A DNA stretch of 64,000 nucleotides from Alphaproteobacteria bacterium (GTDB lineage Bacteria; Pseudomonadota; Alphaproteobacteria; SP197), in contig CBDCEA010000004.1 in assembly GCA_965215635.1 (NCBI GenBank), positions 48,492-112,491 of the forward strand. The letters run 5' to 3'. A model generated the notes under the pieces. That model was not told the origin of the DNA, searched no databases, and worked only from the letters and a program-made list of their open reading frames with translations. The translations under genes were made by a program, and so were the position numbers. This document shows positions 1 to 64,000 of this stretch, piece by piece; within the stretch, counting starts at the first letter, position 1, and every line of letters begins with the position of its first letter.

Positions 1-1
1 C

Positions 2-1306
2 ACGCTGAAGGCGGCACGGATTGGACCGTCCTCGCTCAAGGGCACACTCGCGTACGCCACACCAGGCGAGCGTCCCCGGATCGATACCCGCCTCCAGGGG
101 GACATGATCGTCCTCGATGCGATTGCCGCGGTCCTCGCCGGCCGGGATCCCGCTCGCTCCAACGGGGAGCTGGCGCTGGGCTTTCTCGATCATGTTGACG
201 GCCGCATCGACCTTGCGGCCGAACGCCTTCTCATCGCAGACGTGACACTCGATGGTGCCGTCGTCAAGGCAGCGGCCGAGGGTGGCGTTCTGGACCTCGA
301 GATCCTGTCGGGCCGGCTCTTCGGGGGACAAGCCCGGGTCCAGGGCTCGATCAGGACGGGCGTACCGCACCAGGCCGACTTCGGCCTGACGCTCAACAAT
401 GCCGATCTCGAAGAGATTCTGGGTAGCGCGGCAGGCACCGACAGCCTTTCTGGCCGGCTCGACTTCGATGTGAAGGGCCGGGCTGCCGGGCTCACCGGGC
501 GTGACCTGCTTGAGAGCCTCGCGGGCGAGGGGTCCTGGTCCGTGAGACGGGGCACGGTCAGGGGATTCGATTTTCGGGCGATCACCCAGTCGCTTGCCGG
601 TCCTGGCGACGAGGCCGCCATTGCGGCGCAACTCGCCGAGTCGACCGGCAGCGGGACCACGGGTATCGTGGCGATCGACGGAACCTTCGCAATCGACAAG
701 GGGGTCGTCCGGTCGAGCGAACTCTCCGTGATCTTCAATGGCGCCGAAGGCGATTTCCATCTCGATGCCGATCTGCCGCGCTGGTGGGTGAGCCTGGCGG
801 GATCGGTGGTGCTGACCGGCAGGTCCGGCCTACCTGTCATCGCCATGGCCGTCAACGGTCCGATCGGCGAGACGGACCTGGTCGTTGATACCCGGTTGCT
901 GGAGGATCATCTGGTCAAGAGCTCGGTGCCGGAGAGCATCCCCATACCGAACGACAAACCTCCGGCGGAGACCGACGCGGTGCTCCACGAGGATGACGCT
1001 CATCGCGAGCTCGCCGAGGAAGTGGAAGAATCCGGTCCGCCCGTCGTCGAACCGGACGACACCGACGCGCTCATTCCCGACGTCGTCGAGGAAACCGGGA
1101 CGCCCCAGGACCCGGGCGCCAACGTCGGATCATCCCTGCTTTCGGTGCTGGGTGGCGGGATCGATGAGACGCCGGCGGCTTCTCAGCCGGAAGAGGAGGA
1201 GACCGGTCCGTCTTCGGGCGGGCTGCTCGACATGCTCTCGAGGGACGACGATCCGGCAGCGTCCGGCGACGACGCCAGCATCCTTCGCGTGTTTCAGGAT
1301 CCTTGA
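2..1306 (+). CDS. AsmA-family outer-membrane biogenesis protein, C-terminal portion (reading frame open to window edge; 5' end missing)
   Basis: Frame 2 is open from nt 2 with no stop. AsmA-like C-terminal region with an acidic Pro/Glu/Asp-rich tail. The ORF track starts at an internal Met (104). Confidence 0.45.
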   Translation, partial: TLKAARIGPSSLKGTLAYATPGERPRIDTRLQGDMIVLDAIAAVLAGRDPARSNGELALGFLDHVDGRIDLAAERLLIADVTLDGAVVKAAAEGGVLDLEILSGRLFGGQARVQGSIRTGVPHQADFGLTLNNADLEEILGSAAGTDSLSGRLDFDVKGRAAGLTGRDLLESLAGEGSWSVRRGTVRGFDFRAITQSLAGPGDEAAIAAQLAESTGSGTTGIVAIDGTFAIDKGVVRSSELSVIFNGAEGDFHLDADLPRWWVSLAGSVVLTGRSGLPVIAMAVNGPIGETDLVVDTRLLEDHLVKSSVPESIPIPNDKPPAETDAVLHEDDAHRELAEEVEESGPPVVEPDDTDALIPDVVEETGTPQDPGANVGSSLLSVLGGGIDETPAASQPEEEETGPSSGGLLDMLSRDDDPAASGDDASILRVFQDP

Positions 1307-1384
1307 GACTCCGGTACTTCATATTCTCTCCAACGGGACATTTTTTTCTTGACCACGATTTTCTTTGTCCCCATGGTGGCGCCA

Positions 1385-1403
1385 TTGATAATCATTCGCA
1401 ATC
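1385..1403 (+). promoter_or_regulatory. Fur-box-like motif (TTGATAATCATTCGCAATC) 15 nt upstream of the fbpA start
   Basis: Matches the GATAATGATAATCATTATC Fur consensus at about 13 of 19 positions. A near-identical motif sits upstream of fumC (5583-5601). Confidence 0.35.
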
Positions 1404-1417
1404 TCGAGGAGACGACG

Positions 1418-2443
1418 ATGGCCCCACGGTTTCTGTCAACCGCGCTCGTTGGTGCAGCGTTGCTGGCCTGGTCGCTACCGGCTTGGGCCCAAGGGGAGGT
1501 CAATCTCTACACGGCGCGTCACTACGATACCGACACCCAACTCTACGAAGCCTTCCGCGAAGCCACCGGGATCATCGTCAACGTGATCGAGGACAAGGCC
1601 GGTGCGCTGATGGAACGCATGAAGATCGAAGGCCAGAACAGCCCGGCCGATATCTTCATGACCGCCGATGCCGGCAACCTGATGTCAGCGGCTGGTGACG
1701 GCCTTCTTCAGGGAATCGTGTCGCAGGAGCTCGAATCGCGGGTTCCCGCCAATCTGCGCCATCCGGATGGCCTGTGGTTCGCCTTCACGAAGCGGGCCAG
1801 GGTCATCATGGTGCGCGAGGGCGTCGATACGACGGGTCTCGAACGCTACGAGGATCTCGCCGATCCTCGCTTCGCGGACATGATCTGCATCCGTTCATCC
1901 GGCAACATCTACAACCAGTCGCTCGTGGGATCCCTCATCGCCGCCAATGGCGAGGAGGCAACCGCGCAATGGGTTCGGGGACTGGTGGCCAACATGGCAC
2001 GCGAGCCTGAGTCGAACGACACGGGCCAGATCATGGCGGTGGCTGCCGGCGAATGCGAAATCGGCGTTGCCAACACCTACTATCTGGCACGTCTGATGCG
2101 TTCCGACGACCCGGCAAAGCGCGAGGTCGCGAGCGCCATCCGGGTCATTCTGCCGAACCAGGACGATCGCGGTGTTCACGTCAACATCTCCGGTGCCGGT
2201 GTGGCGGCACATGCGCCGAACCGCGACAATGCCGTTGCCTTCCTCGAGTTCCTGGCGAGTGGCGAGGCACAGCAGGCCTTCGCGGAAGGCAACAATGAGT
2301 GGCCGGTGGTCGCGGGCATCACGCACGCGAACGTGCTCGATGAACTCTATGGAGATTTCGTGGCCGACGGTGTCGATGCGGCGGTATTCGGGGCCAATCG
2401 GTCCCCGGCGCTTTCAATCATGGAAGAGAACGGCTGGAAATAG
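1418..2443 (+). CDS. fbpA: Fe(3+) ABC transporter periplasmic substrate-binding protein (FbpA/AfuA family)
   Basis: Signal peptide MAPRFLSTALVGAALLAWSLPAWAQG. Family-typical motifs EVNLYTARHY, ADIFMTADAGNL and NTYYLARL. ATG at 1418 sits in the low-GC leader after the Fur-like box. Confidence 0.85.
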   Translation: MAPRFLSTALVGAALLAWSLPAWAQGEVNLYTARHYDTDTQLYEAFREATGIIVNVIEDKAGALMERMKIEGQNSPADIFMTADAGNLMSAAGDGLLQGIVSQELESRVPANLRHPDGLWFAFTKRARVIMVREGVDTTGLERYEDLADPRFADMICIRSSGNIYNQSLVGSLIAANGEEATAQWVRGLVANMAREPESNDTGQIMAVAAGECEIGVANTYYLARLMRSDDPAKREVASAIRVILPNQDDRGVHVNISGAGVAAHAPNRDNAVAFLEFLASGEAQQAFAEGNNEWPVVAGITHANVLDELYGDFVADGVDAAVFGANRSPALSIMEENGWK

Positions 2444-2452
2444 GCGTTCTCG

Positions 2453-4132
2453 TTACTGGCGGGGTCGCGCGGAACCGGGCCTCGACCGCGTGATCCCGCT
2501 TGAAAGCAGGATCACCGGCAGGATTCCCGCCACCACGATGGCGAGTGCCGCCGTCGAGGCCTCGGCAAGCCGTTCGTCGGCTGCGAGCCTCCATGTCCGG
2601 GTGGCGAGGGTCTCGAAATTGAACGGTCGGACCAGGAGTGTGGCCGGAAGCTCCTTCAGGACATCGACGAAGACCAGCAGGCCGGCTGTCATCAGGCTTC
2701 CGCGCAGCAGCGGACCGTGGATTTGGGCCAGTGTCGACCAGGGTCCGCGGCCGAGCGTCCTCGATGCACCGTCCATCATGGGTGTCACCCTGGAAAGTCC
2801 CGCGTCGGTACTGTTGTAAGCCACCGCCAGGAACCTCACCGTGTAGGCGAAGAGCAGTGCCGCTATCGATCCGGTCAGAAGAAGGCCGGTCGAAACGCCG
2901 AAGCTCGCCTTCATGAATGCGTCGAGGCGGTTGTCGAACCAGGCAAGGGGAACGAGGACACCGACCGCGATCACCGAACCCGGAATGGCATAGCCCATGG
3001 AGGCGACACGGGCGGCGACCGTCGGCAGCGGCCCCGATGCCATGCGCGCGCCGTACCCCAGGACCACGGCGGCCGTTACCGCCAGGACGGCAGCAAGGGC
3101 CGCGACCATGATCGAGTTGCCTGCGTACGTCAGGAACGACGAGCCTGAAAGCGTATCGCCTCCCTCGATCGAGAGATGAAGGAGAATGGATGCCGGAACA
3201 GCGAAACCAAGCAGGACCGGCAGGGCCGTGGCGATGAAGGCACCCCAGGCCTTCATGCCCCCGAGCTGGAGACGTGGCAGGGGCTGGAAGCGGCCGGTGT
3301 TCGCCGCATAGCGGGCCTTGCCCCGCGAAACCCTCTCCAGCATGAGCACGACGAGGACGAAGAAAAGCAGGATGTTGGCTAGCTGCGCGGCAGTCTCCGG
3401 CGAGCCTCTGATGAACCATGTCCGATAGATTCCCGTCGTGAATGTCTGGACCCCGAAGAACTCGACGGTTCCGAAGTCGGCCAGGGTTTCCATCAGGGCG
3501 AGTGCTAGTCCCGCCACAATGCCCGGCCGCGCCATGGGAAGGGCGACGCGCAGGAATGTCGACCACGGACCGAACCCCAGGGTCCGGGCGACGCCCATTG
3601 CCTGGACCGATTGGGAAAGGAACGAGGTGCGCGCCAGGAGATAGACATAAGGGTAGAGCACCAGCGAGAGCATGGCGACGGCCCCGGCGGTGGAGCGTAT
3701 CTGTGGGAACCAGTAGTCGTGGCGTTCCCAGCTTCCCAACTCCCTGAGCCAGGTCTGTACCGGCCCGGCGTATTCGAGGAGGTCCGTATAGGCGTAGGCA
3801 AGCACATAGGCCGGAGCGGCGAAGGGGAGCAACAGGGCCCATTCCATGAGACGGCGCCCGGGAAACTCGCACATCGTGACAAGCCAGGCGGTCCCCGCAC
3901 CGATCGTGCCCGCAACAATGGCGACTCCGGCAAGCAGCACGGCGGTGTTGACGACATAGACCGAGAGTATCCGTCCGGCGATCCCGGCCCAGACCTCGCC
4001 GCTGCCGGTGAAGAGGTTCGAGACAACGGCGAAGACGGGGAGCGACACGAGACCCGCGACCGCCAGTGCTGCCGCCAGGAGCAGCGGCCCTCCCCTGATG
4101 GAGAGACGGTGTCTTGCTGCCGGCAGGGTCAC
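2453..4132 (-). CDS. fbpB: Fe(3+) ABC transporter permease, duplicated-domain FbpB type
   Basis: 559-aa polytopic membrane protein with two permease repeats. GTG start overlaps the fumC stop (GTGA). Convergent with fbpA. Confidence 0.85.
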
Positions 4133-5532
4133 GCTTTTGACGGTCGGACCATGTCGGCGGGCCTCACCCAGGAATCGAAGTCCTCGGCGCTGACGAGGCC
4201 GAGCGAGACCGCGGCGTCCTTCAGGGTCGTAGCTTCGGCATGCGCCTTCTTCGCGATCTTCGCGGCATTGTCGTAGCCGATGTGGGGATTGAGGGCCGTC
4301 ACCAGCATCAGCGAGCGCTGCATCATCTCCTCGATGCGATTCCTGTCAGCCTCAATGCCGGCGACACAGCGGTCCGTGAAACTCGCCGAGGCATCACCGA
4401 GAAGACGGGCGGAGCGCAGCACGTTGAAGACCATCACGGGCTTGAAGACATTGAGCTCGAAGTGTCCCTGTGCACCCGCGATCGTGACGGCTGTGTGGTT
4501 GCCCATGATCTCGGCGCAGACCATGGTGAGCGCCTCGCACTGGGTGGGGTTGACCTTGCCCGGCATGATCGAGCTTCCCGGTTCGTTGGCCGGCAGCAAG
4601 AGTTCACCGATGCCGCTGCGCGGGCCCGACGCCAACAGCCGGATGTCGTTCGCGATCTTGTTGAGGCTCACCGCGATGACATTGAGCGCTCCGGAGACCT
4701 CGACCATGGCATCGTGGGCTGCGAGGGCTTCGAACTTGTTGTCCGCCGTGACGAAGGGAAGGCCGGTCATTGCAGCAACGCTCCTGGCGAACGCGGTGTC
4801 GAATCCGGCCGGGCTGTTGAGTCCGGTGCCGACGGCGGTGCCGCCCATGGCGAGACGCAGGAGTCGGGGCATCGTTCCCCTGACGCGTTCGATTCCGAGT
4901 TCCACCTGCTTGGCGTAGCCCGAGAATTCCTGACCCAGTGTCAGCGGTGTCGCGTCCTGGAGATGGGTCCGGCCGATCTTGACGATGTCCCCGAACCCCC
5001 TTGCCTTGGCGTCGAGGGCCCCGTGAAGACGTTCGAGAGACACCAAGAGTCGCCTGTCGATCTCGATGGAGACGGCGATGTGCATGGCCGTCGGGAAGCC
5101 GTCGTTGGACGACTGGCTCATGTTGACGTGATCGTTGGGGTGGACCGGTGACTTCGAACCGAGCTCACCCCCGAGGAGCTCGATCGCGCGGTTGGCGATG
5201 ACCTCGTTGACATTCATGTTCGTCTGGGTGCCCGATCCGGTCTGCCAGACAACAAGCGGAAAGTGATCGCTCAGCCTGCCATCGATCACCTCGTCAGCAG
5301 CCTGCCGGATTGCTCCTGCCAGCTGCGGGTCCAGCCGTCGCGCCGACTCATTGACCTCGGCTGCCGTCTTCTTGACGTAACCGAAGGCCCGGATCAGCTG
5401 ATCGGGCATCCGTTCGGATTGACCGCCGATCGGGAAATTCTCGAGCGACCTCTGGGTCTGGGCTCCCCAGTACCGCTGGGAAGGAACGTTGATGTCCCCG
5501 ATGGAATCGGATTCGATACGGTAATCGGACAT
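4129..5532 (-). CDS. fumC: fumarate hydratase class II
   Basis: N-terminus [29 protein letters not shown] and the [16 protein letters not shown] signature loop. 467 aa. Confidence 0.9.
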
Positions 5533-5582
5533 GGGCGGATCCCGGTCTGCACGGCTGCCTCAATAGCACATCTCGCCGTGCC

Positions 5583-5601
5583 TGCGAACGATTCTCAATT
5601 G
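5583..5601 (-). promoter_or_regulatory. Fur-box-like motif (minus strand CAATTGAGAATCGTTCGCA) upstream of fumC-fbpB
   Basis: Shares the core ATTGAKAATCRTTCGCA with the motif upstream of fbpA. Lies about 50-70 nt upstream of the fumC start. Confidence 0.3.
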
Positions 5602-5614
5602 TCCCGGATTCGCC

Positions 5615-6070
5615 CTATTTCCTGCGGAAGGTATCGAGGGAGACAACGGTTCCGGCAGCGCTCTGCTCACCGGCGGTCGTGTCCTCGGTGGGCGCGTCTT
5701 CCCCGTCACTCCCATCCGGGGTCACCCTGAAGTTCAGTCCGAATTTGACGCTCGGATCGGCAAACGACGTGATCGCGGTCCAGGGAACACCGAGCTCGTG
5801 GGGCATGCGGTCGAACGAGAGGCCGATGGAGAAGCCCTCGTCGCCGACCTCGAGGTTCCAGAACTGATTCTGGATCACGATCGTGATTTCCTCGGGATAC
5901 CGGGCCTTCAGGGCCTTCGCAATTCTCACGCCGGGATGGTCCGTGCGGAAGGTGATATAGAAGTGATGGTCGCCGGGCAGGCCATCGCCCGCCGCGATCT
6001 CGAGGGCATGGGTGACGACGCTGCGCAACGCGTGATCGACCAGCAGTCCATAGTGGATCGATTCGCTCAT
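5615..6070 (-). CDS. sspB: ClpXP protease specificity-enhancing factor SspB (alphaproteobacterial type)
   Basis: Collinear with Caulobacter SspB-alpha: GEHHFYITF, IVLQHQFW-like IVIQNQFWNLEVGDEGFSIGLSF, and an acidic unstructured tail. Confidence 0.75.
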   Translation of the reverse strand: MSESIHYGLLVDHALRSVVTHALEIAAGDGLPGDHHFYITFRTDHPGVRIAKALKARYPEEITIVIQNQFWNLEVGDEGFSIGLSFDRMPHELGVPWTAITSFADPSVKFGLNFRVTPDGSDGEDAPTEDTTAGEQSAAGTVVSLDTFRRK

Positions 6071-6093
6071 CGGACGCCCGGGACGGTGAAGCA

Positions 6094-6131
6094 GGAAAAA
6101 GCGGAGGGCTTCTGTTGCCCGGTGCCCTCCG
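6094..6131 (-). terminator. Intrinsic-terminator-like hairpin (GGAGGGC/GCCCTCC stem then a T5 run on the minus strand)
   Basis: Read on the minus strand: GGAGGGCACCGGGCAACAGAAGCCCTCCGCTTTTTCC. Downstream of lipoprotein copy 1, about 25 nt upstream of the sspB ATG. Confidence 0.45.
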
Positions 6132-6391
6132 AACCGCGCTTTCCGCTTATGCAGCGATAGCGTACGCCTCGTTGTCGTTGGCGATTGTATGTTTGACCCG
6201 ATAACGGCGGAATCATACCGGACGAAAACCGAACCTTTACCACGCGCGTCGATCCTGGTTCGCCCCCATAAGGTTTATGGTGGAGGCGGCGGGTACTGCC
6301 CCCGCGTCCGCAACGTCTATTCCGAGCGGCGTTTATCGCCATAGCCCAGCAAGCCGGGCAACCGTTCATATAGTGCATCCGCACACCACTT

Positions 6392-7090
6392 TCAACCGTT
6401 GACGTCATCTGGTCCCGTGACCAGGCCGACTCTGCCCACCGCCACAATGAACGCTTGAGCGGCCCCCCGAAACTGGACGCCAGGTCCTTCGACGGCACCG
6501 ATTCGTGCCGCCTCGCGTTGCCTCTCGAACTCACGCAGTTCGGCGTCGCGCGCTTCGTCGATAGCGCGCGCCAGCGACTCGCAATCCTGCCAGTTCTCAT
6601 CACAAGACTGCCCCAACTCCATCGCCGCCTCTGCAGCCTCCCGCTCGATCCGTGTCCTCTGACGGTCGAAGAACGCATCGCGTTCGTTGGCATTGGAGAA
6701 CTCCTTTGGCACGAGAACAATCGTGACGCTCTCTGGATATTCGTTCATCACGCCCGAACTTGCATCGATCACCACGCCGATAACGCCCCCCAAAATAATG
6801 TTGCCAAACGTCATTGCCTGGAAGTCTGAAGAAAGGGAAGCGGCCCCATTGAAATACCTGTCCTTCTCACAAACAATGCTGATGTTATCCTTGCTTTTTT
6901 CTATCGATACCGTTCCCGGTGTGGGGTTCGCTACAGCGACCACCGAACCGTCCCGGGACAAGGTGCAGACAGCGTTCGGTGGTTCGGTAAGTACCGTCAC
7001 GGTCTGGTCGGTGCCCTCGATGATCGTCGCGCAGGCTCCCAGTACAAGCAACAAGGGGAGTATGCCCGTTACGGCCCACCGATGTTGCAT
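6392..7090 (-). CDS. Hypothetical lipoprotein (copy 1); carries a 31-aa C-terminal extension relative to copy 2
   Basis: Signal peptide with lipobox LVLGAC. Paralogous to the 17703-18308 protein. The stop position of copy 2 reads GGA here. Confidence 0.55.
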   Translation of the reverse strand: MQHRWAVTGILPLLLVLGACATIIEGTDQTVTVLTEPPNAVCTLSRDGSVVAVANPTPGTVSIEKSKDNISIVCEKDRYFNGAASLSSDFQAMTFGNIILGGVIGVVIDASSGVMNEYPESVTIVLVPKEFSNANERDAFFDRQRTRIEREAAEAAMELGQSCDENWQDCESLARAIDEARDAELREFERQREAARIGAVEGPGVQFRGAAQAFIVAVGRVGLVTGPDDVNG

Positions 7091-7116
7091 TGTCCCCCCC
7101 AGGTGCCGATATCAGC

Positions 7117-7164
7117 TCGCGAGACGATTCGTGTATCACGTCGCGAGACGATTCGTGTATCACG
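7117..7164. repeat. Perfect 24-bp tandem duplication (TCGCGAGACGATTCGTGTATCACG x2) just upstream of the lipoprotein copy 1 start
   Basis: Two exact adjacent copies. Copy 2 of the module has a single copy of the unit. Confidence 0.85.
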
Positions 7165-7767
7165 TGCGAGGATTTCCCATATGGCGACCTTCAGCCAGGT
7201 CGAGCGTGGCCCGGGATCGTTCAACGGGCGAGCCCGATGGGTTCTGCCACCATGCTCATGCCCGACACCGCAAAATCAGAGAGTCAACGGGACATGGTGG
7301 CATGCGGTATTGCCGGTCGTCTTCTCGCATGAGGGGCGATCCTGTCGTCATGTTGGGAGGTGCGTCGTTCTGAGGCGATCGATCCAAACACCCGACAGGT
7401 CGCTCAAACTCCAAGTTGTGTCATTCCCATGCGTCGAAGGACGCGGCGCGCGAACCGAGCCGTGTCCTGGTCCCGGCGCATTGCTGGTGGAGAGCGATAT
7501 CCTCCTGCGTGCACTGTCCGGTACCGCATGGTCACCCCTGCCTTCAGGCAGGGTTCCAGGATCCTCTGGATGAATCCTCACGCGCGTTATGTTCATGTTG
7601 ACGGACCTCCGTCGATGTCCGCCTTGCGAGCCCGGACGATACCGGAAACGCTCGGGCCGCCAAGGCCTTGACCACTGGAAACAACTCTCACCGAACAGCG
7701 CCGGAAGAGAGCTGACGCGAGCTGCGCAATTCAGCGTGCCGGAGGCGATAGCAGTATTCATCCGAGG

Positions 7768-8427
7768 TCATGGTGTACGGTTCATTATACGAAGGTGCCA
7801 GTCGCCCCAGTCCGCCCCCCCTTCGAACGCTGGATTTCGGCCTGTGCAGGCCGCTTCACCGTTCGGTTCCAGTTCGCAATCGGCGATGCCGCGATAAACG
7901 TAGGACCCGTCGGTGCAATACATATCTTCCCTGTCGTTGATCTGAAGCATTCCGCTCTCGAGATAGGTTGCCCACACTTCTCCTTCGCACTCCACGCCGT
8001 CAGTCATCACCAAGTGCTTTTCACCGTTGCCGTTCTCGTCGAAACACATTTCCAGTGATGCGACCTCAGTCACCTCATGTGTTTCGACGTCTTCCACGCT
8101 GAAGTCCGAAGCAAGAGACCAGCAGCCCTCGAGCGACGAAAGATCCTTCTGCGCCCACTTCTCCGCATCCAGCATGTCCGGGTCCGGTTCAGGTGGCGGT
8201 TGCAGTTCGGCGCGCAGTTCCGGAGGTGGTTGCAGTGGAAGATGGGGCGGGCAGGCGGGAAGTCCGACGAGGTGCCTCTCGAGTCCGCGCAGCCTGTCCT
8301 CGAGAACTGCGAGCCGTTCCAGTTCCTTCTCCAGTTCCGCCGCCATGGCGACATTCACTCTCATTGCAGCACTTTCAAAGGCGGCATTCAGCCTCAGGTC
8401 CTCAGGCTGGCGCGGCGTCGCCTGCAT
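7768..8427 (-). CDS. Hypothetical protein with coiled-coil, Pro-rich linker and Cys-rich C-terminal domain
   Basis: Lower-GC patch. The ORF reads protein-like from MQATPRQPEDLRLNAAFESAAMRVN onward. No recognisable family. The start is uncertain (8427, 8364 or 8349). Confidence 0.35.
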   Translation of the reverse strand: MQATPRQPEDLRLNAAFESAAMRVNVAMAAELEKELERLAVLEDRLRGLERHLVGLPACPPHLPLQPPPELRAELQPPPEPDPDMLDAEKWAQKDLSSLEGCWSLASDFSVEDVETHEVTEVASLEMCFDENGNGEKHLVMTDGVECEGEVWATYLESGMLQINDREDMYCTDGSYVYRGIADCELEPNGEAACTGRNPAFEGGADWGDWHLRIMNRTP

Positions 8428-8439
8428 CACCTGGCACAA

Positions 8440-9316
8440 GAACTTCAATGGCGAGGACTGGCCCCGCGATGCCTTCGGCACATGCGTGGTGCCGATCCAC
8501 GGCCCCGCAGAGACTGGATCGGCGACCGTCCGGCTGGCCGAGAAGCGTATCAGGCTGAGGACAGGGCTCGAGGTGCGCCAGATCCGACGCCTTCTCGACA
8601 ACGGGCGCCAGGTGCCATTGATCACCACTCACCCCGCGATGCCGATGGAAGAGGTCGCCGGCTCCATGTTCTCGCGCTGGTCCCAGGAGAACTTCTTCAA
8701 GTACATGCGCGACGCGTTCAACCTCGACGCGCTGCCGGACCACGCGCTCGAGCCGATCGATCCTGACGCCCGGGTCGTCAACCCCGCCCGCAGGACTGTC
8801 GAGAAGACCATCGCCACAGTCCGGTCGCGTCTCAAGAGCCTCCATCTGCGCATCGTCAGGGCGACGAAGAAGGGCAGGCCCATCGACGATCTCGTGGCCG
8901 GGGTCGGCGCCCTCGATGAAGAACTCGAGGCGTTCAAGGAGCAACGCAAGGACCTGCCGCGCCATGTTCGCGCCGGCGACCTCCCGGAGAACCAACGGCT
9001 CGACGCCCTGCCGGTCGCAAGGCGCCTCCTCCTCGATGTCATCCGCATGATGCCACCCGTGATCGAGGCACAGGGCAAGAAATCCAATGCCCGCAAATTG
9101 CTCGCAGCGCTGATGACGGCCGACGCCAACATCCTGCCGGATCCCGGAAACGGCATCCTCCGGGTCCAGATCCTGGGTCTTGCCAGGAACGCAGTCGACC
9201 AGGCGCTCCTGCCGTTGATCGATGAACTCAACCAGACAGAAACCGTCTGTCCGGGTACCAGCCTCCGCCTCGTCTACGAAATGGCAGGCACTTCACCCCA
9301 CAATGAGGTCACCTGA
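8440..9316 (+). pseudogene. C-terminal remnant of a DDE transposase (IS4/IS701-like signature)
   Basis: SRWSQENFFKYMRD fits the YREK-region motif R-x3-E-x6-K followed by a long tail. The N-terminal catalytic region is absent. The upstream part of the ORF is GC-rich nonsense overlapping the opposite-strand gene. Confidence 0.35.
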
Positions 9317-9768
9317 ATTGGACGAGGTCAGGAAGTCTGAGCCTGTCGAATAAGCTCATCGCCAAGTCATGACGCGAGCAGGGCAGGATTGGTTCCTGTC
9401 TTTCGGCGAGGCTGTCAACCGGAAACTGTTATGCCTTCCGGTCTCTTCCGTTGAGGATTTGCAAACGCCTTTGCCCCGAAATGGGTGAAATCCTGCAAAT
9501 TGGGTCGATGACATGAAACGGTAAGGCCAAGACTGGTCGCGGTCGCCGTTTGCGCGGTGACATCGAGCGTCCCGGCGTGGGCCATCTGGTGGTGGCTCGC
9601 GCATAACGGGTGAGCGCGGCGGACGGCGGTGCGCTGCGCAGCAGGGAAGGTGCTGCGAAACGCAGGCCGGGTGGACGGTGCAAGGGAAACCGGCAGGTCT
9701 GAGGGCAGGGTTGACAACAGACTTGTTGCCAACGATATTGATGCCAACAAAACCGTTGGAATAAAGAC

Positions 9769-11020
9769 ATGATCCGAAAAGGCGGAAGCAACTGGGTCGA
9801 CGGAGAGAACTTCTTCGATCGCGAGACGGAACTGGAAGCGCTGGAAGAGCGGGTGCGGGAAGGAACCCACACCCTGCTGACCGCACAACGGCGGATGGGC
9901 AAGACCAGCCTCGTGCGGGAGCTGCAGCGCCGCCTGGCCGAAACGGGAGACTTCGAGGTCGTCTTCGTCGATCTGGAGGCGGCCACCGATCCGGCCGATG
10001 CGATTGCTGAAATCGGGGTTCAGGTGAAGCCCGTGCGTGCTGCGTGGAATCATGACCGGCTTCGCGAATCTGGTGAGGAGCGCCGGCGGCCGGATCGAGG
10101 AACTGTCGGTTGCGGATCTGAAGGTGAAGCTGCGCGCCGGGATCGATGCAGGCAATTGGCCGCAAAGAGGTGACGCGATCTTTGCCGCCCTGGCGGAAAG
10201 CGGTCGGCCGGTCGTGCTCGCGATAGACGAGTTGCCGATTCTCGTAAACCGGCTGCTGAAGGACGAGACGGGGCGCATGACGCCGGAGGGGAAGCGGGAA
10301 GCAGACGCGTTCCTGAGCTGGCTGCGCAAGGTGGGGCAGTCCCATCGGGATCGGGTCACGCTGATCCTGTCGGGCAGCGTGAGCCTCGAGCCGCTGCTTG
10401 AACGGGCCGGGCTCAGCGCCCAGGCCAATATCTTTTCTCCCTACGACCTGAAACCGTGGAGCGAGGAAACGGCCGTTTCCTGCCTGGAGGCACTTGCCGA
10501 GTCGTATGAGGTAGGTCTTGCGCCGGAGGCCCGCAGGGACATGTGCCGCAGGCTGCGTTGCTGCATCCCGCACCATGTCCAGATGTTCTTCGACAGGATG
10601 CACGATCATCTGCGGCGCGCCGGGCGGAAGGACGCCTCGCCGGAAGATGTCGAATGGGTCTATGTGCGAGAGATGCAGGGCGTCCGGGGGCAGGTCGACC
10701 TGCAGCATTACGAGGGCCGGCTGGAGACGGTCCTCGGAAGAGCGGGGTACACGGTTGCGCTGGAGATTCTGACGGCAACGGCGGTCGACGGCGATATCGC
10801 CGCTGAAACGGTCGACCGGTACCGCAGCTGGTTCTCAACGCGCGACGCGCACGACGGAGACGGTGCTTCCGCGGTCGATCATGTGCTGCGCGTGCTGCAG
10901 CACGACGGCTACCTCGAACCCGGGGACGGCGGTTACCGGTTCGTTTCCGGTCTGCTCGAGGATTGGTGGCGGGCGCGCTACGGGCAGAGGTTCGTGCCCG
11001 TGTTCGACCGGCAGCGGTAA
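9769..11020 (+). pseudogene. PF01637-like (archaeal-type) AAA ATPase, interrupted by a +1/-1 frameshift near 10025-10037
   Basis: Frame 1 carries FFDRETELEALEERVREGTHTLLTAQRRMGKTSLVREL (Walker A). Frame 2 from 10028 carries Walker B VVLAIDELP and the rest, about 417 aa if repaired. The frame 1 continuation after the shift is Arg-rich nonsense. Confidence 0.55.
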
Positions 11021-11037
11021 GAACGGGAGTCGGGCCG

Positions 11038-14000
11038 ATGGCTGTGACCGCCAGGAAGTACAATCCGGGCTTTCTCTCGATCGACGAACTGGTCGCGACC
11101 TTCTGCGTCCGGACGGCCGAGTACGAATCCCTGATCGAGGCGCTGCGCGAATGCTCGGGCAGCGCCAACACCCATCAGATCGTGATCGGGCCGCGCGGCA
11201 GCGGAAAGACGAGCCTCCTGCTGCGGGTCGCTGCGGAGGCGCTGCGCGATGCCGATCTCTCGGCGCGCTTCTTCCCGATTGTGTTCGCGGAGGAAAGCTA
11301 CGAGGTCTCGACCGCCGGCGAGTTCTGGCTCGAATGCCTTTCCCGGCTGGCCGATCAGGCGCCGCGCCGGGAAGGCGGTGTCGACTTGCAACGCACCTTC
11401 GAGGAGCTGCGCACCGTCCATGACGACCGGGCGCTGGAAGATCGGTGCCTCGGGGTGCTGCAAGACTTCGCCGACCGGGAAAAGAAGCGCGTCGTGCTGA
11501 TCGTCGAGAACCTGAACATGATGTTCAGGGACATGGGCGACGACAATGCGGGCTGGCGGCTGCGTAAGGCGCTGCAGACCGAACCGCGGATCGTTCTGCT
11601 GGCGAGCGCGACCAGCCGGTTCGACCAGATGAACGATCCGAAGGAAGCGCTCTACGAGCTCTTCCGGGTGATCCGGTTGCGTCCCCTCGACACGGAAGGC
11701 TGCGCGACCTTGTGGCAGACAGTGTCGGGGCAGGCGCGGGCGCCGCAGACGATCCAGGCGCTGCGGATTCTCACTGGCGGCAGTCCCAGGCTGCTGACCA
11801 TCGCCGCCCGTTTCGGCGCGAACCTGTCATTCCGCGAGCTGATGGCCGATCTTCTCGATCTGGTCGATGACCATACCGAGTATTTCAAGAGTCACCTCGA
11901 TGCGCTCCCGGCGCAGGAGCGAAAGGTGTATCTCGCCCTTGCCGATCTCTGGAAACCGGCGAACGCGCGCGAGATCGCGGACCGGGCCAGGCTCGGGACC
12001 AGCAAATGCAGTGCTCAGCTTGCCCGTCTGGTCGACAAGGGCGCTGTGGAAGTGACCGGCGGCAGCGCGCGGCGCAAGCTCTATTACCTGACCGAGCGGC
12101 TCTACAACATCTACTACCTGATGCGCCGGGCGCGCGGACCGGCGCCGCTGATCGATGCGCTGATCCGTTTCATGGAGGCCTACTACTCCACCGACGAGCT
12201 GAGGGAGTTCGGCGCCCGCATGGCGCGGGAAGCGCTGGGGTTCGACGGCGGTGCGTTGGCGATCTACCGGATGGCCTTCGAGCGTCTTGTCGGACTGCCG
12301 TCCCTCGAAGCGCACCGCGAGGAGCTGCTTTCGCTAGCGTCGCCTGCCTTTGCGTATGCGCCCAGTGAGTTTTCTGCGGTATCCCCGGCACTGTCGGCCG
12401 CGAGGGAGCTCTTGGGGAAAGCGCTGGCGCTCGCGGAAAGCGGTCGGTTGCAGGACGCCGTGGCGGCCTGGGACGAGGTAATCCGGAGGTTCGGGGCAAG
12501 CGATGCGCCGGCGGATCTCGAACAGGTGTCGCTGGCGCTCGTCAACAAGGGGAAGGCGTTGGGCGGGCTGGGAAGAGCGGAAGAAGCTCTGGCCGTGCTG
12601 GACGACGTGGTGCGGCGTTTCGGGGTGGACAACGGAGAAGGCCACCCTCTGGCGGTGGCGACGGCGCTCGCCGGCAAGGGCGGAATGCTGAGCAACCTGG
12701 ACCGCCACACGGAAGCGCTTACAGCCTGGAAGGAGGTCGCGCGGCGCTTCGGCAAGAGTCGGGTGCCGGCGCTCGAGGTGCTGGTGGTGAACGCGATGAT
12801 CGGGACGGCGGTCGCGCTGAACACGTTGAACCGGCACCGGGAAGCCCTGCAGGCCTGCGACGAAGTGTTGGAACGCTTCGGCAAGAGCGGTTCGCCGGCG
12901 CTTGACGGTGAATTGGCGGCAGCCATGGTCGGACGGGGTCACGCGCTGATCGCGCTGGGCCGAGTCGATGAGGCGATAAGCGCCTGGGGTGCCGTGGTGG
13001 AGCGTTTCGGGAAGAGCGACTCTCTCAGAATCGTCGAACAGGTGGCCTCGGCGCTTGCGAACATAGGCACGGCGCTGTTCCAGGCGGGCCGGTTGGAGGA
13101 AGCGCTCGCCGCGTTCGATGGGGTCGTGCAAAGCTACACGGCAAACGATGCGCCGATCCTCCGGGAGGTGATAGCGCGCTGTTTCGTCAACAGAGGCAAC
13201 GTGCTGGCCGCGCTGAAGCGGGAAACGGAAGCGCTCTCGTCGTGGGAAGAAGCGATCAGGGGCTTCGAGGCGGGCGGTTTGCCGGAGGTGGCAGAACCGT
13301 TTTGCAACGCGCTGATGAACAGGGCGGCGGCGCTGCACCATGCGGGAAGGCCGGAGGAAGCGCTGGATATGTGGGGCGGCGTGGTGGAACGCTTCGGGGC
13401 CGACGACCGGCCCGCACTCCTCACCATGGTCGCGAATGCCCAGACTCACAGGGGCGCCTTGCTGGAACAGTTGGGCCGATACGAGGAGGCACTCGCGGTC
13501 TGGCAGGAGGTTGAAGACCGTTTCGGGAACAGCGACATGCCGGAATGGGTCGCGCTGATCGCAAGCTGCTTCCAGCACAGGTGCGCCGACCTGTTCGAGC
13601 TGAACCGGACGGAAGAGGCGCTCGCAACGTGCGACCGGGCGATCGACCGATTCGGGCAAAGCCCCGTACCGGCGGTTCTTGAGACAGTCGCGGGGATATT
13701 TCTGAACAAGGGAATCGTGCTCGTCACTGCACACAGGAACGAGGAGGCGCTGGCGGTCTGGGACGAGATCGAACGGCGTTTCGGAAACAACTACGAGCCG
13801 GAAATTTTGAAGCACGTTGCCTCGGCCCTCGTCAGCAAGGGTACGACGCTGGTCCATATGAACAGGGCGGAGGACGCGGTTGGGGTATGGGGCGACGTCG
13901 TGCGCCGGTTCGGGGAGGGCGACTCACCCCTGTATCACGAGGAGATTGCGACGTCTGTCCTCAACAGGGTGGTGGTGCTGGGCTTGTTGAACCGGCCGGA

Positions 14001-14670
14001 CGAGGCGCTTGAGGCCTGTGACGAGGCGCTCCGGCGATTCGGGAGCGGTGAAGACCCTTACGGTGTTGAGGCAGTCGCACAAACTCTCGTTAGTAAGGGT
14101 TCGCTCCTTGCCGGTCTGGACCGGACCGAGGAGGCGTTCGCTGCGTGGGACGAGGTTGTCCGGCGCTTCGAGGCGAGCGATGAGCCGGCGCTTCGCGACG
14201 CGGCGGAATCGGCGCTGTGCCGGCGGGCACAGCACGAATTGACCGAAGGCCGGGCAAGGGACGCCGTCGCGTTTCTCGACCGTGCGCTGCTGCAGGGGCG
14301 GGCGGGAATTCCAGACAGCAGACTGCAGGGCCATCTGATCCGGGCCCGGGCGCACTTGGCGGAAGGCGATGGCGAAGCATGCGCCGGGGATGTCGAGACG
14401 ACACTGTCGATCCTTCCCGAATTGAACATGTTGCCGAGGGACGTGCTGGTGGCTCTGGCCGATCTCTCGGCGGGTGTCGGGCTGGAGAGGATGTGCGGTC
14501 TGATCAAGTCGTCGCCCGCTGACGATCTCCTGCTTCCGTTGAGGACGGCGCTGGAGCGCGAACTTGGGTTGGAGCCGAGGGTGGCCAGGGAAGTCGAAGA
14601 GATTGCCGAAGACATACGCCGGGAATTGCTTGTCGGGCGCAAGACTGAGGAGCAACGACGGACGGCTTGA
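11038..14670 (+). CDS. P-loop NTPase (PF01637/STAND-like) fused to a ~620-aa array of ~14 tandem 44-aa TPR-like repeats
   Basis: Walker A GPRGSGKTSLLL, Walker B-like VVLIVENLN, sensor-like RIVLLASATSRF. Then repeats of the pattern EEALAxWDEVxxRFGxSDxPxxxExVAxALxNKGxxL. SD GGAG sits 8 nt before the ATG at 11038. 17 nt downstream of the preceding ATPase. Confidence 0.7.
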   Translation: MAVTARKYNPGFLSIDELVATFCVRTAEYESLIEALRECSGSANTHQIVIGPRGSGKTSLLLRVAAEALRDADLSARFFPIVFAEESYEVSTAGEFWLECLSRLADQAPRREGGVDLQRTFEELRTVHDDRALEDRCLGVLQDFADREKKRVVLIVENLNMMFRDMGDDNAGWRLRKALQTEPRIVLLASATSRFDQMNDPKEALYELFRVIRLRPLDTEGCATLWQTVSGQARAPQTIQALRILTGGSPRLLTIAARFGANLSFRELMADLLDLVDDHTEYFKSHLDALPAQERKVYLALADLWKPANAREIADRARLGTSKCSAQLARLVDKGAVEVTGGSARRKLYYLTERLYNIYYLMRRARGPAPLIDALIRFMEAYYSTDELREFGARMAREALGFDGGALAIYRMAFERLVGLPSLEAHREELLSLASPAFAYAPSEFSAVSPALSAARELLGKALALAESGRLQDAVAAWDEVIRRFGASDAPADLEQVSLALVNKGKALGGLGRAEEALAVLDDVVRRFGVDNGEGHPLAVATALAGKGGMLSNLDRHTEALTAWKEVARRFGKSRVPALEVLVVNAMIGTAVALNTLNRHREALQACDEVLERFGKSGSPALDGELAAAMVGRGHALIALGRVDEAISAWGAVVERFGKSDSLRIVEQVASALANIGTALFQAGRLEEALAAFDGVVQSYTANDAPILREVIARCFVNRGNVLAALKRETEALSSWEEAIRGFEAGGLPEVAEPFCNALMNRAAALHHAGRPEEALDMWGGVVERFGADDRPALLTMVANAQTHRGALLEQLGRYEEALAVWQEVEDRFGNSDMPEWVALIASCFQHRCADLFELNRTEEALATCDRAIDRFGQSPVPAVLETVAGIFLNKGIVLVTAHRNEEALAVWDEIERRFGNNYEPEILKHVASALVSKGTTLVHMNRAEDAVGVWGDVVRRFGEGDSPLYHEEIATSVLNRVVVLGLLNRPDEALEACDEALRRFGSGEDPYGVEAVAQTLVSKGSLLAGLDRTEEAFAAWDEVVRRFEASDEPALRDAAESALCRRAQHELTEGRARDAVAFLDRALLQGRAGIPDSRLQGHLIRARAHLAEGDGEACAGDVETTLSILPELNMLPRDVLVALADLSAGVGLERMCGLIKSSPADDLLLPLRTALERELGLEPRVAREVEEIAEDIRRELLVGRKTEEQRRTA

Positions 14671-14689
14671 TCGTTTCAGTCAGAGTCGA

Positions 14690-14899
14690 CCCGACATGCC
14701 GGACGATCCATGGCCAATCGACTTCGCCGAGCGGTGCATGGACGGCAACGAGCCGGACGCGGTGAACGATGCGGGACAGCAGGATGGTCATTGCCTGGCT
14801 GTCCTTGCCACCGATGGTGTTGATCGCCACGAAGGCTCCGGCCCGGATCATGTCCCGGCAGTCCGAAGGGACACGGATGTCGGCGAGGTCGGTGGCCAT
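14690..14899 (-). pseudogene. N-terminal fragment of a PAPS-reductase-like PP-loop protein, truncated where it meets the 3' end of the NTPase-TPR gene
   Basis: MATDLADIRVPSDCRDMIRAGAFVAINTIGGKDSQAMTILL carries the SGGKDS PP-loop. The reading frame then runs into the convergent 11038-14670 gene, so only ~70 aa are present. Confidence 0.4.
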
Positions 14900-15345
14900 G
14901 GATGGGTCTCCCAGTTGGCGGTGCGGGGGTCACACTCCGGCCCCAGGCGTCGCCCGGAGGACGTCGGCCGCCACCTCCGGGGGGCGTGCTACTCGGAACC
15001 GGAAGACCTACTCGTTGGATGAAGCGCACCGTCCGGGGCCGTCCCGGGGACGCGGGGCCTGGATTCCCGAAGGGGCGGAATCCGTGCTACCTCTAAGACC
15101 GCTTCGGCCCCCTTTCGGCCGGGAGCAGCGACAACGGGCGGGCAGCGAGGGACATGGGGTTGAAACCGGGCGATGTCGATGCGATGACGGGTGCTGGCGG
15201 GAGCTTCTCTGGATGGAACAACCAATTGAGGGAACGCTACGGGTCAGGCACGTCAGACTCGGGTCGGTGCACGGCGCTCGGCAAAACAAACAGAAACGCT
15301 GCAGAGGTGACAACGATGCTAGAAAACCAGCATATCGTTTCAGAT

Positions 15346-16338
15346 AGGAACCAGTATCGAGAGCGGCTCGAAGGCTACCTCGAAACGGTTCTTCAGCTCG
15401 GTGTTTCCTTGCAGGACTAGGACGGGCACGAGACGCTGCCTGTCTTTCTGACCCGACTCTACCGGTTCTTCGAGACTCGGATCGGTCAGTCGCCGCTTCT
15501 CTTCATGTCTGCGAGGCAAACCGGGGAACACACTCCGGCAGAGATCGCGAAGCACCTTGATCTGGCGAAGCCGGAGTTCGACGGAATAGTCGTCTATTCA
15601 GCCGAACGAATTGCTGCGGGCTTTCGCGCACGGCTTGTTGCAGCTGGCGTGGCCTTCGCCGTTCCCGGCAATCAGCTGTTTGTTCCGGAACTCGCAACGG
15701 ACTTGCGCGAGCATTTCAGGGGGCCGAAGCCGGAGCGGCCCGACAAGCTATCGCCATCGGCTCAACTGGTTCTGTTTTTCCACCTCCTCCAAGGTGAGCA
15801 GGCGCGGTCATGGACGCCAACCGAGCTCACAGAACCACTTCGGTATTCGATCATGACCATGGGCCGGGCTTTTGATGAGCTTGCCGCCGTCGGACTTGCC
15901 CGGATCGAGCGACGTGGCCGCAAGAAGCTCTTGTGGTTCCGCGCGGAGGGGCGCTTGCTGATTGATACTGCAAAGACGCTCCTGATTCGTCCTGAACGTC
16001 GGCTAGACCACATTCGCTGGCTGAAGGAGCCGCCTGATTTGCCGCTGGCTGGCGAGCATGCCCTCGCGCGGCTCAGCGATCTCAGCCCGCCAGCGGTGCC
16101 ACCGGTTTACGCAGTGACGCCGGAACAGATGCGAGATTTCCTCGCGGTTGGGTGGGCGGATCTGAGGGAGGCGGACTACGACTCGGACGGAACACTTGCG
16201 ACTTGGCGATACGACCCGCAGGTATTGTCACGGAACGATTTGGTCGATCCGCTCTCTCTCTTCGCACAGTTTTGGGATGACCCCGACGAACGCTTGTCCA
16301 TGGCCGTCGATCGACTGCTGGAGCGATGGACATGGTGA
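15346..16338 (+). pseudogene. AbiEi-like wHTH antitoxin candidate, interrupted by an in-frame TAG at 15418-15420 (alternatively an intact 277-aa product from ATG 15505)
   Basis: Frame 1 is open 15154-16338 except for a single TAG. Sequence on both sides of the TAG reads protein-like (MLENQHIVSDRNQYRERLEGYLETVLQLGVSLQD / DGHETLPVFLTRLYRFFETR). There is a low-GC leader before ATG 15346. Winged-helix segment SIMTMGRAFDELAAVGLARIERRGRKKLLWF. The last 13 nt overlap the downstream gene. Confidence 0.4.
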
Positions 16339-16974
16339 GAGGGCTTGACCGGTTCCGAGAGCATTTCGCCGGGCACGAAGAAAGCTATGCGCTGATTGGC
16401 GGTGCTGCCTGCGATATCCTCTTCGGAGAAGCCGGGCTTCCGTTTCGGGCCACCAGGGACTTCGACATTGTGCTATGCGTCGAGGTCGTCAGTGCCGAAT
16501 TTGGCACGGGCTTTGCAGATTTCCTGGAAGCAGGTCGATATCGGGCCAGGGAGCGCTCGACCGGCAGGCGGGAATTCTCCCGCTTTCATCGCCCTGCAGA
16601 CGAAACGTTCCCGGCAATGATTGAACTCTTCGCCCGACGACCGGATACACTGAATAAGCCTTATCGACGAGACGATCCTTATCCCGTTTAAAGCACGTGC
16701 TTTTCTCGATCCTTCCGGACGCAAGGCGAATGGCGAAGACGTTGATGCCCGGCACATACGAAAGCACCGCGCTGATGTGTTCCGGCTCGCCCAGCTGTTG
16801 CCGGGCAGCGGCAACCTGCCCCTCGCCGACCCCTTACGGGCTGACCTGGCCGCGTTTCTCGATCAGGTCGCAAGCGATCCGGACTTCGATTACAAGGCGT
16901 TAAAGCTACCACTGCCGCTGGCGGATGCGACGGCAATACTGGATGGGTACTATCAGCTCAGCTCTTCTGCCTAG
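16326..16974 (+). pseudogene. AbiEii-type minimal nucleotidyltransferase toxin candidate, frameshifted near 16654-16691
   Basis: The N-terminal frame has the NTase motif LIGGAACDILFGEAGLPFRATRDFDIVL (hGG...R.T.DFD). After the stop at 16691 the protein continues in another frame from 16654: ISLIDETILIPFKARAFLDPSGRKANGEDVDARHIRKHRADVFRLAQLL... to 16974. Confidence 0.5.
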
Positions 16975-17217
16975 ATCGTGCCCCGCAGACTGGTGTGCAC
17001 TCATCGGCAAAGGACGGCAGCATTGCGGGTCTTGTATGAGGTTGCCTTCGCTGCATTGAATGGTTGCGAGTAACGGCCCTGTTCTGGACGCCTGATAGCG
17101 CTTTTGTTGCCTGGATGGTTCGTATCCTGTGGAGACCGGGATCGAAGACGCAACCCTCAGCGACGCGGAATCTGGAGGCGCCCGGACGACTGATATTTTG
17201 CCGCGGTTCCGATTGAA

Positions 17218-17597
17218 CACAGGCTTGTGCACATCCAGAGCATGCGTCTTTCCTCCACAGAATCCGCCAGCGCATGCCTTTTCTGGCCGACTGGCGCATG
17301 CTCTGCCTTCGGAAAGTTCACTGACGTGATGAAGCTGGTTGCTCCGGGCGTGCCCGGGAGTCAGACCGCATGGAGGCAAGGGTCGATCGAACGGAGTAGG
17401 GCGTCAGGATGATAACCGCGGACCAGCGCGAGCAGATCAGAACGCAGCGTGCCTCAAGGAACGATAACCGGCGTGTCGTCAGCCTGGCGCTGGAGGAGAT
17501 CCTGTACGAACCCATGGCGGTGCTCGATCACGGTTTCGTGCGTGTCGTCGACTACATGGGCAATGACGATGCCATCGTGCAGGCGGCCCGCGTGTCA
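17218..17597 (+). pseudogene. Displaced 5' fragment of thyX (promoter region plus first ~63 codons); ~85% identical to 20226-20620
   Basis: Nucleotide alignment with the intact thyX 5' region. Homology stops abruptly at 17597, where the lipoprotein module begins. Confidence 0.6.
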
Positions 17598-17602
17598 CAC
17601 GT

Positions 17603-18590
17603 AGTTCATCCGCTCATCCGCACACCACTTGCAACTGTTGAAGGCTCCTGGCCATCATCACAATGAACGCCTGAGCGGGGCTGCCCGAAACCTGACACCA
17701 GATCACTCGGCAGCGCCGATTCGAGCCGCCTTACGCTGCCTTTCAAGCTCACGCAGTTCGGCGTCGCGCGCTTCCTCGATAGCGCGTACCAGCGACTCGC
17801 ACTCCTGCCTGTTCCCTTCACAAGACTGCTGCAACGTAGCCACCATCCCAGCGGCCTCCCGCTCGATCCGTGTCCGCTGGCGGTCGAAGAACGCATCGCG
17901 GTCGTTGGCGGTGGAGAACGCTTCCGGCGCGAGAACAATCGTGACGCTGGCCGGGTATTCGTTCATCGCACCCGAGCTTGCATCGATGGCCAGGCCGATA
18001 AAGCCGCCGATAAGAATGTTGCCAAACGTCATTGCCTGGAAGTCTGAAGAAAGAGCAGCGGCGCCATTGAAGTACCCGTCCTTCTCACAAATGATGCCGA
18101 TGTTATCCTTGCTTTTTTCTACCGATACCGTCCCCGGTGTAGGATTCACCACAGCGACCGTCGCTTCGTCCTGGGACAAGGTGCAGACAGCGTTCGGTGG
18201 TTCGGTAAGTACCGTCACGGTCTGATCGGTGCCCTCGACGATCGTCGCGCAGGCTCCCAGAACAAGCGACAAAAGGAGTATGCCCGTTACGGCCCACCGA
18301 TGTTGCATTGCACCCTCCAGGTGTCGATATCTGCTCGCGAGACGATTCGTTTATCACGTGTAACCAGGATTTCCCATGTGGCACCCTTCAGCCAGGTTGA
18401 GCGTGGCCCGGGATCGCTCAACGGGCAGGCCCGATGGGTTCTGCCACCATGATCATGTCCGACACCGCGAAATCAGAGAGTCAACGGGACATGGTGGCAT
18501 GCGATATTGCCGACCCTGTCGTCATGCTGGAGAGGGGCGTCGGCCCGAGCCGGTCGATCCAGACACCCGCCGGGTCCGCGAAGGCGACGT
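17603..18590. repeat. Copy 2 of the duplicated lipoprotein module
   Basis: About 85% nucleotide identity to 6362-7410. The left boundary coincides with the thyX-fragment junction. Confidence 0.8.
17703..18308 (-). CDS. Hypothetical lipoprotein (copy 2, 201 aa)
   Basis: Signal peptide plus lipobox LVLGAC. Paralogue of the 6392-7090 protein. Confidence 0.55.
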   Translation of the reverse strand: MQHRWAVTGILLLSLVLGACATIVEGTDQTVTVLTEPPNAVCTLSQDEATVAVVNPTPGTVSVEKSKDNIGIICEKDGYFNGAAALSSDFQAMTFGNILIGGFIGLAIDASSGAMNEYPASVTIVLAPEAFSTANDRDAFFDRQRTRIEREAAGMVATLQQSCEGNRQECESLVRAIEEARDAELRELERQRKAARIGAAE

Positions 18591-18792
18591 GGGATGGGAT
18601 CCGATTCACCTTCCGCGTTCCGCATCCGGGCCGTCTCCACGTCATCCAACCATCCGAGCCTCTTGCAATATTCCTGACCCCGAGGGCCGGTGAGCCCGGA
18701 TCGGGCAGTTGACCGCAGACACCTCTGCGCCTGGAAGCCGGAATCCGTGGATTCGCGGTGGCTCGCCGAGGAATTGAGAACAAACGAGGAAC

Positions 18793-20200
18793 TTTGCGGG
18801 CCTCAGGGCAAGCCTCTCCAGGCCGTCCTCTTCAAGAGGGCGACCAGAGGTCGAAGCGGTCTGTCGGAGCCGCCCTATGGGGCGGCGAGACGTATCAACT
18901 GGTCGACCGTCAGGGCAAGGATACCGAACATGAGATGGCAGGCGACCTTCGCGTGTCCCCGGACGCGGACATGGCGCCCGCCGAACTCGTCCTTGAGGCG
19001 GGCGTTGGTCCTCTCGACACCGGAACGGATCCGGAAACGCACGCTCCCGGGGTCGACATGGCCCGCCGCACGCCGGGCCCGGGCCTCCCGGTCCAGCTCC
19101 TCCTTGAGTTCCTTGTCCCGGCGCGGGTTGACGTCGATGATCGGAACATGGCCAAGGCGTTCACTTGTCTGGTGGATCTCCCTGGCGTCATAGGCCGAGT
19201 CCATGAGATCGTAGAGGTTGGTCACACGCCCGGCGGTCATCATCGCCAGCGGGATCGCGACCTGGCTGTCATGGATAGATGCCGAAGTGAGGATGGCACT
19301 CAGCGGCACTCCGCAGTCCGCCGTGTCGATATGCAGTTTGTAACCTTGCCAGGTCGTCTGGAACCCCTTGGCGTTCTTCTTGGCCCCATGATTGCAGAGC
19401 TTCGGCAGCTCGGCGAGCATCTCATCGAGACTCATGCCGTTGACCTGCTGTTCGAGACGGCTCGGTTTTTTCGTCTTCTCCTCGCCCTTAGCGTCGTCGG
19501 CCGCGCTTGCGTTTCGGTGTCTTGTCGGCCTCCGGCTTCGGTGCCGGCTTCTCCCGGGCCTCGATGGCCGTCGAGTCCCTCGACACGTGGCCGATGAGCT
19601 CGTCGCCCATCGCCTCTTCAACCAGGGCCTCGTGCATCCTCTCCGGAATACGGAACTGCGAGAACTCGGCAAACGCCCGTGAAAACGTCGCCTCGCTCGG
19701 GATCTCCACGACACGCGACCAGCCGCACAGTCTCCGCAGCGTCGGGTCCACCTTGAGCCTGTCGATCAGATGGCGGGTCGTCGGCAGATCCCACACGGCC
19801 TTGGCGATGAAGCCGCGGGCCAGCGCCCGGCGATCCTCCTGGGGCCGTCCCGGACCGTTCCAGACCTCACCGATGAAGCGCTCCACCCTGACGAGATCGA
19901 GAGCCGTCACGAAGCGTTTGTGCACCTCCAGGAGAGGTCCAACCTCCTCGGCCAGCGCAGGGAAAAGTTCCCCTTGAAATCGGTGCCAGATGTCCGATAG
20001 GGTCGAACCAAGGGTCATCGGGGTCGCCTCCGCGGTATCTTGGGGATTAGGAAAATCCAATATACCACCAGGCGGCCCCGGAACCCAGGCGCCTTACACC
20101 AAAATCAGCCCCGACAAGGCAAAAAACCTGTCATTCCGACAGTTTTGCAAGAGCCTCATCTGACACCGAACGTGGAATCACCGTCCAAGAGGTCCAACGC
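18793..20200 (-). mobile_element. IS5-family insertion sequence; ends approximate
   Basis: Contains a two-frame transposase. Imperfect terminal matches (GAGGAACTTTGCGG near 18797; GGTGAACTTCGGCG on the complement near 20200). The ends were not confirmed by clean inverted repeats or a target-site duplication. Confidence 0.5.
18875..20060 (-). CDS. IS5-family DDE transposase split into two overlapping frames (N-terminal part 19488-20060, C-terminal DDE part 18875-19714)
   Basis: The N-terminal part has the InsH-like DNA-binding region. The C-terminal part has HIDTADCGVPL...IHDSQVAIPL...ERTNARLKDEFGGRHVRVRG. The frames overlap by 226 nt and there is an A6 run near the junction. Either a programmed frameshift or an inactivating indel. 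Confidence 0.6.
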
Positions 20201-20433
20201 CGAAGTTCACCTGGGGAATGCGGGTTAAACACAGACTTGTGCACACAGTTGTCTTCAAACTCCCGTTTTTCTTCGAAATATAGTCTGCCAGCGCATGCCA
20301 TTTCTGCCCGACCGGCGCATGCTCTGCTTTCGGACAGTTCACTGACGTGACGAATCCGATCGCTCCGGTCGTCAATGAATCGACAACCGCGTGGAGGCAA
20401 GGGTCGATCGAACGAAGGAAGGCGTCAGCAGGG

Positions 20434-21363
20434 ATGATGATAACTGCGGACCAGCGCGAACAGATCACAACGCAGCGTGCCTCAAGGAACGATACCCGGC
20501 GTGTCGTCAGTCCGGCGCTGGAGGAGCTCATGTACGAGCCCATGGCGGTGCTCGATCACGGTTTCGTGCGTGTCGTCGACTACATGGGCAATGATGATGC
20601 CATCGTGCAGGCGGCTCGGGTGTCATACGGTACGGGGACAAAGTCGGTGCGCGGCGATGCCGGTCTGATCGGCTACCTGATGCGTCACAGGCACACGACA
20701 CCCTTCGAGATGTGCGAGATCAAGTACCATGTGAAGCTTCCGGTGTTCGTGGCCCGCCAGTGGATTCGCCACCGCACCGCCAACGTCAACGAGTATTCTG
20801 CGCGCTATTCGATCCTGGACCGGGAATTCTATATCCCGGCACCCGAGAGCCTGGCTGCACAGTCATCGATCAACGGGCAGGGCAGGGGCCAACTGCTCGA
20901 AGGAGACGAGGCGCAATCTGTACTGCAGATCCTGAAGGAGGATGCCGGCAAGGCCTGCGACGATTACGAGCACATGCTGAACGAAGGCGAGCATGCCGAT
21001 CCTTGCCGTCTCGGATTGGCACGGGAACTCGCCAGGATCAATCTGCCTCTGGGGATCTATACACAGTGGTACTGGAAGACCGATCTTCACAATCTCTTCC
21101 ACTTCCTGGCGCTGAGGGCCGATTCCCATGCCCAGTACGAGATCCGCGTCTATGCCGAAGCCATGCTGGAAACCGTCAAGGCCTGGGTGCCGCTCGCCTA
21201 TGAGGCCTTCGTCGAGTGCCGGTTCGGGGGCGCGGAACTGACGGCAGGCCAGCTCGCCGTGCTGCGCCGCATGTTGAAGGGCGAGGAGGTGACGCTCGAG
21301 ACGAGCGGGCTCGGCAAGAGGATGTGGGACGAGCTTCAGGCGGTGCTGGACGCTACTCGATGA
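20434..21363 (+). CDS. thyX: FAD-dependent thymidylate synthase
   Basis: [43 protein letters not shown] is the ThyX signature (RHRxxS-like). The 5' ~190 nt overlaps the duplicated thyX segment. Confidence 0.85.
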
Positions 21364-22426
21364 CAATCCTGGGGCCCTCGGGGCGGGCTCCGGGGAGACT
21401 CTCGAGGACGGCCGAGGCGATTCTGAGGTAGGCTTCGGCGATCGCGCCTGAGGGTTCGGCGGCGACGATGGGACGGCCGCTGTCCGAGGTCTCGCGGATC
21501 CGGATATCGAGGGGAATCTCGCCGAGGAAGGGGATGCCGAGCCTGGCGGCTTCCCTGCGGGCGCCGCCGTGGGCGAAGACTTCGGTGCGGTGGCCGCAGG
21601 CCGGACAGGCGAAATAGCTCATGTTCTCGACGATGCCGAGGATGGGGACATCCACCTTGCGGAACATGTTGAGGCCCTTGCGGGCATCGATGAGCGAGAG
21701 ATCCTGGGGCGTGGAGACGATGACCGCACCGGCGAGCGTTGTTTTCTGGGTGAGCGAGAGGTGGATGTCGCCGGTGCCGGGAGGCAGATCGACGATCATG
21801 ATATCGGCGTCGCCCCAGGCCACCTGCTTCAGCATCTGTTCGAGCGCGCTCTGTACCATCGGGCCGCGCCAGACCATGGGCTGATCCTCGTCGATCAGCA
21901 GCCCCATCGACATGGTGGCGATGCCGTGGGCCTCCTTGGGGAAGAGGCTGGTGCCGTCGGTCTCGGGCTTGCCCTTCAGTCCGAAGAGGCGCGGCGCTGA
22001 AGGCCCGTAGATGTCGGCATCGAGGAACACGACTTTCCTGCCGAGTGCCGAAAGGGAGAGTGCCAGATTGGCTGCCGTGGTCGACTTGCCGACGCCGCCC
22101 TTGCCGCTCGCCACGGCGACGATGGCGCCGATGCCGTCGATTCCCTCGGCCGGTTGGCGCGGGGTGGGGTGTTGTTCGCGGTGCGCGGTCATGACCACGG
22201 TCGACGAGAGCACGCCGGGAAGGGCGCGTATGGTGTCCTCGGCGGCCTTGCGAAGGCCCTCGAGTTCCGGGCCCCGGTCGGGCGGCACCTCCATGACGAA
22301 TCCGACGTTGCCGGCCGTGACGACGAGATTGCTGATCATGCCGAGATCGCCGATCGGTCGGCCGCTTCTGGGTTCGATGACACCGCTGAGTGCCTCGCGC
22401 ACCAGCTCTTCCGTGACTCTGGCCAT
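21353..22426 (-). CDS. apbC: Fe-S cluster carrier ATPase Mrp/ApbC
   Basis: Walker [21 protein letters not shown] metal-binding Cys pair, N-terminal MIP18/DUF59-like domain. The start was taken at MARVTEELV. Confidence 0.85.
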
Positions 22427-22544
22427 CACCCGATATCCTTCTCGCGTTGCAGGCGCCCCTTGGGTGACATATAACGCCATGACCCACGGCAACAACCCTT
22501 AAAGAGGTTCCGGCACGTCCGGACCCGACGGAGACGAGGAACCC

Positions 22545-23612
22545 ATGTCCTGGAATGACGGTGGAGGAGGAGGCGGAGGAGGATGGGACGGCCCCGGCGG
22601 CGGCGGTCCCTGGGGGCGGCGTCCTTCGGGCGGTGCCGGTCGCGAGTTCGAGGAACTCGTCCGCAACATGCAGAACCGGGGCAAGCGCTTCCTGCCGGGC
22701 GGTTTTGGCGGCATCAGGGGCATTCTGCTCATTTTGGTCGTTCTTCTCGCGGTCTGGCTGGCAAGCGGCATCTACCGGGTCGACACCAACGAGCAGGGCG
22801 TTGAAATCGTCTTCGGACGTTGGGTCAACACCACGACCCCGGGGCTTGGATACAACTGGCCGGCGCCGATCGGCGAGGTCTTCACTCCGACGGTGACCGA
22901 GATCCAGCAGTTCACCATCGGCACCACGAACAACCAGAGCCTCATGCTCACCGGCGACGAGAACATCATCGACGTGATGTTCGTCGTGAAGTGGAAGATC
23001 GACGATGCCGGCAAGTTCCTGTTCAACATCGCCGATCCCGAAGGCACCACGCGCAATGTCGCCGAGAGCGCCATGCGCCAGGCCATCGGCCAGACCCCGC
23101 TGGCGACGGCGCTGGCCGAAGGCAGGGACGAGGTCGAACAGAGGACGCTCTTCCTGATGCAGGAGATGCTCGACAACTACGGTTCCGGCGTCGAAATCCG
23201 CCAGGTCGAGTTGCAGAGCGTCGATCCTCCCTCGGCCGTGATCGATGCCTTCCGCGATGTCCAGGCGGCGCGCGCCGACCAGGAACGCTCGATCAACGAG
23301 GCCCAGGCCTACCAGAACCAGATCGTGCCGGTCGCCCGCGGCGACTCGCAGCGCATGCTCCAGGAGGCCGAGGCCTACAAGGAGCAGGTGATCAACACGG
23401 CCCAGGGCGATGCCGCGCGCTTCAACTCGGTCTACAACGAATTCATCCTCGCCCGCGACGTGACCACGCGGCGCCTTTACATCGAGACCATGGAGATCGT
23501 GCTGAAAGACATGGAGAAAATCATCATCGACACCGGCACCATGGATGGCCAGGGGGTCGTGCCCTATCTGCCGCTCGATCAGCTGCGGCGCAACGGTGCC
23601 GGGGGAGGCTGA
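22545..23612 (+). CDS. hflK: FtsH protease modulator HflK
   Basis: Poly-Gly N-terminus, one TM helix, SPFH/band-7 domain. Confidence 0.85.
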   Translation: MSWNDGGGGGGGGWDGPGGGGPWGRRPSGGAGREFEELVRNMQNRGKRFLPGGFGGIRGILLILVVLLAVWLASGIYRVDTNEQGVEIVFGRWVNTTTPGLGYNWPAPIGEVFTPTVTEIQQFTIGTTNNQSLMLTGDENIIDVMFVVKWKIDDAGKFLFNIADPEGTTRNVAESAMRQAIGQTPLATALAEGRDEVEQRTLFLMQEMLDNYGSGVEIRQVELQSVDPPSAVIDAFRDVQAARADQERSINEAQAYQNQIVPVARGDSQRMLQEAEAYKEQVINTAQGDAARFNSVYNEFILARDVTTRRLYIETMEIVLKDMEKIIIDTGTMDGQGVVPYLPLDQLRRNGAGGG

Positions 23613-23615
23613 ATC

Positions 23616-24512
23616 ATGAACGCCAGGATCATCCTCTCTGTCGTCGCCCTTGCCGGCGTGCTGGTCGTGGGCTCCATGTCGGTGTTCACGGTCGCCGAAT
23701 ACGAACAGGGGATCGTCGTGCAGTTCGGCGACCCGAAGCGGGTCGTCAACACGTCCGGCCTCTACTTCAAGTTGCCTTGGCAGGACATCATCTACTACGA
23801 CAGGCGCGTCATCCAGGTCGACGGCGAGCCCGAGCAGGTGACCGCGTCGGACCAGAAGCGGCTGGTCGTCGATGCCTTCGCGCTCTACCGCATCGTCGAT
23901 CCGCTGAAGTTCAAGAACGCGGCGATCACCATCGACCGCTTCGAAGGCTTCATGCTCAGAACACTGACCGGCACCCTGCGACAATACATCGGCCGGGTGC
24001 CACTGGTCGATGTCGTCTCAGGCGAACGCGAGGCGCTCATGAGCGCTATCCGGGTTTCTCTGATCGAGGAAACCAGCCAGTACGGCATCGAGATGACCGA
24101 CGTTCGCATCAAGCGGACCGACCTTCCCCAGGAGAACAGCCAGGCCATCTACCGGCGCATGCAGACCGAGCGCGAACGCGAGGCGAGCGAGATCCGCGCC
24201 GAGGGCGAGGAACAGGCGCTGCGCATCCGTGCGGAGGCCGACCGCACCCGCACGGTGCTGATATCGGAAGCAAAACGCGATTCGGAGATCCTGCGCGGCG
24301 ACGGCGACGGTGAGGTGGTCCGCATCTTTGCCGAGGCCTTCGGCAGGGATGTGGACTTCTTCACCTTCTATCGCACCATGCAGGCCTATCGCGAAGCGCT
24401 CAATGCCAGCGATACCACACTCGTGATCTCGCCCGACGGCGACTTCCTGCGCTTCCTGACGAGTTTCGAAGGCGTAGCGGCCAGCCCTCGTTCTGACACA
24501 ATCGCCGAATAG
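23616..24512 (+). CDS. hflC: FtsH protease modulator HflC
   Basis: N-terminal TM helix plus SPFH domain, directly downstream of hflK. Confidence 0.85.
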   Translation: MNARIILSVVALAGVLVVGSMSVFTVAEYEQGIVVQFGDPKRVVNTSGLYFKLPWQDIIYYDRRVIQVDGEPEQVTASDQKRLVVDAFALYRIVDPLKFKNAAITIDRFEGFMLRTLTGTLRQYIGRVPLVDVVSGEREALMSAIRVSLIEETSQYGIEMTDVRIKRTDLPQENSQAIYRRMQTEREREASEIRAEGEEQALRIRAEADRTRTVLISEAKRDSEILRGDGDGEVVRIFAEAFGRDVDFFTFYRTMQAYREALNASDTTLVISPDGDFLRFLTSFEGVAASPRSDTIAE

Positions 24513-24552
24513 GCTTGCTTCCTGACCATCGGCCGATGCGGAGCAGGCGCCG

Positions 24553-24738
24553 GTGACGGACCTGGTTACTGCGCTTGCCATCGCCATGTTCCTTGAAGGT
24601 GCTGCCTGGGCATTGTTTCCCGGTGCCATGAAGAAGGCGATGCTTCATGTCCTGTCACAGCCCCTGTCGGCTGTGCGCACGGTCGGGACGGCAGTGGCTC
24701 TGGTGGCCGTATTCGCCGTCTGGTTGCTGCGTGGCTGA
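24553..24738 (+). CDS. DUF2065 small membrane protein (YjeT-like)
   Basis: 61-aa two-TM protein in the conserved position after hflKC. GTG start. Confidence 0.5.
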   Translation: MTDLVTALAIAMFLEGAAWALFPGAMKKAMLHVLSQPLSAVRTVGTAVALVAVFAVWLLRG

Positions 24739-24765
24739 GTAACTAAGGAAGGAAGAGATCCCGAA

Positions 24766-26232
24766 ATGACAAAGCGATGGACCGGTTTCATTCTCGTTCT
24801 GGCGGTGGCCGCCCTGGGTACGTCGCCCCTGCCCGGCCATGCGCATGAGGGCGGCGACAGCCACGCCGATCTTGCCCAGCGCCTGCTCCCCTCGGTGGTG
24901 TCGATCTACACGGAAACCAAGGTCGACGCCCAGGAAGACGGGAACGGCAATCCCTATTCGGGAACCCCGTTCGAGGAATTCTTCGATCGGTTCTTCAAAA
25001 AGCAGGTTCCCGACCAGAAGAACAAGACTCCCCGCTCTATGCCGTGGGCCCTGGGATCCGGTTTCATCATCAGCGGCGACGGCCACATCGTCACCAATGT
25101 CCATGTCATCGACAAGGCGTCGAAGGTCCTCGTGCGCCTCGACGACGGAACCCAGCATGAGGCCAGTGTCGTGGCAACGGATTCGAAGACCGACATAGCG
25201 CTTCTGAAGATCGAGGTGTCTGCAGAACTGCCGGCCGTGCCGTTCGGCGATTCGGATGTCGTGCGCATCGGCGATGTGGCGCTTGCCATCGGCAACCCCT
25301 TCGGATTCGGCAATTCCGTGACCGCCGGCATCATTTCGGCACGCCAGCGGGATATCCGGGCCGGTCCCTACGATCAGTTCCTGCAGACCGATGCGCCGAT
25401 CAACCGCGGCAATTCCGGAGGCCCCCTCTTCAACATCGACGGCGAGGTCATCGGTGTGAACACCTTGATCTATTCGCCCTCCGGGGGGTCGGTGGGCATA
25501 GGCTTTGCGGTACCCTCCAATGTGGTGGCCCATGTCATCTCCCAGCTCAAGGAATACGGCCGGACGCGCCGCGGCTGGCTCGGCGTGCGCATCCAGCCCG
25601 TCACGCCGGAGATCGCCGAGGGTCTGAACCTCCCCTTGGCCGAAGGTGCGCTCGTCGCCAGTGTCACACCTGACAGTCCAGCCGAAGCTGCCGGCCTCCA
25701 GGTGGGCGACACCATCATCCGCTTCAACGGCATTGCGATCGAGGACATGCGCGAGCTGCCGCGTGCCGTTGTCCAGACCGAGGTCGGCCTCAATGTCGAG
25801 GTCATCGTGATCCGGGACGGCGAGGAGCTCGCGATCGATGTGGTGCTCGGCGAACTCGAGGCGTACGAGGCAAGTCTCGCCGGGGCTTCGGAACCCGGCA
25901 GTGAGCCCGATTACGGCGATCGGTACGCCGAGGACGATATCCTTCTGGGCATGGAGATTCGTCCCCTCGATCCCAATCTCGCGAAGGAGTTCGGCCTTGA
26001 GGAAGACAGGGAAGGATTGGTCATCACCCGCGTCGAGCCGGATGGACCTGCGGACCGTGGAGGTGTTCAGGTCGGCGACCTCCTGCTCAACGTGGGGCGC
26101 GATGTGGTCGAAACCGTCGATGAGGTGGCGAACCTCCTCGAGGAGGCGCAAGCCAGGGACGCCCGGGCGGTGGTCCTGAGGATCGAACGGGAAGGTAATC
26201 CCAGCTATCTGGCGCTGGAACTCGCCGAATGA
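24766..26232 (+). CDS. htrA: Periplasmic serine endoprotease DegP/HtrA family (trypsin domain plus two PDZ)
   Basis: Signal peptide, catalytic GNSGGPL motif, two PDZ segments. Confidence 0.85.
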   Translation: MTKRWTGFILVLAVAALGTSPLPGHAHEGGDSHADLAQRLLPSVVSIYTETKVDAQEDGNGNPYSGTPFEEFFDRFFKKQVPDQKNKTPRSMPWALGSGFIISGDGHIVTNVHVIDKASKVLVRLDDGTQHEASVVATDSKTDIALLKIEVSAELPAVPFGDSDVVRIGDVALAIGNPFGFGNSVTAGIISARQRDIRAGPYDQFLQTDAPINRGNSGGPLFNIDGEVIGVNTLIYSPSGGSVGIGFAVPSNVVAHVISQLKEYGRTRRGWLGVRIQPVTPEIAEGLNLPLAEGALVASVTPDSPAEAAGLQVGDTIIRFNGIAIEDMRELPRAVVQTEVGLNVEVIVIRDGEELAIDVVLGELEAYEASLAGASEPGSEPDYGDRYAEDDILLGMEIRPLDPNLAKEFGLEEDREGLVITRVEPDGPADRGGVQVGDLLLNVGRDVVETVDEVANLLEEAQARDARAVVLRIEREGNPSYLALELAE

Positions 26233-26248
26233 GGGACCGGTATCCGGG

Positions 26249-27205
26249 GTGGCTGCCGCCGGGCCGGTGATTCTGCTTGGCGGTCCAACGGCCTCGGGAA
26301 AGTCGGACCTTGCCGTGCGCCTTGCCGGGGAGTTCGGGGGCGTCATCGTCAATGCCGACAGCATGCAGGTCTATGCCGATCTTGCGATCCTGACGGCCCG
26401 GCCCTCGCCCGGGGACGAGGCACGTCTGCCGCACCGGCTCTTCGGTTTCCTCGATGCCGCCATCCCCTGTTCGGCTGGCCTCTGGCACCAGCACGCGTTC
26501 CGGATCTGCCGAGAGATTTCAGATTCGGGGTGCGTGCCGATTCTCGTGGGCGGAACAGGTCTCTATCTCAAGACATTCCGTGAAGGCCTTGCATCGATTC
26601 CCCTGATTCCGGAGGACGTGCGCGCCCGGGTTCGACGGCGCCTCGGCTGCGAGGGGAGCGAAGCGCTTCACAACGAACTTGGGCGGATCGATCCCGAACT
26701 CGCAGCGGCCCTCGCGCCCTCGGACGGCCAGCGGATTGCGCGGGGCATCGAGGTCTTCGAAGCGACAGGCATGAGGCTTTCAGAGTGGCAGGTGCCTCCT
26801 TCTGAGGGGGGCTGGTCCGGCCCGCTTCTCCAGGTGAGCCTTCTCCCACCCAGAAAGGCCCTCATGGAGCGCTGCGAGAGGCGCTTCGACGCGATGATGG
26901 CGGCCGGCGCCCTCGAGGAAGCCGCAAGGCTTGCGGCGCGGTGCCTGGATCCTTCCCTTCCGGCATTGAAATGCCTGGGTCTGGCGAGCCTCATCGCTCA
27001 CCTCGAGGGACGAGCCGCCCTCGACCGGGCGGTCGAGGAGGCAAAGACCGCCACGCGGCGCTATGCCAAGCGGCAGTTCACGTGGTTCCGCCACCAGGTG
27101 CCGGACGCCCTGGCCTTCGGTGCCTTCGGTTTCGGGGATGAAGCCGGTGGCGTTGTCGATGAGGCGCGGCGGTTTCTGTTGACCGACGGCGATCATCCGG
27201 CATAG
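26249..27205 (+). CDS. miaA: tRNA dimethylallyltransferase
   Basis: P-loop GPTASGKS, NADSMQVY, VGGTGLY motifs. Confidence 0.85.
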   Translation: MAAAGPVILLGGPTASGKSDLAVRLAGEFGGVIVNADSMQVYADLAILTARPSPGDEARLPHRLFGFLDAAIPCSAGLWHQHAFRICREISDSGCVPILVGGTGLYLKTFREGLASIPLIPEDVRARVRRRLGCEGSEALHNELGRIDPELAAALAPSDGQRIARGIEVFEATGMRLSEWQVPPSEGGWSGPLLQVSLLPPRKALMERCERRFDAMMAAGALEEAARLAARCLDPSLPALKCLGLASLIAHLEGRAALDRAVEEAKTATRRYAKRQFTWFRHQVPDALAFGAFGFGDEAGGVVDEARRFLLTDGDHPA

Positions 27206-27323
27206 TTTCCGCTACTTGTGCCACTGCGACTCGCCCGGTCGGGCGCAGCGCTTGTCCGTGGAAGAAACCCGAAACGCCGCCTTCGGCGCACGCATCGGAA
27301 AAGACACCGTGACCCAGAAGCAG

Positions 27324-29081
27324 ATGACCGGTTCCGAGATCCTCCTCAAGGTCCTCACAGACCTCGGCGTCGATGTCGTATTCGGTTATCCCGGCGGAGC
27401 GGTGCTGCCGATCTACGACGCGCTTAGCCAGCAGAACCACTTGAGACACATCCTGGTGCGCCAGGAGGGCGGGGCGCTCCACGCTGCAGAAGGCTATGCG
27501 CGTTCGACCGGCAAGGTTGGCGTGGTTCTCGTGACCTCGGGCCCCGGTGCGACCAATTGCGTGACCGGGCTCGCCGATGCCCTGATGGATTCGGTTCCCG
27601 TGGTCTGTCTCACCGGGCAGGTGCCGACCCATCTGATCGGTAACGACGCTTTCCAGGAGGCCGATACCATCGGCATCACGCGGCCCTGCACCAAGCACAA
27701 CTATCTCGTGAAGGACGTCAGGGACCTTGCCCGCATCATCCGGGAAGCCTTCCATGTCGCTTCCAGCGGACGCCCGGGTCCCGTCGTCGTGGACCTGCCC
27801 AAGGACGTGATGACGGCAACCACCGGCTATTCAAGGACGTTGGGACCTGTCCAGCACCCGAGCTACAATCCCCAGGTCAAGGGTGACCACGGGCGCATTT
27901 CGGAAGCCGTCGAGTTGCTCGCAGGCGCGAAGCGGCCGCTGATCTACGCCGGCGGCGGCGTGATCAATTCGGGCCCTGCCGCATCCCAGCTGCTCACCAA
28001 TCTCGTGAACATGACGGGCATCCCCACCACGCTCACGCTGATGGGCCTCGGCGCCCTGCCGGCATCCAGCGGGAACTTCATCGGCATGGTCGGCATGCAC
28101 GGCTCTCTGGAAGCCAACATGTGCATGCACGACTGCGACGTGATGCTATGTGTCGGCGCCCGTTTCGACGATCGCGTGACGGGAAGAACCGATGCGTTCT
28201 CGCCCGATTCGAAGAAAATCCACATCGACATCGATGCCTCCTCGATCAACAAGAATATTCCGGTTCAGGTGCCCGTCGTCGGCGACTGCGGCTATGTCCT
28301 CGAGCACTTCATCAAGCTCTGGAAGTCGCGCCAGGCACGTTGCGACGGCAAGGCTCTCAGCGCGTGGTGGGACCGGATCGAGGAATGGCGCGCCCGCAAG
28401 TCGTTCGGCTACCAGCGCTCCGAAACCGTCATCAAACCGCAGCACGCGCTCGAGGTCCTCAATGACCGGATCGCCGGCCGCGACGATGTCTACATCACGA
28501 CCGAGGTCGGTCAGCACCAGATGTGGGCCGCCCAGTTCCTGCACTTCGAGAAGCCGAACCACTGGATGACCTCCGGCGGGCTCGGGACCATGGGCTACGG
28601 CCTGCCGGCGGCGATGGGTGTCCAGGTGGCCCATCCCGATGCCCTTGTCATCGATGTGGCAGGCGAGGCGTCGATCCTCATGAACATGCAGGAAATGTCG
28701 TCCCTGGCGCAGTACCGCCTGCCCGTGAAGGCCTTCATTCTCAACAACAGATGGATGGGGATGGTTCGCCAGTGGCAGGAGTTCTTCTTCGGCGGACGCT
28801 ACTCCGAAAGCTACATGGATTCGCTGCCCGATTTCGTGAAGCTCGCCGAAGCCTACGGGGCGGTGGGGCTGAGGGCCACCAGGCCCGAGGAGCTCGAGGA
28901 CGTGGTCGACGAGATGATCCGGACACCCAGGACCGTGATCGCCGAAATCGTCGTCGACCCGGACGAGAACGTCTATCCGATGATCCCCGCCGGTGCCGCC
29001 CACAACCAGGTGACCATGAGTCCCGACGAGGAAGTGGTGCTCGACCAGATTCACAGGGAAAAGGGCATGGTCCTGGTCTAG
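27324..29081 (+). CDS. ilvI: Acetolactate synthase large subunit
   Basis: TPP-enzyme motifs. MTGSEILLKVLTDLGVDVVFGYPGGAVLPIYDAL N-terminus. GLGTMGYGLPAAMG TPP-binding region. Confidence 0.9.
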   Translation: MTGSEILLKVLTDLGVDVVFGYPGGAVLPIYDALSQQNHLRHILVRQEGGALHAAEGYARSTGKVGVVLVTSGPGATNCVTGLADALMDSVPVVCLTGQVPTHLIGNDAFQEADTIGITRPCTKHNYLVKDVRDLARIIREAFHVASSGRPGPVVVDLPKDVMTATTGYSRTLGPVQHPSYNPQVKGDHGRISEAVELLAGAKRPLIYAGGGVINSGPAASQLLTNLVNMTGIPTTLTLMGLGALPASSGNFIGMVGMHGSLEANMCMHDCDVMLCVGARFDDRVTGRTDAFSPDSKKIHIDIDASSINKNIPVQVPVVGDCGYVLEHFIKLWKSRQARCDGKALSAWWDRIEEWRARKSFGYQRSETVIKPQHALEVLNDRIAGRDDVYITTEVGQHQMWAAQFLHFEKPNHWMTSGGLGTMGYGLPAAMGVQVAHPDALVIDVAGEASILMNMQEMSSLAQYRLPVKAFILNNRWMGMVRQWQEFFFGGRYSESYMDSLPDFVKLAEAYGAVGLRATRPEELEDVVDEMIRTPRTVIAEIVVDPDENVYPMIPAGAAHNQVTMSPDEEVVLDQIHREKGMVLV

Positions 29082-29125
29082 GGTCCGTCCGATCGTTTGT
29101 CGCCGCCACCACTCCTGGAATTGCC

Positions 29126-30677
<1,552 letters not shown>

Positions 30678-30825
30678 GGGTCCTGGCGTCCATTTTGTTC
30701 GTACCATCTGAACGTTCATGATATGAAGGGTACTTTCACATCAGGTTGATTCGCAGGTCACGGTGTGTCAGGCAAGGGGTCCACCCTGACTGACTCAGGA
30801 AGAGCGGCGATGGTACGCCTGGTAA

Positions 30826-31881
<1,056 letters not shown>

Positions 31882-31914
31882 TGCACGGCACCGGCGTGAG
31901 ATGAAGGTCGTCGC

Positions 31915-32775
31915 ATGCTGAAGGTCGTACACATCGCCCGCAATGCCTCCCAGCGCTTTGCGCTGCCCTTCTTCGTCCTCTCCGCCGTCGCGTTCATCCT
32001 CATGAGCCGGGCCGAGCATCCCTGGCTCGCCGATGCCCGGACACGAACCCTCGATGTTCTTGCACCCGTCATCGATGTGGCATCGCAGCCAGTATCCGCA
32101 GTCAATGCGGCGGTGGAGACGATCGAGGGCTGGTTCGATGTCGTGGTCGAGAACGAACGCCTGCGCATCGAGAACGATCGCCTGCTGCACTGGCAGGCGA
32201 CGGCACGCCAGCTTGCGGCGGAAAACCGCGAGTTCCGGGAACTGTTGTCGAGTGTGGCGGAAGCCCGCTCGACCTTCGTCACGGCGAGGATCGTCGGTCT
32301 TTCCAGCGGGACATTCGTGAGGACGGCGGTTCTCAACACCGGCACCCGGCAAGGTGTCAGGGTGGGCCAGGCGGTAGTCGCGGCACATGGCCTTGTCGGG
32401 AGGATCGTGGAGGCAGCGAACAACAGCAGCCGGGTCCTGCTTCTCACCGACCTCAACAGCAGGATACCGGTGGTCATCGAATCGAGCCGGAAGCCGGCCA
32501 TCGTCGGCGGTGACAACTCGGGGATCCTCTCGTTGATGTTCACCGAGAGGGCGAGTGATGTCGCACCCGGAGAGCGGCTGGTGACCTCGGGTGAGGGGGG
32601 CATGCTGCCGCCCGGGATTCCGGTCGGTGTCGTCACGGCCCCCCAGGACGGAGTCTGGCAGGTCACGCCGTTCGTCGACCCTGCCCGGATCGAACATGTG
32701 CGCGTCCTCGACTATGCGCTGCCGAGCCCCATCCAGCAGACGCGCCAAGCGGATATGCTGGAGCCCCTGTGGTGA
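31915..32775 (+). CDS. mreC: Rod shape-determining protein MreC
   Basis: N-terminal TM, coiled-coil ENERLRIENDRL, beta-rich C-terminus. Position after mreB. Confidence 0.8.
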   Translation: MLKVVHIARNASQRFALPFFVLSAVAFILMSRAEHPWLADARTRTLDVLAPVIDVASQPVSAVNAAVETIEGWFDVVVENERLRIENDRLLHWQATARQLAAENREFRELLSSVAEARSTFVTARIVGLSSGTFVRTAVLNTGTRQGVRVGQAVVAAHGLVGRIVEAANNSSRVLLLTDLNSRIPVVIESSRKPAIVGGDNSGILSLMFTERASDVAPGERLVTSGEGGMLPPGIPVGVVTAPQDGVWQVTPFVDPARIEHVRVLDYALPSPIQQTRQADMLEPLW

Positions 32776-33308
32776 TCGACAACTGGACCGGAAATCTGAA
32801 GCGCCAGACGGCATCGCTGATCCCGCTGGTCTCCGGCATCGTTCTCGTTCTCCTGACCTCCACGCCGCTCTATTTCGGCCATGTCGGCGATGTCGCACCG
32901 CGCCTTGCGGTCACCGCCGTGATCTTCTGGACGGTGTACCGGCCCGATCTCTTCGGTTACGGCTCCGCCTTCGTTCTCGGTCTCGCCGCCGAACTCATTG
33001 CAGGATTGCCGCTCGGTATCACGGCGCTGGTTCTGGTCATCGTTCGGCACGGCGTCCTCTCCCGGCGCCGCTACTTTCTCCGCAAATCGTTCCATGTTGT
33101 CTGGGCGGAGTACGCCCTGGTGGTCGTCGCGGCGGTCGCCATCGACTGGATGCTGGGATCGCTCTATCTGTGGACGGTTCCCGGTGTCGTACCCCACATT
33201 ATCCAGGTCTTGTTGACAGTGGTGATGTTCCCGGCCGTCTACTGGCTGCTCGCCCGCTGTCAGGGTCTCGTTTTCTTGGCCGGTCCGGAGGTCGCCGGGG
33301 CAAGCTGA
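32769..33308 (+). CDS. mreD: Rod shape-determining protein MreD
   Basis: 179-aa polytopic membrane protein overlapping the mreC stop. GTG start. Confidence 0.7.
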   Translation: MVIDNWTGNLKRQTASLIPLVSGIVLVLLTSTPLYFGHVGDVAPRLAVTAVIFWTVYRPDLFGYGSAFVLGLAAELIAGLPLGITALVLVIVRHGVLSRRRYFLRKSFHVVWAEYALVVVAAVAIDWMLGSLYLWTVPGVVPHIIQVLLTVVMFPAVYWLLARCQGLVFLAGPEVAGAS

Positions 33309-33309
33309 C

Positions 33310-35169
33310 ATGCGCGAGGACTTCGAGCAACGCACCCTGGTGAGCCGGCGCGCACTTTTCCTGTTGGGCATGAAGGGGCTTCTGGTTGCCGGCATTGCGG
33401 GAAGGCTCTACGAGGTCCAGGTTCTCGACGCGTCACGCTACCAGCGGCTTTCCGACGACAACCGCATCAACATCCGCCCCCTGCTTCCCCGGCGCGGTGC
33501 AATCGTGGATCGGTTCGGCGAGGGCGTGGCGATCAACCGGCGCACCTACCAGCTGAACATGATCTCCGAGCAGACCGGCGATGTCGCCGAAACTCTCACG
33601 CGGATCGCCTCGCTCATCGAGCTGGACGACAGGCATGTTGCCCAGGTTCTGCGCAAGTCGAGAATTCAGGAAGGTTTCATCCCTGTCACCGTGCGCGAGA
33701 ATCTCTCGTGGCGGGAAGTCGCGAGAATCGAGGTCAACCTCCCGATGTTGCCGGGAATCCTGATCGAGACGGTCCAGCACCGCCACTATCCCTATGCCGA
33801 GCTGGTGGCCCACGTCACCGGCTATGTCGGCGAAGTGTCCCAGAGCGAGCTCGAAGGCGACAAGGTTCTGCGTTTCCCGGGATTCCGCACGGGCAAAACC
33901 GGAATCGAAAAGGTGTACGAACAGCAGTTGAGGGGAACGCCAGGCACCCGCCAGGTCGAGGTCAACGCCGTGGGCCGCGTCATTCGGGAGATCGACCGCC
34001 GAAAGGATGAACCGGGTTCGGACATCAGGCTCACGATCGACATGGCGCTCCAGGCGTTCGCGGCCCGCAGGGTGGCCGGACAGATGAGTTCCGTGGTCGT
34101 CCTCGACGCCACCAACGGCGATGTGCTCTCCCTGGTCTCGGCGCCGAGTTTCGATCCCAACGTGTTCAATTTCGGTCTGACGGCAGACGTCTGGCAGACC
34201 ATGCTGAACGATTCCAGGGCTCCGCTTCTCAACAAGCCTGTTGCCGGCCAGTATCCGCCCGGCTCCACCTTCAAGATGATCGTTGCCCTCGCTGCCCTGG
34301 AAGCCGGGGAGATCGACCCGGAGACCACGTTTTACTGTCCCGGATACTTCACGCTGGGCGAACGCACATTCCGGTGCTGGCGGCACTGGGGCCACGGCAA
34401 AGTTCGTCTGATCGAGGCACTGAAGGTCTCGTGCGATGTCTACTTCTACAATATCGCGCACCTGGTTGGCGTCGACCGGATCGCGGCCATGAGCCGGCGC
34501 TTCGGGCTGGGCGAAAGAACCGGAATCGAGCTCACCGGTGAACGCGGGGGCCTCGTTCCGACCAAGGCGTGGAAACGCGCCGTGTACGACCAGCCGTGGT
34601 ACGGAGGCGATACGCTCAATGTCGGCATCGGACAGGGCGACGTCCTGACGACACCCTTGCAGCTTGCGGTGATGACGGCCCGGATCGCAAACGGCCATGT
34701 CCTGGTGACGCCTCGGCTGGTGCGTTCTGCAACAGGCGAGGACATTCCCCGGTTCGCGCCCCTTGACGTCGACCACGGCCATCTCGCAGCGGTGCGCGGC
34801 GGCATGGTCGAGGTAGTCAACAATCCCGAGGCGGGCACGGCGTTTTCTGCCAGAATCACGGACGAGGGTATGGAAATGGCGGGCAAGACAGGAACCTCCC
34901 AGGTGCGCCGCCTCAGAAAGGAGGAGCGCGAGGGGCTTCTCGAGCAGAAGGATCTGCCCTGGGACGAGCGCGACCATGGACTGTTCGTCGCCTTCGCGCC
35001 GCTGGAAGAGCCCAGATACGTCTGCGCCGCCATCGTCGATCACGGCGGTTCCGGATCGTCCTCGGCGGCACCCGTCGTGCGCGATGTTCTGCGCGAGGCC
35101 CAGAGGCGCCAGTCGGCAAGGTGGATCACCAAGGCACCGGAATCCGCGGATCCGGGAAGGGATGCGTGA
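33310..35169 (+). CDS. mrdA: Penicillin-binding protein 2 (elongasome transpeptidase)
   Basis: PBP dimerisation plus transpeptidase domains (STFK, SCD, KTGT-like KTGTS). Follows mreD. Confidence 0.85.
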   Translation: MREDFEQRTLVSRRALFLLGMKGLLVAGIAGRLYEVQVLDASRYQRLSDDNRINIRPLLPRRGAIVDRFGEGVAINRRTYQLNMISEQTGDVAETLTRIASLIELDDRHVAQVLRKSRIQEGFIPVTVRENLSWREVARIEVNLPMLPGILIETVQHRHYPYAELVAHVTGYVGEVSQSELEGDKVLRFPGFRTGKTGIEKVYEQQLRGTPGTRQVEVNAVGRVIREIDRRKDEPGSDIRLTIDMALQAFAARRVAGQMSSVVVLDATNGDVLSLVSAPSFDPNVFNFGLTADVWQTMLNDSRAPLLNKPVAGQYPPGSTFKMIVALAALEAGEIDPETTFYCPGYFTLGERTFRCWRHWGHGKVRLIEALKVSCDVYFYNIAHLVGVDRIAAMSRRFGLGERTGIELTGERGGLVPTKAWKRAVYDQPWYGGDTLNVGIGQGDVLTTPLQLAVMTARIANGHVLVTPRLVRSATGEDIPRFAPLDVDHGHLAAVRGGMVEVVNNPEAGTAFSARITDEGMEMAGKTGTSQVRRLRKEEREGLLEQKDLPWDERDHGLFVAFAPLEEPRYVCAAIVDHGGSGSSSAAPVVRDVLREAQRRQSARWITKAPESADPGRDA

Positions 35170-36335
35170 CCGTGGCACTGCCGTCGGATCGCTTCACTAC
35201 GGGAACGCGCATCGCGGGCCGCAAGCTCGTCGACATAACCTGGGGCCTTCTCTTCCTGCTGGCGGCGACTGCCGGGCTCGGGTTCCTGACGCTCTATTCG
35301 GCAGCCGGCGGAGATCTCAGGCCCTGGGCGCTGCCGCAGATGATGCGTTTCGGTGCCGGGCTTCTCCTTTTCCTTGCCATCGCCATGGTGGATATCCGCC
35401 ACATCCACCGTTTTGCCTATGTAATCTACGCGGTGGTGCTGGCCATGCTCGTGGCCATCGAGATCCTCAGCATCAACGAAACGGGGGTGCAACGCTGGAT
35501 CCACATTACGCTTCCGGGCGTGCAATTCCAGTTTCAGCCGTCCGAACTGATGAAGTTCGCCGTCGTCCTGGCTCTCGCGCGCTACTTTCACGGACTGGCG
35601 CTCAATGTCGCCCGCAGATGGACCAGCTTGCCGGTTCCGCTGATCCTCATCGCCCTGCCGTCGGTCCTGGTGGTCCGCCAGCCCGATCTCGGCACCGGTC
35701 TCCTGATGGCGGCCGGAGGCATTGTGCTGATGTTTCTTGCCGGAGTGCGCAAGCGCTGGTTCCTTGGCGGTTTCGCGTCGGCACTGGGGATGGCGCCGGT
35801 GGTCTGGTATGCGCTGCTGCCCTACCAGAGGGACCGCGTGATGGCGTTCCTCAGCCCCAGTCGCGATCCCCTGGGCACCGGCTACCACATCCAGCAGTCG
35901 AAGATCGCGCTTGGATCGGGCGGCGTCTGGGGCAAGGGGTTCCTCAAAGGCACCCAGAGTCAGCTCAATTTTCTCCCCGAGAAGCACACCGACTTCATTT
36001 TCACCATGCTTGCCGAGGAATGGGGCCTCGTCGGCGCGCTGGGCCTGATCATTCTCTATTGTTTCATCGTGCTCTACGGTGTCGGTATCGCCATGAGAAG
36101 CGGCAGCCAGTTCGGCAGGCTTCTGGCACTCGGGATCATCTCGGCCTTCTTTCTCTATGTCGTCGCCAACATCGCCATGGTGACCGGGCTCATTCCCATT
36201 GTCGGCGTCCCGCTCCCCTTCATTTCCTTCGGAGGCACAGCCATGATCACCCTCATGATGGCCTTCGGCATTCTCGCCAGCGTCTACGTCCACCGTGACA
36301 CCGAGGTCCCCAGACACACCGTCGGCCTGATCTGA
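35166..36335 (+). CDS. rodA: Peptidoglycan glycosyltransferase RodA (SEDS family)
   Basis: SEDS-family polytopic protein. Start taken at the GTG overlapping the mrdA stop. Confidence 0.8.
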   Translation: MTVALPSDRFTTGTRIAGRKLVDITWGLLFLLAATAGLGFLTLYSAAGGDLRPWALPQMMRFGAGLLLFLAIAMVDIRHIHRFAYVIYAVVLAMLVAIEILSINETGVQRWIHITLPGVQFQFQPSELMKFAVVLALARYFHGLALNVARRWTSLPVPLILIALPSVLVVRQPDLGTGLLMAAGGIVLMFLAGVRKRWFLGGFASALGMAPVVWYALLPYQRDRVMAFLSPSRDPLGTGYHIQQSKIALGSGGVWGKGFLKGTQSQLNFLPEKHTDFIFTMLAEEWGLVGALGLIILYCFIVLYGVGIAMRSGSQFGRLLALGIISAFFLYVVANIAMVTGLIPIVGVPLPFISFGGTAMITLMMAFGILASVYVHRDTEVPRHTVGLI

Positions 36336-36904
36336 CCCGGCCGGCAACAACATCCTCGATACATTCGGCAGCGATTGCGCCGGTGGTGCCGCGCGCCCGG
36401 ACTACGGAGCCCAGCCGCCTGAAGTGAACCTGCCCCTTGGATCACGTCACCTCCGGCGTCGAACCGATGGACCACCCGATCGAGGGAACGGGTATCGCCA
36501 TGCTTGTTTCTCTCCCTGACCGCCAATGCCAGGAGATCGGAAATCCGGATGAGACGCGACGCCGCCGAGTCAATGAACAGCGGCACCTCGGCAAGATTGC
36601 CAGGGTTCCCCCATCGCGTTCCCTCTTGCCAACATTCCCAGGCGAGTCTCTGGTGGGATTCGTCGCGATGGGACGTGCCCATCACGGCAACCCGGCGGTG
36701 CTGTTCACTGTTTCTGTTCCGGAGCCGGGAGGGGAACAGATCGAATCGCCTGTAAATTTCCTCGAAGGCACGCGTGACCGGGTTGTCGGGGAAGACGAGC
36801 CCCCTCGTCCACGACAATTGCGAATGCCCTGGTGCTTCCCTGCGCGCTGCCGGGAAGACCCTGTCCGGCCTAACCTGTCCTTGTCGAATACACCGGGAAC
36901 GCAA
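36284..36904 (-). CDS. Possible small hypothetical ORF antisense to a plus-strand ORF; weak
   Basis: The minus frame has higher GC3 than the overlapping plus-strand ORF 36437-37060 and a protein-like stretch VAVMGTSHRDESHQRLAWECWQEG..., but no recognisable family. The C-terminus overlaps rodA. Confidence 0.15.
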   Translation of the reverse strand: MRSRCIRQGQVRPDRVFPAARREAPGHSQLSWTRGLVFPDNPVTRAFEEIYRRFDLFPSRLRNRNSEQHRRVAVMGTSHRDESHQRLAWECWQEGTRWGNPGNLAEVPLFIDSAASRLIRISDLLALAVRERNKHGDTRSLDRVVHRFDAGGDVIQGAGSLQAAGLRSPGARHHRRNRCRMYRGCCCRPGQIRPTVCLGTSVSRWT

Positions 36905-37119
36905 CCGACCCGCTCAGGATCGCAGGAACGTACGCCGACGGTAACGCAGGTCAGTTTTCGGTCATGGGGTGGTCGGCCAGCCGGAAATCGGATTCCATCG
37001 GAGTTGCGATGCAGGCTCCGGACGGGGCACGCTTCCATCCGGAGGGCGGGTTGCGCGTGAGAGTTCTGGCAACTACCTTCGCCACTGACAACCGACCATC
37101 CCAACCCCCGGGGGACACC

Positions 37120-38133
37120 ATGATCACGAAACGGATCCTTTCCACGCTTGCCGCGGGCCTTGCTGCCGTCACCGTGGTTGCCGCGGGGCCGGCGACTGCC
37201 CAGGACACCGATTATGTTCTCAACACGGCGTCGACCGGCGGGACCTACCACCCGGTGGGCACCGCGATCGCGACGCTAACCAAGGTCAAGCTCCTGCCCA
37301 AAGAGAAGTTCAGCCTGACAGCCGTCAATTCGGCGGGCTCCGGAGCCAATGTCCAGGCACTCGGCGCCAACACGGCCCAGTTCGCGATCATCCAGGGGCT
37401 GTTCGGCTCCTACGCCGCGACCGGCACCGGCCCGGTCTCGTCGCCGCAGGAGAACATGCGCTCGATCACGATGCTTTGGCAGAATGTCGAGCAGTTCGTC
37501 ATCGCCAACGAGCATGTCCAGTCCGGCACGGTGTCCGACATCATCGCCATGAAGGGCATGGCGATGGCGCTGGGCAAGCAGAATTCAGGCACGATCGGCT
37601 CCAACCGTGTCCTTCTGGAAGGCCTCGGTCTCGATATCGACAGTGACTTCGAGCTTTACCAAGCCGGCTACGGGCCTTCGGCCGACGCGCTTGCCAACGG
37701 TCAGGTCGCCGGAATAGGTGCACCCGCAGGCCCGCCCACCGGTGCCGTCACGAAGCTCATGGCGGCCAACAGCGATCGCTTCACGATTCTTGAAGTGACG
37801 CCCGAAGAGGCCGGGATGATGGATGGCGGACGCAACCTGTGGGTTCCCTACACGATTGCCGCAGGAACCTACCCGGGCCAGGCCGAGGACATCCTCACCA
37901 TCGCCCAGCCCAATTTCCTGGCGGTCAACGCGGATGTCGACGAGAACCATGTCTATCTCCTGACCCGGACGATCTACGAGAACCTGCCGTTTCTCCGGGC
38001 CATTCATCCGGCCACCAATGCGATGGACATCTCGCTCGCCATGGCGGGCCTGCCGCTGTCGCTGCATCCGGGTGCCGCCCGCTACTATGAGGAGATCGGC
38101 ATGGAGATTCCCGATCACCTGACGGCGCAGTAG
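37120..38133 (+). CDS. TRAP transporter solute receptor, TAXI family
   Basis: Signal peptide. TAXI-type motifs GGTYHPVGTAIA and HPGAARYYEE. Confidence 0.8.
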   Translation: MITKRILSTLAAGLAAVTVVAAGPATAQDTDYVLNTASTGGTYHPVGTAIATLTKVKLLPKEKFSLTAVNSAGSGANVQALGANTAQFAIIQGLFGSYAATGTGPVSSPQENMRSITMLWQNVEQFVIANEHVQSGTVSDIIAMKGMAMALGKQNSGTIGSNRVLLEGLGLDIDSDFELYQAGYGPSADALANGQVAGIGAPAGPPTGAVTKLMAANSDRFTILEVTPEEAGMMDGGRNLWVPYTIAAGTYPGQAEDILTIAQPNFLAVNADVDENHVYLLTRTIYENLPFLRAIHPATNAMDISLAMAGLPLSLHPGAARYYEEIGMEIPDHLTAQ

Positions 38134-38205
38134 GCGCGTTTCCTCATGACCGGAAGGTGTCCGCTGACAAGGCCACCTTCCGGACCCCTGGACTGAGCGT
38201 TACCG

Positions 38206-40329
38206 ATGACGCAAGCGCCCGAAGGGCTGCGTTCGGCGATCACGGATTTCGATGCGACGCTGGCACATCCCGGTCGTTACGGGCCACTGGGGTTCGGCGT
38301 CATCGCGTTCGGCGCCTGGCATGTCGCTACCAACCTCATCCTGAACGAATCGGGTCTGTGGCAGAACGCGATCCATTTCGCGGGTTTCGCGTTTCTCGGA
38401 TTCGTCACCAATGCGACATGGCACCGCCATCGGGACCGTCCCTGGTCGATCGCGCTCGACATCGCCCTCGGGTTGGCCGCGGCACTCTCGGCCCTGTGGA
38501 TCGCATCGGCCGAAACGGGCATCTATGACCGCACGCTGGCTGTGACCGGACTGGCGTGGCAGTTTACGTTCCTGGACTGGGCGGCAGGCATCGTCGTCAT
38601 CGTCGCGGCCGTCGAACTCACCCGCCGGATGACGGGATGGATCATCCCGGCCCTGGTTCTGCTCTCCCTGGGCTACATCCTGTTCCTGGGCGAAATGCTG
38701 CCCGGTGTCTTCCGCGCAGCGAGCCTTCCGGTGAGCGATGTCCTGTTCCGCTCGCTCTACAACGACGAGGGCATGTTCGGGACCATCACCACCATCTCCT
38801 CGGCCAACATCACGCTCTTCATGATCTTCGGCGGCTTCCTGATCGTCTCGGGCGCTTCCGACTTCGTGATCGAACTCGCCAAGATCGTCGCCGGCCGGTT
38901 CAGGGGAGGGGCCGCCTTCGTTGCGGTGATCGCTTCGGCGCTCACCGGGACCATATCGGGCTCGGCGGTGGCCAATACGGCGTCCACCGGGATCATCACC
39001 ATACCGTTGATGCAGGCCAACGGGTTCCGGCCGCAGTTCGCCGCAGGAGTCGAGGCGTCGGCGTCGACGGGTGGTCAGGTGATGCCTCCGATCATGGGTG
39101 CCGGCGCGTTCGTGATGGTCTCGTTCACGGGAATACCCTACGGCACCATCGTGCTGGTCTCGATCGTCCCGGCGATCCTCTATTTTCTCTCCGTTGCGTT
39201 CGTGATCCGTATCGAGGCCATGAAACACGGCATCGGTATCAGGGAGGTCACGGCCGTCGATCGTTCGAAACTCTGGGGAGGTGCGCTGAATTTCGTCCTG
39301 CCGCTGGGCGTCATGACGTGGCTCCTCGTGACCGGAAGGACACCGAGTTTTGCGGTCTGCGCGGCGATCGCGACACTCATCGCGGTGAGCTGGGCGACGC
39401 CCAACCGGATGGGACCGATGCGCATCTCCCGGGCCCTGATGCTGGGCATCAGGACGTCGATCATGACCGCGGTCCTGCTCGTCACCGTGGGCCTCATCAA
39501 CAATGCCGTCACCACGTCCGGCCTGGCGAACGGCTTTGCCCTGATGATCGCCCAGTGGTCCCAGGGCTCGGTGCTGACTGCGGTCGCCCTGATCGCGATC
39601 GTCTCTCTGGTGCTGGGCATGGGACTGCCGGTGACGGCCGCCTACATCGTTCTCTCGATCCTCTCCGCACCGGCGCTCGCCGGCCTGCTCGCGGACGGCA
39701 TCCTTGTCGACATGCTGGTCAACGGGCTCGCGGACCCTGCCCAGGAGGCGCTCTTCGCCCTGGTGAATTCGCCGCATGCGGCCCATGTCGGTGAAGGTCT
39801 CTCCCGGGCCGATGCCCGTGACCTCGTCGGCAATCTGCCGTTCGAGCTCGCGCTGGTGATCCGCCCGGCGCTGATTGAACCGGCGACCATGACGCTCTTC
39901 CTGCTCACCGCACATCTCATCGTCTTCTGGCTGAGCCAGGATTCCAACGTCACGCCACCGGTCTGCCTGGCGGCCTTCACGGCGGCGGGCATCGCGGGAA
40001 CGAGGCCCATGGCAACGGGTGTCGAGGCCTGGAAAATCGCCAAGGGCCTTTACATCGTCGTCCTCATCTTCGCCTTCACGCCGCTCATCGGATCGGGGAT
40101 CGTGGAGAGTCTCCAGATCGGCATCGCGTCGCTCTTCGGTATCTACGCCGTCAATGCGCTGATCCAGCGCTACAGTGAGGGCCCGATCGCCCTGTGGCTC
40201 TATCCCCTCTTCGCTACAGGCGCCGCACTCTCCTTCGTGCCGCTCGATCTTCCCCTCAATGTCGCCGGCGCGGGTCTCGTCGTCGCAGGCATCGTCATCA
40301 CGGCCCGCAGACAGGCGTCCGGACGATGA
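38206..40329 (+). CDS. TRAP transporter fused 4TM/12TM permease (TAXI-associated)
   Basis: 707-aa polytopic protein. DctM-like core with an N-terminal extension. Confidence 0.8.
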   Translation: MTQAPEGLRSAITDFDATLAHPGRYGPLGFGVIAFGAWHVATNLILNESGLWQNAIHFAGFAFLGFVTNATWHRHRDRPWSIALDIALGLAAALSALWIASAETGIYDRTLAVTGLAWQFTFLDWAAGIVVIVAAVELTRRMTGWIIPALVLLSLGYILFLGEMLPGVFRAASLPVSDVLFRSLYNDEGMFGTITTISSANITLFMIFGGFLIVSGASDFVIELAKIVAGRFRGGAAFVAVIASALTGTISGSAVANTASTGIITIPLMQANGFRPQFAAGVEASASTGGQVMPPIMGAGAFVMVSFTGIPYGTIVLVSIVPAILYFLSVAFVIRIEAMKHGIGIREVTAVDRSKLWGGALNFVLPLGVMTWLLVTGRTPSFAVCAAIATLIAVSWATPNRMGPMRISRALMLGIRTSIMTAVLLVTVGLINNAVTTSGLANGFALMIAQWSQGSVLTAVALIAIVSLVLGMGLPVTAAYIVLSILSAPALAGLLADGILVDMLVNGLADPAQEALFALVNSPHAAHVGEGLSRADARDLVGNLPFELALVIRPALIEPATMTLFLLTAHLIVFWLSQDSNVTPPVCLAAFTAAGIAGTRPMATGVEAWKIAKGLYIVVLIFAFTPLIGSGIVESLQIGIASLFGIYAVNALIQRYSEGPIALWLYPLFATGAALSFVPLDLPLNVAGAGLVVAGIVITARRQASGR

Positions 40330-40344
40330 CAGAGGAGGCGGAGG

Positions 40345-40420
<76 letters not shown>

Positions 40421-40751
40421 ATCCGTCCCGGCGAGCCTATAGCAGGAGCCGAATGCCCTGTCGAGACGCAGAAGCAGCCCTGGAGGTGCCGGTTTCCTGC
40501 GGACATCATGACCGGCGAGGGCATCCGGGCCGGATCCTCACAAGCCTCTTGCCCCGATAACACGTCAGTCGATCCGGTCCGCTCTTTATTCCCTGCGGCC
40601 ACGGCTCCCGGGGTATCAGTCAGGTCAACATGAATGGTTCTTGGGTGGCGTACGGACGATGGAGCCGGGGGGTTCGGGCTTCACTGATTCGAGGTCGACA
40701 CGTTGAAGGGGTGAAAAGCCCATGCAATCAGGCGTAAAGGACAATAAGTTG

Positions 40752-41841
40752 ATGCGGGACGAGATGCCACGAACGCGAGGAATGACGGTCCGCAGCTTGC
40801 GCTGGACGGCCGCTGGTACACAGATCCCGAAGTCTTTGGGCGGGAACAGGAGCTGATCCTCGGGCGAACCTGGCAACTGGTCTGTCATGTGTCGGAACTG
40901 GAAAGGCCCGGGGACTATGTCGCGCGGAAGGTGGGTCGCACCGCACTCTTCGTTGTCCGCGACCGGTCAGGCCGGATCCGGGGCTGACACAATGTCTGCC
41001 GGCACCGCGCCCACGAGCTCCTTTCGGGCAAGGGCAACCGGGTGTTCATCACCTGCCCCTGCCACGGCTGGACCTATGACCTCGACGGCACGCCGAAGCG
41101 CACACCGGGGAGCGAGAACCTTCCAGGATTCGACTGCCAGGCGATCCACCTTTCAGAAGTGCGCCTCGAGACCATCTGCGGATTCGTCTTCGTCAATCCC
41201 GATCCGGACGCGTTACCGACGTCGAGCTGGTATCCCGGTGTCGAAGAGGAACTGCGCGCCTTCGTGCCCGATATCGACGACCTGAAACCGGCCGAGGACG
41301 TGGCCGTCGAGGAGGCCTGCAACTGGAAGGTCTCGGTGGAGAACTACAGCGAGTGCCACCACTGCAAGCTGCGCCACCCGACGTTTTCCACCGGCGTGAT
41401 CGATCCCGAAAGCTACGACATTAGCCCTCAGGGTCATCGCCTGCGGCACACGACGCGCGCCGCCGTCATCGGGCGCATGACCTATGCCATCGACGGTTCG
41501 GACACCACGGCATCGCCGTACAGTTCATGGTACCTGTGGCCGAGTGTCTCGTTCCAGGTCTATCCCGGACGTGTCCTCAACACCTAATCATTGGCGTGCG
41601 AGGGACCGCCGTCGGGTTACGGTGAGGCGGGGCTGGTATTCCCGGAGCGAAAAGTGCTCCGAGGCGCTCTCGAGGCTTATCCGGCAGGATCACGAGACCA
41701 CCGTGGCGGAGGACATCAGCCTCGTGGAATCGGTGCAGCGCTGTCTCGAAAGCGGTGCCTGCGAACCGGGTCCGCTCGTCATCAATCCCCGGGGCGGCGT
41801 TCCATGGCTGGGTGCGCAAGTCCCTCGGCGAGACAGCCTGA
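40752..41841 (+). pseudogene. Rieske [2Fe-2S] aromatic-ring/QAC-type oxygenase alpha subunit (GbcA/CntA-like), disrupted by at least four frameshifts
   Basis: Pieces in three frames: MRDEMPRTRGM.. / LDGRWYTDPEVFGREQELILGRTWQLVCHVSELERPGDYVARKVGRTALFVVRDRSGRIRG / HNVCRHRAHELLSGKGNRVFITCPCHGWTYD...NWKVSVENYSECHHCKLRHP... / ...AEDISLVESVQRCLESGACEPGPLVINPRGG / AAFHGWVRKSLGETA-stop. Confidence 0.6.
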
Positions 41842-41845
41842 AAAT

Positions 41846-43522
41846 TCAGCGCTGGCGGTGTTCCCAGTCCGGATGGACCCAGACCGGGGCCTCCGACGGT
41901 TCCGGAGGCACTGCCCCGAGGATCATGTTGGACGCCTTCTCGGCGATCATGATCGTCGGCGCGTTGAGATTGCCCGAGACGATGTTCGGCATGACCGAGG
42001 CGTCCACCACCCTCAGCCTGTCGACGCCATGGACCTTGAGTTCCGGATCGACAACCGCTCGCGCGTCATCGGCGGTCCCCATCGGGCAGGTGCAGGAGGG
42101 ATGGTAGCTCGATTCGCAGGTCTCGCGGATCCACGCATCGAGTTCCTCGTCGGACTGCTTCTCGTCTCCCGGCCAGATCTCCCGGCCGCGGAAACGGTCG
42201 AAGGCCTTCTGGGCGTGGATCTCCCGGGTGAGACGCGTCCCGTCGCGCAGGCAGCGTACGTCCTCCTCTTCCTTCAGGTAGTTGAAGAAGATCTCAGGGT
42301 GTCGACGCGCATCGGCGCTTCTGATCTTCACATGGCCTCTGGAATGCGGCCGCATCATGTCGACCATCACCTGGTAGCCGTGGATGCGGTTCACGTTGAA
42401 GGCATCGTAGGTCATGGCCATGGGCAGGAAGTGGTACTGGATGTCGGGATGCTCGACCCCGGCGCGGCTGCGGATGAACCCGCCTGCCTCCATGTGATTG
42501 GTCGTCGCCGGTCCGCTCTTCGACAGGAACCAGCGGAGACCGACCTTCATCTTGCCCACGGGTGTCAGGTGCTTGAGAAGACTCACGGGCTCTCTGCATT
42601 CGTGCTGCACGAAGACCTCGAGATGGTCCTGCAGGTTCTCCCCGACCCCCGGCAGGTCATGCACCGGCGCAATGCCCAGAGCGGCGAGCTCGTCGGCCGC
42701 ACCGATCCCGGACAGCTGCAGAAGCTGGGGCGAGTTGATGGCGCCGCCGGAAAGGATCACCTCCCTTGTGGCGCGGGCCTGCTTCGTTCTTCCGTCCTGG
42801 ACGTACTCGACGCCGACCGCTGCCTGCTTCTCGAAGATGATGCGCGTGGTGAGGGCCTTCGTCTCGATCGAGAGATTGCCTCTGGTGAGAGCGGGCCTCA
42901 GGTAGGCCGACGCCGCGCTCCATCGGCGACCGTTGCGCGTCGTGCGGTCCATGCCCCCGAAGCCTTCCTGGCGGTAGCCGTTGAGATCCGGACTCTCGGC
43001 ATAGCCTGCCTCGACGGCGGCATCGGTGAAGGCCCGGTAGAGAGGATTGCTCTCAAGTCGGCCCGCCGTGACGTGGAGCGGCCCGTCGTCTCCGTGGTAG
43101 TCGTCGCGCTCGTGCTCGTGGGATTCAGCGCGCCGAAAGTAGGGCAGGACGCCGCGGTAGGACCAGCCGCGGCATCCAAGCTGGGCCCACTTGTCGTAAT
43201 CGAAGGCATGGCCGCGGATGTAGACCATACCGTTGATGGAACTCGAACCGCCGAGTACGCGTCCCCTGGGACAGTGGATCACCCGATTATTGAGCCCGGG
43301 TTCGGGTTCGGTGTGGTAGAACCAGTTGTAGCGGTCATCCCGAAGCGGCCAGGCAAACGCCGTCGGCATGTGGATCATCCAGCTGAAGAGGCCGCTGTCC
43401 TTCGGACCCGCCTCCAGCACGAGGACCCTGTTCTCCGGATCCGCGGAGAGGCGGTTCGCCAGGGTCGAGCCCGCGGATCCGGAACCGATGATGACGAACT
43501 CGGCTTCGCGGTCGTATGCCAT
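41846..43522 (-). CDS. GMC-family FAD oxidoreductase (choline dehydrogenase BetA-like)
   Basis: FVIIGSGSAGSTLANRLS (FAD GxGxxG). GMC signatures GGSSSINGMVYIRG and ACESSYHPSCTCPMG. Confidence 0.8.
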   Translation of the reverse strand: MAYDREAEFVIIGSGSAGSTLANRLSADPENRVLVLEAGPKDSGLFSWMIHMPTAFAWPLRDDRYNWFYHTEPEPGLNNRVIHCPRGRVLGGSSSINGMVYIRGHAFDYDKWAQLGCRGWSYRGVLPYFRRAESHEHERDDYHGDDGPLHVTAGRLESNPLYRAFTDAAVEAGYAESPDLNGYRQEGFGGMDRTTRNGRRWSAASAYLRPALTRGNLSIETKALTTRIIFEKQAAVGVEYVQDGRTKQARATREVILSGGAINSPQLLQLSGIGAADELAALGIAPVHDLPGVGENLQDHLEVFVQHECREPVSLLKHLTPVGKMKVGLRWFLSKSGPATTNHMEAGGFIRSRAGVEHPDIQYHFLPMAMTYDAFNVNRIHGYQVMVDMMRPHSRGHVKIRSADARRHPEIFFNYLKEEEDVRCLRDGTRLTREIHAQKAFDRFRGREIWPGDEKQSDEELDAWIRETCESSYHPSCTCPMGTADDARAVVDPELKVHGVDRLRVVDASVMPNIVSGNLNAPTIMIAEKASNMILGAVPPEPSEAPVWVHPDWEHRQR

Positions 43523-43555
43523 GAAAGACGGCTCCGGCGGGTTGCATGAATGAAG

Positions 43556-43587
43556 GGAGCCGCGGCATCGGCCGCGGCTCCTTCAAC
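43556..43587. terminator. GC-rich perfect hairpin (GGAGCCGCGGC-ATCG-GCCGCGGCTCC) between the groEL stop and the GMC gene start
   Basis: 11-bp perfect stem. No strong U-tract. Likely terminator or attenuator of groESL. Confidence 0.4.
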
Positions 43588-43611
43588 ACTGAACGTTGCA
43601 GGGCGCTTCGA

Positions 43612-45568
<1,957 letters not shown>

Positions 45569-45615
45569 GTTGCAACCTCCTGATTGAGAGTGGTTTCCTG
45601 CAAAGTTGAGACGTG

Positions 45616-45642
45616 TTGGCACTCGCTAAAGGAGAGTGCCAA
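45616..45642. promoter_or_regulatory. CIRCE element (HrcA operator) TTGGCACTC-N9-GAGTGCCAA upstream of groES1
   Basis: 9-bp inverted repeat with a 9-nt spacer, matching the CIRCE consensus TTAGCACTC-N9-GAGTGCTAA. Confidence 0.7.
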
Positions 45643-45722
45643 CAGTGATGTAGGGGCAAGGGCGGCGAGTTCAAGGGCATGAGGCCCGGGCCTTGAAACT
45701 TTTTTACGCAAACCGGCCCCTG

Positions 45723-46985
45723 TCAGGTCTTGCGCTTGGCGTCCCCGGGGCGTCGCGCGAGCGCCAGGGCGCGCCGGTCGAGCTCTGTTTCGATGTCGTG
45801 GAGGCTGACGCCCGCACGGACCGCCGCGGCCAGCGCGAAGAACATCAGGTCGGCCGCTTCGTGGGCGACATCGCCTGCAGTCACGGCATCGCCGAGCTCG
45901 CGGGCTTCCTCGACGAGTTTGTCTTCCAGAAGACCCGGTTCGCTGAAGAGCCGGACGGAATAGGAGCCCTCGGGCGCCGATTGGCGTCGCCCGGTAAGGA
46001 TGCGCGCGAGCGCCGGAAGGCCGGAATCGGTGCCCCAGCAGGTCCACGTGCCGAGGTGACAGAAACCGGAACCGGCCTGGCGCACCGTGAACTTCAGGGC
46101 ATCGCGGTCGCAGTCGAGATCGATCTTCAGCAATTCCTGGGTGGCCCCCGACGTCCCGCCCTTGACCCACAGTCCCCTCGAACGGGAATGGTAGACGCCG
46201 GTGCGCCGGTCGACGGCGGCGCGGAGACTCTCTGCATCGGACCACGCCAGACCTAGTGCACGGCCGTGCTCGTCACACACGATCGTGGGCCAGAGCCCGT
46301 CCGCCCGATCGCTCGTCAGCGGCGCGGCTATCGCATCGGCCAGATGAAGGGCACCGGAATAGAGCGCCATCCCCACCTGGGCATCGATCCCGGCCCTGTC
46401 GGCTTCGGCGATCTCCCGTGTCGTGGAAAAGCCCCCCGCCACCGTCAGCTCGGCTTCGCCCGCCGACCGTTCAAGTTCGAGGGCACGCCGGAGATCCGTT
46501 CCCGCCATACGGCCCTCGCGTTCGACGAAGGTGACGAGAAAACCGCCGGCAAGCCCTTCGAGCTCCGCCATCCTCGCTTCGACGGTCTCGCCGCTCCTCA
46601 CGGTCCAGCCATGGGTGACGACATCGCCATCGATGGCATCGAGGGCGGCGATAACCCGCTTGCGCGGCAGTTCCGAGAGGATTTCGGGCCTCGCTGCGGT
46701 GCCGAGGATGACCTTGCGGGCTCCGGCATCGAGCCAGCGCCTTGCCGCTGCGACATCGCGGATTCCACCGCCGACGCGGCATGGCGCGAGACGCACGAGT
46801 TCCTCGATCAGCCCGCGGTTGTCACCCCTTCCGAGCGCCGCGTCGAGGTCGATGACGGCAATCTCGCCGGCAAGGCCGAATCGCTCGGCGATCGGCCGGG
46901 GATCACCGGCCTCGATGGCCCTTTCCTTGCCACCGATGAGTTGAACGGCCTGGCCGTCCATCAGATCGATCGAGGGGACGATCAT
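45723..46985 (-). CDS. hisA/hisIE: Apparent tri-domain fusion: HisA-like ProFAR isomerase + phosphoribosyl-AMP cyclohydrolase (HisI) + phosphoribosyl-ATP pyrophosphatase (HisE)
   Basis: N-terminal MIVPSIDLMDGQAVQL (HisA pattern IPAIDL..G.xVRL). Middle: HSRSRGLWVKGGTSGATQELLKIDLDCDRDALKFTVRQAGSGFCHLGTWTCWG (HisI). C-terminal: SYSVRLFSE...AHEAADLMFFALAA (HisE). A single 420-aa ORF. Confidence 0.7.
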   Translation of the reverse strand: MIVPSIDLMDGQAVQLIGGKERAIEAGDPRPIAERFGLAGEIAVIDLDAALGRGDNRGLIEELVRLAPCRVGGGIRDVAAARRWLDAGARKVILGTAARPEILSELPRKRVIAALDAIDGDVVTHGWTVRSGETVEARMAELEGLAGGFLVTFVEREGRMAGTDLRRALELERSAGEAELTVAGGFSTTREIAEADRAGIDAQVGMALYSGALHLADAIAAPLTSDRADGLWPTIVCDEHGRALGLAWSDAESLRAAVDRRTGVYHSRSRGLWVKGGTSGATQELLKIDLDCDRDALKFTVRQAGSGFCHLGTWTCWGTDSGLPALARILTGRRQSAPEGSYSVRLFSEPGLLEDKLVEEARELGDAVTAGDVAHEAADLMFFALAAAVRAGVSLHDIETELDRRALALARRPGDAKRKT

Positions 46986-47001
46986 GGGACTGCCATTTTG
47001 T

Positions 47002-47766
47002 TCATGGGTCGGGCAGGGGCCTTACCGGTATCCCGGCCAGAGCCATCGCGCGCTTGACGTCGCCGACGGTGTATTCGCCGTCGTGGAAGATCGAGGCGGC
47101 CAGCACCGCGTCGGCACCGCACTTCAGGGCTTCCACGAGGTGATCGGGGGAGGCGGCACCTCCGGATGCGACGACAGGCACCGTCACGGCAGCCGATACG
47201 GCGCCGAGCAATCGGGTGTCGTATCCCGACCGGGTCCCGTCGCGGTCCCAGCTGGTCAGGACGATTTCGCCCGCGCCGCGCGCCACCGCCTCGCCGGCCC
47301 AGCGGACGGCATCGATTCCGGTCCGGTTCCTGCCGGAGAGGGTCACGACTTCCCAGTTCGCGCCGGTACCGGCGGCATCGATTGCGACGACGGCGCACTG
47401 GCTGCCGAACCTGTCCGCAATCTCGCCGAGAAGTTCCGGCCGCGAGACGGCCGCCGTGTTGACGGCGATCTTGTCGGCGCCTGCCTCGAGGAGCGCCTCG
47501 GCGTCGGCGGCCGAGCGCACGCCGCCACCGACCGTGAGTGGAATGCCCAGCACCCTGCGCACAGCCGCCACCGTGTCGCGCGCATTACCCCTGCCTTGCG
47601 GCGTCGCGGAAACATCGAGCATCACGAGTTCGTCGGCGCCCTGCCGTTCGTAGGCCGCGGCGAGTTCCACGGGATTGCCGGCGTCCCTAAGCCCCTGGAA
47701 GCGGATGCCCTTGACGACGCGTCCCGAATCGACATCGAGACAGGGAATGACCCTTGCCGTCAGCAT
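47002..47766 (-). CDS. hisF: Imidazole glycerol phosphate synthase cyclase subunit
   Basis: MLTARVIPCLDVDSGRVVKG... (HisF pattern RIIPCLDV..GRVVKG). Confidence 0.9.
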   Translation of the reverse strand: MLTARVIPCLDVDSGRVVKGIRFQGLRDAGNPVELAAAYERQGADELVMLDVSATPQGRGNARDTVAAVRRVLGIPLTVGGGVRSAADAEALLEAGADKIAVNTAAVSRPELLGEIADRFGSQCAVVAIDAAGTGANWEVVTLSGRNRTGIDAVRWAGEAVARGAGEIVLTSWDRDGTRSGYDTRLLGAVSAAVTVPVVASGGAASPDHLVEALKCGADAVLAASIFHDGEYTVGDVKRAMALAGIPVRPLPDP

Positions 47767-48365
47767 GGCGTCGATAACCAGCGCCGTATCAGCGCCTCGC
47801 CCCAGGAGCCGGAGAGTTCGGGGTGGAACTGGCAGGCGACGAGAGCGCCCTTTTCGAGTGCGGCAACGAACGGCCCACCGTGGTCCGACATGGCCGCGAA
47901 CCAGCCTTCGGGGACCGCCTCGAGGCGATAGGAATTGGCGAAGTAGGCATGGCCGGAGACGAGCGTGGCACAACCGTCGGCCGGCGTGAGGGCGTTCCAG
48001 CCGAACTGCGGGACGCGGACATGCGAGGGGAAACGGGTGATGGCGCTGTCGATCAGGCCGAGACCGGGAACGCCCGGCGATTCCTCGCTTGCCCGGCACA
48101 GGAGCTGGAGGCCGACACAGATGGCAAGGGTCGGTCTTCCCCTTGCCATGCGTTCCTTCAGGGCTTCGGCCGTGCCCGAACGTGCGAGTGTCTCCATCGC
48201 CGCGCCGAAGGAACCGACACCCGGAAGCATGACGTGTCCGGCCTCGAGGATCTCCCGCGGGGCATGGGTCAGGCGCGGCGCCCCGCCGGTGCGGCGCAGA
48301 CCGGCCAGGACGGATGCGAGATTGGCGGTTCCCGTGCGGCAGACGGCGACGTCACGCACGGTCAC
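47760..48365 (-). CDS. hisH: Imidazole glycerol phosphate synthase glutamine amidotransferase subunit
   Basis: Class I GATase with catalytic Cys in ICVGLQLL and C-terminal HPE. Confidence 0.85.
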   Translation of the reverse strand: MTVRDVAVCRTGTANLASVLAGLRRTGGAPRLTHAPREILEAGHVMLPGVGSFGAAMETLARSGTAEALKERMARGRPTLAICVGLQLLCRASEESPGVPGLGLIDSAITRFPSHVRVPQFGWNALTPADGCATLVSGHAYFANSYRLEAVPEGWFAAMSDHGGPFVAALEKGALVACQFHPELSGSWGEALIRRWLSTPC

Positions 48366-48949
48366 AGGCTCGCCTTGGTGCTCGGGATATCGTCGTGTTC
48401 GTCGTGGGCCACCGCCTGCCTCAGGGCGACCGCCACGGCCTTGAACGCGGCTTCGGCGCGATGGTGATCGTTGTGTCCGCGAACGAGATCGACATGAAGC
48501 GTGATGCGCGCGGCCATGGCCAGGCTCTGAAGGACATGTTCGATCATTTCTGTTGCGATATCGCCGATCCGCTCGCGCCTGAGACCCAGATCGACATGGG
48601 CAAAGGCACGCCCGGAAAGATCGACAACGGCCCTTGCCAGCGCCTCATCGAGCGGGACGTGGGCATCCCCGAAGCGGCGTATGCCCCGCTTGTCGCCCAG
48701 GGCCTCGTCGAGAGCGGCACCGAGCGCAAGCGCGCAGTCCTCTGCCGTGTGGTGGTCGTCGACGTCGAGATCGCCTTCGGCACCGAGCGCTATGTCGATG
48801 CGGCTGTGGCGCGCCAGCGAATCGAGAAGATGGTCGAGAAAGCGCAGGCCCGAGGCAATGTCGCTCTTGCCGGTCCCGTCGAGGTTGACGGTGGCCGTCA
48901 CGTCGGTTTCCCGTGTCGTGCGGGTTACGGTCGCCACGCGTTCCTTCAT
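48362..48949 (-). CDS. hisB: Imidazoleglycerol-phosphate dehydratase
   Basis: IGPD motifs D..HH.(A)ED and HNDHHRAEA. Confidence 0.9.
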   Translation of the reverse strand: MKERVATVTRTTRETDVTATVNLDGTGKSDIASGLRFLDHLLDSLARHSRIDIALGAEGDLDVDDHHTAEDCALALGAALDEALGDKRGIRRFGDAHVPLDEALARAVVDLSGRAFAHVDLGLRRERIGDIATEMIEHVLQSLAMAARITLHVDLVRGHNDHHRAEAAFKAVAVALRQAVAHDEHDDIPSTKASL

Positions 48950-48956
48950 GGATGTT

Positions 48957-49835
48957 TCATGCCACGATGTTGCCGATGGGGCTGACGACGATATCCGTGC
49001 CGCCCATCGCCTTGATCTCCGGAATGACGCGCGCCAGCATGTCGCGCGGAACCGCGGCCTTGACCGCGTAGCCGCCTTCCCCGTGGAGCGGCGATACCGT
49101 CGGCTCGCGCATGCAGGGCAGCTTCGCGATAACGGATTCGAGGTGCTCGGGCGCCACGTTGACCTCGACCATGACGCGCCGCCTGGCGTCGAGAACCGAT
49201 CCCACCATCATGACGAAACTCTCGATGGCATTGCGCTTGTCCGTATCGTCGAGTGCCGCGGGGTGGGCGAAGAGGCACGTCGACGATGTCATGATCCGGG
49301 CCACGACCTCGAGACCGTTGGCTCTCAGCGTGGCACCGGTCGCCGAATTGTCGATGATGCAGTCGGCGTCTTCCGGGGGAAACACCTCCGTTGCGCCGTA
49401 GGAGCGTATGAAGGTGGCATCCAGTGCCGATTCGGTGATCCACGAGCGCGCAAGGCGCTCGTATTCGCTCGCCACCACCAGATGGTGGTCGGGTAATCTG
49501 CCGTCGACAAGGAGCTTCACCGGCACCGCGGCGACCAATTCGACGGGATCGAGACCGGTATCGATCAGTTCGACAAGCTCGGCGTTCATTTCCCGCACCC
49601 AGTCACGGCCCGCGAATCCGATATCCCGGCTGCCGATGTGCAGCATCTCGACAATGTTCTGGGGTTTGAGAAGCTTGGCTTCGAAGTCCGGCAGCGAGAG
49701 CCTTGGCCGGTAGTCTCGGGTGCTACCGGCCCGTCCCGAACGGACATGGATGCCGGCATCCTCGAGGAGGGCATAGACATTGTCCTGCATGCGGCCCTTG
49801 GGAAGGCCCAGGCGTATGGTGAAGGTGGCAGGCAT
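48957..49835 (-). CDS. hisG: ATP phosphoribosyltransferase (long form with C-terminal regulatory domain)
   Basis: MPATFTIRLGLPKGRMQ N-terminus (start taken at the internal Met). 292 aa. Confidence 0.85.
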   Translation of the reverse strand: MPATFTIRLGLPKGRMQDNVYALLEDAGIHVRSGRAGSTRDYRPRLSLPDFEAKLLKPQNIVEMLHIGSRDIGFAGRDWVREMNAELVELIDTGLDPVELVAAVPVKLLVDGRLPDHHLVVASEYERLARSWITESALDATFIRSYGATEVFPPEDADCIIDNSATGATLRANGLEVVARIMTSSTCLFAHPAALDDTDKRNAIESFVMMVGSVLDARRRVMVEVNVAPEHLESVIAKLPCMREPTVSPLHGEGGYAVKAAVPRDMLARVIPEIKAMGGTDIVVSPIGNIVA

Positions 49836-49984
49836 GGTCGGCCATGGCAAATCGAGGGAACGGTTTCGGAGGCGATGAAAATTCGGCGATCGGTGAACGA
49901 AAGTCAACCATTACCGAAAGATGTGCGCCCGGCTTGTGCCTCGGGTAGACTTCGCCGACGCACACGACAAGGAGGCTTCGCACC

Positions 49985-50347
49985 ATGGCTGTTCGGGGAC
50001 TCGATCATGTCAACATCAGGACGTCGGATCTCGACCGTTGCCGTGCGTTCTACTGCGGCCTGCTCGGCTTCGAGGAGGGCTACAGGCCGTCATTCGACTC
50101 ACCGGGCGCCTGGCTCTACGCGGGAGGCGAAGCGATCATCCATGTCAGCCTCGCCGCAGAACCGATGACCGGGGAAAGCGCCATCGATCACGTTGCCTTC
50201 GCCAGCGAAGGGTTCGATGCCATGTGCCGGCGTCTCGAGGATGAGGGAATCGATTTCACGAGCGTGAAGGTCCCCGACAATCCGATCCGCCAGATCTTCA
50301 TCACCGATCCCGACGGTGTTGTCATCGAGCTCAATTTCCGGGGTTGA
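49985..50347 (+). CDS. VOC (glyoxalase/bleomycin-resistance/dioxygenase) family protein
   Basis: GLDHVNIRTSDLDRCRAFYCGLLGF is the VOC beta-alpha-beta-beta-beta module. Confidence 0.7.
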   Translation: MAVRGLDHVNIRTSDLDRCRAFYCGLLGFEEGYRPSFDSPGAWLYAGGEAIIHVSLAAEPMTGESAIDHVAFASEGFDAMCRRLEDEGIDFTSVKVPDNPIRQIFITDPDGVVIELNFRG

Positions 50348-50348
50348 A

Positions 50349-51440
50349 ATGAAGATCGATGGAATCTCCTGGCGTTCAATCCAGCTCGCCGATGACGGCA
50401 AAACGATCATCATCATCGATCAGACCCGGCTGCCACACCGTTTCGTGACCACTGCCCTGACAACGCTTGGCGATGCGGCCCATGCGATCCGCGCCATGCT
50501 GGTGCGGGGCGCCCCGCTCATCGGCGCCACGGCGGCCTATGGCATGGCTCTTGCCATGAGGCGGGATGTTTCGGATACCGCCTTGGAGGAGGCCGCCGGG
50601 ACATTGCTTGCGACACGTCCCACCGCGGTCAATCTCAGGTGGGCGATTGAACGCGTCCTGGCCCGGCTGCGGCCGCTCGATGCCGGCGGGCGCGAGGCGG
50701 CGGCCTACGCCTGCGCCGCGGAGATCTGCGACGAAGATGTGGAGATCTGCGAGGCGATCGGGGAACACGGTCTCGAGATCCTCCGGAACCATCACGAGGC
50801 ATCGGGCCGCCCGGTTCACGTGATGACCCACTGCAATGCCGGCTGGCTTGCTACCGTGGACTGGGGCACGGCGCTGGCACCGGTCTACAAGGCCCACGAC
50901 GCCGGCATACCCGTTCATGTCTGGGTTTCCGAGACCAGGCCGCGAAACCAGGGAGCGTCCCTGACGGCCTGGGAACTGGCGCGCCATGGCGTGCCCCACA
51001 CTCTGATCGTCGATAACGCCGCCGGCCATCTCATGCGCTCCGGAAAGGTCGACATGACGATCACGGGCGCCGACCGCGTCACTGCCGGGGGCGATGTCTG
51101 CAACAAGATCGGAACCTATCTCAAGGCGCTCGCGGCGCGAGAGCACGGTCTGCCGTTCTACGCCGCGCTGCCGTCGCCGACCATCGACTGGAGGCTCGAG
51201 GATCCCGATGCCATTCCCATAGAAGAACGTAGCGCAGACGAGGTCTCGACCGTCACCGGACGCGCCTGCAGCGGGGAGATCGTTCCGGTCGCGATCACGC
51301 CCGAAGGTGCGGCACGGGAGAATCCGGCCTTCGACATCACGCCTGCGGCGCTCGTAACGGGACTGATCACCGAACGCGGCCTCTGCGCTGCCTCGGCCGC
51401 TTCCCTTGCCGGGCTCTTCCCTGAAGAATCCTCGACCTGA
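50349..51440 (+). CDS. mtnA: S-methyl-5-thioribose-1-phosphate isomerase (eIF-2B-related family)
   Basis: IIDQTRLP, THCNAGWLAT and GADRV motifs. ATG overlaps the upstream stop. Confidence 0.8.
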   Translation: MKIDGISWRSIQLADDGKTIIIIDQTRLPHRFVTTALTTLGDAAHAIRAMLVRGAPLIGATAAYGMALAMRRDVSDTALEEAAGTLLATRPTAVNLRWAIERVLARLRPLDAGGREAAAYACAAEICDEDVEICEAIGEHGLEILRNHHEASGRPVHVMTHCNAGWLATVDWGTALAPVYKAHDAGIPVHVWVSETRPRNQGASLTAWELARHGVPHTLIVDNAAGHLMRSGKVDMTITGADRVTAGGDVCNKIGTYLKALAAREHGLPFYAALPSPTIDWRLEDPDAIPIEERSADEVSTVTGRACSGEIVPVAITPEGAARENPAFDITPAALVTGLITERGLCAASAASLAGLFPEESST

Positions 51441-51494
51441 CGGCTGCTTCGTGGAAGCTTCGGACCGGGCGAACCTCATAATCGGGAGACCTTC

Positions 51495-51896
51495 ATGAGC
51501 GGAATGTACGACAAGGGCCTTGCCAATCGGCGCGAGGTTCTGGGCACGGAATATGTGGACAGGGCGATCAACGGCGCGGACCGCTTCAACGCGGAGTTCC
51601 AGCGTCTTCTCACCACCTACTGCTGGGGAGAGATCTGGAGCAGCGAAGGTCTCGACCGCAGGCAGCGCAGCCTCAACAATCTCTGCATGACCGCCGCTTC
51701 GGGACGCACCGAAGAGTTCGAACTGCATTTCCGGGGCGCGATCCGCAACGGCGTCACCCTGGCTGCCCTTCGTGATACCCTGATGCAGATCGCCGTCTAT
51801 TGCGGCATGCCGGCCGGTGTCGAGAGCTTCCGCATCGCGCGCCGGGTGTTCGCCGAGATGGCCATCGACCCCGAGACCGACGAAAGCCTCGCCTGA
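51495..51896 (+). CDS. Carboxymuconolactone decarboxylase family protein
   Basis: CMD/AhpD-like fold. GEIWSSEGLDRRQRSLNNLCMTAA. Confidence 0.7.
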   Translation: MSGMYDKGLANRREVLGTEYVDRAINGADRFNAEFQRLLTTYCWGEIWSSEGLDRRQRSLNNLCMTAASGRTEEFELHFRGAIRNGVTLAALRDTLMQIAVYCGMPAGVESFRIARRVFAEMAIDPETDESLA

Positions 51897-51912
51897 CGGC
51901 CCGGATGAGTCC

Positions 51913-53226
51913 TTGAACCCGGCGCCGCGCATCCTGCGTCTTGCCGCTCTTTCGGCCGGGGAGCGTGATGCTCTCGTCGTGCGCGGCGTTCTCGACATGG
52001 CGCACTACATCGAACGGGCGCGTCCGATCGTCGAGGCCGTGCGGCAGACGGGCGATCGCGCTCTGGTGCGCTTCGCCGCCGATTTCGACGGAGTTGCCAT
52101 GTCCGCCGATCGCATAAGGGTCACGCCTGAGGCCTTCGGAACGGCATCGCGTGGCGTGCCGGAGGAAGCTGCCCGGGCGATCGAAGAGGCGGCGGACCAT
52201 GTCCGGCGGGTTCATGAACGCCAGCTTCCTCCGGCGCTCGAGATGATTGAGGTGAAACCCGGCGTCATGGCCGGCGAACGCCATGTTCCGATCGATGCCG
52301 TGGCCTGTTACGTGCCGCGCGGCAAGGGCGCGTTCCCGTCCGTGACCCTGATGACCGCCATTCCCGCACGCATCGCCGGAGTTCCAAGGGTGGTGATCAT
52401 CACGCCGCCGGGCCCGGGTGGAACGTGCGATGCCGGAACGCTTGTAGCCGCGCGCGCGGCAGGCGTGGACGAGGTCTATCTTGCCGGCGGCGCCCAGGCT
52501 GTCGCCGCAGTCGCCTTCGGCACCGAAACGGTGCCGCGCTGCTCCAAGATCGTCGGGCCGGGCTCGCCGTGGGTCGGTGCGGCGATGGCTCTGTGCGCCG
52601 ATCATCTGGCGCCGGGTCCGCCGGCCGGGCCGTCCGAAGCCATGGTGATCGCCGATGGTACCGCGGATGTCGACCGCCTGGCGCTCGATCTCCTGATCGA
52701 GGCGGAGCATGGCGACGATTCGACGGTGTTCCTCGTGACCTGGAACGAAGAGATTGCCGAGGCTGTCGCCGTCAGAACCGCGCACCACTTGAAGCGCCTG
52801 TCCCCCGTGCGTCAGGGCTACGCTTCCGCATCGCTTGGCGCGAACGGTGGTCTCGTTGTCGCAGAAGACCGCGAGGATGCCCTCGACTTCGTCAATGCCT
52901 TCGCTCCCGAGCATCTCCAGATCGCCAGCCGGCACCCGCGCGACTATCTCGACGACATCGTCAATGCAGGCGAGATCCTTCTGGGCCAGGAAGTCCCGTT
53001 CTCGATGGCGAACTTCATGATTGGCGTCAACGCGGTTCTGCCCACGGGCGGCAAGGCGGCGACCCATTCCGCCCTGGGCGTCGTGGACTTCCTCAAGCGA
53101 CAGTCGATCGCCGAACTGACGGCCGAAGGTCATGATCGGCTCGCACCTGCGACCACGGCCTTTGCTCGCTACGAGGGTTTTGATGCACACGCGCTGGCGA
53201 TCACTGCGCGCAGGCGGCCGTCGTGA
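51913..53226 (+). CDS. hisD: Histidinol dehydrogenase
   Basis: HisD motifs PGPGGTCDAGTLVAARAAGVDEVYLAGGAQAVAA and IEAEHGDDS. The start is uncertain (TTG 51913 chosen; the frame is open from 51817 and overlaps the CMD gene). Confidence 0.8.
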   Translation: MNPAPRILRLAALSAGERDALVVRGVLDMAHYIERARPIVEAVRQTGDRALVRFAADFDGVAMSADRIRVTPEAFGTASRGVPEEAARAIEEAADHVRRVHERQLPPALEMIEVKPGVMAGERHVPIDAVACYVPRGKGAFPSVTLMTAIPARIAGVPRVVIITPPGPGGTCDAGTLVAARAAGVDEVYLAGGAQAVAAVAFGTETVPRCSKIVGPGSPWVGAAMALCADHLAPGPPAGPSEAMVIADGTADVDRLALDLLIEAEHGDDSTVFLVTWNEEIAEAVAVRTAHHLKRLSPVRQGYASASLGANGGLVVAEDREDALDFVNAFAPEHLQIASRHPRDYLDDIVNAGEILLGQEVPFSMANFMIGVNAVLPTGGKAATHSALGVVDFLKRQSIAELTAEGHDRLAPATTAFARYEGFDAHALAITARRRPS

Positions 53227-53397
53227 TTGCGGCAATCCTGTTTCCTGTGGACAGAATTTGCCAATAAGTACACGCCGGAAAGGCGGTATTATGCCATAAT
53301 CGCGCCACTTGCCGGATGCATACTCCGGCTACCGGTTCCTTTTTGACGATGCGCCATCGTCAGCGGACTCCCATGTGGCGCCGACGAAGGAGAGATC

Positions 53398-54264
53398 ATG
53401 AGACTGACACCAAGAATGTGGGCGGCAGGAGCAATGATGCTTGCGCTGGCAGGTTGCGGCACGCCGTCCTCGATCGAGCGGGTGGCGATGATGGACGCCG
53501 GGGAAGACGCGTTCCTCGCACATCTGCACGCCGGCTATGTGGATCTTGCCCGCAAGGAAGCCGGTTTCTACGACTGGATCGATGCTGCCAACTTCCGCGA
53601 CAAGGCCGAGGCGGCGTCGTCAGGCGTCCTTGTCCTGCCTTGGGATCCTGCCGGCTGGAGCATCGATTCCGAGGAAACGATGGCACTTCTCGCCGGTGAG
53701 CGGACGGCCCTGATGGCCGAACTCGACAGCGGCGATCGCGCCGAACTGCCCGAGGCAGCAGCGCGGGCCCAGACCATGTTCGACTGCTGGGTCGAAGAGG
53801 CCGAGGAAGGGCCCGAGCATCCCGGTCCGATCGCGGCTCACCAGGTTGTGCAGATGGCGCTGTGCCGGGACGCCTTCTTCACCGCGATGGAAGAACTCCT
53901 CTATGTGGAGCCCGATCCCGTGGCGGAGGAGCCGCAGACGGAGTTCATCGTCTATTTCGCCTGGGACCGTTCGGACCTCTCGGCGCTCGCTCAGGGATTC
54001 CTCGACAGCGTGGCGGCCGAGGCCATACGCCAGCAACCGTCGAACATCGTGATCGCGGGCCATGCCGATACCGCGGGCAGTGTCGAATTCAACGTCGGCC
54101 TCTCGGAGCGGCGCGCGAAGTCGGTTGCCGGTCACCTCGCCGCAGCGGGAGTAGATGCCTCGATCCTCGATCTGAGATGGTACGGCGAATCGATGCCGGC
54201 CGTCGACACGGGTGACGGGGTCCGCAGCCCCAGCAACCGGCGTGTGGAGATCACCTTCGAGTGA
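53398..54264 (+). CDS. OmpA-family lipoprotein (C-terminal OmpA-like peptidoglycan-binding domain)
   Basis: Lipobox LALAGCG. C-terminal FAWDRSDLS...GHADTAGS...NRRVEI. Confidence 0.75.
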   Translation: MRLTPRMWAAGAMMLALAGCGTPSSIERVAMMDAGEDAFLAHLHAGYVDLARKEAGFYDWIDAANFRDKAEAASSGVLVLPWDPAGWSIDSEETMALLAGERTALMAELDSGDRAELPEAAARAQTMFDCWVEEAEEGPEHPGPIAAHQVVQMALCRDAFFTAMEELLYVEPDPVAEEPQTEFIVYFAWDRSDLSALAQGFLDSVAAEAIRQQPSNIVIAGHADTAGSVEFNVGLSERRAKSVAGHLAAAGVDASILDLRWYGESMPAVDTGDGVRSPSNRRVEITFE

Positions 54265-54297
54265 TGTCACCGACAACATCCCCTTGAAGCGATCATC

Positions 54298-54340
54298 GGG
54301 CCGTATCCAGGATCAAGCGGATACGGCCCGGTCTTTCAGC
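54298..54340 (+). terminator. Intrinsic terminator hairpin GGGCCGTATCC-N10-GGATACGGCCC followed by a T-rich run
   Basis: Perfect 11-bp stem 34 nt after the OmpA-like gene stop. Confidence 0.5.
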
Positions 54341-54811
54341 AAGGCCGGGCGTTTGCCTGGACACGCACCCGGATCGAAGATCGGTGTCCGCGTGCCCTGA
54401 AGCCGTCCTGGGAGTGCCGGGTATCCGGTCACTGTTCAGGAGCGTTCGAATGATCGGGATAAGTCCCGTTTGTGTGACGCCATGTCCTCGAAGTGCGGGA
54501 CGAACACGCCGGGGATTGTCGAAACCCGTTGAGGCAGCATGATCGTCAGGTGCCGGTCGGGTTACATGTTGGCGGAGCGCCCTGGTTGAGGGACGAACGG
54601 TTCATGATCTGGCGGTCCCGCCTTTGCACGGCAGTATTCGGAAAGCCGGATGATTTCCCTGAGTGTCTTCCGGCACCCACGAAGTCGATGTCAACGCGTG
54701 TGTCGATCAGGGGGATTTGCCGATGAACCATACACGCGCGACTTTATCGCCGCGGCGCAGGGACGCCGTCGGCAGGCAAGCCGGCAAACTTGGCCGACTG
54801 ATGGAGGGACC

Positions 54812-55174
54812 ATGTCCGACGATACCAGCCGCCGCGTGATCCTGCGCAGCGATGACGCCGGGAAGTTCGTGCCCTACGACCGCTACGGCGAACCCATACC
54901 GGGGCTTTCGTGGATCAACATCAGCCACGATCCGGAAACCGGACGCGGTTCCTACTTCCTGCGCATGGAACCTGACTGTTCGTCGCTACGCCACGAACAT
55001 GTCGATTACGAGGATTTTCTCGTGGTCGAGGGGGAACTCATCGACGATGACGGGACCGTGTTCCGCCAGGGGGATTTCGTGTCGTTCAGGCCCGGAACGG
55101 TCCACTCATCGACCACCCAAACGGGGTGCACGCTGGCTGTCTTCCTGCGCACGGGCAACCGTCTGGTGACATGA
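54812..55174 (+). CDS. Cupin-domain protein (ChrR-like C-terminal cupin)
   Basis: 120-aa. Cupin beta-barrel motif HEHVDYEDFLVVEGEL...GTVH. Confidence 0.55.
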   Translation: MSDDTSRRVILRSDDAGKFVPYDRYGEPIPGLSWINISHDPETGRGSYFLRMEPDCSSLRHEHVDYEDFLVVEGELIDDDGTVFRQGDFVSFRPGTVHSSTTQTGCTLAVFLRTGNRLVT

Positions 55175-55178
55175 AAAA

Positions 55179-55208
55179 GGGGCCGCGACGATCGCGCGGC
55201 CCCTTGTG
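55179..55208. terminator. Bidirectional intrinsic terminator GGGGCCGCG-ACGATC-GCGCGGCCCC with an A5/T5 flank
   Basis: Sits between the convergent cupin gene and groEL2. The T-run follows the hairpin on the minus strand. Confidence 0.6.
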
Positions 55209-55230
55209 TGCCCGGACGATGGCGAAGGCC

Positions 55231-57269
<2,039 letters not shown>

Positions 57270-57311
57270 GGGCTCTTTCCCTTTCCTGAACGTTATGCCG
57301 GTGTCTGCCGA

Positions 57312-57348
57312 GTGTGCTGGCACTCAACGACAGTGAGTGCCAGCACAC
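57312..57348. promoter_or_regulatory. CIRCE element CTGGCACTC-N9-GAGTGCCAG (extended palindrome GTGTGCTGGCACTC...GAGTGCCAGCACAC) upstream of groES2
   Basis: Inverted repeat with a 9-nt spacer about 45 nt upstream of the groES2 start. Confidence 0.7.
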
Positions 57349-57798
57349 ATGGTGTCGCGATTCCGGCTGTCAACCGGCAAGGGGCCGCAGCATCGAAATT
57401 TTTCGATTGCCCGAGGTGTTGCCATGAATTTGCCGCAGCGGTGGAGCAGAGTGCTCCCGCACAGGCAACCCGGGAAGCCCGGCCCGGCGTCCCCTCCCAC
57501 GTCGCGTCCGCCGGACTTCCTCATCGAAGCGGTTGTTTGCCGGTCGGCCGTTTTCCCCCTTGGCGGCCGTCGGTGAGGGGCCGTGCGGTAACGGGCGAGG
57601 CTGCCACCACGTCAGGGGCGAGCCTTCCCCCACGGCACGGCCCCGAATTCTCGATACCTCACATGATGGCGATGAACCGGATTCGATGTACAATCGAACG
57701 CTGGCAGGCATGGTGAAGGTTGTGTTAAAGGTGTTAGAACTGAAGGAATCGGGACCATCGACGAACATGGCTCGGTTGTTCAAGGAGGAAGTGTTGCC

Positions 57799-58737
57799 AT
57801 GACGGATCAAACGCAGGCCGTTGGCGCCCAACCGTACAGCGATCAGCGGACATCCTTGATGTTCCGGGTGAACGCGGTGTTCCTCAGGCACGAGTGGATC
57901 AGGGGCTACACGCTGTTGACGCCGACACTCCTCGTCATGATCCTGCTGATGTGCCTGCCGCTGTTCCAGCTGGTGGCCTACAGCTTCTGGACCCAGAACT
58001 ACCTCGACATCGACAAGACCTTCACGCTTACCAACTACGAGGCCTTCTTCCAGAAGCCCATCTATGTCGCGCTGATCATGAAGTCGATCCGGATGTCGCT
58101 CTTCTGCACCTTCGTGACGATCATCCTGGCCTATCCTATGGCCTACTTCATCGCCTTCAAGGTCAAGAGCAACAAGCTGGTCTGGCTCATCCTCATCACC
58201 GTGCCGTTCTGGACGAGCTACCTGCTTCGCGTGTTCGCCTGGAAGGTCATCCTCGGATACAACGGCGTCATCAATTCAGGCCTGATCAACACGAGCCTGC
58301 TCGACGAGCCCCTGCAGTTTCTTCTCTACAACCCGACGGCCGTGGTGCTCACCCTGGCCCACGCCTGGGCCGCCTTCGCCATTCTTCCGATCTACGTGTC
58401 GCTGGAGAAGATCGACAGATCCTATCTCGAGGCCGCGACGGATCTCGGCGACACGCCATCCGAACGATTCTGGCGGGTCACCTGGCCGCTTTCGCTGCCC
58501 GGCGTGATCGCCGCCGGACTGCTGGTCTTCATCCCGACGGTTGCCGACTACGTGACGCCTCGCCTTGTGGGCGGCACCACCGGAATCATGATCGGCAACA
58601 TCATCCAGTCCCAGTTCGGCAAGGCGAACAACTGGCCGCTGGGCGCTGCGCTTTCGGTGATCGTGATGCTGATGATCGCGTTCCTGGTGGTCGTTTTCAT
58701 TGTCTCGACAACTCGCGGAAGGGCTCGAACCAGATGA
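57799..58737 (+). CDS. ABC transporter permease (PotB/spermidine-putrescine type)
   Basis: Six-TM permease with an EAA-like loop. The operon lacks an adjacent binding-protein gene. Confidence 0.8.
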   Translation: MTDQTQAVGAQPYSDQRTSLMFRVNAVFLRHEWIRGYTLLTPTLLVMILLMCLPLFQLVAYSFWTQNYLDIDKTFTLTNYEAFFQKPIYVALIMKSIRMSLFCTFVTIILAYPMAYFIAFKVKSNKLVWLILITVPFWTSYLLRVFAWKVILGYNGVINSGLINTSLLDEPLQFLLYNPTAVVLTLAHAWAAFAILPIYVSLEKIDRSYLEAATDLGDTPSERFWRVTWPLSLPGVIAAGLLVFIPTVADYVTPRLVGGTTGIMIGNIIQSQFGKANNWPLGAALSVIVMLMIAFLVVVFIVSTTRGRARTR

Positions 58738-59645
58738 CCGACGCGACGCTCCACGAACCCGGAAATCTCACGGCCGAAAAGGCTGCGCAGGACACGCGTG
58801 GCGAGGAATTACCGCAGCTCGTCGCCTCGAAGCATGAGGGCTACCACTGGACTTCCGAGGCTCCGATGTTCCTCTATGCGGTCTGGTATCTGGCGTTTCT
58901 CTATATCCCCGTGCTGTTCCTGCCGCTCTTCTCCTTCAACGATTCGATCTATGTCGCGTTCCCGCTCAAGGGTTTCACGCTTGAGTGGTACAATGACCTG
59001 GTAAATACGCCGGCGCTTCTCGGAGCGCTGCAGAACAGCCTCAAGGTCGGAGGTGCGGTCGCGGTGGCCTCCACGCTCCTCGGGCTGTTCGCGGCCAAGG
59101 CAATGACCCGGTACATGATGCCCGGCAAGGCCGGTATCACCGCCTTCATCATGCTGCCGCTGGTCGTGCCGGGTATCATTCTCGGGATTTCGCTGCTCGT
59201 CATGACCAAGAGCGCAGGCGCGGATCTTTCCCTTTACACGATCGGACTGGCGCACACGCTGGTCAGCGTACCGTTCGCCATGCTGGTCCTGATTTCCCGA
59301 CTCGAGGGATTCGACAGGCATCTCGAGGAAGCCTCGCTCGATCTGGGTGAAGGGCCCGTCCTGACCTTCTTTCGGGTGACCCTGCCGCTTTCCTGGCCGG
59401 GCATCCTGGCGAGCCTGTTGCTGACCTTCACGATATCGTTCGACGAGTTCATTCTCGCGTTCTTCCTGGCGGGCAACGAAGTGACGCTTCCGATTTACAT
59501 CTGGAGCCAGCTGCGCTTTCCGAGCAGGCTGCCGATGGTTCTCGCGCTCGGCGCCACCATCCTGATCTTCTCGTTCTTCATCGTTACCTTGGCCGAAACC
59601 GTGCGCAGGCGCGGTGTCGGTACACAGTCCGGATCAGCGATCTGA
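58734..59645 (+). CDS. ABC transporter permease (PotC type)
   Basis: Its ATG overlaps the potB-like stop (ATGA). Permease fold. Confidence 0.8.
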   Translation: MTDATLHEPGNLTAEKAAQDTRGEELPQLVASKHEGYHWTSEAPMFLYAVWYLAFLYIPVLFLPLFSFNDSIYVAFPLKGFTLEWYNDLVNTPALLGALQNSLKVGGAVAVASTLLGLFAAKAMTRYMMPGKAGITAFIMLPLVVPGIILGISLLVMTKSAGADLSLYTIGLAHTLVSVPFAMLVLISRLEGFDRHLEEASLDLGEGPVLTFFRVTLPLSWPGILASLLLTFTISFDEFILAFFLAGNEVTLPIYIWSQLRFPSRLPMVLALGATILIFSFFIVTLAETVRRRGVGTQSGSAI

Positions 59646-59708
59646 TCTCCGGGCAGGAGGCGCTGGGCCGGCAGGCTTTCATTCAACACAACCTGATGGG
59701 CATGGCCA

Positions 59709-60806
59709 ATGGCACGTGACAATTACATCTCGATGAAAAACACGTCGAAGCACTTCGGCAGCGTCAGGGCTGTCGACGACGTGACCTTCGATATCGGCGA
59801 GGGTGAATTCTTCTCGCTGCTTGGCGCATCGGGTTGCGGCAAGACGACGCTGCTGCGCATGCTGGCGGGATTCGAACAGCCCACCCTGGGGAATATCTTC
59901 ATCGACGGCCAGCCGCAGGCAGGGGTGCCGCCGCACCACCGCGAGGTCAACATGGTGTTCCAGAACTACGCCATCTTTCCGCACCTCAACGTGAACAAGA
60001 ACATCGCCTACGGCATGCGCAAGTCGGGCCTCTCCAAGGCAGAAGTCGACGGCAAGGTCGAGGAGATGCTTGAGCTGATCAAGCTGCCGGGTTACGGCTC
60101 GCGCGGTGCGCATCAGCTGTCCGGCGGACAGAGGCAGCGGGTCGCGCTTGCGCGGGCGCTCATCAAGCAGCCCAAGGTGCTGCTGCTCGACGAACCTCTC
60201 GGCGCGCTTGACAAGAAACTGCGCGAACAGATGCAGCTTGAGCTTCGGGCCCTGCAACGTGACGTGGGCATCACCTTCGTTTTCGTGACTCACGATCAGG
60301 AAGAGGCCATGACCATGTCGGACCGCATCGCGGTGATGTCGCTGGGCAGGGTGCTCCAGATCGACTCGCCGACGCGGCTCTACGAGGTGCCGAAAGTCAA
60401 GGAGGTCGCGGACTTCATCGGAACGATCAATCTTTTCGAGGGATCCATCAGGGGCCGCGAGGGCGAGAGCACCGTCGTCGATGCCGAGGGCCTGGGAACC
60501 GTCCGTTCGACAGCATCCGGTACCGATGCGCCCGAGTCGGGACCCATCACCGTCGCCATCCGTCCCGAGAAGTTCAATCTGACTTTCAGGAAACCCGAAG
60601 CGGCGGGAAACCTGGTGACGGGTTTCATGCAGGCAGCCGCCTACCTGGGTGACCGGAGCCACTACTATGTCACCGTGGAGGGACGCGAGACACCGATCGC
60701 CGTTGCTGCCCAGAATGCGCAACGCCAGCTCACCGTCGTGGGCGAGCACCACGAGAAGGTCTGGCTGACCTGGCATGACGATTCGGCGCTTCTGCTGACC
60801 GCCTGA
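59709..60806 (+). CDS. ABC transporter ATP-binding protein (PotA type with C-terminal TOBE domain)
   Basis: Walker A GASGCGKTT, signature LSGGQRQRV, Walker B LLLDEP. Confidence 0.85.
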   Translation: MARDNYISMKNTSKHFGSVRAVDDVTFDIGEGEFFSLLGASGCGKTTLLRMLAGFEQPTLGNIFIDGQPQAGVPPHHREVNMVFQNYAIFPHLNVNKNIAYGMRKSGLSKAEVDGKVEEMLELIKLPGYGSRGAHQLSGGQRQRVALARALIKQPKVLLLDEPLGALDKKLREQMQLELRALQRDVGITFVFVTHDQEEAMTMSDRIAVMSLGRVLQIDSPTRLYEVPKVKEVADFIGTINLFEGSIRGREGESTVVDAEGLGTVRSTASGTDAPESGPITVAIRPEKFNLTFRKPEAAGNLVTGFMQAAAYLGDRSHYYVTVEGRETPIAVAAQNAQRQLTVVGEHHEKVWLTWHDDSALLLTA

Positions 60807-60841
60807 CTTTCTTCCCGGACGAGCGGGCGGACTTCAAGCGG

Positions 60842-62038
60842 ATGCGCTATGCCGCAACTGTCGCCCGTCTGGAAAACGAGGGATCGCGGGCATGGGACAT
60901 TCATTACCGTGCCGGGGACTACCTCGGTGAAGGCCGTGATGTCGTCATCCTGAGCATCGGGGATCCCGATTTCCCGACACCCGCAGGGATCACCCGGGCA
61001 ATGGTGGAGAGCCTCAACAGGGGCGATACCCATTACGGCACGGTCGACGGCGCTCCGGAACTCAAATGTGCCATCGCGGCCTGGTATTCCCGCCGTTCGG
61101 GGAGGGAGGTGTCCGGGGAAAACATCACCGTCACCCCGGGCGCCCAGGGTGCGCTCTTCGGCGCAATCATGTGCCTTGCCGAGGCCGGTGACGAGGTCGT
61201 GGTCCCGCAACCGGTCTATGTGACCTATGATTCCGTCGTCCAGGCGAGTGGAGCCACGCTGGTCAGCATTCCCTTGCGGCCGGAAAGGAAGTTCCATCTC
61301 GACCCCGATGATGTCGCGGCGGCGATCACCGGCAGGACGCGTGTCATCTTGATCAACACGCCGCACAATCCGACAGGTGCCGCCTACCGTCTGGAGGATC
61401 TCGAAGCCCTGGCTGAGCTCTGCGTCGCGAACGATCTCTGGCTCGTGTGCGACGAAGTCTACAGCCGGACGCTGTTCGATGGCCGCAGGCATGTTTCCCC
61501 TTCATGCCTTCCCGGCATGGCCGAGAGAACCATCGTGGTCGACAGCCTTTCCAAGTCCCATGCCATGACCGGATGGCGTGTCGGCTGGACGGTGGGCCCG
61601 GCCGAGTTTGCCCGGCACATGTACAACCTTTCGCTGGCGTTCCACTATGGCTTGCCGACTTTCATCCAGTCCGCCGCCGTCGAGGCGTTCACCGGCAGCT
61701 TTCCCGAGGTCGAGGAGATGGCGCGGCGTTACGAGGCGCGGCGCAATCTGGTGTGCGATATCCTGGCGAAGGCTCCGAATCTCGGCGTCGTCAGACCCGA
61801 GGGCTCCTGTTTCATGATGGTCGACGTGCGCGCCACGGGACTTTCGTCCATGGAGTTCTCCGAGAGACTTCTGGAGGAAGCGGGCGTGTCGGCACTCGCC
61901 TGCGAGAGTTTCGGCGAAGGGGGCGCCGGCTTCATCAGGCTGTCGTTGACGGCACCCGAGGAGGATCTCTCGAAGGCGGCACAACGCATCGTCCGGTTCG
62001 CTGGCTTGCATTCGGGTGGTTCCGCCACCACGTCATGA
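60842..62038 (+). CDS. Pyridoxal-phosphate-dependent class I aminotransferase
   Basis: NTPHNPTG and SLSKSHAMTGWRVG (the PLP lysine in the SKS motif). Confidence 0.8.
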   Translation: MRYAATVARLENEGSRAWDIHYRAGDYLGEGRDVVILSIGDPDFPTPAGITRAMVESLNRGDTHYGTVDGAPELKCAIAAWYSRRSGREVSGENITVTPGAQGALFGAIMCLAEAGDEVVVPQPVYVTYDSVVQASGATLVSIPLRPERKFHLDPDDVAAAITGRTRVILINTPHNPTGAAYRLEDLEALAELCVANDLWLVCDEVYSRTLFDGRRHVSPSCLPGMAERTIVVDSLSKSHAMTGWRVGWTVGPAEFARHMYNLSLAFHYGLPTFIQSAAVEAFTGSFPEVEEMARRYEARRNLVCDILAKAPNLGVVRPEGSCFMMVDVRATGLSSMEFSERLLEEAGVSALACESFGEGGAGFIRLSLTAPEEDLSKAAQRIVRFAGLHSGGSATTS

Positions 62039-62046
62039 AACACGCA

Positions 62047-62613
62047 ATGCCCCGAAAGTGTCAGGACATGAAGGAGACTTTAACGCCGGCACGCCGTGCC
62101 TGGTACGCCGCTCCGTTCCTCGTGTTCGCCGCCCTTGCGGTGTCGCTGGCTATCGGTCTGGAACGCGATCCGGATTATGTGCCGTCCGCACTGATCGGAG
62201 AACCTGTGCCCCACACCTCCCTGCCGCCCGTGGAGGGGTACGGCCCGCCTTTCGAGGCCCGGGACTTCAGGGGCCGGGTAACCCTGATCAACGTCTTTGC
62301 GTCGTGGTGCACGAGCTGCCTTGAAGAGCATCCTCTGTTGATGGAGATCGCCTCGAGCGGCATTGCACCTGTCTTCGGCCTTGCCTACAAGGATGGGGCC
62401 TCGACGGCATGGCTGAAACGCCACGGTAACCCCTATGCGGCGACCGGAGCAGATACCGATGGCAGGGCAGGCCTGGAATGGGGTGTGCGCGGCGTACCGG
62501 AGACCTTCGTGGTGGATGCTGAAGGCATCGTCACCTACAAGCATGTCGGCCCGATCACGGCCGAGGTCTGGCGGGACGTGATGGCACCCCTGATTACCGG
62601 AGCGGGTTCGTGA
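62047..62613 (+). CDS. Thiol:disulfide oxidoreductase, DsbE/TlpA-like (WCTSC active site)
   Basis: N-terminal TM anchor, thioredoxin fold, CxxC motif WCTSC. The start is 62047 or 62068. Confidence 0.65.
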   Translation: MPRKCQDMKETLTPARRAWYAAPFLVFAALAVSLAIGLERDPDYVPSALIGEPVPHTSLPPVEGYGPPFEARDFRGRVTLINVFASWCTSCLEEHPLLMEIASSGIAPVFGLAYKDGASTAWLKRHGNPYAATGADTDGRAGLEWGVRGVPETFVVDAEGIVTYKHVGPITAEVWRDVMAPLITGAGS

Positions 62614-63161
62614 GACACCATCTCGCAGCGGTTCTTCTTCTTTTGGTCCTCATGGTGCCGGCGCACGCCGAGGATTCTTCCGCCTTCGTCAATCTGGCCT
62701 GGCTGGATCCTCCCTACGAGGTTCCGGTGACCCCTTACGGGACCGAGGGAGGAGGCACCGGCACACTCGCAGGTTTCCGTGGCAAGGCCGTTGTGCTGAA
62801 CTTCTGGGCAACCTGGTGTCCGCCCTGCCTGAAGGAGCTGCCGTCGCTCGATCGCCTCGCGGACCGGCATGGCGGTGACCATCTCGCCGTTGTGACCATG
62901 GCGGCGGACAGGGCGAGCGAGGAGAGGATTCGGGAATTCCACATCGAGCACGGTCTCGCGAATCTCGGCATCTACCGCGACCCGACGATGGGGCTCGCGC
63001 GCTCCATGAGACTCTTCGGTCTGCCGACAACCTTCCTGATCGACCATCAAGGCCGGGTGGTGGCGCAGCTGGTCGGCGAGGCGGAATGGGACAGCCCGCA
63101 AGCGCTCGCGGTGATCCTGCCTCTTGCGGCCGCAGCGACCGGGGAGACCGCAGACCCCTGA
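62610..63161 (+). CDS. TlpA-family periplasmic thioredoxin (WCPPC)
   Basis: Signal peptide. NFWATWCPPCLKELP. Confidence 0.7.
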   Translation: MRHHLAAVLLLLVLMVPAHAEDSSAFVNLAWLDPPYEVPVTPYGTEGGGTGTLAGFRGKAVVLNFWATWCPPCLKELPSLDRLADRHGGDHLAVVTMAADRASEERIREFHIEHGLANLGIYRDPTMGLARSMRLFGLPTTFLIDHQGRVVAQLVGEAEWDSPQALAVILPLAAAATGETADP

Positions 63162-63901
63162 TGGTCGACATCCATGGCATCGAGGTGAGCGCGGCGTTCG
63201 CCGCAGGCGTTGTCTCCTTCCTCTCGCCCTGTGTCCTTCCCCTTGTCCCGGCTTACGTCTCCTATATCGCGGGTGTTTCCGTCGACGATCTCGCGCGCGA
63301 GGAGGAAAGCGGCAGAAGGCCCGCAATCCTGATGTTGAGCGTCATGTTCGTGCTCGGCTTTTCGACCGTGTTCGTCCTCCTGGGCGCAGGCGCCACCGCC
63401 ACAGGAGAGTTCCTTCTGCGGCACAGCATCATCCTTCTCGATATCGCCGGAGTCATTGTCATCCTCTTCGGGCTGGCCATGATGGGCGTCGTGCGCCTGC
63501 CCGTGCTCCAGCGCGACATGAGGTTTCATCCTGCAGTTGCGGGGGGCAGGGCAGGTGGCGCCTACGTTCTGGGTGCGGCCTTCGGGTTCGGCTGGACTCC
63601 CTGCATCGGTCCCATCCTTGGGAGCGTTCTGGCCATCGCCGCGGTCAACAGCACGGTTTCGGGCGGTATCGTCCTTCTTGCCATCTATGCCCTGGGTCTC
63701 GGCCTGCCGTTTCTCGCGGCCGCTGCCTTTACAGGATTCTTCCTGCGGCACCGAAGGGGGCTTGGCCGTTTCGGGCACCGCCTGCAGATCGTTTCGGGCG
63801 CCGTCCTCGTGGCCATGGGGATCGCGATGCTGACGGGCTGGCTTTCGCGCGTGGCCTGGTGGCTGCTGGAGGTTTTCCCGGGACTTGCCGTGGTCGGCTG
63901 A
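63161..63901 (+). CDS. ccdA: Cytochrome c-type biogenesis protein CcdA (DsbD transmembrane-domain family)
   Basis: Two conserved Cys in SPCVLPLVP and GWTPCIGPILG. ATG overlaps the preceding stop. Confidence 0.8.
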   Translation: MVDIHGIEVSAAFAAGVVSFLSPCVLPLVPAYVSYIAGVSVDDLAREEESGRRPAILMLSVMFVLGFSTVFVLLGAGATATGEFLLRHSIILLDIAGVIVILFGLAMMGVVRLPVLQRDMRFHPAVAGGRAGGAYVLGAAFGFGWTPCIGPILGSVLAIAAVNSTVSGGIVLLAIYALGLGLPFLAAAAFTGFFLRHRRGLGRFGHRLQIVSGAVLVAMGIAMLTGWLSRVAWWLLEVFPGLAVVG

Positions 63902-63903
63902 CG

Positions 63904-64000
63904 ATGCCGGCCCGGGAATACGAGACGTACTACGCCGTCATCAGGTCGGTTCCCCGTGGCCGGGTCATGACCTACGGCGATGTTGCAAGGGCCGCCGGCT
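63904..64000 (+). CDS. MGMT-family (O6-alkylguanine-DNA alkyltransferase-like) protein, 5' part only (runs off window)
   Basis: N-terminus MPAREYETYYAVIRSVPRGRVMTYGDVARAAG matches the MGMT DNA-binding-domain pattern (IP.GRV.TYGD.A). Confidence 0.4.
   Translation, partial: MPAREYETYYAVIRSVPRGRVMTYGDVARAAG

Follow-up and report, generated by a model that had tools for sequence, protein, structure and literature searches.

Predicted Fur-type operators upstream of fbpA and of a linked fumC-fbpB gene pair in uncultured Rhodospirillales-like alphaproteobacteria

Control of the class II fumarase gene, fumC, by Fur and other iron regulators is already known (PMC3377617, PMC3055841, PMC1698941). Pseudomonas and Acinetobacter fumC are described as iron-controlled and Fur-repressed (PMC3377617, PMC3055841), with the Pseudomonas gene being induced by iron starvation, and the Pseudomonas fagA-fumC-orfX-sodA operon is reported to be Fur-repressed (Hassett et al. 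1997 and Polack et al. 1996, cited in PMC3377617) in an organism that possesses several fumarases. Repression of fumC by RirA has been predicted for Rhizobium leguminosarum, R. etli and Brucella melitensis in the section 'Alternative isozymes' of PMC1698941, where iron regulators are described as repressing alternative iron-free isozymes. The same source gives fbpABC and related ferric-iron fbp transporters as core predicted targets of Fur-alpha, the Fur of non-rhizobial alphaproteobacteria. The sites of the Caulobacter crescentus Fur regulon (Rodionov et al. 2006, PMC1698941; da Silva Neto et al. 2009, PMC2724300) are 19-bp 9-1-9 inverted repeats of the pattern TGCGA...TCTCAAT/TCGCAAT, and mutation of TGCGA abolished Fur binding in this organism (PMC2724300).

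The locus considered here lies near the start of the window, the whole 64-kb stretch of DNA that was analysed, and was compared with its counterparts in 12 related uncultured Rhodospirillales-like genomes, which together with the window form a clade of 13. The gene fbpA (1418-2443, plus strand, ATG at 1418) encodes a periplasmic iron-binding protein of the FutA/IdiA type that carries a signal peptide and belongs to the family serving FbpABC/FutABC transporters, with matches to Pfam SBP_bac_6, 11, 1 and 8 and to the PDB entries 6g7n (E = 1.1e-102), 2pt1 (8.5e-102) and 2voz (2e-92). Convergent to it, with the stop codons 9 nt apart, is fbpB (2453-4132, minus strand), the product of which is a ferric-iron ABC permease of the fused, two-domain, 12-helix type, with two BPD_transp_1 stretches in 559 aa and homologues that carry the name iron(III) ABC permease. 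Directly upstream of fbpB is fumC (4129-5532, minus strand, ATG at 5532-5530), encoding a class II, iron-free fumarate hydratase that matches the TIGR00979 equivalog over its full length (748.2 bits versus a cut-off of 664.75), together with the Pfam families Lyase_1 and FumaraseC_C. An earlier note on this DNA had described a 4-nt overlap of these two genes, and the reading at the junction (4129-4132) confirms that the fumC stop and the fbpB GTG start share the sequence GTGA; in the window sequence, this GTG is the sole in-frame ATG, GTG or TTG codon ahead of the first FbpB membrane helix. No terminator was found by a scan of the fumC-fbpB region. One consensus promoter match within fumC (4349-4322), where 0.8 are expected by chance, was not counted as evidence for an internal fbpB promoter.

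The combination of a FutA-type binding protein and a fused 12-helix permease is that of the canonical fbpABC, hitABC and futABC systems, and FbpB orthologues in other lineages are members of fbpA-fbpB-fbpC operons. In most of the 77 other lineages sampled, fbpA immediately precedes fbpB; in about 56, fbpB is immediately followed by an ATPase gene, and several carry classical Fur boxes ahead of fbpA, as seen with the orthologous fbpA of gammaproteobacterial fbpABC operons (e.g. AATGATAATCATTCTCATT). In the clade, by contrast, the operon is dismantled, with fumC in the place of fbpA upstream of fbpB and fbpC missing from the locus in 13/13 genomes. The absence of an adjacent fbpC, already noted for the window, is thus a property of the whole clade, since no ABC ATPase gene adjoins the locus in the window or in any of the 12 relatives. 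The only ABC ATPase of the window (59709-60806) was rejected as a distant fbpC: it passes the potA subfamily cut-off, sits with potBC and is of the polyamine PotA/PotG type. No further iron genes were found in the 64-kb window beyond this locus, and a tblastn search of the window with E. coli Fur gave no match below E = 2.7. The layout of fumC-fbpB with a convergent fbpA is common to all 12 relatives, in the conserved order sspB ... fumC-fbpB >< fbpA-asmA and at the same chromosomal position, and the spacing of fumC and fbpB across the 13 genomes ranges from the 4-nt overlap to a gap of up to ~70 nt. For orphan fbpB genes in other alphaproteobacteria, the upstream genes, as delimited by rough ORF calling, had Pfam results that were either unrelated or empty.

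A near-identical pair of motifs upstream of fbpA and fumC, as proposed in the earlier note, is present, with a correction of 2 nt to the position of the first: the 17-mer ATTGATAATCATTCGCA occupies 1384-1400 on the plus strand rather than 1386-1402 and ends 17 nt before the fbpA ATG. The second, ATTGAGAATCGTTCGCA (5583-5599, minus strand), stands 50 nt upstream of the fumC ATG, and the two 17-mers are identical at 15/17 positions. Each belongs to a 19-bp 9-1-9 inverted repeat containing the TGCGA element: the predicted fbpA operator ATTGATAATCATTCGCAAT (1384-1402, plus strand) and the predicted fumC-fbpB operator ATTGAGAATCGTTCGCAGG (5581-5599, minus strand), which reads CCTGCGAACGATTCTCAAT on the plus strand. 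Searching the 64 kb for ATTGAKAATCRTTCGCA with up to 3 mismatches returned only the two boxes, both with 0 mismatches, against 0.35 matches expected. The likeness to Caulobacter is apparent when the window boxes, ATTGCGAATGATTATCAAT and CCTGCGAACGATTCTCAAT, are set beside the Caulobacter sites ATTGCGAACGATTATCAGT and ATTGCGAATAATTATCATT; Fur binding in the uncultured Rhodospirillales-like lineage is predicted. The earlier suggestion that the motifs resemble Fur boxes is therefore borne out for the alphaproteobacterial form of the box. The classical 19-mer Fur consensus was rejected as a description of them: it matches nowhere in the window even with 3 mismatches allowed, and the alphaproteobacterial Fur matrix fits far better.

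This matrix was trained on the 27 Caulobacter Fur sites listed in PMC2724300 (Table 3), 11 of them gel-shift validated, and on no clade sequences. Across the 64-kb window, the fbpA box ranked first (29.1) and the fumC box second (21.3), followed by a next match of only 10.8; a scan of the whole window yielded no further sites. Both scores are inside or above the range of the Caulobacter training sites themselves (15.8-27.2). At a threshold of 13, matches in ~150 kb of related loci were confined to positions upstream of fumC and upstream of fbpA. These data support the prediction that both motifs are Fur-family operators of the alphaproteobacterial type. The prediction also accords with the surroundings of the exact 16-mer of the motif in 120 metagenome contigs. 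It is mostly intergenic there, and the commonest Pfam families of the flanking ORFs are the TonB-receptor Plug (6), Rrf2 (4), FUR (3), ZnuA (2) and FeoA (2); FeoB (1) and FbpA-like binding proteins (2) occur among them as well.

Putative promoter elements, all of them weak consensus matches, flank or overlap both boxes and are conserved. Upstream of fbpA, a putative -35 element (TTGACC, 1349-1354, plus strand) is followed after 17 nt by a putative -10 element (CATGGT, 1372-1377, plus strand), for which relatives have TAAAGT, TAATAT, TATGGT, TAGGGT or CAAAGG at the same spacing. In 12/13 clade genomes, the proximal fbpA box is preceded at a distance of 28-39 nt by a TTG(A/C)C(A/C/T) hexamer, and the fbpA boxes hold a constant position relative to this conserved -35. 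On the assignment favoured here, the fbpA box would cover the predicted transcription start region; a consensus promoter scan proposes a different fbpA promoter, TTGTCC-N16-GATAAT (1365-1392), with its -10 within the box. The sspB-fumC intergenic region is 82 nt long, and its conserved islands in the alignment are the fumC box and a second block, TGTGCTATTGA (5560-5570, minus strand), which is probably the extended -10 of the fumC promoter. The box overlaps a putative -35 (TTCGCA) and lies 12-14 nt upstream of this -10-like block. Clade members without the box have related blocks, TGTGCTAGTCA and GTGTTAGGCA, ahead of fumC.

The two boxes differ in their distribution. The fbpA box is found at the orthologous position in 11/12 relatives, five of which have another box flanking the -35, while the fumC box is present in five of the 12, which are the closest to the window (L034, L061, L081, L082 and L083), with scores of 22-28 (maximum 28.1); it is degenerate in L084 and absent in L001 and L085-L089. 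The idea of a Fur-coupled fumC-fbpB unit, put forward in the earlier note, consequently stands in part. Linkage of the two genes is tight in 13 genomes and the boxes flank or overlap promoter-like elements, but 7/13 genomes keep the linkage with no Fur box at fumC, so the fusion was probably not born as a Fur-co-regulated unit and Fur control does not explain the linkage itself. From this distribution, gene linkage appears to predate its Fur control, the fumC operator having probably been added later, in one subclade.

It is considered fairly likely that both motifs are operators of the Fur of this lineage, a Fur-alpha, with the following regulation and history. Under iron-replete conditions, Fe2+-Fur dimers would occupy each 19-bp inverted repeat and block RNA polymerase, at fbpA by covering the predicted transcription start just 3' of the TTGACC-N17 promoter and at fumC by covering the predicted -35. 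When iron is scarce, Fur would leave the DNA, allowing production of the FutA-type binding protein from the fbpA promoter and, from the fumC promoter, of a single mRNA for iron-free fumarase C and then the FbpB permease. Translation of FbpB may be coupled to that of fumC, because the fbpB start codon overlaps the fumC stop. As regards history, an fbpABC-type operon would have been broken up in the clade: fbpA was possibly inverted with its Fur box retained, fbpC relocated elsewhere and fbpB placed behind fumC. Later acquisition of a Fur box by the fumC promoter of the window's subclade would have restored iron control of the permease and brought fumC under iron control too. Sequence alone leaves the sign of regulation uncertain, since in Caulobacter some TCA and respiratory genes (sdh, nuo, acnA) are under positive control by Fur.

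Compared with the Pseudomonas fagA-fumC-orfX-sodA operon, the predicted unit is alike in having an iron-free class II fumarase behind a Fur box and transcribed together with a second gene of use under iron limitation, but the partner here is an iron-uptake permease, with a 4-nt overlap, instead of Mn-superoxide dismutase. The predicted RirA control of fumC likewise places an iron regulator upstream of fumC in alphaproteobacteria, read as an alternative-isozyme strategy, but involves an Rrf2-type regulator, a TGA-N9-TCA motif and no linked transporter gene. Unlike the window, which has a predicted fumC operator, Caulobacter does not have fumC among the Fur targets listed in PMC2724300, nor does the gene figure among the Fur-alpha targets named in the main text of PMC1698941 (Rodionov et al. 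2006). The fumC-fbpB unit appears to be undescribed, yet a modest variant on well-known iron-control logic, and it leaves the current understanding of iron regulation unchanged. Its value is as a clean, datable example of transcription-unit rewiring, with the fusion in 13 genomes and the operator apparently gained in the 6 closest, and as a prediction that Fur control of the iron-free fumarase, known in gammaproteobacteria, also operates in an alphaproteobacterial lineage that uses Fur. In addition, it draws attention to a clade with dispersed ferric-iron transporter genes and fbpC presumably located elsewhere, which is relevant when iron uptake is annotated in metagenomes of marine origin. 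The fut genes of Synechocystis are also known to be dispersed.

What the fumC operator would achieve is less clear-cut than its identity. An iron-repressor-type operator (predicted, 5581-5599) preceding the gene of an iron-free isozyme is what an iron-sparing switch from FumA to FumC would show; this reading presupposes that the genome also encodes a class I (Fe-S) fumarase. A query with the class I E. coli FumA found a homologue in Azospirillum. FumC is the only fumarase in many alphaproteobacteria. Should this apply to the clade, strong repression under iron-replete conditions would be harmful, a consideration that favours control of only weak or partial extent, or else transcription reading through from sspB. 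The principal alternative accepts the Fur sites but dispenses with iron sparing: FumC would be the sole housekeeping fumarase, fbpB would ride its promoter for constitutive low-level permease synthesis, and the subclade box would have been selected for fbpB, with the effect on fumC a tolerated by-product. Such a history accords with the frequency of FumC as sole fumarase, with the linkage that predates the box and with the constant chromosomal position of fumC across the clade, as for a core gene. It is nevertheless judged rather unlikely, in that the fumC boxes of relatives, at up to 28.1, equal the best fbpA boxes and do not look marginal, and that Pseudomonas and Acinetobacter are known to place fumC, as an alternative isozyme, under an iron regulator, with the same predicted for rhizobia. 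A bolder extension of the Fur reading, offered tentatively as possible but doubtful, is regulatory capture: after breakup of fbpABC, the orphan permease would have become translationally coupled to the housekeeping fumC and a new Fur operator would then have evolved on the fumC promoter in one subclade, so that in these uncultured marine Rhodospirillales-like bacteria iron status would govern the supply of the sole fumarase, and with it TCA flux, along with iron uptake.

Binding of the boxes by another member of the Fur family (Mur, Zur or Irr), with a response to manganese, zinc or haem, is regarded as improbable. Fur-alpha and Mur boxes are said to resemble each other, but Mur replaces Fur in Rhizobiales and Rhodobacteraceae and not in Rhodospirillales-type lineages (PMC1698941), and the box scores are inside or above the range of Caulobacter iron-Fur sites. 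The ZnuA-family (Mn/Zn) neighbours of the 16-mer in metagenome contigs would suit this alternative, but the transporter predicted to be controlled at the present locus has a FutA-type iron-binding protein. With regard to Irr, the fumC box agrees with the ICE consensus TTTRGAAYNRTTCYAAA at 12/16 specified positions by our own count (4 mismatches), but a search of the window for this consensus, allowing up to 3 mismatches, found none; moreover, Irr acts at low iron, and it would be hard to see why it should occupy a repressing position in front of a gene for an iron-free enzyme.

A non-functional chance likeness upstream of fumC, conserved merely through the close kinship of its carriers, seems highly improbable: 1/20 mononucleotide shuffles exceeded the fumC box score with a clade-trained matrix, and the carriers L034, L061, L082 and L083 are closely related, with an intergenic region similar overall, but none of 40 Markov simulations reached 21.3 with the independent Caulobacter matrix (best score 20.2), the box falls within a short intergenic region directly 5' of two genes, one of which encodes an iron permease, and comparison of the window/L081 pair with the L034 group shows a diverged spacer but a retained box and -10-like block.

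The iron-uptake genes of the locus are divided between two strands. The fbpA gene (1418-2443, +), whose periplasmic iron-binding product has a signal peptide and resembles FutA structures from cyanobacteria (match at about 1e-102), follows the end of an AsmA-like gene (104-1306, +). The fused permease is encoded convergently by fbpB (2453-4132, -; 559 aa, two permease domains), preceded on its strand by fumC (4129-5532, -), which encodes the iron-free class II fumarase (TIGR00979, 748 bits, exceeding the cut-off). The end of fumC and the start of fbpB share GTGA, the 4-nt overlap described in the earlier note, and on reading the sequence this GTG is the sole in-frame ATG, GTG or TTG ahead of the first membrane helix of FbpB. 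The fbpA and fbpB stop codons are 9 nt apart (2443-2453) and no terminator-like hairpin was found between them, so that two iron-regulated transcripts would collide as antisense. In relatives with fbpA and fbpB directly adjacent, spacing ranges from a 4-nt overlap (genome L089) to gaps of up to 19 nt. Further upstream on the fumC strand lie sspB (5615-6070, -) and, 30 nt before it, a two-piece (permuted) alphaproteobacterial tmRNA gene (6100-6399, -; Rfam RF01849, 247.8 bits; tag ANDNEAYAIAA), giving the same-strand order ssrA-sspB-fumC-fbpB. SspB is the adaptor that hands tmRNA-tagged proteins to ClpXP.

Both units are preceded by a 17-mer read from the sequence, ATTGATAATCATTCGCA before fbpA (1384-1400, +) and ATTGAGAATCGTTCGCA before fumC (5583-5599, -). 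The earlier note had described near-identical motifs 15-70 nt before the start codons, and this is borne out: 15 of 17 positions agree, and the ATG lies 17 nt past the end of the motif for fbpA and 50 nt for fumC, where the site falls within the 82-nt sspB-fumC spacer. The fbpA motif really lies 2 nt to the left of the coordinates in the earlier note. Both sites extend to 19-bp 9-1-9 inverted repeats, reading ATTGCGAATGATTATCAAT (fbpA) and CCTGCGAACGATTCTCAAT (fumC) on the opposite strand. With up to three mismatches, the degenerate 17-mer matches these two sites alone in the 64-kb window, against 0.35 expected.

Fur sites reported for Caulobacter include ATTGCGAACGATTATCAGT, ATTGCGAACGTTTCTCAAC and ATTGCGAATAATTATCATT (Table 3, PMC2724300), and Fur binding there is lost when the conserved TGCGA is mutated (PMC2724300). 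A weight matrix trained on 27 Caulobacter sites alone and run over the window scored the fbpA site at 29.1, higher than every training site, and the fumC site at 21.3, about the training median; 40 first-order Markov simulations of the window reached 20.2 at most. The resemblance to a Fur consensus proposed in the earlier note holds for the Caulobacter type but not for the classical enteric/Bacillus 19-mer, which has no match in the window at up to three mismatches; nor does the Irr ICE consensus at the same tolerance. A 'Fur-alpha box' has been defined for Rhodospirillales, Caulobacter and Sphingomonadales by Rodionov et al., with fbpABC among its commonest predicted targets (PMC1698941). The further copies of the motif to which the earlier note looked were sought with the matrix in the window, where no third site emerged (third-best match 10.8). 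Neither further sites nor a fur gene were found in these 64 kb, the rest of which is housekeeping (ilv, his, PBP2/RodA, two groEL, thyX, polyamine potBC with an ATPase).

When reference genomes were scanned with FbpB, 80 loci were returned; among 77 of them, mostly gammaproteobacterial, the order fbpA-fbpB-fbpC is the usual one, with an ATPase gene directly past fbpB in about 56 and classical Fur boxes, e.g. AATGATAATCATTCTCATT, ahead of fbpA in several. The window layout of fumC-fbpB, convergent fbpA and then asmA was common to the other three (L001, L034, L061) and to nine more genomes (L081-L089) reached via the nearest FbpB homologues; the absence of an adjacent fbpC, as first noted for the window, extends to all 12 relatives. 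Skermanella (62% FbpB identity) does not have this layout, and the arrangement thus marks out a clade of 13 genomes from uncultured bacteria, which carry the labels Alphaproteobacteria, Rhodospirillales or Rhodospirillaceae (FbpB identity 66-82%), with a fumC-fbpB junction of a 4-nt overlap or a gap of at most about 70 nt. One member, L086, has an MFS_3-family transporter gene (7684-9057) inserted between the two fbp genes, in the same orientation as fbpB. This family is of the enterobactin-exporter-like type, which suggests more iron-related cargo on the same transcript.

Within the clade, a box precedes fbpA in 12 of 13 genomes, the sole exception (L089) having only a degenerate palindrome. 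It follows a conserved TTG(A/C)C(A/C/T) hexamer at a distance of 28-39 nt and so covers the predicted transcription start, and in five genomes a second box lies directly upstream of the hexamer. The fumC box is confined to the window, L081, L034, L082, L061 and L083, the closest relatives (FbpB identity at least 75%); it is degenerate in L084 and absent from the fumC upstream regions of L001 and L085-L089. In the sspB-fumC spacer alignment two conserved islands stand out, the box itself and, 12-14 nt further downstream, a TGTGnT-A block, and TGTGCTAGTCA-like blocks also precede fumC in box-less genomes; from the sequence, the block is probably an extended -10 of fumC, with the box overlapping the putative -35. 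At a threshold of 13, all matrix matches in about 150 kb of clade loci lie ahead of either fbpA or fumC, and at fumC both L061 and L083 score 28.1. The phylogenetic pattern suggests that fumC and fbpB were already linked when one subclade acquired the Fur operator at fumC.

Metagenome contigs were also scanned for the exact 16-mer TGAKAATCRTTCGCAA, and at least 120 contained it. Among the matches listed, about 75 of 121 occurrences fall at points where none of the six frames is open, and are therefore intergenic; the commonest Pfam families among 128 flanking ORFs were TonB-receptor Plug (6), Rrf2 (4), FUR (3), ZnuA (2) and FeoA (2), with FeoB (1) and FbpA-like binding proteins (2) also present. 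This is the set expected of a Fur-family operator. None of the contigs listed encoded FumC, which indicates that fumC seldom has such a box.

Most likely, Fur operates as a repressor of both units. In iron sufficiency, Fe2+-Fur would occupy both operators and block RNA polymerase; when iron runs short, both fbpA and the fumC-fbpB transcript would be derepressed, with FbpB translation coupled to the termination of fumC. The ATPase would have to come from another part of the genome. The late fumC operator may have given iron control back to a permease parted from the Fur-controlled fbpA promoter. Whether this amounts to an iron-sparing isozyme switch depends on the genome encoding an Fe-S class I fumarase. 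Should FumC be the only fumarase, the leading alternative would hold: a permease carried along by a housekeeping gene, with iron control of fumC as a side effect. Binding by a different Fur-family regulator and a chance match are both much less likely, since the FutA-type cargo, the scores from the matrix and the pattern of conservation speak against either. Repression by Fur has precedents: it is established for fumC in the Pseudomonas fagA-fumC-orfX-sodA operon (references in PMC3377617), and in iron-limited Acinetobacter baumannii fumC rises 27-fold and class I fumarase falls 9-fold (PMC3055841). For rhizobia and Brucella, repression of fumC by RirA has been predicted and described as an 'alternative isozyme' strategy, and Fur-alpha control of fbp genes is predicted in the same study (PMC1698941). 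Judged by title and abstract, the papers that a full-text search for the two genes together brought up concern other organisms only, and PMC3377617 does not describe a fumC-fbpB operon. Given these precedents, the novelty lies in operon composition and clade-restricted history, not in the regulatory principle.

Elsewhere in the window, two Cpn60/GroEL-family genes (43612-45246, - and 55231-57063, -) lie within 12 kb of each other. A polyamine-type ABC transporter (57799-60806, +) comprises potB-like and potC-like permeases and a PotA/PotG ATPase bearing a TOBE_2 domain; the stretch that separates the transporter from groEL showed no binding-protein gene. An exact direct repeat of 16 nt, CATCCGCACACCACTT, has one copy near the 5' end of the tmRNA gene, within its 5' piece (6376-6391), and another 11.2 kb away at 17615-17630 (chance expectation about 1e-3). 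Compared with relatives L083 and L084, the DNA from the tmRNA gene to thyX (20347-21363) has about 14 kb more; it includes genes for a transposase (8027-9316) and a 1235-aa AAA_16 and TPR protein (10963-14670), and the region 6400-20300 probably represents a genomic island that used ssrA as its integration site.

Follow-up and report, generated by a model that had tools for sequence, protein, structure and literature searches.

A strain-variable genomic island between sspB and thyX contains a tandem duplication of its flanking arms

How did some 14 kb of accessory DNA, with a displaced 5′ piece of thyX and two diverged copies of a lipoprotein gene (lipo), come to lie between sspB and thyX in an uncultured alphaproteobacterium? 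A sequence-only reading of the window (the whole stretch of 64,000 nucleotides analysed) had proposed site-specific integration of an element into thyX. We find that the interval is a flexible (strain-variable) genomic island, in which the repeats are two head-to-tail copies of one lipo–spacer–thyX 5′ unit and not the brackets of an element. The order is sspB, unit 1 (lipo1, cargo, thyX′), unit 2 (lipo2, IS5, thyX), and apbC is a Pfam-confirmed flanking gene.

4129-5532: fumC, a flank gene (Pfam)
5615-6070, minus strand: sspB, the left conserved flank gene (Pfam SspB, E=8e-41)
6071-6391: sspB–lipo1 spacer, free of any thyX remnant (blastn-short and tblastn)
6368-7401: repeat module copy 1, with the lipo 3′ flank, the ORF and ~310 bp of lipo upstream region ('up1')
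6392-7090, minus strand: lipo1, a small lipoprotein of 232 aa with lipobox LGAC, resident-type allele
16978-17408, plus strand: displaced copy of the thyX leader, with the right cargo end (alignment)
17409-17601, plus strand: thyX′, a pseudogene fragment, codons 1-64 (tblastn)
17601-17603: new joint, where the start of thyX codon 65 is fused to a point ~25 nt downstream of the lipo stop codon
17603-18576: repeat module copy 2, with the lipo2 3′ flank, the ORF and 'up2'
17703-18308, minus strand: lipo2, a lipoprotein of 201 aa with lipobox LGAC, diverged allele
18655-20157, minus strand: IS5-family insertion sequence (Pfam DDE_Tnp_1 and DUF772)
20158-20436, plus strand: native thyX upstream region and leader, preceding intact thyX
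20437-21363, plus strand: intact thyX, the right conserved flank gene (Pfam Thy1, E=3e-56)

Gapped self-BLASTN of the window confirmed both diverged duplicates, with the lipo modules (6432-7401 and 17648-18576) 82.4% identical over 973 columns including 47 gap columns (E=0) and the thyX 5′ pair (17263-17601 and 20284-20629) 86.8% identical over 348 columns (E=7e-117). An ungapped repeat search recovered the same two pairs. In MAFFT alignments the lipo-module homology reached ~6368/17603 and the thyX-leader homology ~17212/20230, showing the repeat coordinates proposed earlier to be correct to ~10 nt. Both pairs are direct and their spacing is compatible (11.2 kb and 3.0 kb); neither the repeat search nor self-BLASTN detected inverted repeats in the window. 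There is exactly one new joint, common to the relatives L095, L096, L097 and L098. It recurs in at least five independent assemblies, among them that of a diverged lineage bearing mutations of its own, which rules out an assembly artefact. The shared start point of the two modules, remarked on previously, is simply the end of pairwise homology at one illegitimate joint. This joint is old and has since been altered, by an 8-bp duplication in the window and different bases in L098, so that the original microhomology at the join can no longer be read.

Comparison with relatives bore out the accessory, mosaic nature of the interval, which holds different cargo or none from one to another. In most of the distant relatives sspB and thyX are adjacent, ~400-600 bp apart, probably the ancestral arrangement, and L104 has an empty state, sspB–lipo–thyX, with a single lipo and no cargo; relatives of just these kinds, with sspB next to thyX or to one lipo, had been predicted. 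L105 and L106 hold ~2.7 kb of cargo, and variant B (L081, L082, L086 and L087) ~6.5 kb of unrelated cargo beside a left flank 99.7-100% identical to the window; the SspB protein is identical in strains with different islands. L085 has a further variant, diverging after position 14797, which could not be traced as far as thyX. Neither a thyX fragment nor a second lipo occurs in the resolved alternative alleles (L104, L105/L106 and variant B), and since variant B and L105/L106 fill the spacer without such a fragment, cargo enters the spacer and not thyX. The L098/L102 lineage, with core genes ~6% diverged, has the same joint, the same duplicates and shared cargo without IS5, and this recurrence of content and duplicates in a relative counts against the sequence-only reading. 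The lipo–thyX spacer is thus a recombination hotspot among metagenomic relatives, and the island is real but ordinary. A comparison of GC content at 8-17 kb with the flanks, which had been suggested as a check, did not set the cargo (0.60-0.67) apart from them (0.62-0.66); slightly lower values (0.58-0.61) occur only in the lipo modules and at 15-18.5 kb.

The spacer of unit 1 carries ~9.6 kb of cargo: a SrfA-like fragment and a transposase remnant, followed by a module of two STAND NTPase genes and by four further ORFs.

7768-8175, minus strand: SrfA-family C-terminal fragment, a 135-aa ORF (NCBIfam SrfA_fam, E=8e-17, profile positions 307-425 of 438)
8345-9316 (8027-9316 at its widest), plus strand: Transposase_29 3′ remnant (Pfam PF21804, E=3e-37, profile positions 254-560 of 562)
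9769-11020, plus strand: P-loop NTPase gene (ATPase_2/AAA_22/AAA_16), frameshifted in the window
11038-14670, plus strand: STAND NTPase with AAA_16, a winged helix and TPR repeats of 129-nt periodicity (Pfam; repeat family D1/D2)
14696-15022, 15154-15420, 15505-16338 and 16326-16691, plus strand: four ORFs of small or medium size (called as genes in sister contigs)

Pfam matches agree with the transposase remnant (Transposase_29), ATPase genes (P-loop and STAND NTPases) and IS5 (DDE_Tnp_1 plus DUF772) previously named in the interval. SrfA-fragment homologues adjoin lipo in variant B (E=4e-15) and L105, and the L102 lineage retains ~1.1 kb more of the Transposase_29 gene. The P-loop NTPase, split in the window into ORFs 9769-10173 and 10037-11020, is 418 aa long in sister strains, intact in L095 and has more than 2000 homologues; it is paired with the STAND NTPase in another genome and context as well. 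Such a pair of STAND-type NTPase genes, which is widespread, makes up the main cargo. The four ORFs had no Pfam, NCBIfam or PADLOC matches. The same three sources lent nothing to a supposed TA pair or to a supposed PAPS-reductase fragment, the sole hint of which is a GGKDS motif in ORF 14504-14899 (minus strand). For the cargo PADLOC returned only weak matches, making any defence role putative. An integrase, already reported as absent, was not found among the screened ORFs, nor is one annotated in the spacer of any variant in the precomputed annotation, where a single strain has the only recombinase-like gene, an IS transposase of the rve type.

Cargo has recently been exchanged between lineages. 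Across 7720-12680 and 14680-17000, identity to the L098 lineage is mostly 98-100%, with an exception at 10680-11180 (~92-94%), compared with 90-96% in the flanks and a core dS of 0.09-0.18; thyX′, lipo2 and 'up2' are 95.6-98.4% identical to that lineage. Within the STAND gene, dS was 0.233 in the TPR half and 0.022 in the NTPase half, and the TPR half belongs to an allele other than the one in the L098 lineage. In variant B the DNA upstream of lipo is a composite of 'up1'-type and 'up2'-type sequence. Much of the past of the locus has been lost to recombination.

We examined the ages of the duplicated parts separately. ThyX residues 1-64 matched 17409-17600 with 90.6% identity (tblastn, E=9e-33), with no other ThyX fragment in the window, and the product of the intact gene is 308 aa on record. 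Upstream of the fragment, 16978-17408 is 70-76% identical to the DNA directly upstream of thyX in variant B; the far-upstream part of the native thyX upstream region is of the 'empty-site' type, as in L104. Lesions in thyX′ comprise a Y to H change and the 8-bp duplication in the window, and a Y to C change and a 69-bp deletion in L098, so that it is a pseudogene decaying independently in the two lineages. Over 193 positions thyX′ differs from the window thyX at 13, from that of L098 at 11 and from that of L104 at 16, and window and L104 thyX differ from one another at 17; the two copies in the L098 genome show only 3 differences over 124 coding positions. Seven synonymous differences lie in the 64 codons shared by thyX′ and thyX. 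As thyX′ is not an outlier among the thyX alleles of the clade, its age appears to be that of the lineage radiation, which would also fit an in-situ duplication.

The lipo genes gave an older signal. Both are intact and on the minus strand, correcting the earlier note. lipo1 shares 96.4-100% identity with the single-copy lipo genes found in variant B, L102, L104, L105 and L089, and lipo2 (dN/dS 0.36 against its L098 orthologue) falls outside all lipo1-type alleles, the two types being reciprocally monophyletic with 20 and 18 outgroup-polarised fixed differences. The 201 aa of lipo2 are the family's usual length, and lipo1-type alleles have C-terminal extensions. Between lipo1 and lipo2, dS was 0.16 at codons 1-67 and 0.37-0.44 at codons 68-201, the latter against 0.09-0.24 for the core, and the high-divergence stratum continues along the 3′ flank as far as the joint. 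The last two-thirds of lipo2, at its 3′ end, is older than the sampled lineages, as would follow if a diverged allele had been captured when the joint formed or if an allele had been replaced later. The earlier argument from divergence against a recent in situ duplication is borne out for this part of lipo2. Lineages are unusually alike, at 97-100% identity, over the tract 6220-6930, which includes the 3′ part of lipo1 (dS 0.05-0.09, with 0.13-0.23 in the flank); this raises the possibility that the allele replaced was lipo1 and not lipo2. No lineage among 118 homologues carries a lipo2-type allele as the sole copy at the locus, and the search thus turned up no donor.

We favour, at slightly better than an even chance for the account as a whole, a flexible island with a tandem unit formed by one illegitimate joint between diverged alleles and modified by later recombination. 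The island site is the divergent-promoter spacer between lipo and thyX, where cargo is swapped among strains and lineages by ordinary homologous recombination, with lipo and its upstream region as the left arm and the thyX leader and 5′ coding region as the right. A single illegitimate joint would have produced two head-to-tail copies of the unit (lipo, spacer, thyX leader and codons 1-64), with the ~9.6 kb cargo in the spacer of unit 1 and an 'empty-type' spacer in unit 2 that IS5 hit later and that leads into functional thyX. Most probably the joint arose in a one-ended manner, by homology-facilitated illegitimate recombination between two diverged alleles: incoming DNA of a related lineage would have undergone homologous crossover in a flank at one end and illegitimate joining at the other, leaving thyX intact and a 5′ thyX fragment stranded beside a foreign lipo allele, presumably lipo2. 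Later, gene conversion and crossovers, whether from copy to copy or with DNA of other lineages, would have evened out the first third of lipo together with its upstream region and the 5′ part of thyX. Cargo was swapped between lineages, and in variant B strains the whole island would have been replaced and the duplication lost.

A lesser but serious possibility is that an 'empty' lipo–spacer–thyX 5′ unit was duplicated in situ shortly before the window and L098 lineages split, with cargo later entering unit 1, the 3′ part of lipo1 then being replaced by double crossover with a diverged, genus-wide allele, and no foreign DNA at the joint. The young stratum (lipo codons 1-67 and the synonymous thyX′ differences) matches the inter-lineage core dS of 0.14-0.17, and the same course is suggested by the 3 of 124 differences in L098, by a lipo1 3′ tract far more alike across lineages than the adjacent DNA, and by the family-typical length of lipo2 beside extended lipo1-type alleles. 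It requires, however, import of the lipo1 3′ part from outside the clade and spread to at least five lineages, where a foreign lipo2 needs one event; moreover, the lipo2 divergence reaches the joint, as expected if diverged DNA came with joint formation. RecA-dependent loop-out and loop-in seems improbable to us. Here the ~1 kb direct lipo repeats would be de facto attachment sites, and a circle (cargo, thyX′, lipo2) would re-enter any lipo-bearing locus by single crossover, remaking the structure. Such a cycle predicts the strata that are observed: an old lipo2 3′ part and joint travelling with the island, a lipo1 3′ part that is the host's own, and, at the sites of crossover, a homogenised and mosaic lipo 5′ third with its upstream region. 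It also suits an island 96-100% identical between lineages with ~6% core difference. Yet neither a circular form nor a collapsed junction was observed, there is no sign of a transfer route for a circle, and the newest exchanged block (98-100%) stops near 17000, short of the less similar thyX′, lipo2 and 'up2', so that a plain double crossover suffices for the exchange of cargo.

The sequence-only model, a ~14 kb integrative element that entered the 5′ end of thyX site-specifically, supplied a new promoter and 5′ part and has since lost its integrase, is largely refuted and in our judgement very unlikely. Although it accounts for a displaced thyX 5′ fragment with thyX intact, and for an accessory interval missing from some relatives, the fragment lies 11 kb inside the region (17.2-17.6 kb), and searches of 6071-6391 at the sspB end for the thyX leader and ThyX (blastn-short and tblastn) gave chance-level matches only. 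The thyX repeats enclose only lipo2 and IS5 (~3 kb, or ~1.5 kb without the IS), other cargo occupies the same spacer in variant B and L105/L106 with no thyX fragment, and both our ORF screen and the annotated variants lack an integrase. The repeats are also long (340-970 bp), diverged and lacking an identical core, and we found no description in the literature of thyX as an attachment site.

Among known systems, integrative elements that target gene ends with a replacement segment in attP classically use tRNA or tmRNA 3′ ends. The partial displaced gene copy beside an intact gene resembles them, but here no integrase was found, the accessory region is not enclosed by the repeats, other cargo alleles come without a gene fragment, and a conserved identical core is missing. 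Flexible islands or integration hotspots between core genes, including replacement-type islands and defence-island hotspots, are known from Pseudomonas, Vibrio and E. coli pangenomes. As in these, near-identical strains hold different cargo between the same core flanks, empty sites occur, the cargo is rich in IS, transposase debris and immune-sensor-type NTPase genes, and its similarity between lineages exceeds that of the core genome. The present hotspot differs in being a divergent-promoter spacer of a few hundred bp, in the putative nature of any defence role (PADLOC matches being weak) and in an allele with a fossil tandem duplication of the flanking arms. Homology-facilitated illegitimate recombination, with one homologous anchor and one illegitimate join, has been described for naturally transformable bacteria. 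Tandem duplication by this or plain illegitimate recombination would likewise give head-to-tail copies with one joint between unrelated sequences (here a point within thyX and another downstream of lipo), neither target-site duplication nor terminal repeats, an intact essential gene and one copy far more diverged than the core genome; here, by contrast, the mutated joint prevents base-by-base reconstruction, the donor is unsampled and the host is uncultured.

The IS5-family element is a recent, lineage-specific, secondary insertion that played no part in the origin of the duplication. Nothing about 18655-20157 is unusual for the family: the element, ~1.5 kb long, contains a pair of transposase ORFs (19488-20060 and 18875-19714) in which an N-terminal DUF772 frame overlaps a DDE_Tnp_1 frame, and it has terminal inverted repeats GAG(C/G)CTCTTGCAA and a 3-bp ATC target duplication; L098 has an uninterrupted empty site at its position.

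Gapped self-BLASTN of the window recovered two repeat pairs in the interval between sspB and thyX (about 6100-20226): a lipoprotein gene pair (6432-7401 versus 17648-18576, 82.4% identical over 973 columns) and a pair spanning the 5' end of thyX (17263-17601 versus 20284-20629, 86.8% over 348 columns, E=7e-117). The same two pairs came out of an ungapped repeat search, which detected no inverted repeats in the interval. By MAFFT, homology stretches to about 6368/17603 for the lipoprotein pair and 17212/20230 for the thyX leader, so the repeat coordinates in an earlier, sequence-only reading of this DNA were essentially right. Pfam identified the flanking genes as fumC, sspB, thyX and apbC, and inside the interval matched a 3' remnant of a Transposase_29 gene, a STAND protein of AAA_16-wHTH-TPR architecture and an IS5-type transposase. 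The 'TA pair' and 'PAPS-reductase fragment' that the same reading had named there were without profile support in Pfam, NCBIfam or PADLOC scans of selected ORFs, and the GC comparison it had proposed did not distinguish the cargo from the flanks. The repeated coding features are as follows.

6392-7090, minus strand: lipo1, the first lipoprotein gene copy, 232 aa, intact, with an LGAC lipobox
17703-18308, minus strand: lipo2, the second lipoprotein gene copy, 201 aa, intact, with an LGAC lipobox
17409-17600, plus strand: thyX', a displaced second copy of ThyX residues 1-64, 90.6% identical

No further copy of ThyX residues 1-64 was found elsewhere in the window, and specifically none in the sspB-adjacent spacer (6071-6391). 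Along the plus strand, sspB is followed by lipo1, its upstream region of roughly 300 bp (up1), about 9.6 kb of cargo, a copy of the thyX leader, thyX codons 1-64, lipo2, its upstream region of similar size (up2), an IS5 element, the thyX leader and thyX. The interval thus consists of two same-orientation, head-to-tail copies of one lipo-spacer-thyX 5' unit with a single new joint at 17601/17602, where the start of thyX codon 65 meets a point around 25 nt downstream of a lipo stop codon. Between the thyX repeats lie just lipo2 and the IS, and between the lipo repeats the cargo and thyX'; no repeats bracket the full 14 kb.

A scan of GTDB species representatives returned nothing closer than 78% ThyX identity, and close relatives were obtained only through exact-protein look-ups in metagenome assemblies. 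These relatives revealed several states of the locus.

States of the sspB-thyX locus in close relatives: loci, divergence from the window, structure
Sister strains (L083/L091/L095, L084/L092/L096, L088/L094/L107, L097): 99.6-99.9% identical to the window; same structure
Variant B (L081, L082, L086/L093, L087): core dS 0-0.02 and 99.7-100% identity in the left flank; a single lipo gene and about 6.5 kb of cargo unlike that of the window, thyX fragment absent
Variant C (L085): like the window up to 14797; different genes beyond, a ParB_N gene among them
L098/L102/L103 lineage: core dS 0.09-0.18; architecture and joint as in the window, no IS5
L104: core dS 0.13-0.24; sspB-lipo-thyX only
L105/L106: divergence at the level of L104; one lipo gene and 2.7 kb of cargo

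Content therefore differs between the same core flanks in close strains (variant B versus the window), and between the window and the L098 lineage the cargo is more alike than the core is, both of which are features of a flexible island. The lipo-spacer-thyX 5' unit is in single copy in L104, L105/L106 and variant B, as a tandem duplication predicts. In most of the more distant alphaproteobacteria scanned, sspB (minus strand) and thyX (plus strand) are adjacent and 400-600 bp apart, with spacings of 1.7-6 kb in some. In still more distant genomes the neighbourhood of lipo is unrelated to sspB or thyX, which argues that its position between these genes in the present clade is a secondary acquisition; at two such loci (L099 8310-8915 and L100 10001-10606) lipo has a 249-aa ORF on one side and an MmcB-like gene on the other, and its product shares 75-76% identity. 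The reading we favour is of a recombination hotspot in which two alleles of the hotspot's own flanking arms meet at a fossil tandem joint.

The proposal of the sequence-only reading, that a 14 kb element integrated at the 5' end of thyX, is not supported. The displaced thyX fragment does not lie at the far (sspB) end of the region, and variant B and L105/L106 hold other cargo yet have no thyX fragment. No integrase or recombinase was detected by Pfam, NCBIfam and PADLOC among ORFs selected in 6100-20226 or by precomputed Pfam annotation of the genes of all variants, the only recombination-type genes in these scans being the Transposase_29 remnant and IS transposases. Att-like direct repeats at both ends of the region are absent, as copies of thyX sequence occur only at 17212-17601 and 20230-20629; in alignments the repeats of the region are long and diverged, with no evident identical core. 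The longest near-identical stretch between the thyX copies sits in conserved thyX coding sequence, where selection alone would produce it, and a literature text search yielded no description of thyX serving as an attachment site. The view of the interval as accessory and mosaic was borne out by the differing content between the same flanks in relatives, and the 'empty' relatives it predicted do exist, L104 having sspB, lipo, thyX and nothing else. Relatives with the same architecture and the same joint, which that reading had counted against itself, exist as well (L098/L102/L103); the presence of both kinds marks the lipo-thyX spacer as a multi-allelic hotspot. An integration-like repeat pattern can hence arise without an integrase, one illegitimate joint and repeated homologous exchange being sufficient. 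The events behind the sspB-thyX structure are of known kinds, and the locus offers a natural series (empty, small cargo, alternative cargo, duplicated and filled) within a single small hotspot of an uncultured genus of Alphaproteobacteria.

Of the two thyX copies, the fragment thyX' is dead. Its lesions in the window are a Tyr-to-His substitution within the conserved SYG motif and, at the joint, an 8-bp duplication; those in L098 are a Tyr-to-Cys substitution and a 69-bp deletion between 10-bp repeats. For annotation, thyX is intact, lipo2 is a real second lipoprotein gene, and the 85-aa ORF at 17409-17666 is a pseudogene fragment.

We then compared the two lipo copies, both of which are under purifying selection (dN/dS 0.2-0.4). 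Lipo1-type alleles from six sources are 96.4-100% identical to one another and the two lipo2 alleles 97.2%, with only 85-87% between the types. Bootstrap supports in the lipo tree were partly lost on re-rooting, and counts of polarised fixed differences were used instead: outgroups share the lipo2 state at 20 and the lipo1 state at 18, indicating that the two types are reciprocally monophyletic. Lipo2 falls outside all lipo1-type alleles, and the two lipo copies do not share a more recent ancestor with each other than with the orthologues of other lineages. Divergence between the copies is stratified. Codons 68-201 of lipo form an old stratum (dS 0.37-0.44) that runs through the 3' flank to the joint; its dS exceeds that of the core among the sampled lineages (0.09-0.24), which places it before their separation. 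Codons 1-67 form a young stratum (dS 0.16), and comparably close are the lipo upstream region (a 147-nt block at 93%) and the coding part of thyX' against thyX (7 synonymous changes among 13 differences over 193 nt). The dS of the young stratum is similar to that of the core, making this stratum about as old as the lineage radiation. Across 6220-6930, where the copies differ most, lipo1 is unusually similar among lineages (97-100% identical).

We consider it somewhat probable that the joint formed between two diverged alleles rather than by duplication in situ. Under this history a 'filled' allele would have come to lie beside an 'empty' one through one-ended capture, as in homology-facilitated illegitimate recombination, and subsequent crossovers and gene conversion would have homogenised the parts distant from the joint. 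This history is favoured because a single import suffices and because the diverged DNA adjoins the joint. The geometry fits homology-facilitated illegitimate recombination, and one side of the joint is highly diverged; the joint has since mutated through the 8-bp duplication and base changes. Counting against a capture of this kind, thyX' does not fall outside the thyX alleles of the clade, and homologue searches found no donor lineage for lipo2; for these reasons we put our confidence in it no higher, and give some weight to an in-situ duplication followed by allelic replacement in the 3' part of lipo1, the incoming allele having spread across the genus. Such a duplication is compatible with the thyX' part, but it needs more than the one import and has to accommodate diverged DNA abutting the joint, and we judge it rather unlikely. 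Two other histories were rejected. Arrival of thyX' and lipo2 as one contiguous foreign piece disagrees with the resemblance of thyX' and the leader before it to resident 'filled' alleles (variant B and L104/L105 character states) and with the place of thyX' among the alleles of the clade. Vertical descent of lipo2 with import of lipo1 from an L104-like lineage does not stand in that form, since the dS between lipo2 and L104 lipo (about 0.4) is far greater than the core dS that separates L104 from the window (about 0.17).

Recombination at the locus has continued. Identity to the L098 lineage is 90-96% in the flanks and mostly 98-100% in the cargo at 7720-12680 and 14680-17000 (about 92-94% across 10680-11180), and it is 95.6-98.4% in thyX', lipo2 and up2, 85.5% in the proximal thyX leader and 88-91% in the TPR half of the STAND gene. 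Within that gene, dS is 0.022 in the NTPase half and 0.233 in the TPR half (12679-14430), with omega around 0.25 in both. A tenfold higher dS at the same omega points to an allele swap within the gene and not to positive selection on the TPR half, which we rejected. On the sequence comparison, the sensor-type TPR half appears to have been exchanged for a different allele inside an otherwise 98-100% identical block, and exchange of this kind may be helped by its repeats, which recur every 129 nt (43 aa). In variant B the sequence upstream of lipo is part up1-type and part up2-type, and the signal-peptide region of lipo has been shuffled between copies and between lineages.

Upstream of the gene for the 1210-aa STAND protein the cargo encodes a 418-aa P-loop NTPase (9769-11020; ATPase_2/AAA_22), split into two ORFs by a frameshift in the window and in ERZ25072760 contig_25 and intact in the sister strains ERZ25069046 and ERZ26167216. 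Its family exceeds 2,000 homologues, and many of these, annotated in different taxa, share 70-92% identity. A 74%-identical NTPase in another genome is directly followed by an AAA_16-wHTH-TPR protein in a different neighbourhood with no transposase alongside; the same pairing in an unrelated context indicates that the NTPase and STAND genes (9769-14670; L108-L113) form a conserved, mobile two-gene module. PADLOC gave weak mad8 matches for the two window NTPases (E=1e-4 to 4e-6) and weak PDC-M32A and PDC-S06 matches for two variant B genes, and the NTPase/STAND module had no good match among the known defence systems in PADLOC. A defence role for this cargo is plausible, and the widespread two-gene module is the only lead here with wider potential.

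Other cargo genes also have recognizable affinities. Several island alleles have, beside the lipo upstream region, a gene for the C-terminal piece of an SrfA-family protein (window 7768-8628, minus strand; L081 7182-7904; NCBIfam E=8e-17), kept at 83-99% between alleles that are otherwise unlike. An ORF at 14504-14899 (minus strand) has a GGKDS PP-loop-like motif and is preceded in variant C (L085 368-1440) by a ParB_N-domain gene; the two resemble an IbrB/IbrA-like pair (ParB and PAPS-reductase-like), with no significant match in any profile search.

We also considered whether the lipo and thyX 5' arms might give the island mobility without a recombinase of its own. RecA-mediated recombination of the roughly 1 kb lipo repeats would release a circle holding the cargo and lipo2, and a single crossover would put that circle into any relative having lipo at this locus; the NTPase/STAND pair would then be an uncharacterised immune-type module with its TPR half swapped as a cassette. 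If true, this would explain how the joint and lipo2 accompany the cargo from one lineage to another. An island of this loop-out, loop-in type, dependent on RecA and bearing a STAND gene pair, is possible but unlikely, and we regard the combined proposal as quite improbable.

The element at 18655-20157 belongs to the IS5 family, with a DDE_Tnp_1 transposase, terminal inverted repeats, a 3-bp ATC duplication and an empty site in L098; as it interrupts a site intact in L098, it is a recent secondary insertion. In one sister strain (L096 10708-12482) a different, 1.77 kb IS lies exactly at the thyX'/lipo2 joint (equivalent to window 17601/17607), flanked by a 6-bp TAGTTC target duplication and encoding a 468-aa transposase-like ORF with a weak DDE_Tnp_1_6 match. 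At the same spot the window has the 8-bp tandem duplication TCATCCGC, which might be the footprint of a past insertion.

The thyX leader (20230-20436, and 17212-17408 in the displaced copy) contains blocks conserved in all lineages of the clade, AACACAGNCTTGTGCACAC and GCCAGCGCATGCC...CTGGCGCATGCTCTGC...TTCACTGACGTG, and the left edge of the first block is the right boundary of every cargo allele. An Rfam scan of 16900-20700 gave zero matches, including for the leader blocks, and since 35 more distant relatives lack them ahead of thyX, the blocks are clade-specific. A second diverged duplicate in the window (43661-45569 versus 55310-57270, 77% over 1963 nt) corresponds to groEL (Cpn60) paralogues at 43612-45246 and 55231-57063, both on the minus strand. 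Multiple groEL copies are common in alphaproteobacteria, and this duplicate looks ordinary.

Follow-up and report, generated by a model that had tools for sequence, protein, structure and literature searches.

A two-gene cassette of STAND/Orc-like P-loop NTPases without a recognisable effector: a possible innate-immunity-type sensor pair

Receptors of the STAND/NLR type now hold a central place in bacterial immunity. To our knowledge, every characterised STAND/NLR family couples its sensor to an effector domain, and clades without effectors or a defence-island context are usually dismissed as "non-defence." What, then, is the function of a locus that joins a repeat-bearing NTPase to a second ATPase and carries no recognisable effector? 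The question is raised by a 64-kb stretch of alphaproteobacterial DNA (the window), in which the initial annotation placed a two-gene P-loop ATPase locus at 9769-14670. The main features were all present at these coordinates. The cassette encodes a matched pair of STAND/Orc-like P-loop NTPases, and of the readings considered below, a so far uncharacterised sensor pair of the innate-immunity type fits it best.

The cassette forms a self-contained two-gene operon on the forward strand (9710-14682), in which a small ATPase gene is followed by a large NTPase-repeat gene. The reported 17-nt gap between the small-gene stop codon (11018-11020) and the large-gene ATG (11038) was borne out; this intergenic spacer (11021..11037, forward strand) holds a GGGAG ribosome-binding site, and translation of the two genes may be coupled. 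In distant relatives, the small and large genes overlap by 8-11 nt instead of being separated by a spacer.

In the window, the small partner gene (9769..11020, forward strand) is a pseudogene. Its disruption had been noted earlier, and an alignment with a syntenic relative, L001 (98% nucleotide identity), traced it to a 5-nt deletion between 10046 and 10047, where one GGATC copy of GGATCGGATC is missing. The gene starts with the ATG at 9769 and loses its frame after about codon 93; the frame-1 ORF spans 9769-10173, and the remainder is read in frame 2 to the TAA at 11018-11020. Because the small partner gene is frameshifted, the system in this window is presumably inactive, and the window copy appears to be a decayed cassette in which the large sensor gene is still intact. 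The small gene is also independently disrupted in 5 of about 74 other distinct loci (L058, L050, L039, L032, and L006=L007). A programmed frameshift was rejected because the disruptions of the other loci sit at different positions.

Intact relatives of the small protein have 418 aa, comprising a PF01637/STAND-type NBD, a helical domain, and a winged helix, and the protein has no repeat (sensor) domain. The AlphaFold model shows the corresponding NBD-HD-WHD arrangement, with PF01637 ATPases, CED-4, NB-ARC, and Orc/Cdc6 as the nearest folds. The protein matches the PF01637 ATPase_2 Pfam model, and its predicted structure has the same fold as the PF01637 ATPase_2/"Arch_ATPase" proteins SSO1545 (2fna) and PABY2304 (2qen), with which it is only 16-18% identical. 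We take these two proteins to belong to the MNS clade of STAND, and we know of no established function for the archaeal PF01637 proteins. Unlike SSO1545 and PABY2304, which are archaeal, the small protein is bacterial and coupled to a TPR-bearing second NTPase. Its motifs are Walker A RRMGKTS and Walker B AIDEL; the latter is canonical (hhhDE), and the protein is predicted to be hydrolysis-competent.

The large gene has an intact reading frame from the ATG at 11038 to 14670 and encodes 1210 aa, not the 1211 aa first given, in which the stop codon had been counted. The domain order is NTPase, winged helix, and 14 in-register repeats. Pfam and motif analysis assigned aa 1-455 (11038..12402, forward strand) to the NTPase, the winged helix, and a helical linker, with Walker A GPRGSGKT at aa 51-58 (nt 11188-11211), Walker B LIVEN at aa 153-158 (nt 11494-11511), in which Asn replaces the second acidic residue, and a TrmB/MarR-type winged helix at aa 293-350 (approximately nt 11914-12087). 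In the Pfam search, AAA_16 (E 5e-10), TrmB (E 1e-6), and many TPR families matched, and weak matches to ORC-CDC6-like, ATPase_2, and nSTAND models were obtained. The winged helix matches the TrmB, MarR, CasR, and Csa3 models, and its region was modelled by AlphaFold at low confidence (pLDDT <50, aa 258-367). The protein ends in an all-helical C-terminal cap (aa 1058-1210; 14209..14670 with the stop codon, forward strand) with no beta-containing or enzyme fold. The proposed STAND-like architecture was thus recovered, with both a NOD module carrying Walker A/B and a C-terminal repeat domain.

The hhhh[E/D]N form of the large-protein Walker B is kept from Alphaproteobacteria to Clostridium, and the asymmetry between the catalytic motifs of the two proteins (hhhDE versus hhhhEN) is conserved across phyla. 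Lacking the second acidic residue, the large-protein Walker B points to a switch in a nucleotide-bound state and not to a motor. The initial annotation had regarded the two ATPases as paralogues of one family. This is too close a relationship: the hhalign profile-profile alignment covers the Walker A region only (36 columns, probability 45%), and the two appear to be only remotely related.

In the repeat array, recognised by autocorrelation, unit alignment, and the AlphaFold model, 14 TPR-like units of 43 aa succeed one another in perfect register (aa 456-1057; 12403..14208, forward strand), after which one or two degenerate units follow. The count of about 14 units given in the initial annotation held, whereas its period of 44 aa did not; the measured period is 43 aa (129 nt). 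In BLOSUM autocorrelation of the large protein, lags of 43, 86, 129, and 172 peaked at 1.36-1.39, compared with a shuffle maximum of -0.46. The proposed check at the DNA level gave a divided result, with ten copies at 129/258-nt spacing detected and nothing found by TRF. Two helices (~20 and ~15 aa) and a variable loop make up each unit, the consensus of which is xALxNKGxxLxxLxRxEEALAxWDEVxxRFGxSDxPxxxExVA. Positions L10, R15, A19, W23, F30, and A43 form a conserved scaffold, and positions 1, 12, 16-17, 21, and 32-40 vary between orthologues; variability is concentrated at loop and surface positions. TPR models match the protein (TPR_1, E 5e-30; TPR-S, 33.9 bits versus a cut-off of 27.6). A canonical TPR was ruled out because the unit has 43 aa instead of 34, a helix A of ~20 residues, and a variable 9-residue loop; the unit is a TPR-like variant.

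Length differences among relatives of the large protein (full range ~820-1477 aa) arise mainly from the number of repeat units, and relatives of 1167 and 1251 aa correspond approximately to 1210 aa minus or plus one 43-aa unit. The dN/dS of the repeat array (0.32) is higher than that of the NTPase region (0.11-0.15). Furthermore, a patch covering repeats ~4-13 (12821..14110, forward strand) is only 81-91% identical to the L001 allele, compared with 99-100% elsewhere, so the window is as distant from L001 there as from any other allele. Compared with L001, the window has a dS of 0.017 over the N-terminal half and of 0.211 over the repeats. The repeat array is a mosaic produced by recombination and evolves faster than the NTPase.

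With regard to the output of the pair, no recognisable effector was found in either protein by Pfam, PADLOC, NCBIfam, or AlphaFold models, in agreement with the initial annotation. In the broad family, which comprises 4,265 representative clusters at 50% identity, Pfam found no effector domain in the 10 representatives scanned, and almost all of the top 150 among the 4,265 representatives have an NTPase that begins with residue 1. Hidden effector folds were rejected, as both AlphaFold models contain only NOD, winged helix, and helical repeats; the structure search recommended for such folds (Foldseek, large-protein model) yielded TPR scaffolds only. No PADLOC Avs/NLR or NCBIfam defence model matched the pair. 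PADLOC gave hits only to mad8 and PDC-S01/S27, which cover the Walker A region (E 1e-3 to 4e-6), and NCBIfam DS41_1_antiphage, likewise matched at Walker A alone, reached 12-18 bits against a 370-bit cut-off; DS-41 (DefensePredictor) consists of one AAA protein. The suggestion that the system is undescribed was upheld by the lack of a PADLOC or NCBIfam family match, and no name for it was found in the STAND/defence literature consulted. Literature searches on PF01637 in defence, on paired bacterial STANDs, and on the sponge MAG labels also yielded nothing of use.

The pairing recurs in other genomes, contrary to the refuting case named in the initial annotation: of 77 related loci whose upstream sequence could be read, 75 have the small gene immediately before the large one, with 53-94% identity. 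Pairs that are 23-27% identical, with the gene order retained and the genes overlapping, are found on plasmids in Moraxella (from human skin) and in Clostridium (from meat and faeces), at 75937-79219 of Moraxella osloensis pNP7-2 and at 46465-50515 of Clostridium estertheticum pCF003-70, and single homologues occur in Sphingobium and Agrobacterium. Several copies of the cassette can occur in one genome. Synonymous divergence amounts to no more than 0.33-0.42 for copies placed in different classes and phyla, some of which lie on long contigs or complete chromosomes (Bryobacterales OZ220485; a 199-kb Syntrophobacterales contig), and the flanks of different copies are unrelated. Such low divergence between chromosomes of different phyla indicates that the cassette moves horizontally between unrelated bacteria. 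Some high-identity cross-phylum cases come from short MAG contigs, where binning may be at fault, and L006 and L007 are one sequence binned to two different phyla. Carriage by phages was rejected, as no relatives were found in IMG/VR viral contigs.

Upstream of the small gene lies a predicted promoter/operator (9710..9759, forward strand), recognised from a sigma-70-like match and palindromic boxes. The -35 hexamer TTGACA (9711-9716) and the -10 hexamer GATATT (9734-9739) form the sole sigma-70-like match in 9300-15200 (10/12 positions). They are accompanied on the forward strand by three 9-bp palindromic boxes, GTTGACAAC (9710-9718), GTTGCCAAC (9725-9733), and GATGCCAAC (9740-9748), and by a half box, GTTGG (9755-9759). 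The boxes can alternatively be parsed as three 14-bp CAAC-N6-GTTG palindromes with 15-bp phasing over the -35, -10, and start region. The three-box cluster is the only one of its sort in the window. Its layout is kept in 46 of 73 loci, beginning 58-60 nt before the ATG, and is present even in copies that are only ~60% identical in protein. We infer that the operator is bound by the operon's own winged-helix proteins. A structured RNA in the 100 nt upstream, common to a subset of loci, was rejected (fold z-score -1.2, no Rfam match).

Nucleotide similarity among copies is bounded by the promoter on the left and the stop codon on the right. The last bases common to other copies are TCGTTTCAGTCA (14671..14682, forward strand), and similarity to most other loci stops here or at the stop codon, with the right-hand limit varying from the stop codon to ~+40 nt. 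No terminal inverted repeats or consistent element ends were seen in the comparison of copies, and a repeat search found no inverted repeats in 5500-21000. Defined element ends were therefore rejected.

The surroundings of the window copy had been described as defence-island-like. The IS elements stood (a Transposase_29 fragment at 8027-9316 and DDE_Tnp_1 at 18875-19714, both by HMM), and the TA pair and the PAPS-reductase fragment did not, as they rest on motifs with no HMM match. The PAPS-reductase identity of the 14504-14899 fragment and the AbiE identity of the gene pair downstream were both rejected after neither HMM nor BLAST searches gave a match. A tmRNA gene also lies near the cassette in the window. 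Housekeeping genes predominate next to the cassette across ~65 loci; defence or mobile genes are a minority there. A DUF499/DUF1156-methylase/SNF2-PLD system flanks the cassette in 4-7 loci (raw counts), AAA_15/21 genes flank three, and one, L002, has what we take to be an IetAS-like pair. The Sphingobium plasmid relative adjoins Pycsar, AbiE, and TIR genes, and the Moraxella plasmid relative adjoins QatD, a KAP NTPase, and a methylase. Ankyrin-repeat genes lie near some loci, and transposases or integrases adjoin others, with rve transposases on both sides in L088. Clustering of the flanking ORFs of 80 loci revealed no family in more than 7 loci, and a third conserved gene was rejected on this basis. 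The association of the cassette with defence islands is only partial.

Our preferred reading, to which we assign a probability of roughly 0.4, is that the cassette is a sensor/helper module for biological conflict, NLR-like and autoregulated, in which the ATPase/winged-helix pair would itself provide the output; the copy in the window would be dead. The conflict would be with phages or mobile elements. The gene 1 product would be a "bare" nucleotide-binding/oligomerisation module and the gene 2 product the sensor, whose repeat solenoid would bind a foreign protein; binding would free the NTPase of the sensor, which would then nucleate co-assembly with the partner ATPase. The output would be an ATP-driven, winged-helix-bearing hetero-oligomer that acts on DNA or nucleotide pools with no attached enzyme. 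At rest, the operon would be kept silent by one or both winged helices, acting through the three CAAC-N6-GTTG operators over its own promoter.

Avs/bNACHT (PADLOC 2.0; Lee et al. 2026) served as the reference for antiviral STAND proteins. The cassette resembles Avs1-21, bNACHT, and NLRs in its succession of P-loop NOD module, winged helix, and long C-terminal TPR-like sensor, in a sensor that evolves faster than the NTPase, and in its horizontal mobility and patchy distribution. Unlike Avs and bNACHT, it has no N- or C-terminal effector domain in the family representatives scanned, its sensor is partnered by a second, sensor-less NTPase gene, the sensor Walker B is hhhhEN, and no Avs/NLR model of PADLOC matched. 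As a rule, the Avs and bNACHT systems that have been characterised depend on an effector, which counts against the immune reading, as does the purifying selection that still prevails overall on the repeats. The paired sensor/helper NLRs of animals and plants (NAIP-NLRC4; the NRC helper network) offer a working analogy, with two linked NOD proteins of which one bears ligand-binding repeats; by this analogy, the sensor-less cassette protein could be recruited into an oligomer. Eukaryotic helpers, in contrast, carry a CARD or CC effector domain, and the cassette shares no specific homology with paired NLRs beyond the NOD fold. A bolder form of the immune reading strikes us as rather improbable as a whole: an effector-free bacterial sensor/helper NLR pair, in which a hydrolysis-impaired TPR NTPase would detect an invader protein and recruit the hydrolysis-competent NOD-winged-helix ATPase, ATP-driven assembly on DNA would be the immune output, and the autoregulated cassette would circulate across phyla with its repeats swapped by recombination.

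Because both proteins contain a winged helix and the palindromic operator is conserved, a regulator-like output stays a live alternative, and we consider it the main rival, though a somewhat doubtful one. The cassette would then be a ligand-sensing STAND-type transcription regulator with an accessory ATPase and no immune function; its TPR array would sense a cellular or environmental signal, and its winged helices would bind GTTG/CAAC sites, autoregulate, and control distant genes. Like MalT, GutR, and AfsR/SARP-LAL, it combines an NTPase and a TPR/SUPR-type sensor with a potential DNA-binding output, no enzymatic effector, and a promoter that is likely autoregulated. The winged helices are of DNA-binding type, the operator array covers the operon's own promoter, relatives give weak TPR_MalT matches, and the neighbours are mostly housekeeping genes. 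However, the winged helix is internal and of TrmB/MarR type, not a terminal LuxR or OmpR/SARP domain, and in line with the initial annotation, Pfam and NCBIfam placed neither the window protein nor its relatives in a characterised regulator family, with no MalT/SARP/LuxR-type DNA-binding domain and no family HMM matched. The cassette travels with no conserved target gene or linked regulon, and its operator motif is not repeated outside the cassette within the window. Further points against a regulator are that the cassette is transferred across phyla, occurs in multiple copies, is often pseudogenised, has repeats that evolve fast and recombine, and in some cases sits within a defence system.

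It is decidedly unlikely that the pair represents the AAA+/winged-helix DNA-handling proteins of an integrative element, as an Orc/Cdc6-like replication initiator, a TnsC/MuB/IstB-like target-selection or transposition regulator, or a maintenance/addiction device. The ATPase plus winged-helix layout is like that of Orc1/Cdc6 and TnsC/MuB, the palindromes are repeated in an iteron-like manner, transposases or integrases adjoin some loci on one or both sides, and a tmRNA gene is close by in the window. Nevertheless, the ORC-CDC6-like match at the large-protein N terminus stays below the cut-off (23 versus 27 bits), no origin, transposase, or replication context is seen, and the pair has no conserved companion among transposases, recombinases, or relaxases. 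Consistent element ends were not seen, the closest structural matches are STAND/PF01637 proteins and not TnsC, and a 600-aa protein-binding repeat array would be left unexplained. Finally, we give very little credence to a TPR "eukaryote-like" repeat factor with which sponge symbionts would deal with their animal host (host interaction or niche adaptation): almost all of the close relatives derive from MAGs that, judging by their names, belong to marine-sponge microbiome sets, ankyrin-repeat genes lie near some loci, and many phyla share the cassette, but both proteins seem to be cytoplasmic, being winged-helix P-loop NTPases in which no secretion signal was recognised by eye, pairs or single homologues occur in Moraxella, Clostridium, Sphingobium, and Agrobacterium, and the broad family has 4,265 representative clusters.

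Should the cassette prove to be an immune module, its output would be of a new kind, and prokaryotes would have a counterpart to paired sensor/helper NLRs; a regulator, for its part, would be unusual in being mobile. The family is large, and in several distant lineages two NOD proteins that differ from each other form a set pair, complement one another in their catalytic motifs, and share an operator of their own. Its spread among co-resident bacteria of many phyla would be a clear case of habitat-wide gene sharing, and intact alleles exist, making it a concrete, clonable two-gene unit.

One locus, L002, departs from the usual arrangement. There, an AAA + S8 protease pair, presumably IetAS-like, replaces the small ATPase at the same 17-nt spacing. 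A variable upstream effector as a general rule was rejected because this is a single rearrangement: L002 retains the last codons of the small gene (FVPVFDRQR*), and its genome has a second, intact copy of the cassette.

At the cassette locus (9710-14682), one promoter precedes two genes that run in the same direction. The small ATPase gene lies on the forward strand from the ATG at 9769 to the TAA at 11018-11020 and was aligned with L001, a syntenic relative, at 98% nucleotide identity over the gene. L001 reads GGATCGGATC at the site where 5 nt are missing from the window, between 10046 and 10047; because one GGATC copy has been lost, the frame is broken after ~93 codons and continues in another frame to the TAA. 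The small protein is 418 aa in intact relatives, and its N-terminal fragment in the window matched PF01637 in Pfam. After a 17-nt gap with a GGGAG ribosome-binding site, the large gene extends on the forward strand from its ATG at 11038 as far as 14670; its product has 1210 aa, not the 1211 aa of the initial annotation, whose 17-nt spacing and disrupted upstream ATPase were both borne out. Pfam matches of the large protein were AAA_16 at aa 23-183 (query numbering, with one extra residue from a start at 11035), a TrmB-type winged helix, and many TPR families, with TPR-S (PF20308) scoring above the curated cut-off. The small gene was independently disrupted in 5 of ~74 other distinct loci, each at a different position, which argues against a programmed frameshift. 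Because the partner gene is broken, the system is probably inactive in the window, whatever its function.

A scan in which each species was represented by one genome gave 265 relatives, and sequence was retrieved for the best 80 loci. Intact two-gene versions were common among them, the small gene lying directly upstream of the large gene in 75 of the 77 loci with upstream sequence, at 53-94% identity. In one of the two exceptions (L012, the same as L002), an AAA ATPase (340 aa) and an S8 subtilase (696 aa), which we take to be an IetAS-like pair, occupy the place of the small gene at 6902-9983. The subtilase ORF ends in the last nine residues of the small ATPase and its stop (FVPVFDRQR), 17 nt before the large gene, and the same chromosome also carries a second, intact cassette copy. 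Integrase, IS66, and TIR_2 genes lie near this replaced locus. In the other exception (L041), the large gene lies within a DUF1156-methylase operon, alone among DUF499/DUF1156/SNF2-PLD components (10007-16832). Apart from the pair, gene families recurred in at most 7 of the 80 loci. Pairs in the same order, 23-27% identical and with the two genes overlapping, are plasmid-borne in Moraxella osloensis (397 + 699 aa), Clostridium tagluense (392 + 530 aa), and C. estertheticum (408 + 943 aa, where the second protein is also a TPR protein), and Sphingobium and Agrobacterium plasmids carry TPR homologues without a partner (38-42% identical). At L078, a second, divergent pair (13216-19836, minus strand; small ATPase 38% identical, large relative ~1745 aa) lies tail-to-tail immediately 3' of the first cassette.

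The small partners conserve a canonical hhhDE Walker B motif, and in the large proteins the motif is hhhh[E/D]N in lineages as far apart as Alphaproteobacteria and Clostridium. Judged by P-loop ATPases in general, this conserved difference suggests that the small protein may be the hydrolysing partner and the large protein the nucleotide-binding switch. The two had been described as paralogues of one family; they are not close, since profile-profile alignment covered the Walker A region alone.

Neither protein matched a nuclease, protease, TIR, SIR2, or similar domain in Pfam, PADLOC, or NCBIfam, and the models and Foldseek were equally blank, in agreement with the earlier statement that no known effector is present. 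For the small protein, the AlphaFold model (pLDDT 80) aligned over ~310 residues to known structures, scoring 21 against the archaeal PF01637 ATPases 2fna and 2qen, 17.6 against CED-4, 17.2 against the wheat NB-ARC resistosome protein, 15-16.5 against Orc/Cdc6, and 13-15 against TnsC; outside these residues, a winged helix alone is predicted. For the large protein, the model is that of a 1167-aa orthologue (pLDDT 76), which is predicted to comprise an NTPase, a winged-helix segment that came out poorly in the model, and a capped solenoid made up entirely of helices. Foldseek on this model returned TPR scaffolds and nothing else. When aa 1-455 of the large protein served as the query of an exhaustive HMMER search, 4,265 representative clusters were retrieved. 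Nearly all of the best 150 open directly with the NTPase at residue 1; they are ~300 to 1,589 aa long, the shortest probably being fragments. Ten members scanned with Pfam (nine representatives and the 1427-aa homologue P0120) contained an AAA_16/ORC-CDC6-like domain, usually followed by a TrmB winged helix; the remainder was TPR or a C-terminus that matched no model, with nothing more. Judged from these domain contents, effectors are missing across the family rather than lost locally.

The repeat array, first described as ~14 units of ~44 aa, is regular and has 14 units, but autocorrelation gave a period of 43 aa (peaks at lags 43, 86, 129, and 172; scores 1.36-1.39 vs a shuffle maximum of -0.46). 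The 14 units, in perfect register with zero indels, span aa 456 to 1057; beyond them lie one or two degenerate units. At the DNA level, ten copies that are 62-74% identical and spaced by 129 or 258 nt were recovered, whereas TRF found nothing, the copies being too diverged. In the model, helices of ~20 and ~15 residues are predicted to alternate. The scaffold positions of the unit are L10, R15, A19, W23, F30, and A43, and orthologues differ from one another at positions 1, 12, 16-17, and 21 and in the loop 32-40. The dN/dS values were 0.145 for the NTPase, 0.11 for the winged helix and linker, 0.32 for the repeats, and 0.275 for the C-terminal cap. Large proteins of relatives measure ~820 to 1477 aa, mainly through repeat-unit number. 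Identity between the window and L001 is 99-100% at 11144-12820, 81-91% in a sharp mosaic patch at 12821-14110 (L001 11780-13070; repeats ~4-13), and again 94-98% after 14110, with a dS of 0.017 in the N-terminal half vs 0.211 in the repeat region. Being equally far from L001 (88.6%) and from any other allele (88.1%), the patch indicates that the repeat block of the window was replaced by recombination.

The forward-strand promoter TTGACA (9711)-17 nt-GATATT (9739) is the sole sigma-70-like site in 9300-15200. Interspersed with its hexamers are 9-bp palindromes, GTTGCCAAC, that recur every 15 bp (9710, 9725, and 9740; half site at 9755), which can also be described as three 14-bp CAAC-N6-GTTG palindromes that have half-site centres ~10 bp apart and span the -35, -10, and start regions. 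The operator consensus, gTTGACAAC-N6-GTTGCCAAC-gATATT-GtTGCCAAC-AatATc-GTTGG, is retained in 46 of 73 loci, 58-60 nt 5' of the ATG, the remainder being variants; the palindrome cluster occurs once in the window. The obvious reading is that the operon would be autorepressed by its own winged helices. Just 5' of the promoter, ~100 nt of non-coding sequence are conserved in the window (9611-9710) and in a subset of loci (L004, L008, L010, L011, L014, L017, L018, L020, L021, L025, L027, L050, and L061), with no significant RNA structure by folding (z -1.2). Another subset (L003, L022, L030, L035, L054, and L070) has 110-250 nt upstream in common, which by eye resemble a minus-strand tyrosine-recombinase gene remnant.

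Nucleotide similarity to most loci starts at ~9708-9711, the -35 hexamer, and stops between the stop codon and 14682, and the flanks are unrelated among loci. One pair lies between rve transposases on either side (L088), and several genomes hold two copies. Sixteen full-length copies from genomes labelled as different classes or phyla showed a median dS of 0.33-0.42, some of these labels coming from short MAG contigs in which binning errors are possible. One contig, identical including its flanks, appears in two MAGs, one assigned to Dehalococcoidia and the other to Candidatus Binatia (L006 and L007), which warns that some cross-phylum assignments are binning artefacts. The low-divergence pattern was also seen on long contigs and complete chromosomes: Bryobacterales OZ220485 (86% nucleotide identity across the N-terminal half), a Syntrophobacterales contig of 199 kb (89%), and similar copies on Paracoccaceae and Rhodospirillales chromosomes. 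Deeper clades (46-65% identity) were found on Vicinamibacterales, Binatia, Nitrospirales, Latescibacteria, and Pseudomonadales chromosomes. From their names, the MAGs of relatives presumably belong to marine-sponge microbiome sets.

We tentatively favour, with a probability of about 0.4, an NLR-like sensor/helper pair that would repress itself at rest and whose ATP-dependent complex, with its winged helices, would itself be the output. This reading is favoured because of features that suit an immune-type conflict module better than a housekeeping regulator: NOD and repeat-sensor anatomy, fixed pairing, complementary Walker B motifs, mobility with multi-copy state and decay, a recombining sensor, and occasional embedding in defence loci (DUF499/DUF1156/SNF2-PLD, IetAS-like, Pycsar/AbiE/TIR, and Qat islands). 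The resemblance to STAND/Avs-type antiphage or signalling NTPases proposed in the initial annotation is partly supported. No PADLOC model matched, and at ~65 loci housekeeping genes (for tRNA synthetase, PEP carboxylase, acetate kinase, RNase PH, and dehydrogenases) make up most of the nearest neighbours, with transposases, AAA_15/21 ATPases, and DUF1156 methylases in a minority. These two points, together with the missing NCBIfam match, the lack of an effector anywhere, and the two winged helices plus operator, keep a MalT-like, ligand-responsive transcription regulator a serious, if rather unlikely, rival. DNA handling for a mobile element and a role in host interaction are less likely. Source annotations read "tetratricopeptide repeat protein" and "ATP-binding protein" and nothing further. 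A survey of 589 prokaryotic STAND clades, which assigned defence association by effector content or context, makes no mention of an effector-less two-NTPase pair, and none appears in Kaur et al. 2020 or the DefensePredictor descriptions. The cassette would add such a form to STAND/NLR-like systems. At four loci (L065, L072, L076, and L051), a DUF499 ATPase/DUF1156 methylase/SNF2-PLD helicase system surrounds the cassette.

In the window, the cassette lies within a ~10-kb stretch bounded by a tmRNA gene with an adjacent lipoprotein gene and by thyX (20347-21363). The two-piece alphaproteobacterial tmRNA gene (6100-6399, minus strand; Rfam RF01849, 248 bits) adjoins SspB, and the variable stretch starts directly beside it. 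tmRNA genes are classic integration sites for islands; no integrase is present at this boundary in the window. The IS elements reported nearby were identified as a Transposase_29 fragment (8027-9316) and a DDE_Tnp_1 transposase (18875-19714, minus strand). Two direct duplications (82-93% identity) are both missing from L001: one (6376-7315 vs 17615-18512, ~11.2 kb apart) spans the first 24 nt of the tmRNA gene and the lipoprotein gene (6392-7090/17703-18308), and the other (17263-17601 vs 20284-20629, ~3 kb apart) involves the thyX 5' region around the DDE_Tnp_1 IS. A 24-nt element (TATCA.CTCGCGAGACGATTCGTGTATCACGT) is tandemly duplicated 5' of the lipoprotein gene (7110-7166) and single in the duplicated copy (18328-18360). 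The C-terminal region of a minus-strand ORF (7768-8628) is SrfA-family-like (NCBIfam NF040486, E 8e-17, under cut-off).

The other proposed neighbours, a PAPS-reductase fragment (14504-14899, minus strand; PP-loop motif by eye) and a TA pair, found no HMM or BLAST support. By eye, the first gene of that pair (15505-16338) encodes a winged-helix protein and the second (16326-16691, disrupted region to 16974) carries a GG...D.D nucleotidyltransferase-like motif, an arrangement reminiscent of AbiE that had no Pfam, NCBIfam, or BLAST support. Both genes are intact at L001 (14278-16064; 341 + 255 aa), and the second is disrupted in the window.

Follow-up and report, generated by a model that had tools for sequence, protein, structure and literature searches.

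A pseudogenised AbiE/MenAT-like module in an alphaproteobacterial chromosome and its widespread intact relatives

Introduction

Two adjacent, interrupted genes in a 64,000-nucleotide stretch of alphaproteobacterial DNA (hereafter the window) raised the question of what kind of module they represent and whether it is still functional. A sequence-only reading of the window had described them as an AbiEi/AbiEii-like toxin-antitoxin pair in which both genes carry lesions. AbiE, composed of AbiEi and AbiEii, is a type IV toxin-antitoxin and abortive infection system characterized in Streptococcus agalactiae and Lactococcus (Dy et al. 2014, PMC3985639). The MenT nucleotidyltransferase toxins pair with antitoxins from several unrelated families (PMC10435456, PMC11375011). 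In the following, the first gene of the pair is called A and the second B. The locus is a pseudogenised AbiE/MenAT-like module, in which a nucleotidyltransferase (NTase) of a distant AbiEii/MenT type is paired with a predicted DNA-binding regulator, and the region 15134-16974 probably represents a mobile two-gene operon whose chromosomal copy has recently been inactivated. The features of the locus are collected in Table 1.

Table 1. Features of the inactivated module (positions in the window)
Feature	Position	Strand	Observations
Module leader	15134-15314	+	Still alignable to leaders of homologous modules in unrelated genomic contexts
54-nt deletion junction	15314/15315	+	Placed by alignments to L003 and to the syntenic intact L089
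Gene A pseudogene	15316-16338	+	340 codons; length and collinearity as in homologues
Nonsense codon TAG	15418-15420	+	G-to-A at 15419; ancestral TGG = Trp35
Residual 277-aa ORF	15505-16338	+	Identical to P0241; predicted by gene finders
(CT)5 tract of gene A, prone to slippage	16252-16261	+	In frame in the window; (CT)6 in L007/L008; (CT)7 in P0243
Gene B pseudogene	16332-16974	+	Split by a 125-nt internal deletion
Gene B 5' remnant	16332-16691	+	NTase core with GG, R-A-T-R-D-F-D and Glu98; then out of frame to TAA 16689-16691
125-nt deletion junction	16653/16654	+	Placed by alignment to homologues; identical junction in L007 and L008
Gene B 3' remnant	16654-16974	+	Frame 1; helical C-terminal domain, K-A-R-A-F and K-H-R-x-D-V-F-R motifs, native TAG stop

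Results

The lesions of the two genes

Homology places the start of gene A at ATG 15316, which gives 340 codons; the earlier assignment to an ATG at 15346 (about 330 amino acids) had to be corrected, as the codon at this position is AGG. The remaining description of the gene was accurate. Apart from the TAG at 15418-15420, frame 1 has no stop between 15154 and 16338, the internal ATG at 15505 opens a 277-aa reading frame, and the full-length protein begins upstream of the TAG, since the homologues are 339-341 amino acids long and have a tryptophan at that codon. The codon is TGG in L089, L090, L003, L006 and L009, and TAG is also found in L007. Trp35 is conserved in at least 90% of the family, and polarisation with outgroups indicated that W35* is derived in the window lineage. 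Recoding or read-through of the TAG was considered and rejected because gene B, in the window and in homologues alike, ends naturally in TAG, and because the orthologue carries TGG.

The 121-aa ORF at 16326-16691 with the NTase signature LIGGAACDILFGEAGLPFRATRDFDIVL and the continuation of the NTase in another frame (ISLIDETILIPFKARAFLD..., 16654-16974) were both found as described. However, alignment showed that what had been taken for a frameshift is a deletion of 125 nt. It removed about 42 codons (41 codons plus 2 nt, frame +2), approximately codons 108-150 of the intact 255-aa protein, and with them the invariant S-L-S-A-I-L block. Outgroup polarisation also identified derived substitutions in gene B, namely G69R (16536) and Y83S (16579), both at conserved positions, and L169P (16712). 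The proposed 13-nt overlap between the genes holds if B starts at ATG 16326, but the homologues start at the position of ATG 16332 and an overlap of 7 nt is the commonest. The possibility that gene A genuinely starts at 15505 and that the NTase is naturally about 120 amino acids long was contradicted by the homologues, in which the proteins have 339-341 and about 255 amino acids, respectively.

A third lesion, overlooked in the sequence-only reading, lies upstream of gene A. The leader of the window aligns locally to that of L003 from about 15102 to 15314, where the alignment is broken by the loss of 54 nt. The missing segment, GCGGACTAACATTGTCATTGAACACTAACATGTAGCATGTTAGTGTTCAGAGAT, comprises the ribosome-binding region of gene A and a perfect palindrome with 14-nt arms, TGAACACTAACATG-TAG-CATGTTAGTGTTCA, located just upstream of the gene. 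The palindrome is a putative operator and promoter core. Of 80 family loci, 68 have a TAAC-N1-13-GTTA palindrome between -90 and +10 relative to the A start. In 640 kb of background sequence such a palindrome occurred 11 times, and the 64-kb window does not contain it at all. Scans for the sigma-70 consensus detected no promoter in positions 15000-17200 of the window, and the sole match in L003 was on the minus strand; we therefore infer, rather than read directly, the promoter around the palindrome. L089 and L090 have their own 53-nt deletion within the leader stretch that corresponds to 15134-15314.

The lesions are real and decay continues

L089 and L090 carry an intact module at the equivalent chromosomal position, with 98.9% identity across the module, and this comparison pinpoints all three lesions. 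In L089, A occupies 9001-10026 and B 10020-10787. Measured against these syntenic loci, the window copy has gained a nonsense codon and has lost 125 nt of gene B and 54 nt of regulatory sequence. Further marks of a pseudogene are the recurrence of the lesions in L007 and L008, the additional frameshift alleles and the derived changes at invariant residues.

Sequencing or assembly artefacts masking a module that is intact in the living cell have to be considered, as the window is a single assembly and the private 5-nt deletion that it carries in a gene neighboring the module could in principle be an assembly error. We regard this explanation as highly improbable. L007 and L008 are independent assemblies from different ENA samples, 99.8% identical, and they reproduce the TAG, the 125-nt junction and the absence of the 54 nt. 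In addition, consensus errors do not typically take the form of 54-nt and 125-nt deletions or of a G-to-A transition, and the derived substitutions at invariant B positions fit relaxed selection. L007 and L008 also carry a +CT frameshift, (CT)6, at the repeat in gene A, and P0243 has +CTCT, (CT)7. The sharing of the lesions by independent sister assemblies, together with the added (CT)n frameshift, indicates that the mutations are real and that decay is continuing.

The intact winged helix and C-terminal domain of the 277-aa ORF raised the possibility that it functions as an orphan regulator, perhaps next to a surviving 119-aa NTase core, in a remodelled rather than a dead locus. The ORF is called by gene finders (P0241), and since the split from L089 gene A of the window lineage has accumulated one nonsense, one amino-acid and two synonymous changes. 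Nevertheless, the product would lack the first 63 residues of the conserved N-terminal domain, including the invariant Y21, L26, F44 and Y49, and would face a locus deprived of its palindromic target and its ribosome-binding region, in which no consensus promoter was detected (15000-17200). In near-identical sister genomes, frameshifts in the form of the (CT)6 and (CT)7 alleles (P0173, P0243) truncate the conserved C-terminus of the ORF, which is therefore not maintained by selection. As for the 119-aa core, it is devoid of the C-terminal Lys motif, whose lysine has essential counterparts in AbiEii (K173, PMC3985639) and in MenT1 (K137, PMC11375011). Taken together, a functional remnant seems very improbable, and we favor the inactivated module. 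The proposal that the pair belongs to a decaying island was also borne out, as the neighborhood shows further signs of decay and rearrangement. Within it, a PAPS-reductase-like remnant on the minus strand (14760-14899) had been suspected from a GGKDS motif and was dropped because there was no Pfam match.

The gene B product is a probable distant relative of AbiEii and MenT

The AlphaFold model of B (pLDDT 80.6) has a nucleotidyltransferase fold. Its best PDB matches in Foldseek were 5uvd (NTase-like, E = 3.7e-4), MenT1 (8an5_A, 8rr5) and 4ok0 (E = 2e-3); the structural matches are modest (E about 4e-4, TM 0.4-0.5). The best functionally characterized match was the toxin MenT1, while MenT3, MenT4 and AbiEii itself were absent from the top structural matches. 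The top matches, 5UVD from Paracoccidioides brasiliensis and 4OK0, a putative nucleotidyltransferase from Helicobacter pylori, share only 12-14% identity with B and lack both a known function and an A-like partner. 5UVD was also the best PDB sequence-profile match of B, over the GG..R-x-T-x-D-x-D region; in the search with close relatives it was a marginal match (E = 1.3).

The motifs of the protein are strongly conserved. The R-x-[ST]-x-D-h-D motif is present in 115 of 116 B homologues, and the 5' remnant of the window retains it as RATRDFD. The GG motif was found in 107 of the 116, with a GG-to-DhD spacing of 18 residues in 115, and K-x-x-A-[FYW] in 113 as well as, in the form KARAF, in the 3' remnant of the window; 83 divergent B representatives show no variation at K162 or A165. 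Motif IV, [KR]DxxD, occurs in none of the 116 homologues, and its place is taken by a K-H-R-x-D-[LIVM]-x-R block with an invariant D190.

The search with HMMER against the Pfam AbiEi and AbiEii models, which had been suggested as a check, gave no match for the window copy. More broadly, the window copy and its close relatives fell below every threshold in Pfam, NCBIfam and PADLOC, and no protein model of PADLOC-DB v2 matched either protein at E <= 1. The reconstructed window B did not match PF08843 (AbiEii) at E <= 1, and 7 of 40 close relatives matched it, but only below threshold (best E = 0.0046). Among the 83 divergent representatives, chosen from clusters at 50% identity, 46 matched PF08843 at E <= 1; the best (E = 4.1e-9) is, by bit scaling, above the gathering score of 22.5 bits, and a member from Sulfurospirillum reached 18.9 bits, below that score. 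PGAP assigns the name AbiEii/AbiGii to a 31%-identical B member, and the gene upstream of it is an A homologue (hhalign probability 98.8%). Weak matches to NTP_transf_5, DUF6036 and Aminoglyc_resit were found beside those to AbiEii. The link to PF08843 through divergent members suggests that B is a divergent branch of the AbiEii superfamily rather than a clean member. A HEPN/MNT interpretation, in which the NTase would be the antitoxin, was rejected: A consists of alpha/beta and winged-helix domains and does not have a conserved Rx4-6H, and B is a full-size AbiEii-like protein and not a minimal MNT.

The gene A product is a three-domain winged-helix protein

A has an N-terminal alpha/beta domain, a winged helix-turn-helix at about residues 147-208 and a C-terminal domain (AlphaFold model of the homologue P0122, pLDDT 87.8). 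The winged-helix segment noticed from the sequence was confirmed by MarR_2 matches in 56 of 78 A relatives, by structural matches to ArsR/MarR proteins and by a marginal ArsR winged-helix match in the PDB profile search with close relatives. The assignment to AbiEi did not fare as well. A has no significant match to an AbiEi profile (COG5340/COG4861; Pfam AbiEi_1 to AbiEi_4) or structure: no AbiEi family was detected at E <= 5 in 39 A relatives, and no AbiEi structure was recovered in the structural searches. The winged helix is also not N-terminal. The one trace was the AbiEi_2 profile (PF09952), which aligned to the C-terminal domain in 3 of 78 relatives with E values no better than 0.034; this domain may be remotely related to AbiEi_2. 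Apart from this, the N- and C-terminal domains matched nothing known. Thus, a coupled two-gene module disabled in both genes stands from the initial proposal, but a significant AbiEi relationship and a simple frameshift do not.

The intact family is widespread and mobile

At least 566 species genomes carry the intact A-B pair, as do 51 plasmids, conjugative plasmids among them, and the family amounts to about 2,000-3,400 clusters at 50% identity. The two-gene unit with overlapping genes extends from Alphaproteobacteria to Campylobacterota and Firmicutes plasmids. All 80 genome loci compared, which come from many phyla, have A immediately before B. The two genes overlap by 4-16 nt, and in 70 of the loci the overlap is of 7 nt and of the ATGGTGA type, which suggests translational coupling. 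The layout is that of AbiE-type operons, with overlapping genes, the regulator first and a palindrome next to the A start. The module moves between phyla as a unit at 76-89% identity, and insertion sequences (also in the plasmid copies) and restriction genes are found as its neighbors.

Discussion

The A-B pair resembles AbiE in several respects. Both are bicistronic, and the regulator gene comes first and overlaps the second by 4 nt in abiE and by 7 nt in A-B; the first protein is a winged-helix protein with an inverted repeat in its own promoter region, predicted in the case of A-B; and the second is a Pol-beta-fold NTase with the motif I GG, a motif II R-x3-D-x-D, a longer-than-usual GG-to-DhD spacing and a C-terminal Lys motif, K-x-x-A-aromatic (motif III). 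The arginine in R-x3-D-x-D is the family-specific Arg of the AbiEii motif II (PMC3985639). In AbiEii, motif I has the form hG[GS], and the motif III lysine stands in hydrophobic surroundings of the K-L-x-A-aromatic-x-x-R type. There are also differences. B does not have motif IV, the +DxxD pentad that has been described as unique to DUF1814 (PMC3985639, PMC10435456), but has K-H-R-x-D-V-F-R instead, and its spacing is 18 rather than 15 residues. A has 340 amino acids with the winged helix in the middle, whereas AbiEi proteins have about 195-295 with the winged helix at the N-terminus, and the putative A-B operator is a single tight palindrome by the start codon, in contrast to the IR1-N27-IR2 arrangement of AbiE.

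The comparison with MenT1 of Mycobacterium tuberculosis (Rv0078A; 8AN5, 8RR5) leads to a similar picture. The T-x-D core is common to both proteins, T39/D41 in MenT1 (PMC11375011) and T41/D43 in B, and B also has the downstream lysine of the essential type. However, B is about 60 residues longer, and the extra part includes the S-L-S-A-I-L segment that is deleted in the window. The partners differ as well: MenA1 has 68 amino acids and MenAT1 shows no transcriptional autoregulation, and A is much larger than the known antitoxins of the AbiE/MenAT class. Since the partners of MenT toxins come from several unrelated families, a new partner family such as A fits the pattern.

Intact A may bind the palindrome, with its core ACTAACA..TGTTAGT located 3-14 nt upstream of its own start, and repress the operon, and it may also neutralize the B product. 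By analogy with MenT and AbiEii, B, a 255-aa protein placed in the AbiEii/MenT (DUF1814) superfamily, would be a growth-arresting toxin that adds nucleotides to tRNA 3' ends, and its activity could be silenced when the antitoxin induces autophosphorylation of the conserved Thr41. Once the toxin was destroyed, there would be no selection for the antitoxin or the operator and the module would decay neutrally; the lesions would thus have arisen toxin-first.

A different function for the intact family, a regulator with a non-toxic NTase active in small-molecule or antibiotic modification or in signalling, the window copy being lost through disuse, could explain the weak matches of B to NTP_transf_5, DUF6036 and Aminoglyc_resit, the unusual size of A for an antitoxin, with two domains that match nothing known, and the lack of a PADLOC match. 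We consider it unlikely in view of the strict conservation of the overlapping unit over such a range of hosts, its transfer between phyla among insertion sequences and restriction genes, the autoregulatory-type palindrome at the A start, and the AbiEii/MenT-specific R-x-T-x-D-x-D of a protein whose best characterized structural match is a toxin. We tentatively propose instead that the A-B pair may define an unrecognized group of NTase-based toxin-antitoxin or abortive-infection systems with a very wide distribution, in which a new three-domain winged-helix partner would repress through the conserved ACTAACA..TGTTAGT operator and control a MenT-like toxin, possibly through Thr41 autophosphorylation. 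If so, the N-terminal alpha/beta domain of A would provide a sensing or neutralizing function unseen in AbiEi or MenA, and the window would represent a naturally occurring knock-out, with intact alleles next to it in sister populations.

As a broken copy, the locus is ordinary and will not surprise a specialist, since decayed toxin-antitoxin loci are common and MenT-type toxins with diverse antitoxins are already known; the intact family offers a modest lead towards a new toxin-antitoxin variant. This large, unannotated family has AbiE/MenAT-like hallmarks, a putative operator that is conserved, and a partner protein of uncharacterized fold class. Near-identical genomes that carry, at the same position, either an intact or a naturally inactivated allele provide ready-made controls for studies of toxicity, autoregulation and the antitoxin mechanism. 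With regard to annotation, the 277-aa "regulator" and the 119/121-aa "hypothetical protein" both derive from a single dead module, and a pseudogene label would be correct for each of these fragments. In RefSeq, members of the family are labelled "hypothetical protein" and "MarR family regulator".

Gene structure and conservation of the module

Inspection of the ORFs and translations bore out most of the sequence-only reading. Frame 1 of gene A, which encodes a winged-helix protein, is interrupted by a single TAG and leaves a 277-aa ORF downstream. The nucleotidyltransferase (NTase) gene, B, begins with a 121-aa ORF containing LIGGAACDILFGEAGLPFRATRDFDIVL and continues as ISLIDETILIPFKARAFLD...SSSA in a different frame. 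The proposed A start, ATG 15346, was incorrect (the codon there is AGG). Taken from ATG 15316, the frame-1 product is collinear with the 340/341-aa homologue encoded upstream of B relatives, which has a Trp at the position of the window TAG.

The joined B fragments retrieved 1,263 clusters, nearly all those listed being 252-257 aa long, and in the alignment to homologues the two window pieces border a gap of about 42 residues. The repaired A protein retrieved 771 clusters with a typical length of 339-341 aa. These lengths contradict the alternative of a genuine A start at 15505 and a natural NTase length of about 120 aa. Contigs encoding close B relatives always carried the 340/341-aa gene immediately 5′, overlapping B by 7 nt. 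A was immediately 5′ of B in all 80 species-representative genomes compared, which span many phyla, with an overlap of 7 nt in 70 and 4-16 nt in the remainder. This strictly conserved pair of overlapping genes moves as one unit from phylum to phylum and onto plasmids.

The modules most closely related to this one (74-89% B protein identity) are found in metagenome-assembled genomes (loci L009-L018) labeled Binatia, Tectimicrobiota, Defluviicoccus, Thermodesulfobacteriota, Paracoccaceae, and Bryobacterales, and several record names suggest sponge-associated communities as their habitat. The presence of near-identical modules in different phyla points to recent horizontal transfer, possibly inside one habitat. 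Intact modules were also located beside an AAA_23 ATPase, integrase fragments, and IS1595 (outgroup locus L006, 6775-7929), and between IS3, IS256, and IS21 elements adjoining a type II restriction endonuclease on a Shinella plasmid (L091, 9208-10314). Both neighborhoods are mobile-element or defense-island-like.

Within the 120 nt 5′ of A, the best inverted repeat at most loci was a variant of (TGCA/GAAC)ACTAACA-N-TGTTAGT(...), which stops 3-14 nt before the start codon and is kept even at just 33-45% A identity. A TAAC-N1-13-GTTA palindrome was present between -90 and +10 of the A start in 68 of the 80 loci, with 11 occurrences in the other 640 kb of those loci and none in the 64-kb window. 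This palindrome has the signature of an autoregulatory operator, to which the A winged helix would bind, like the operator at the regulator promoter of abiE (Dy et al. 2014, PMC3985639).

Lesions in the window copy

The 90% cluster of the 277-aa ORF also includes an intact 341-aa protein, P0242. This protein comes from loci L089 and L090, which show synteny with the window (an AAA_16-TPR gene 5′; thyX, parA-like, and Band_7 genes 3′), code for undamaged A (341 aa) and B (255 aa) proteins, and share 98.9% identity with the window over the module. Comparison with L089 defined three lesions, listed in the table with the other features.

Features of the module and its surroundings in the window
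Feature	Position	Strand	Detail
alpha_tmRNA gene	6056-6399	-	two-piece (permuted); alpha_tmRNA at 6100-6399
AAA ATPase_2 gene	9769-11020	+	418-aa ORF in L007 and L089
ATPase_2 5-nt deletion	~10046-10048	+	window-private; leaves ORFs of 134 and 327 aa
Open frame 1	15154-16338	+	sole break TAG 15418-15420
Lesion 1	15314/15315	+	54-nt deletion; perfect palindrome TGAACACTAACATG-TAG-CATGTTAGTGTTCA and ribosome-binding region lost
Gene A	15316-16338	+	winged-helix protein
Lesion 2	15419	+	G-to-A; TGG to TAG, Trp35 to stop
277-aa ORF	from ATG 15505	+	
(CT)5 tract	16252-16261	+	
121-aa ORF	16326-16691	+	
Gene B	16332-16974	+	NTase
Lesion 3	16653/16654	+	125-nt deletion; frame shifted
B continuation	16654-16974	+	ends at TAG 16972-16974
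Direct repeat	17263-17601, 20284-20629		~340 nt, 87% identical, spans thyX 5′ end
ThyX-like N-terminus	17409-17666		
201-aa ORF	17703-18308	-	between thyX repeats
IS5-like DDE transposase	18875-19714	-	between thyX repeats; Pfam DDE_Tnp_1, E = 3.5e-17

Damage to both genes had been proposed. The TAG in A and the change of frame in B stood, but the B lesion is a deletion rather than a plain frameshift; it takes out codons ~108-150, including an invariant S-L-S-A-I-L block. Lesion 1, 5′ of A, had not been reported, and it removed exactly the conserved palindrome. The initial observation was therefore confirmed overall, with its coordinates and lesion type corrected and one lesion added. Polarization with outgroup loci L003, L006, and L009 assigned the TAG to the window lineage, together with four B amino-acid changes, three of which (G69R, Y83S, and L169P) fall at invariant or near-invariant positions. 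In the window copy the operator is deleted, A is truncated at codon 35, and B is split and mutated. L089 and L090 carry a 53-nt leader deletion of their own 5′ of the operator (L089 ~8820/8821; window ~15134-15186), flanked by ACGGG microhomology; the window and L003 keep this stretch.

An assembly artefact was considered as the source of the lesions. Two sister assemblies from different ENA samples, L007 and L008, are 99.8% identical to the window across 15 kb, share its TAG and deletion junction, and also lack the palindrome. The lesions are real. Another, improbable explanation is that the 277-aa ORF survives as an orphan regulator. L007 and L008 have an additional CT in the (CT)5 tract, which frameshifts the conserved A C-terminus, and P0243, a third allele, differs from the window sequence by an added CTCT. 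Three slippage-tract length alleles among near-identical genomes show that even the residual 277-aa ORF is not maintained, and decay of the module is continuing. Third-codon-position divergence between the window and L089 was 1.8% in A and 0.9-2.8% in B (15316-16974), compared to 8.8% and 7.0%, respectively, in the AAA_16-TPR and ATPase_2 genes of the flanks (9769-14675), indicating that the module, a pseudogene in the window, is much younger than its flanks. This pattern suggests recent recombination or module transfer between lineages, plus very recent inactivation.

Relationships of the A and B proteins

Neither window protein directly matched Pfam, NCBIfam, or PADLOC. Modeled with AlphaFold (pLDDT 80.6), intact B has a Pol-beta nucleotidyltransferase fold. 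The PDB entries that best matched this model were 5uvd (NTase-like), those of MenT1, a toxin of M. tuberculosis (8an5_A, 8rr5), and 4ok0, at E ~4e-4 to 2e-3 with TM scores in the range 0.4-0.5. Among 116 B homologues, GG was found in 107, R-x-[ST]-x-D-h-D in 115, Glu98 in all 116, K-x-x-A-aromatic in 113, and K-H-R-x-D-x-x-R in 112, while AbiEii motif IV (+DxxD) occurred in none. Dy et al. (2014, PMC3985639) describe both the motif II Arg and the long spacing between motifs I and II as specific to AbiEii, and motif IV as specific to DUF1814. The T-x-D core of B corresponds to T39/D41 of MenT1, where T39 is the site of autophosphorylation induced by the antitoxin (PMC11375011). When all 1.84 billion representatives were scanned with HMMER, 3,391 clusters passed E <= 1e-3 and 2,088 passed E <= 1e-10. 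PF08843 (AbiEii) was matched at E <= 1 by 46 of 83 divergent representatives (best E = 4.1e-9) and by just 7 of 40 close relatives, every one below threshold. PGAP gives the name "AbiEii/AbiGii toxin family" to a 31% identical B member encoded on a Sulfurospirillum plasmid, and the 333-aa "hypothetical protein" 5′ of it is homologous to A (hhalign probability 98.8%). Motifs, fold, and PF08843 results together place B, an NTase, in a divergent branch of the AbiEii/MenT superfamily; it is not a clean Pfam member.

Intact A, modeled at pLDDT 87.8, has three domains: an alpha/beta domain (residues 1-135), the winged helix (~147-208), and a third domain (212-340). Sequence and structure searches returned MarR/ArsR-type winged helices only and matched no AbiEi model or structure. 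An AbiEi_2 trace in the C-terminal domain (E = 0.034 or weaker, 3 of 78 relatives) is a lead, not a result. The AbiE-like interpretation holds for the superfamily and the operon logic, but not for family membership, above all that of A.

By analogy with MenT toxins, B would be an NTase that arrests growth, its probable target being tRNA 3′ ends, and A would repress the operon and neutralize the B product; less probably, the same gene pair could be a non-toxic NTase plus its regulator. Under the toxin-antitoxin interpretation, inactivation of B may have lifted selection on A and the operator, leading to neutral decay. What the window holds is an ordinary toxin-antitoxin-like module turned pseudogene; the wider family, which lacks annotation, is a variant of the AbiE/MenAT kind and merits a modest follow-up.

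Genomic surroundings

The module lies in a plastic stretch adjoining ssrA, with transposases and STAND-like ATPases. The ssrA gene is a classic island integration site. The tmRNA (tag ANDNEAYAIAA by ARAGORN; Rfam alpha_tmRNA, 247.8 bits) is alphaproteobacterial, which places the host in the Alphaproteobacteria. The deletion that splits the ATPase_2 gene either marks a further fresh pseudogene in this region or reflects an error of assembly. Transposases, this private deletion, and duplication of the thyX 5′ end around an insertion make the earlier description of a decaying island reasonable. In L090, thyX is directly 3′ of B, and L008 has an additional 1.8 kb after position 17607.
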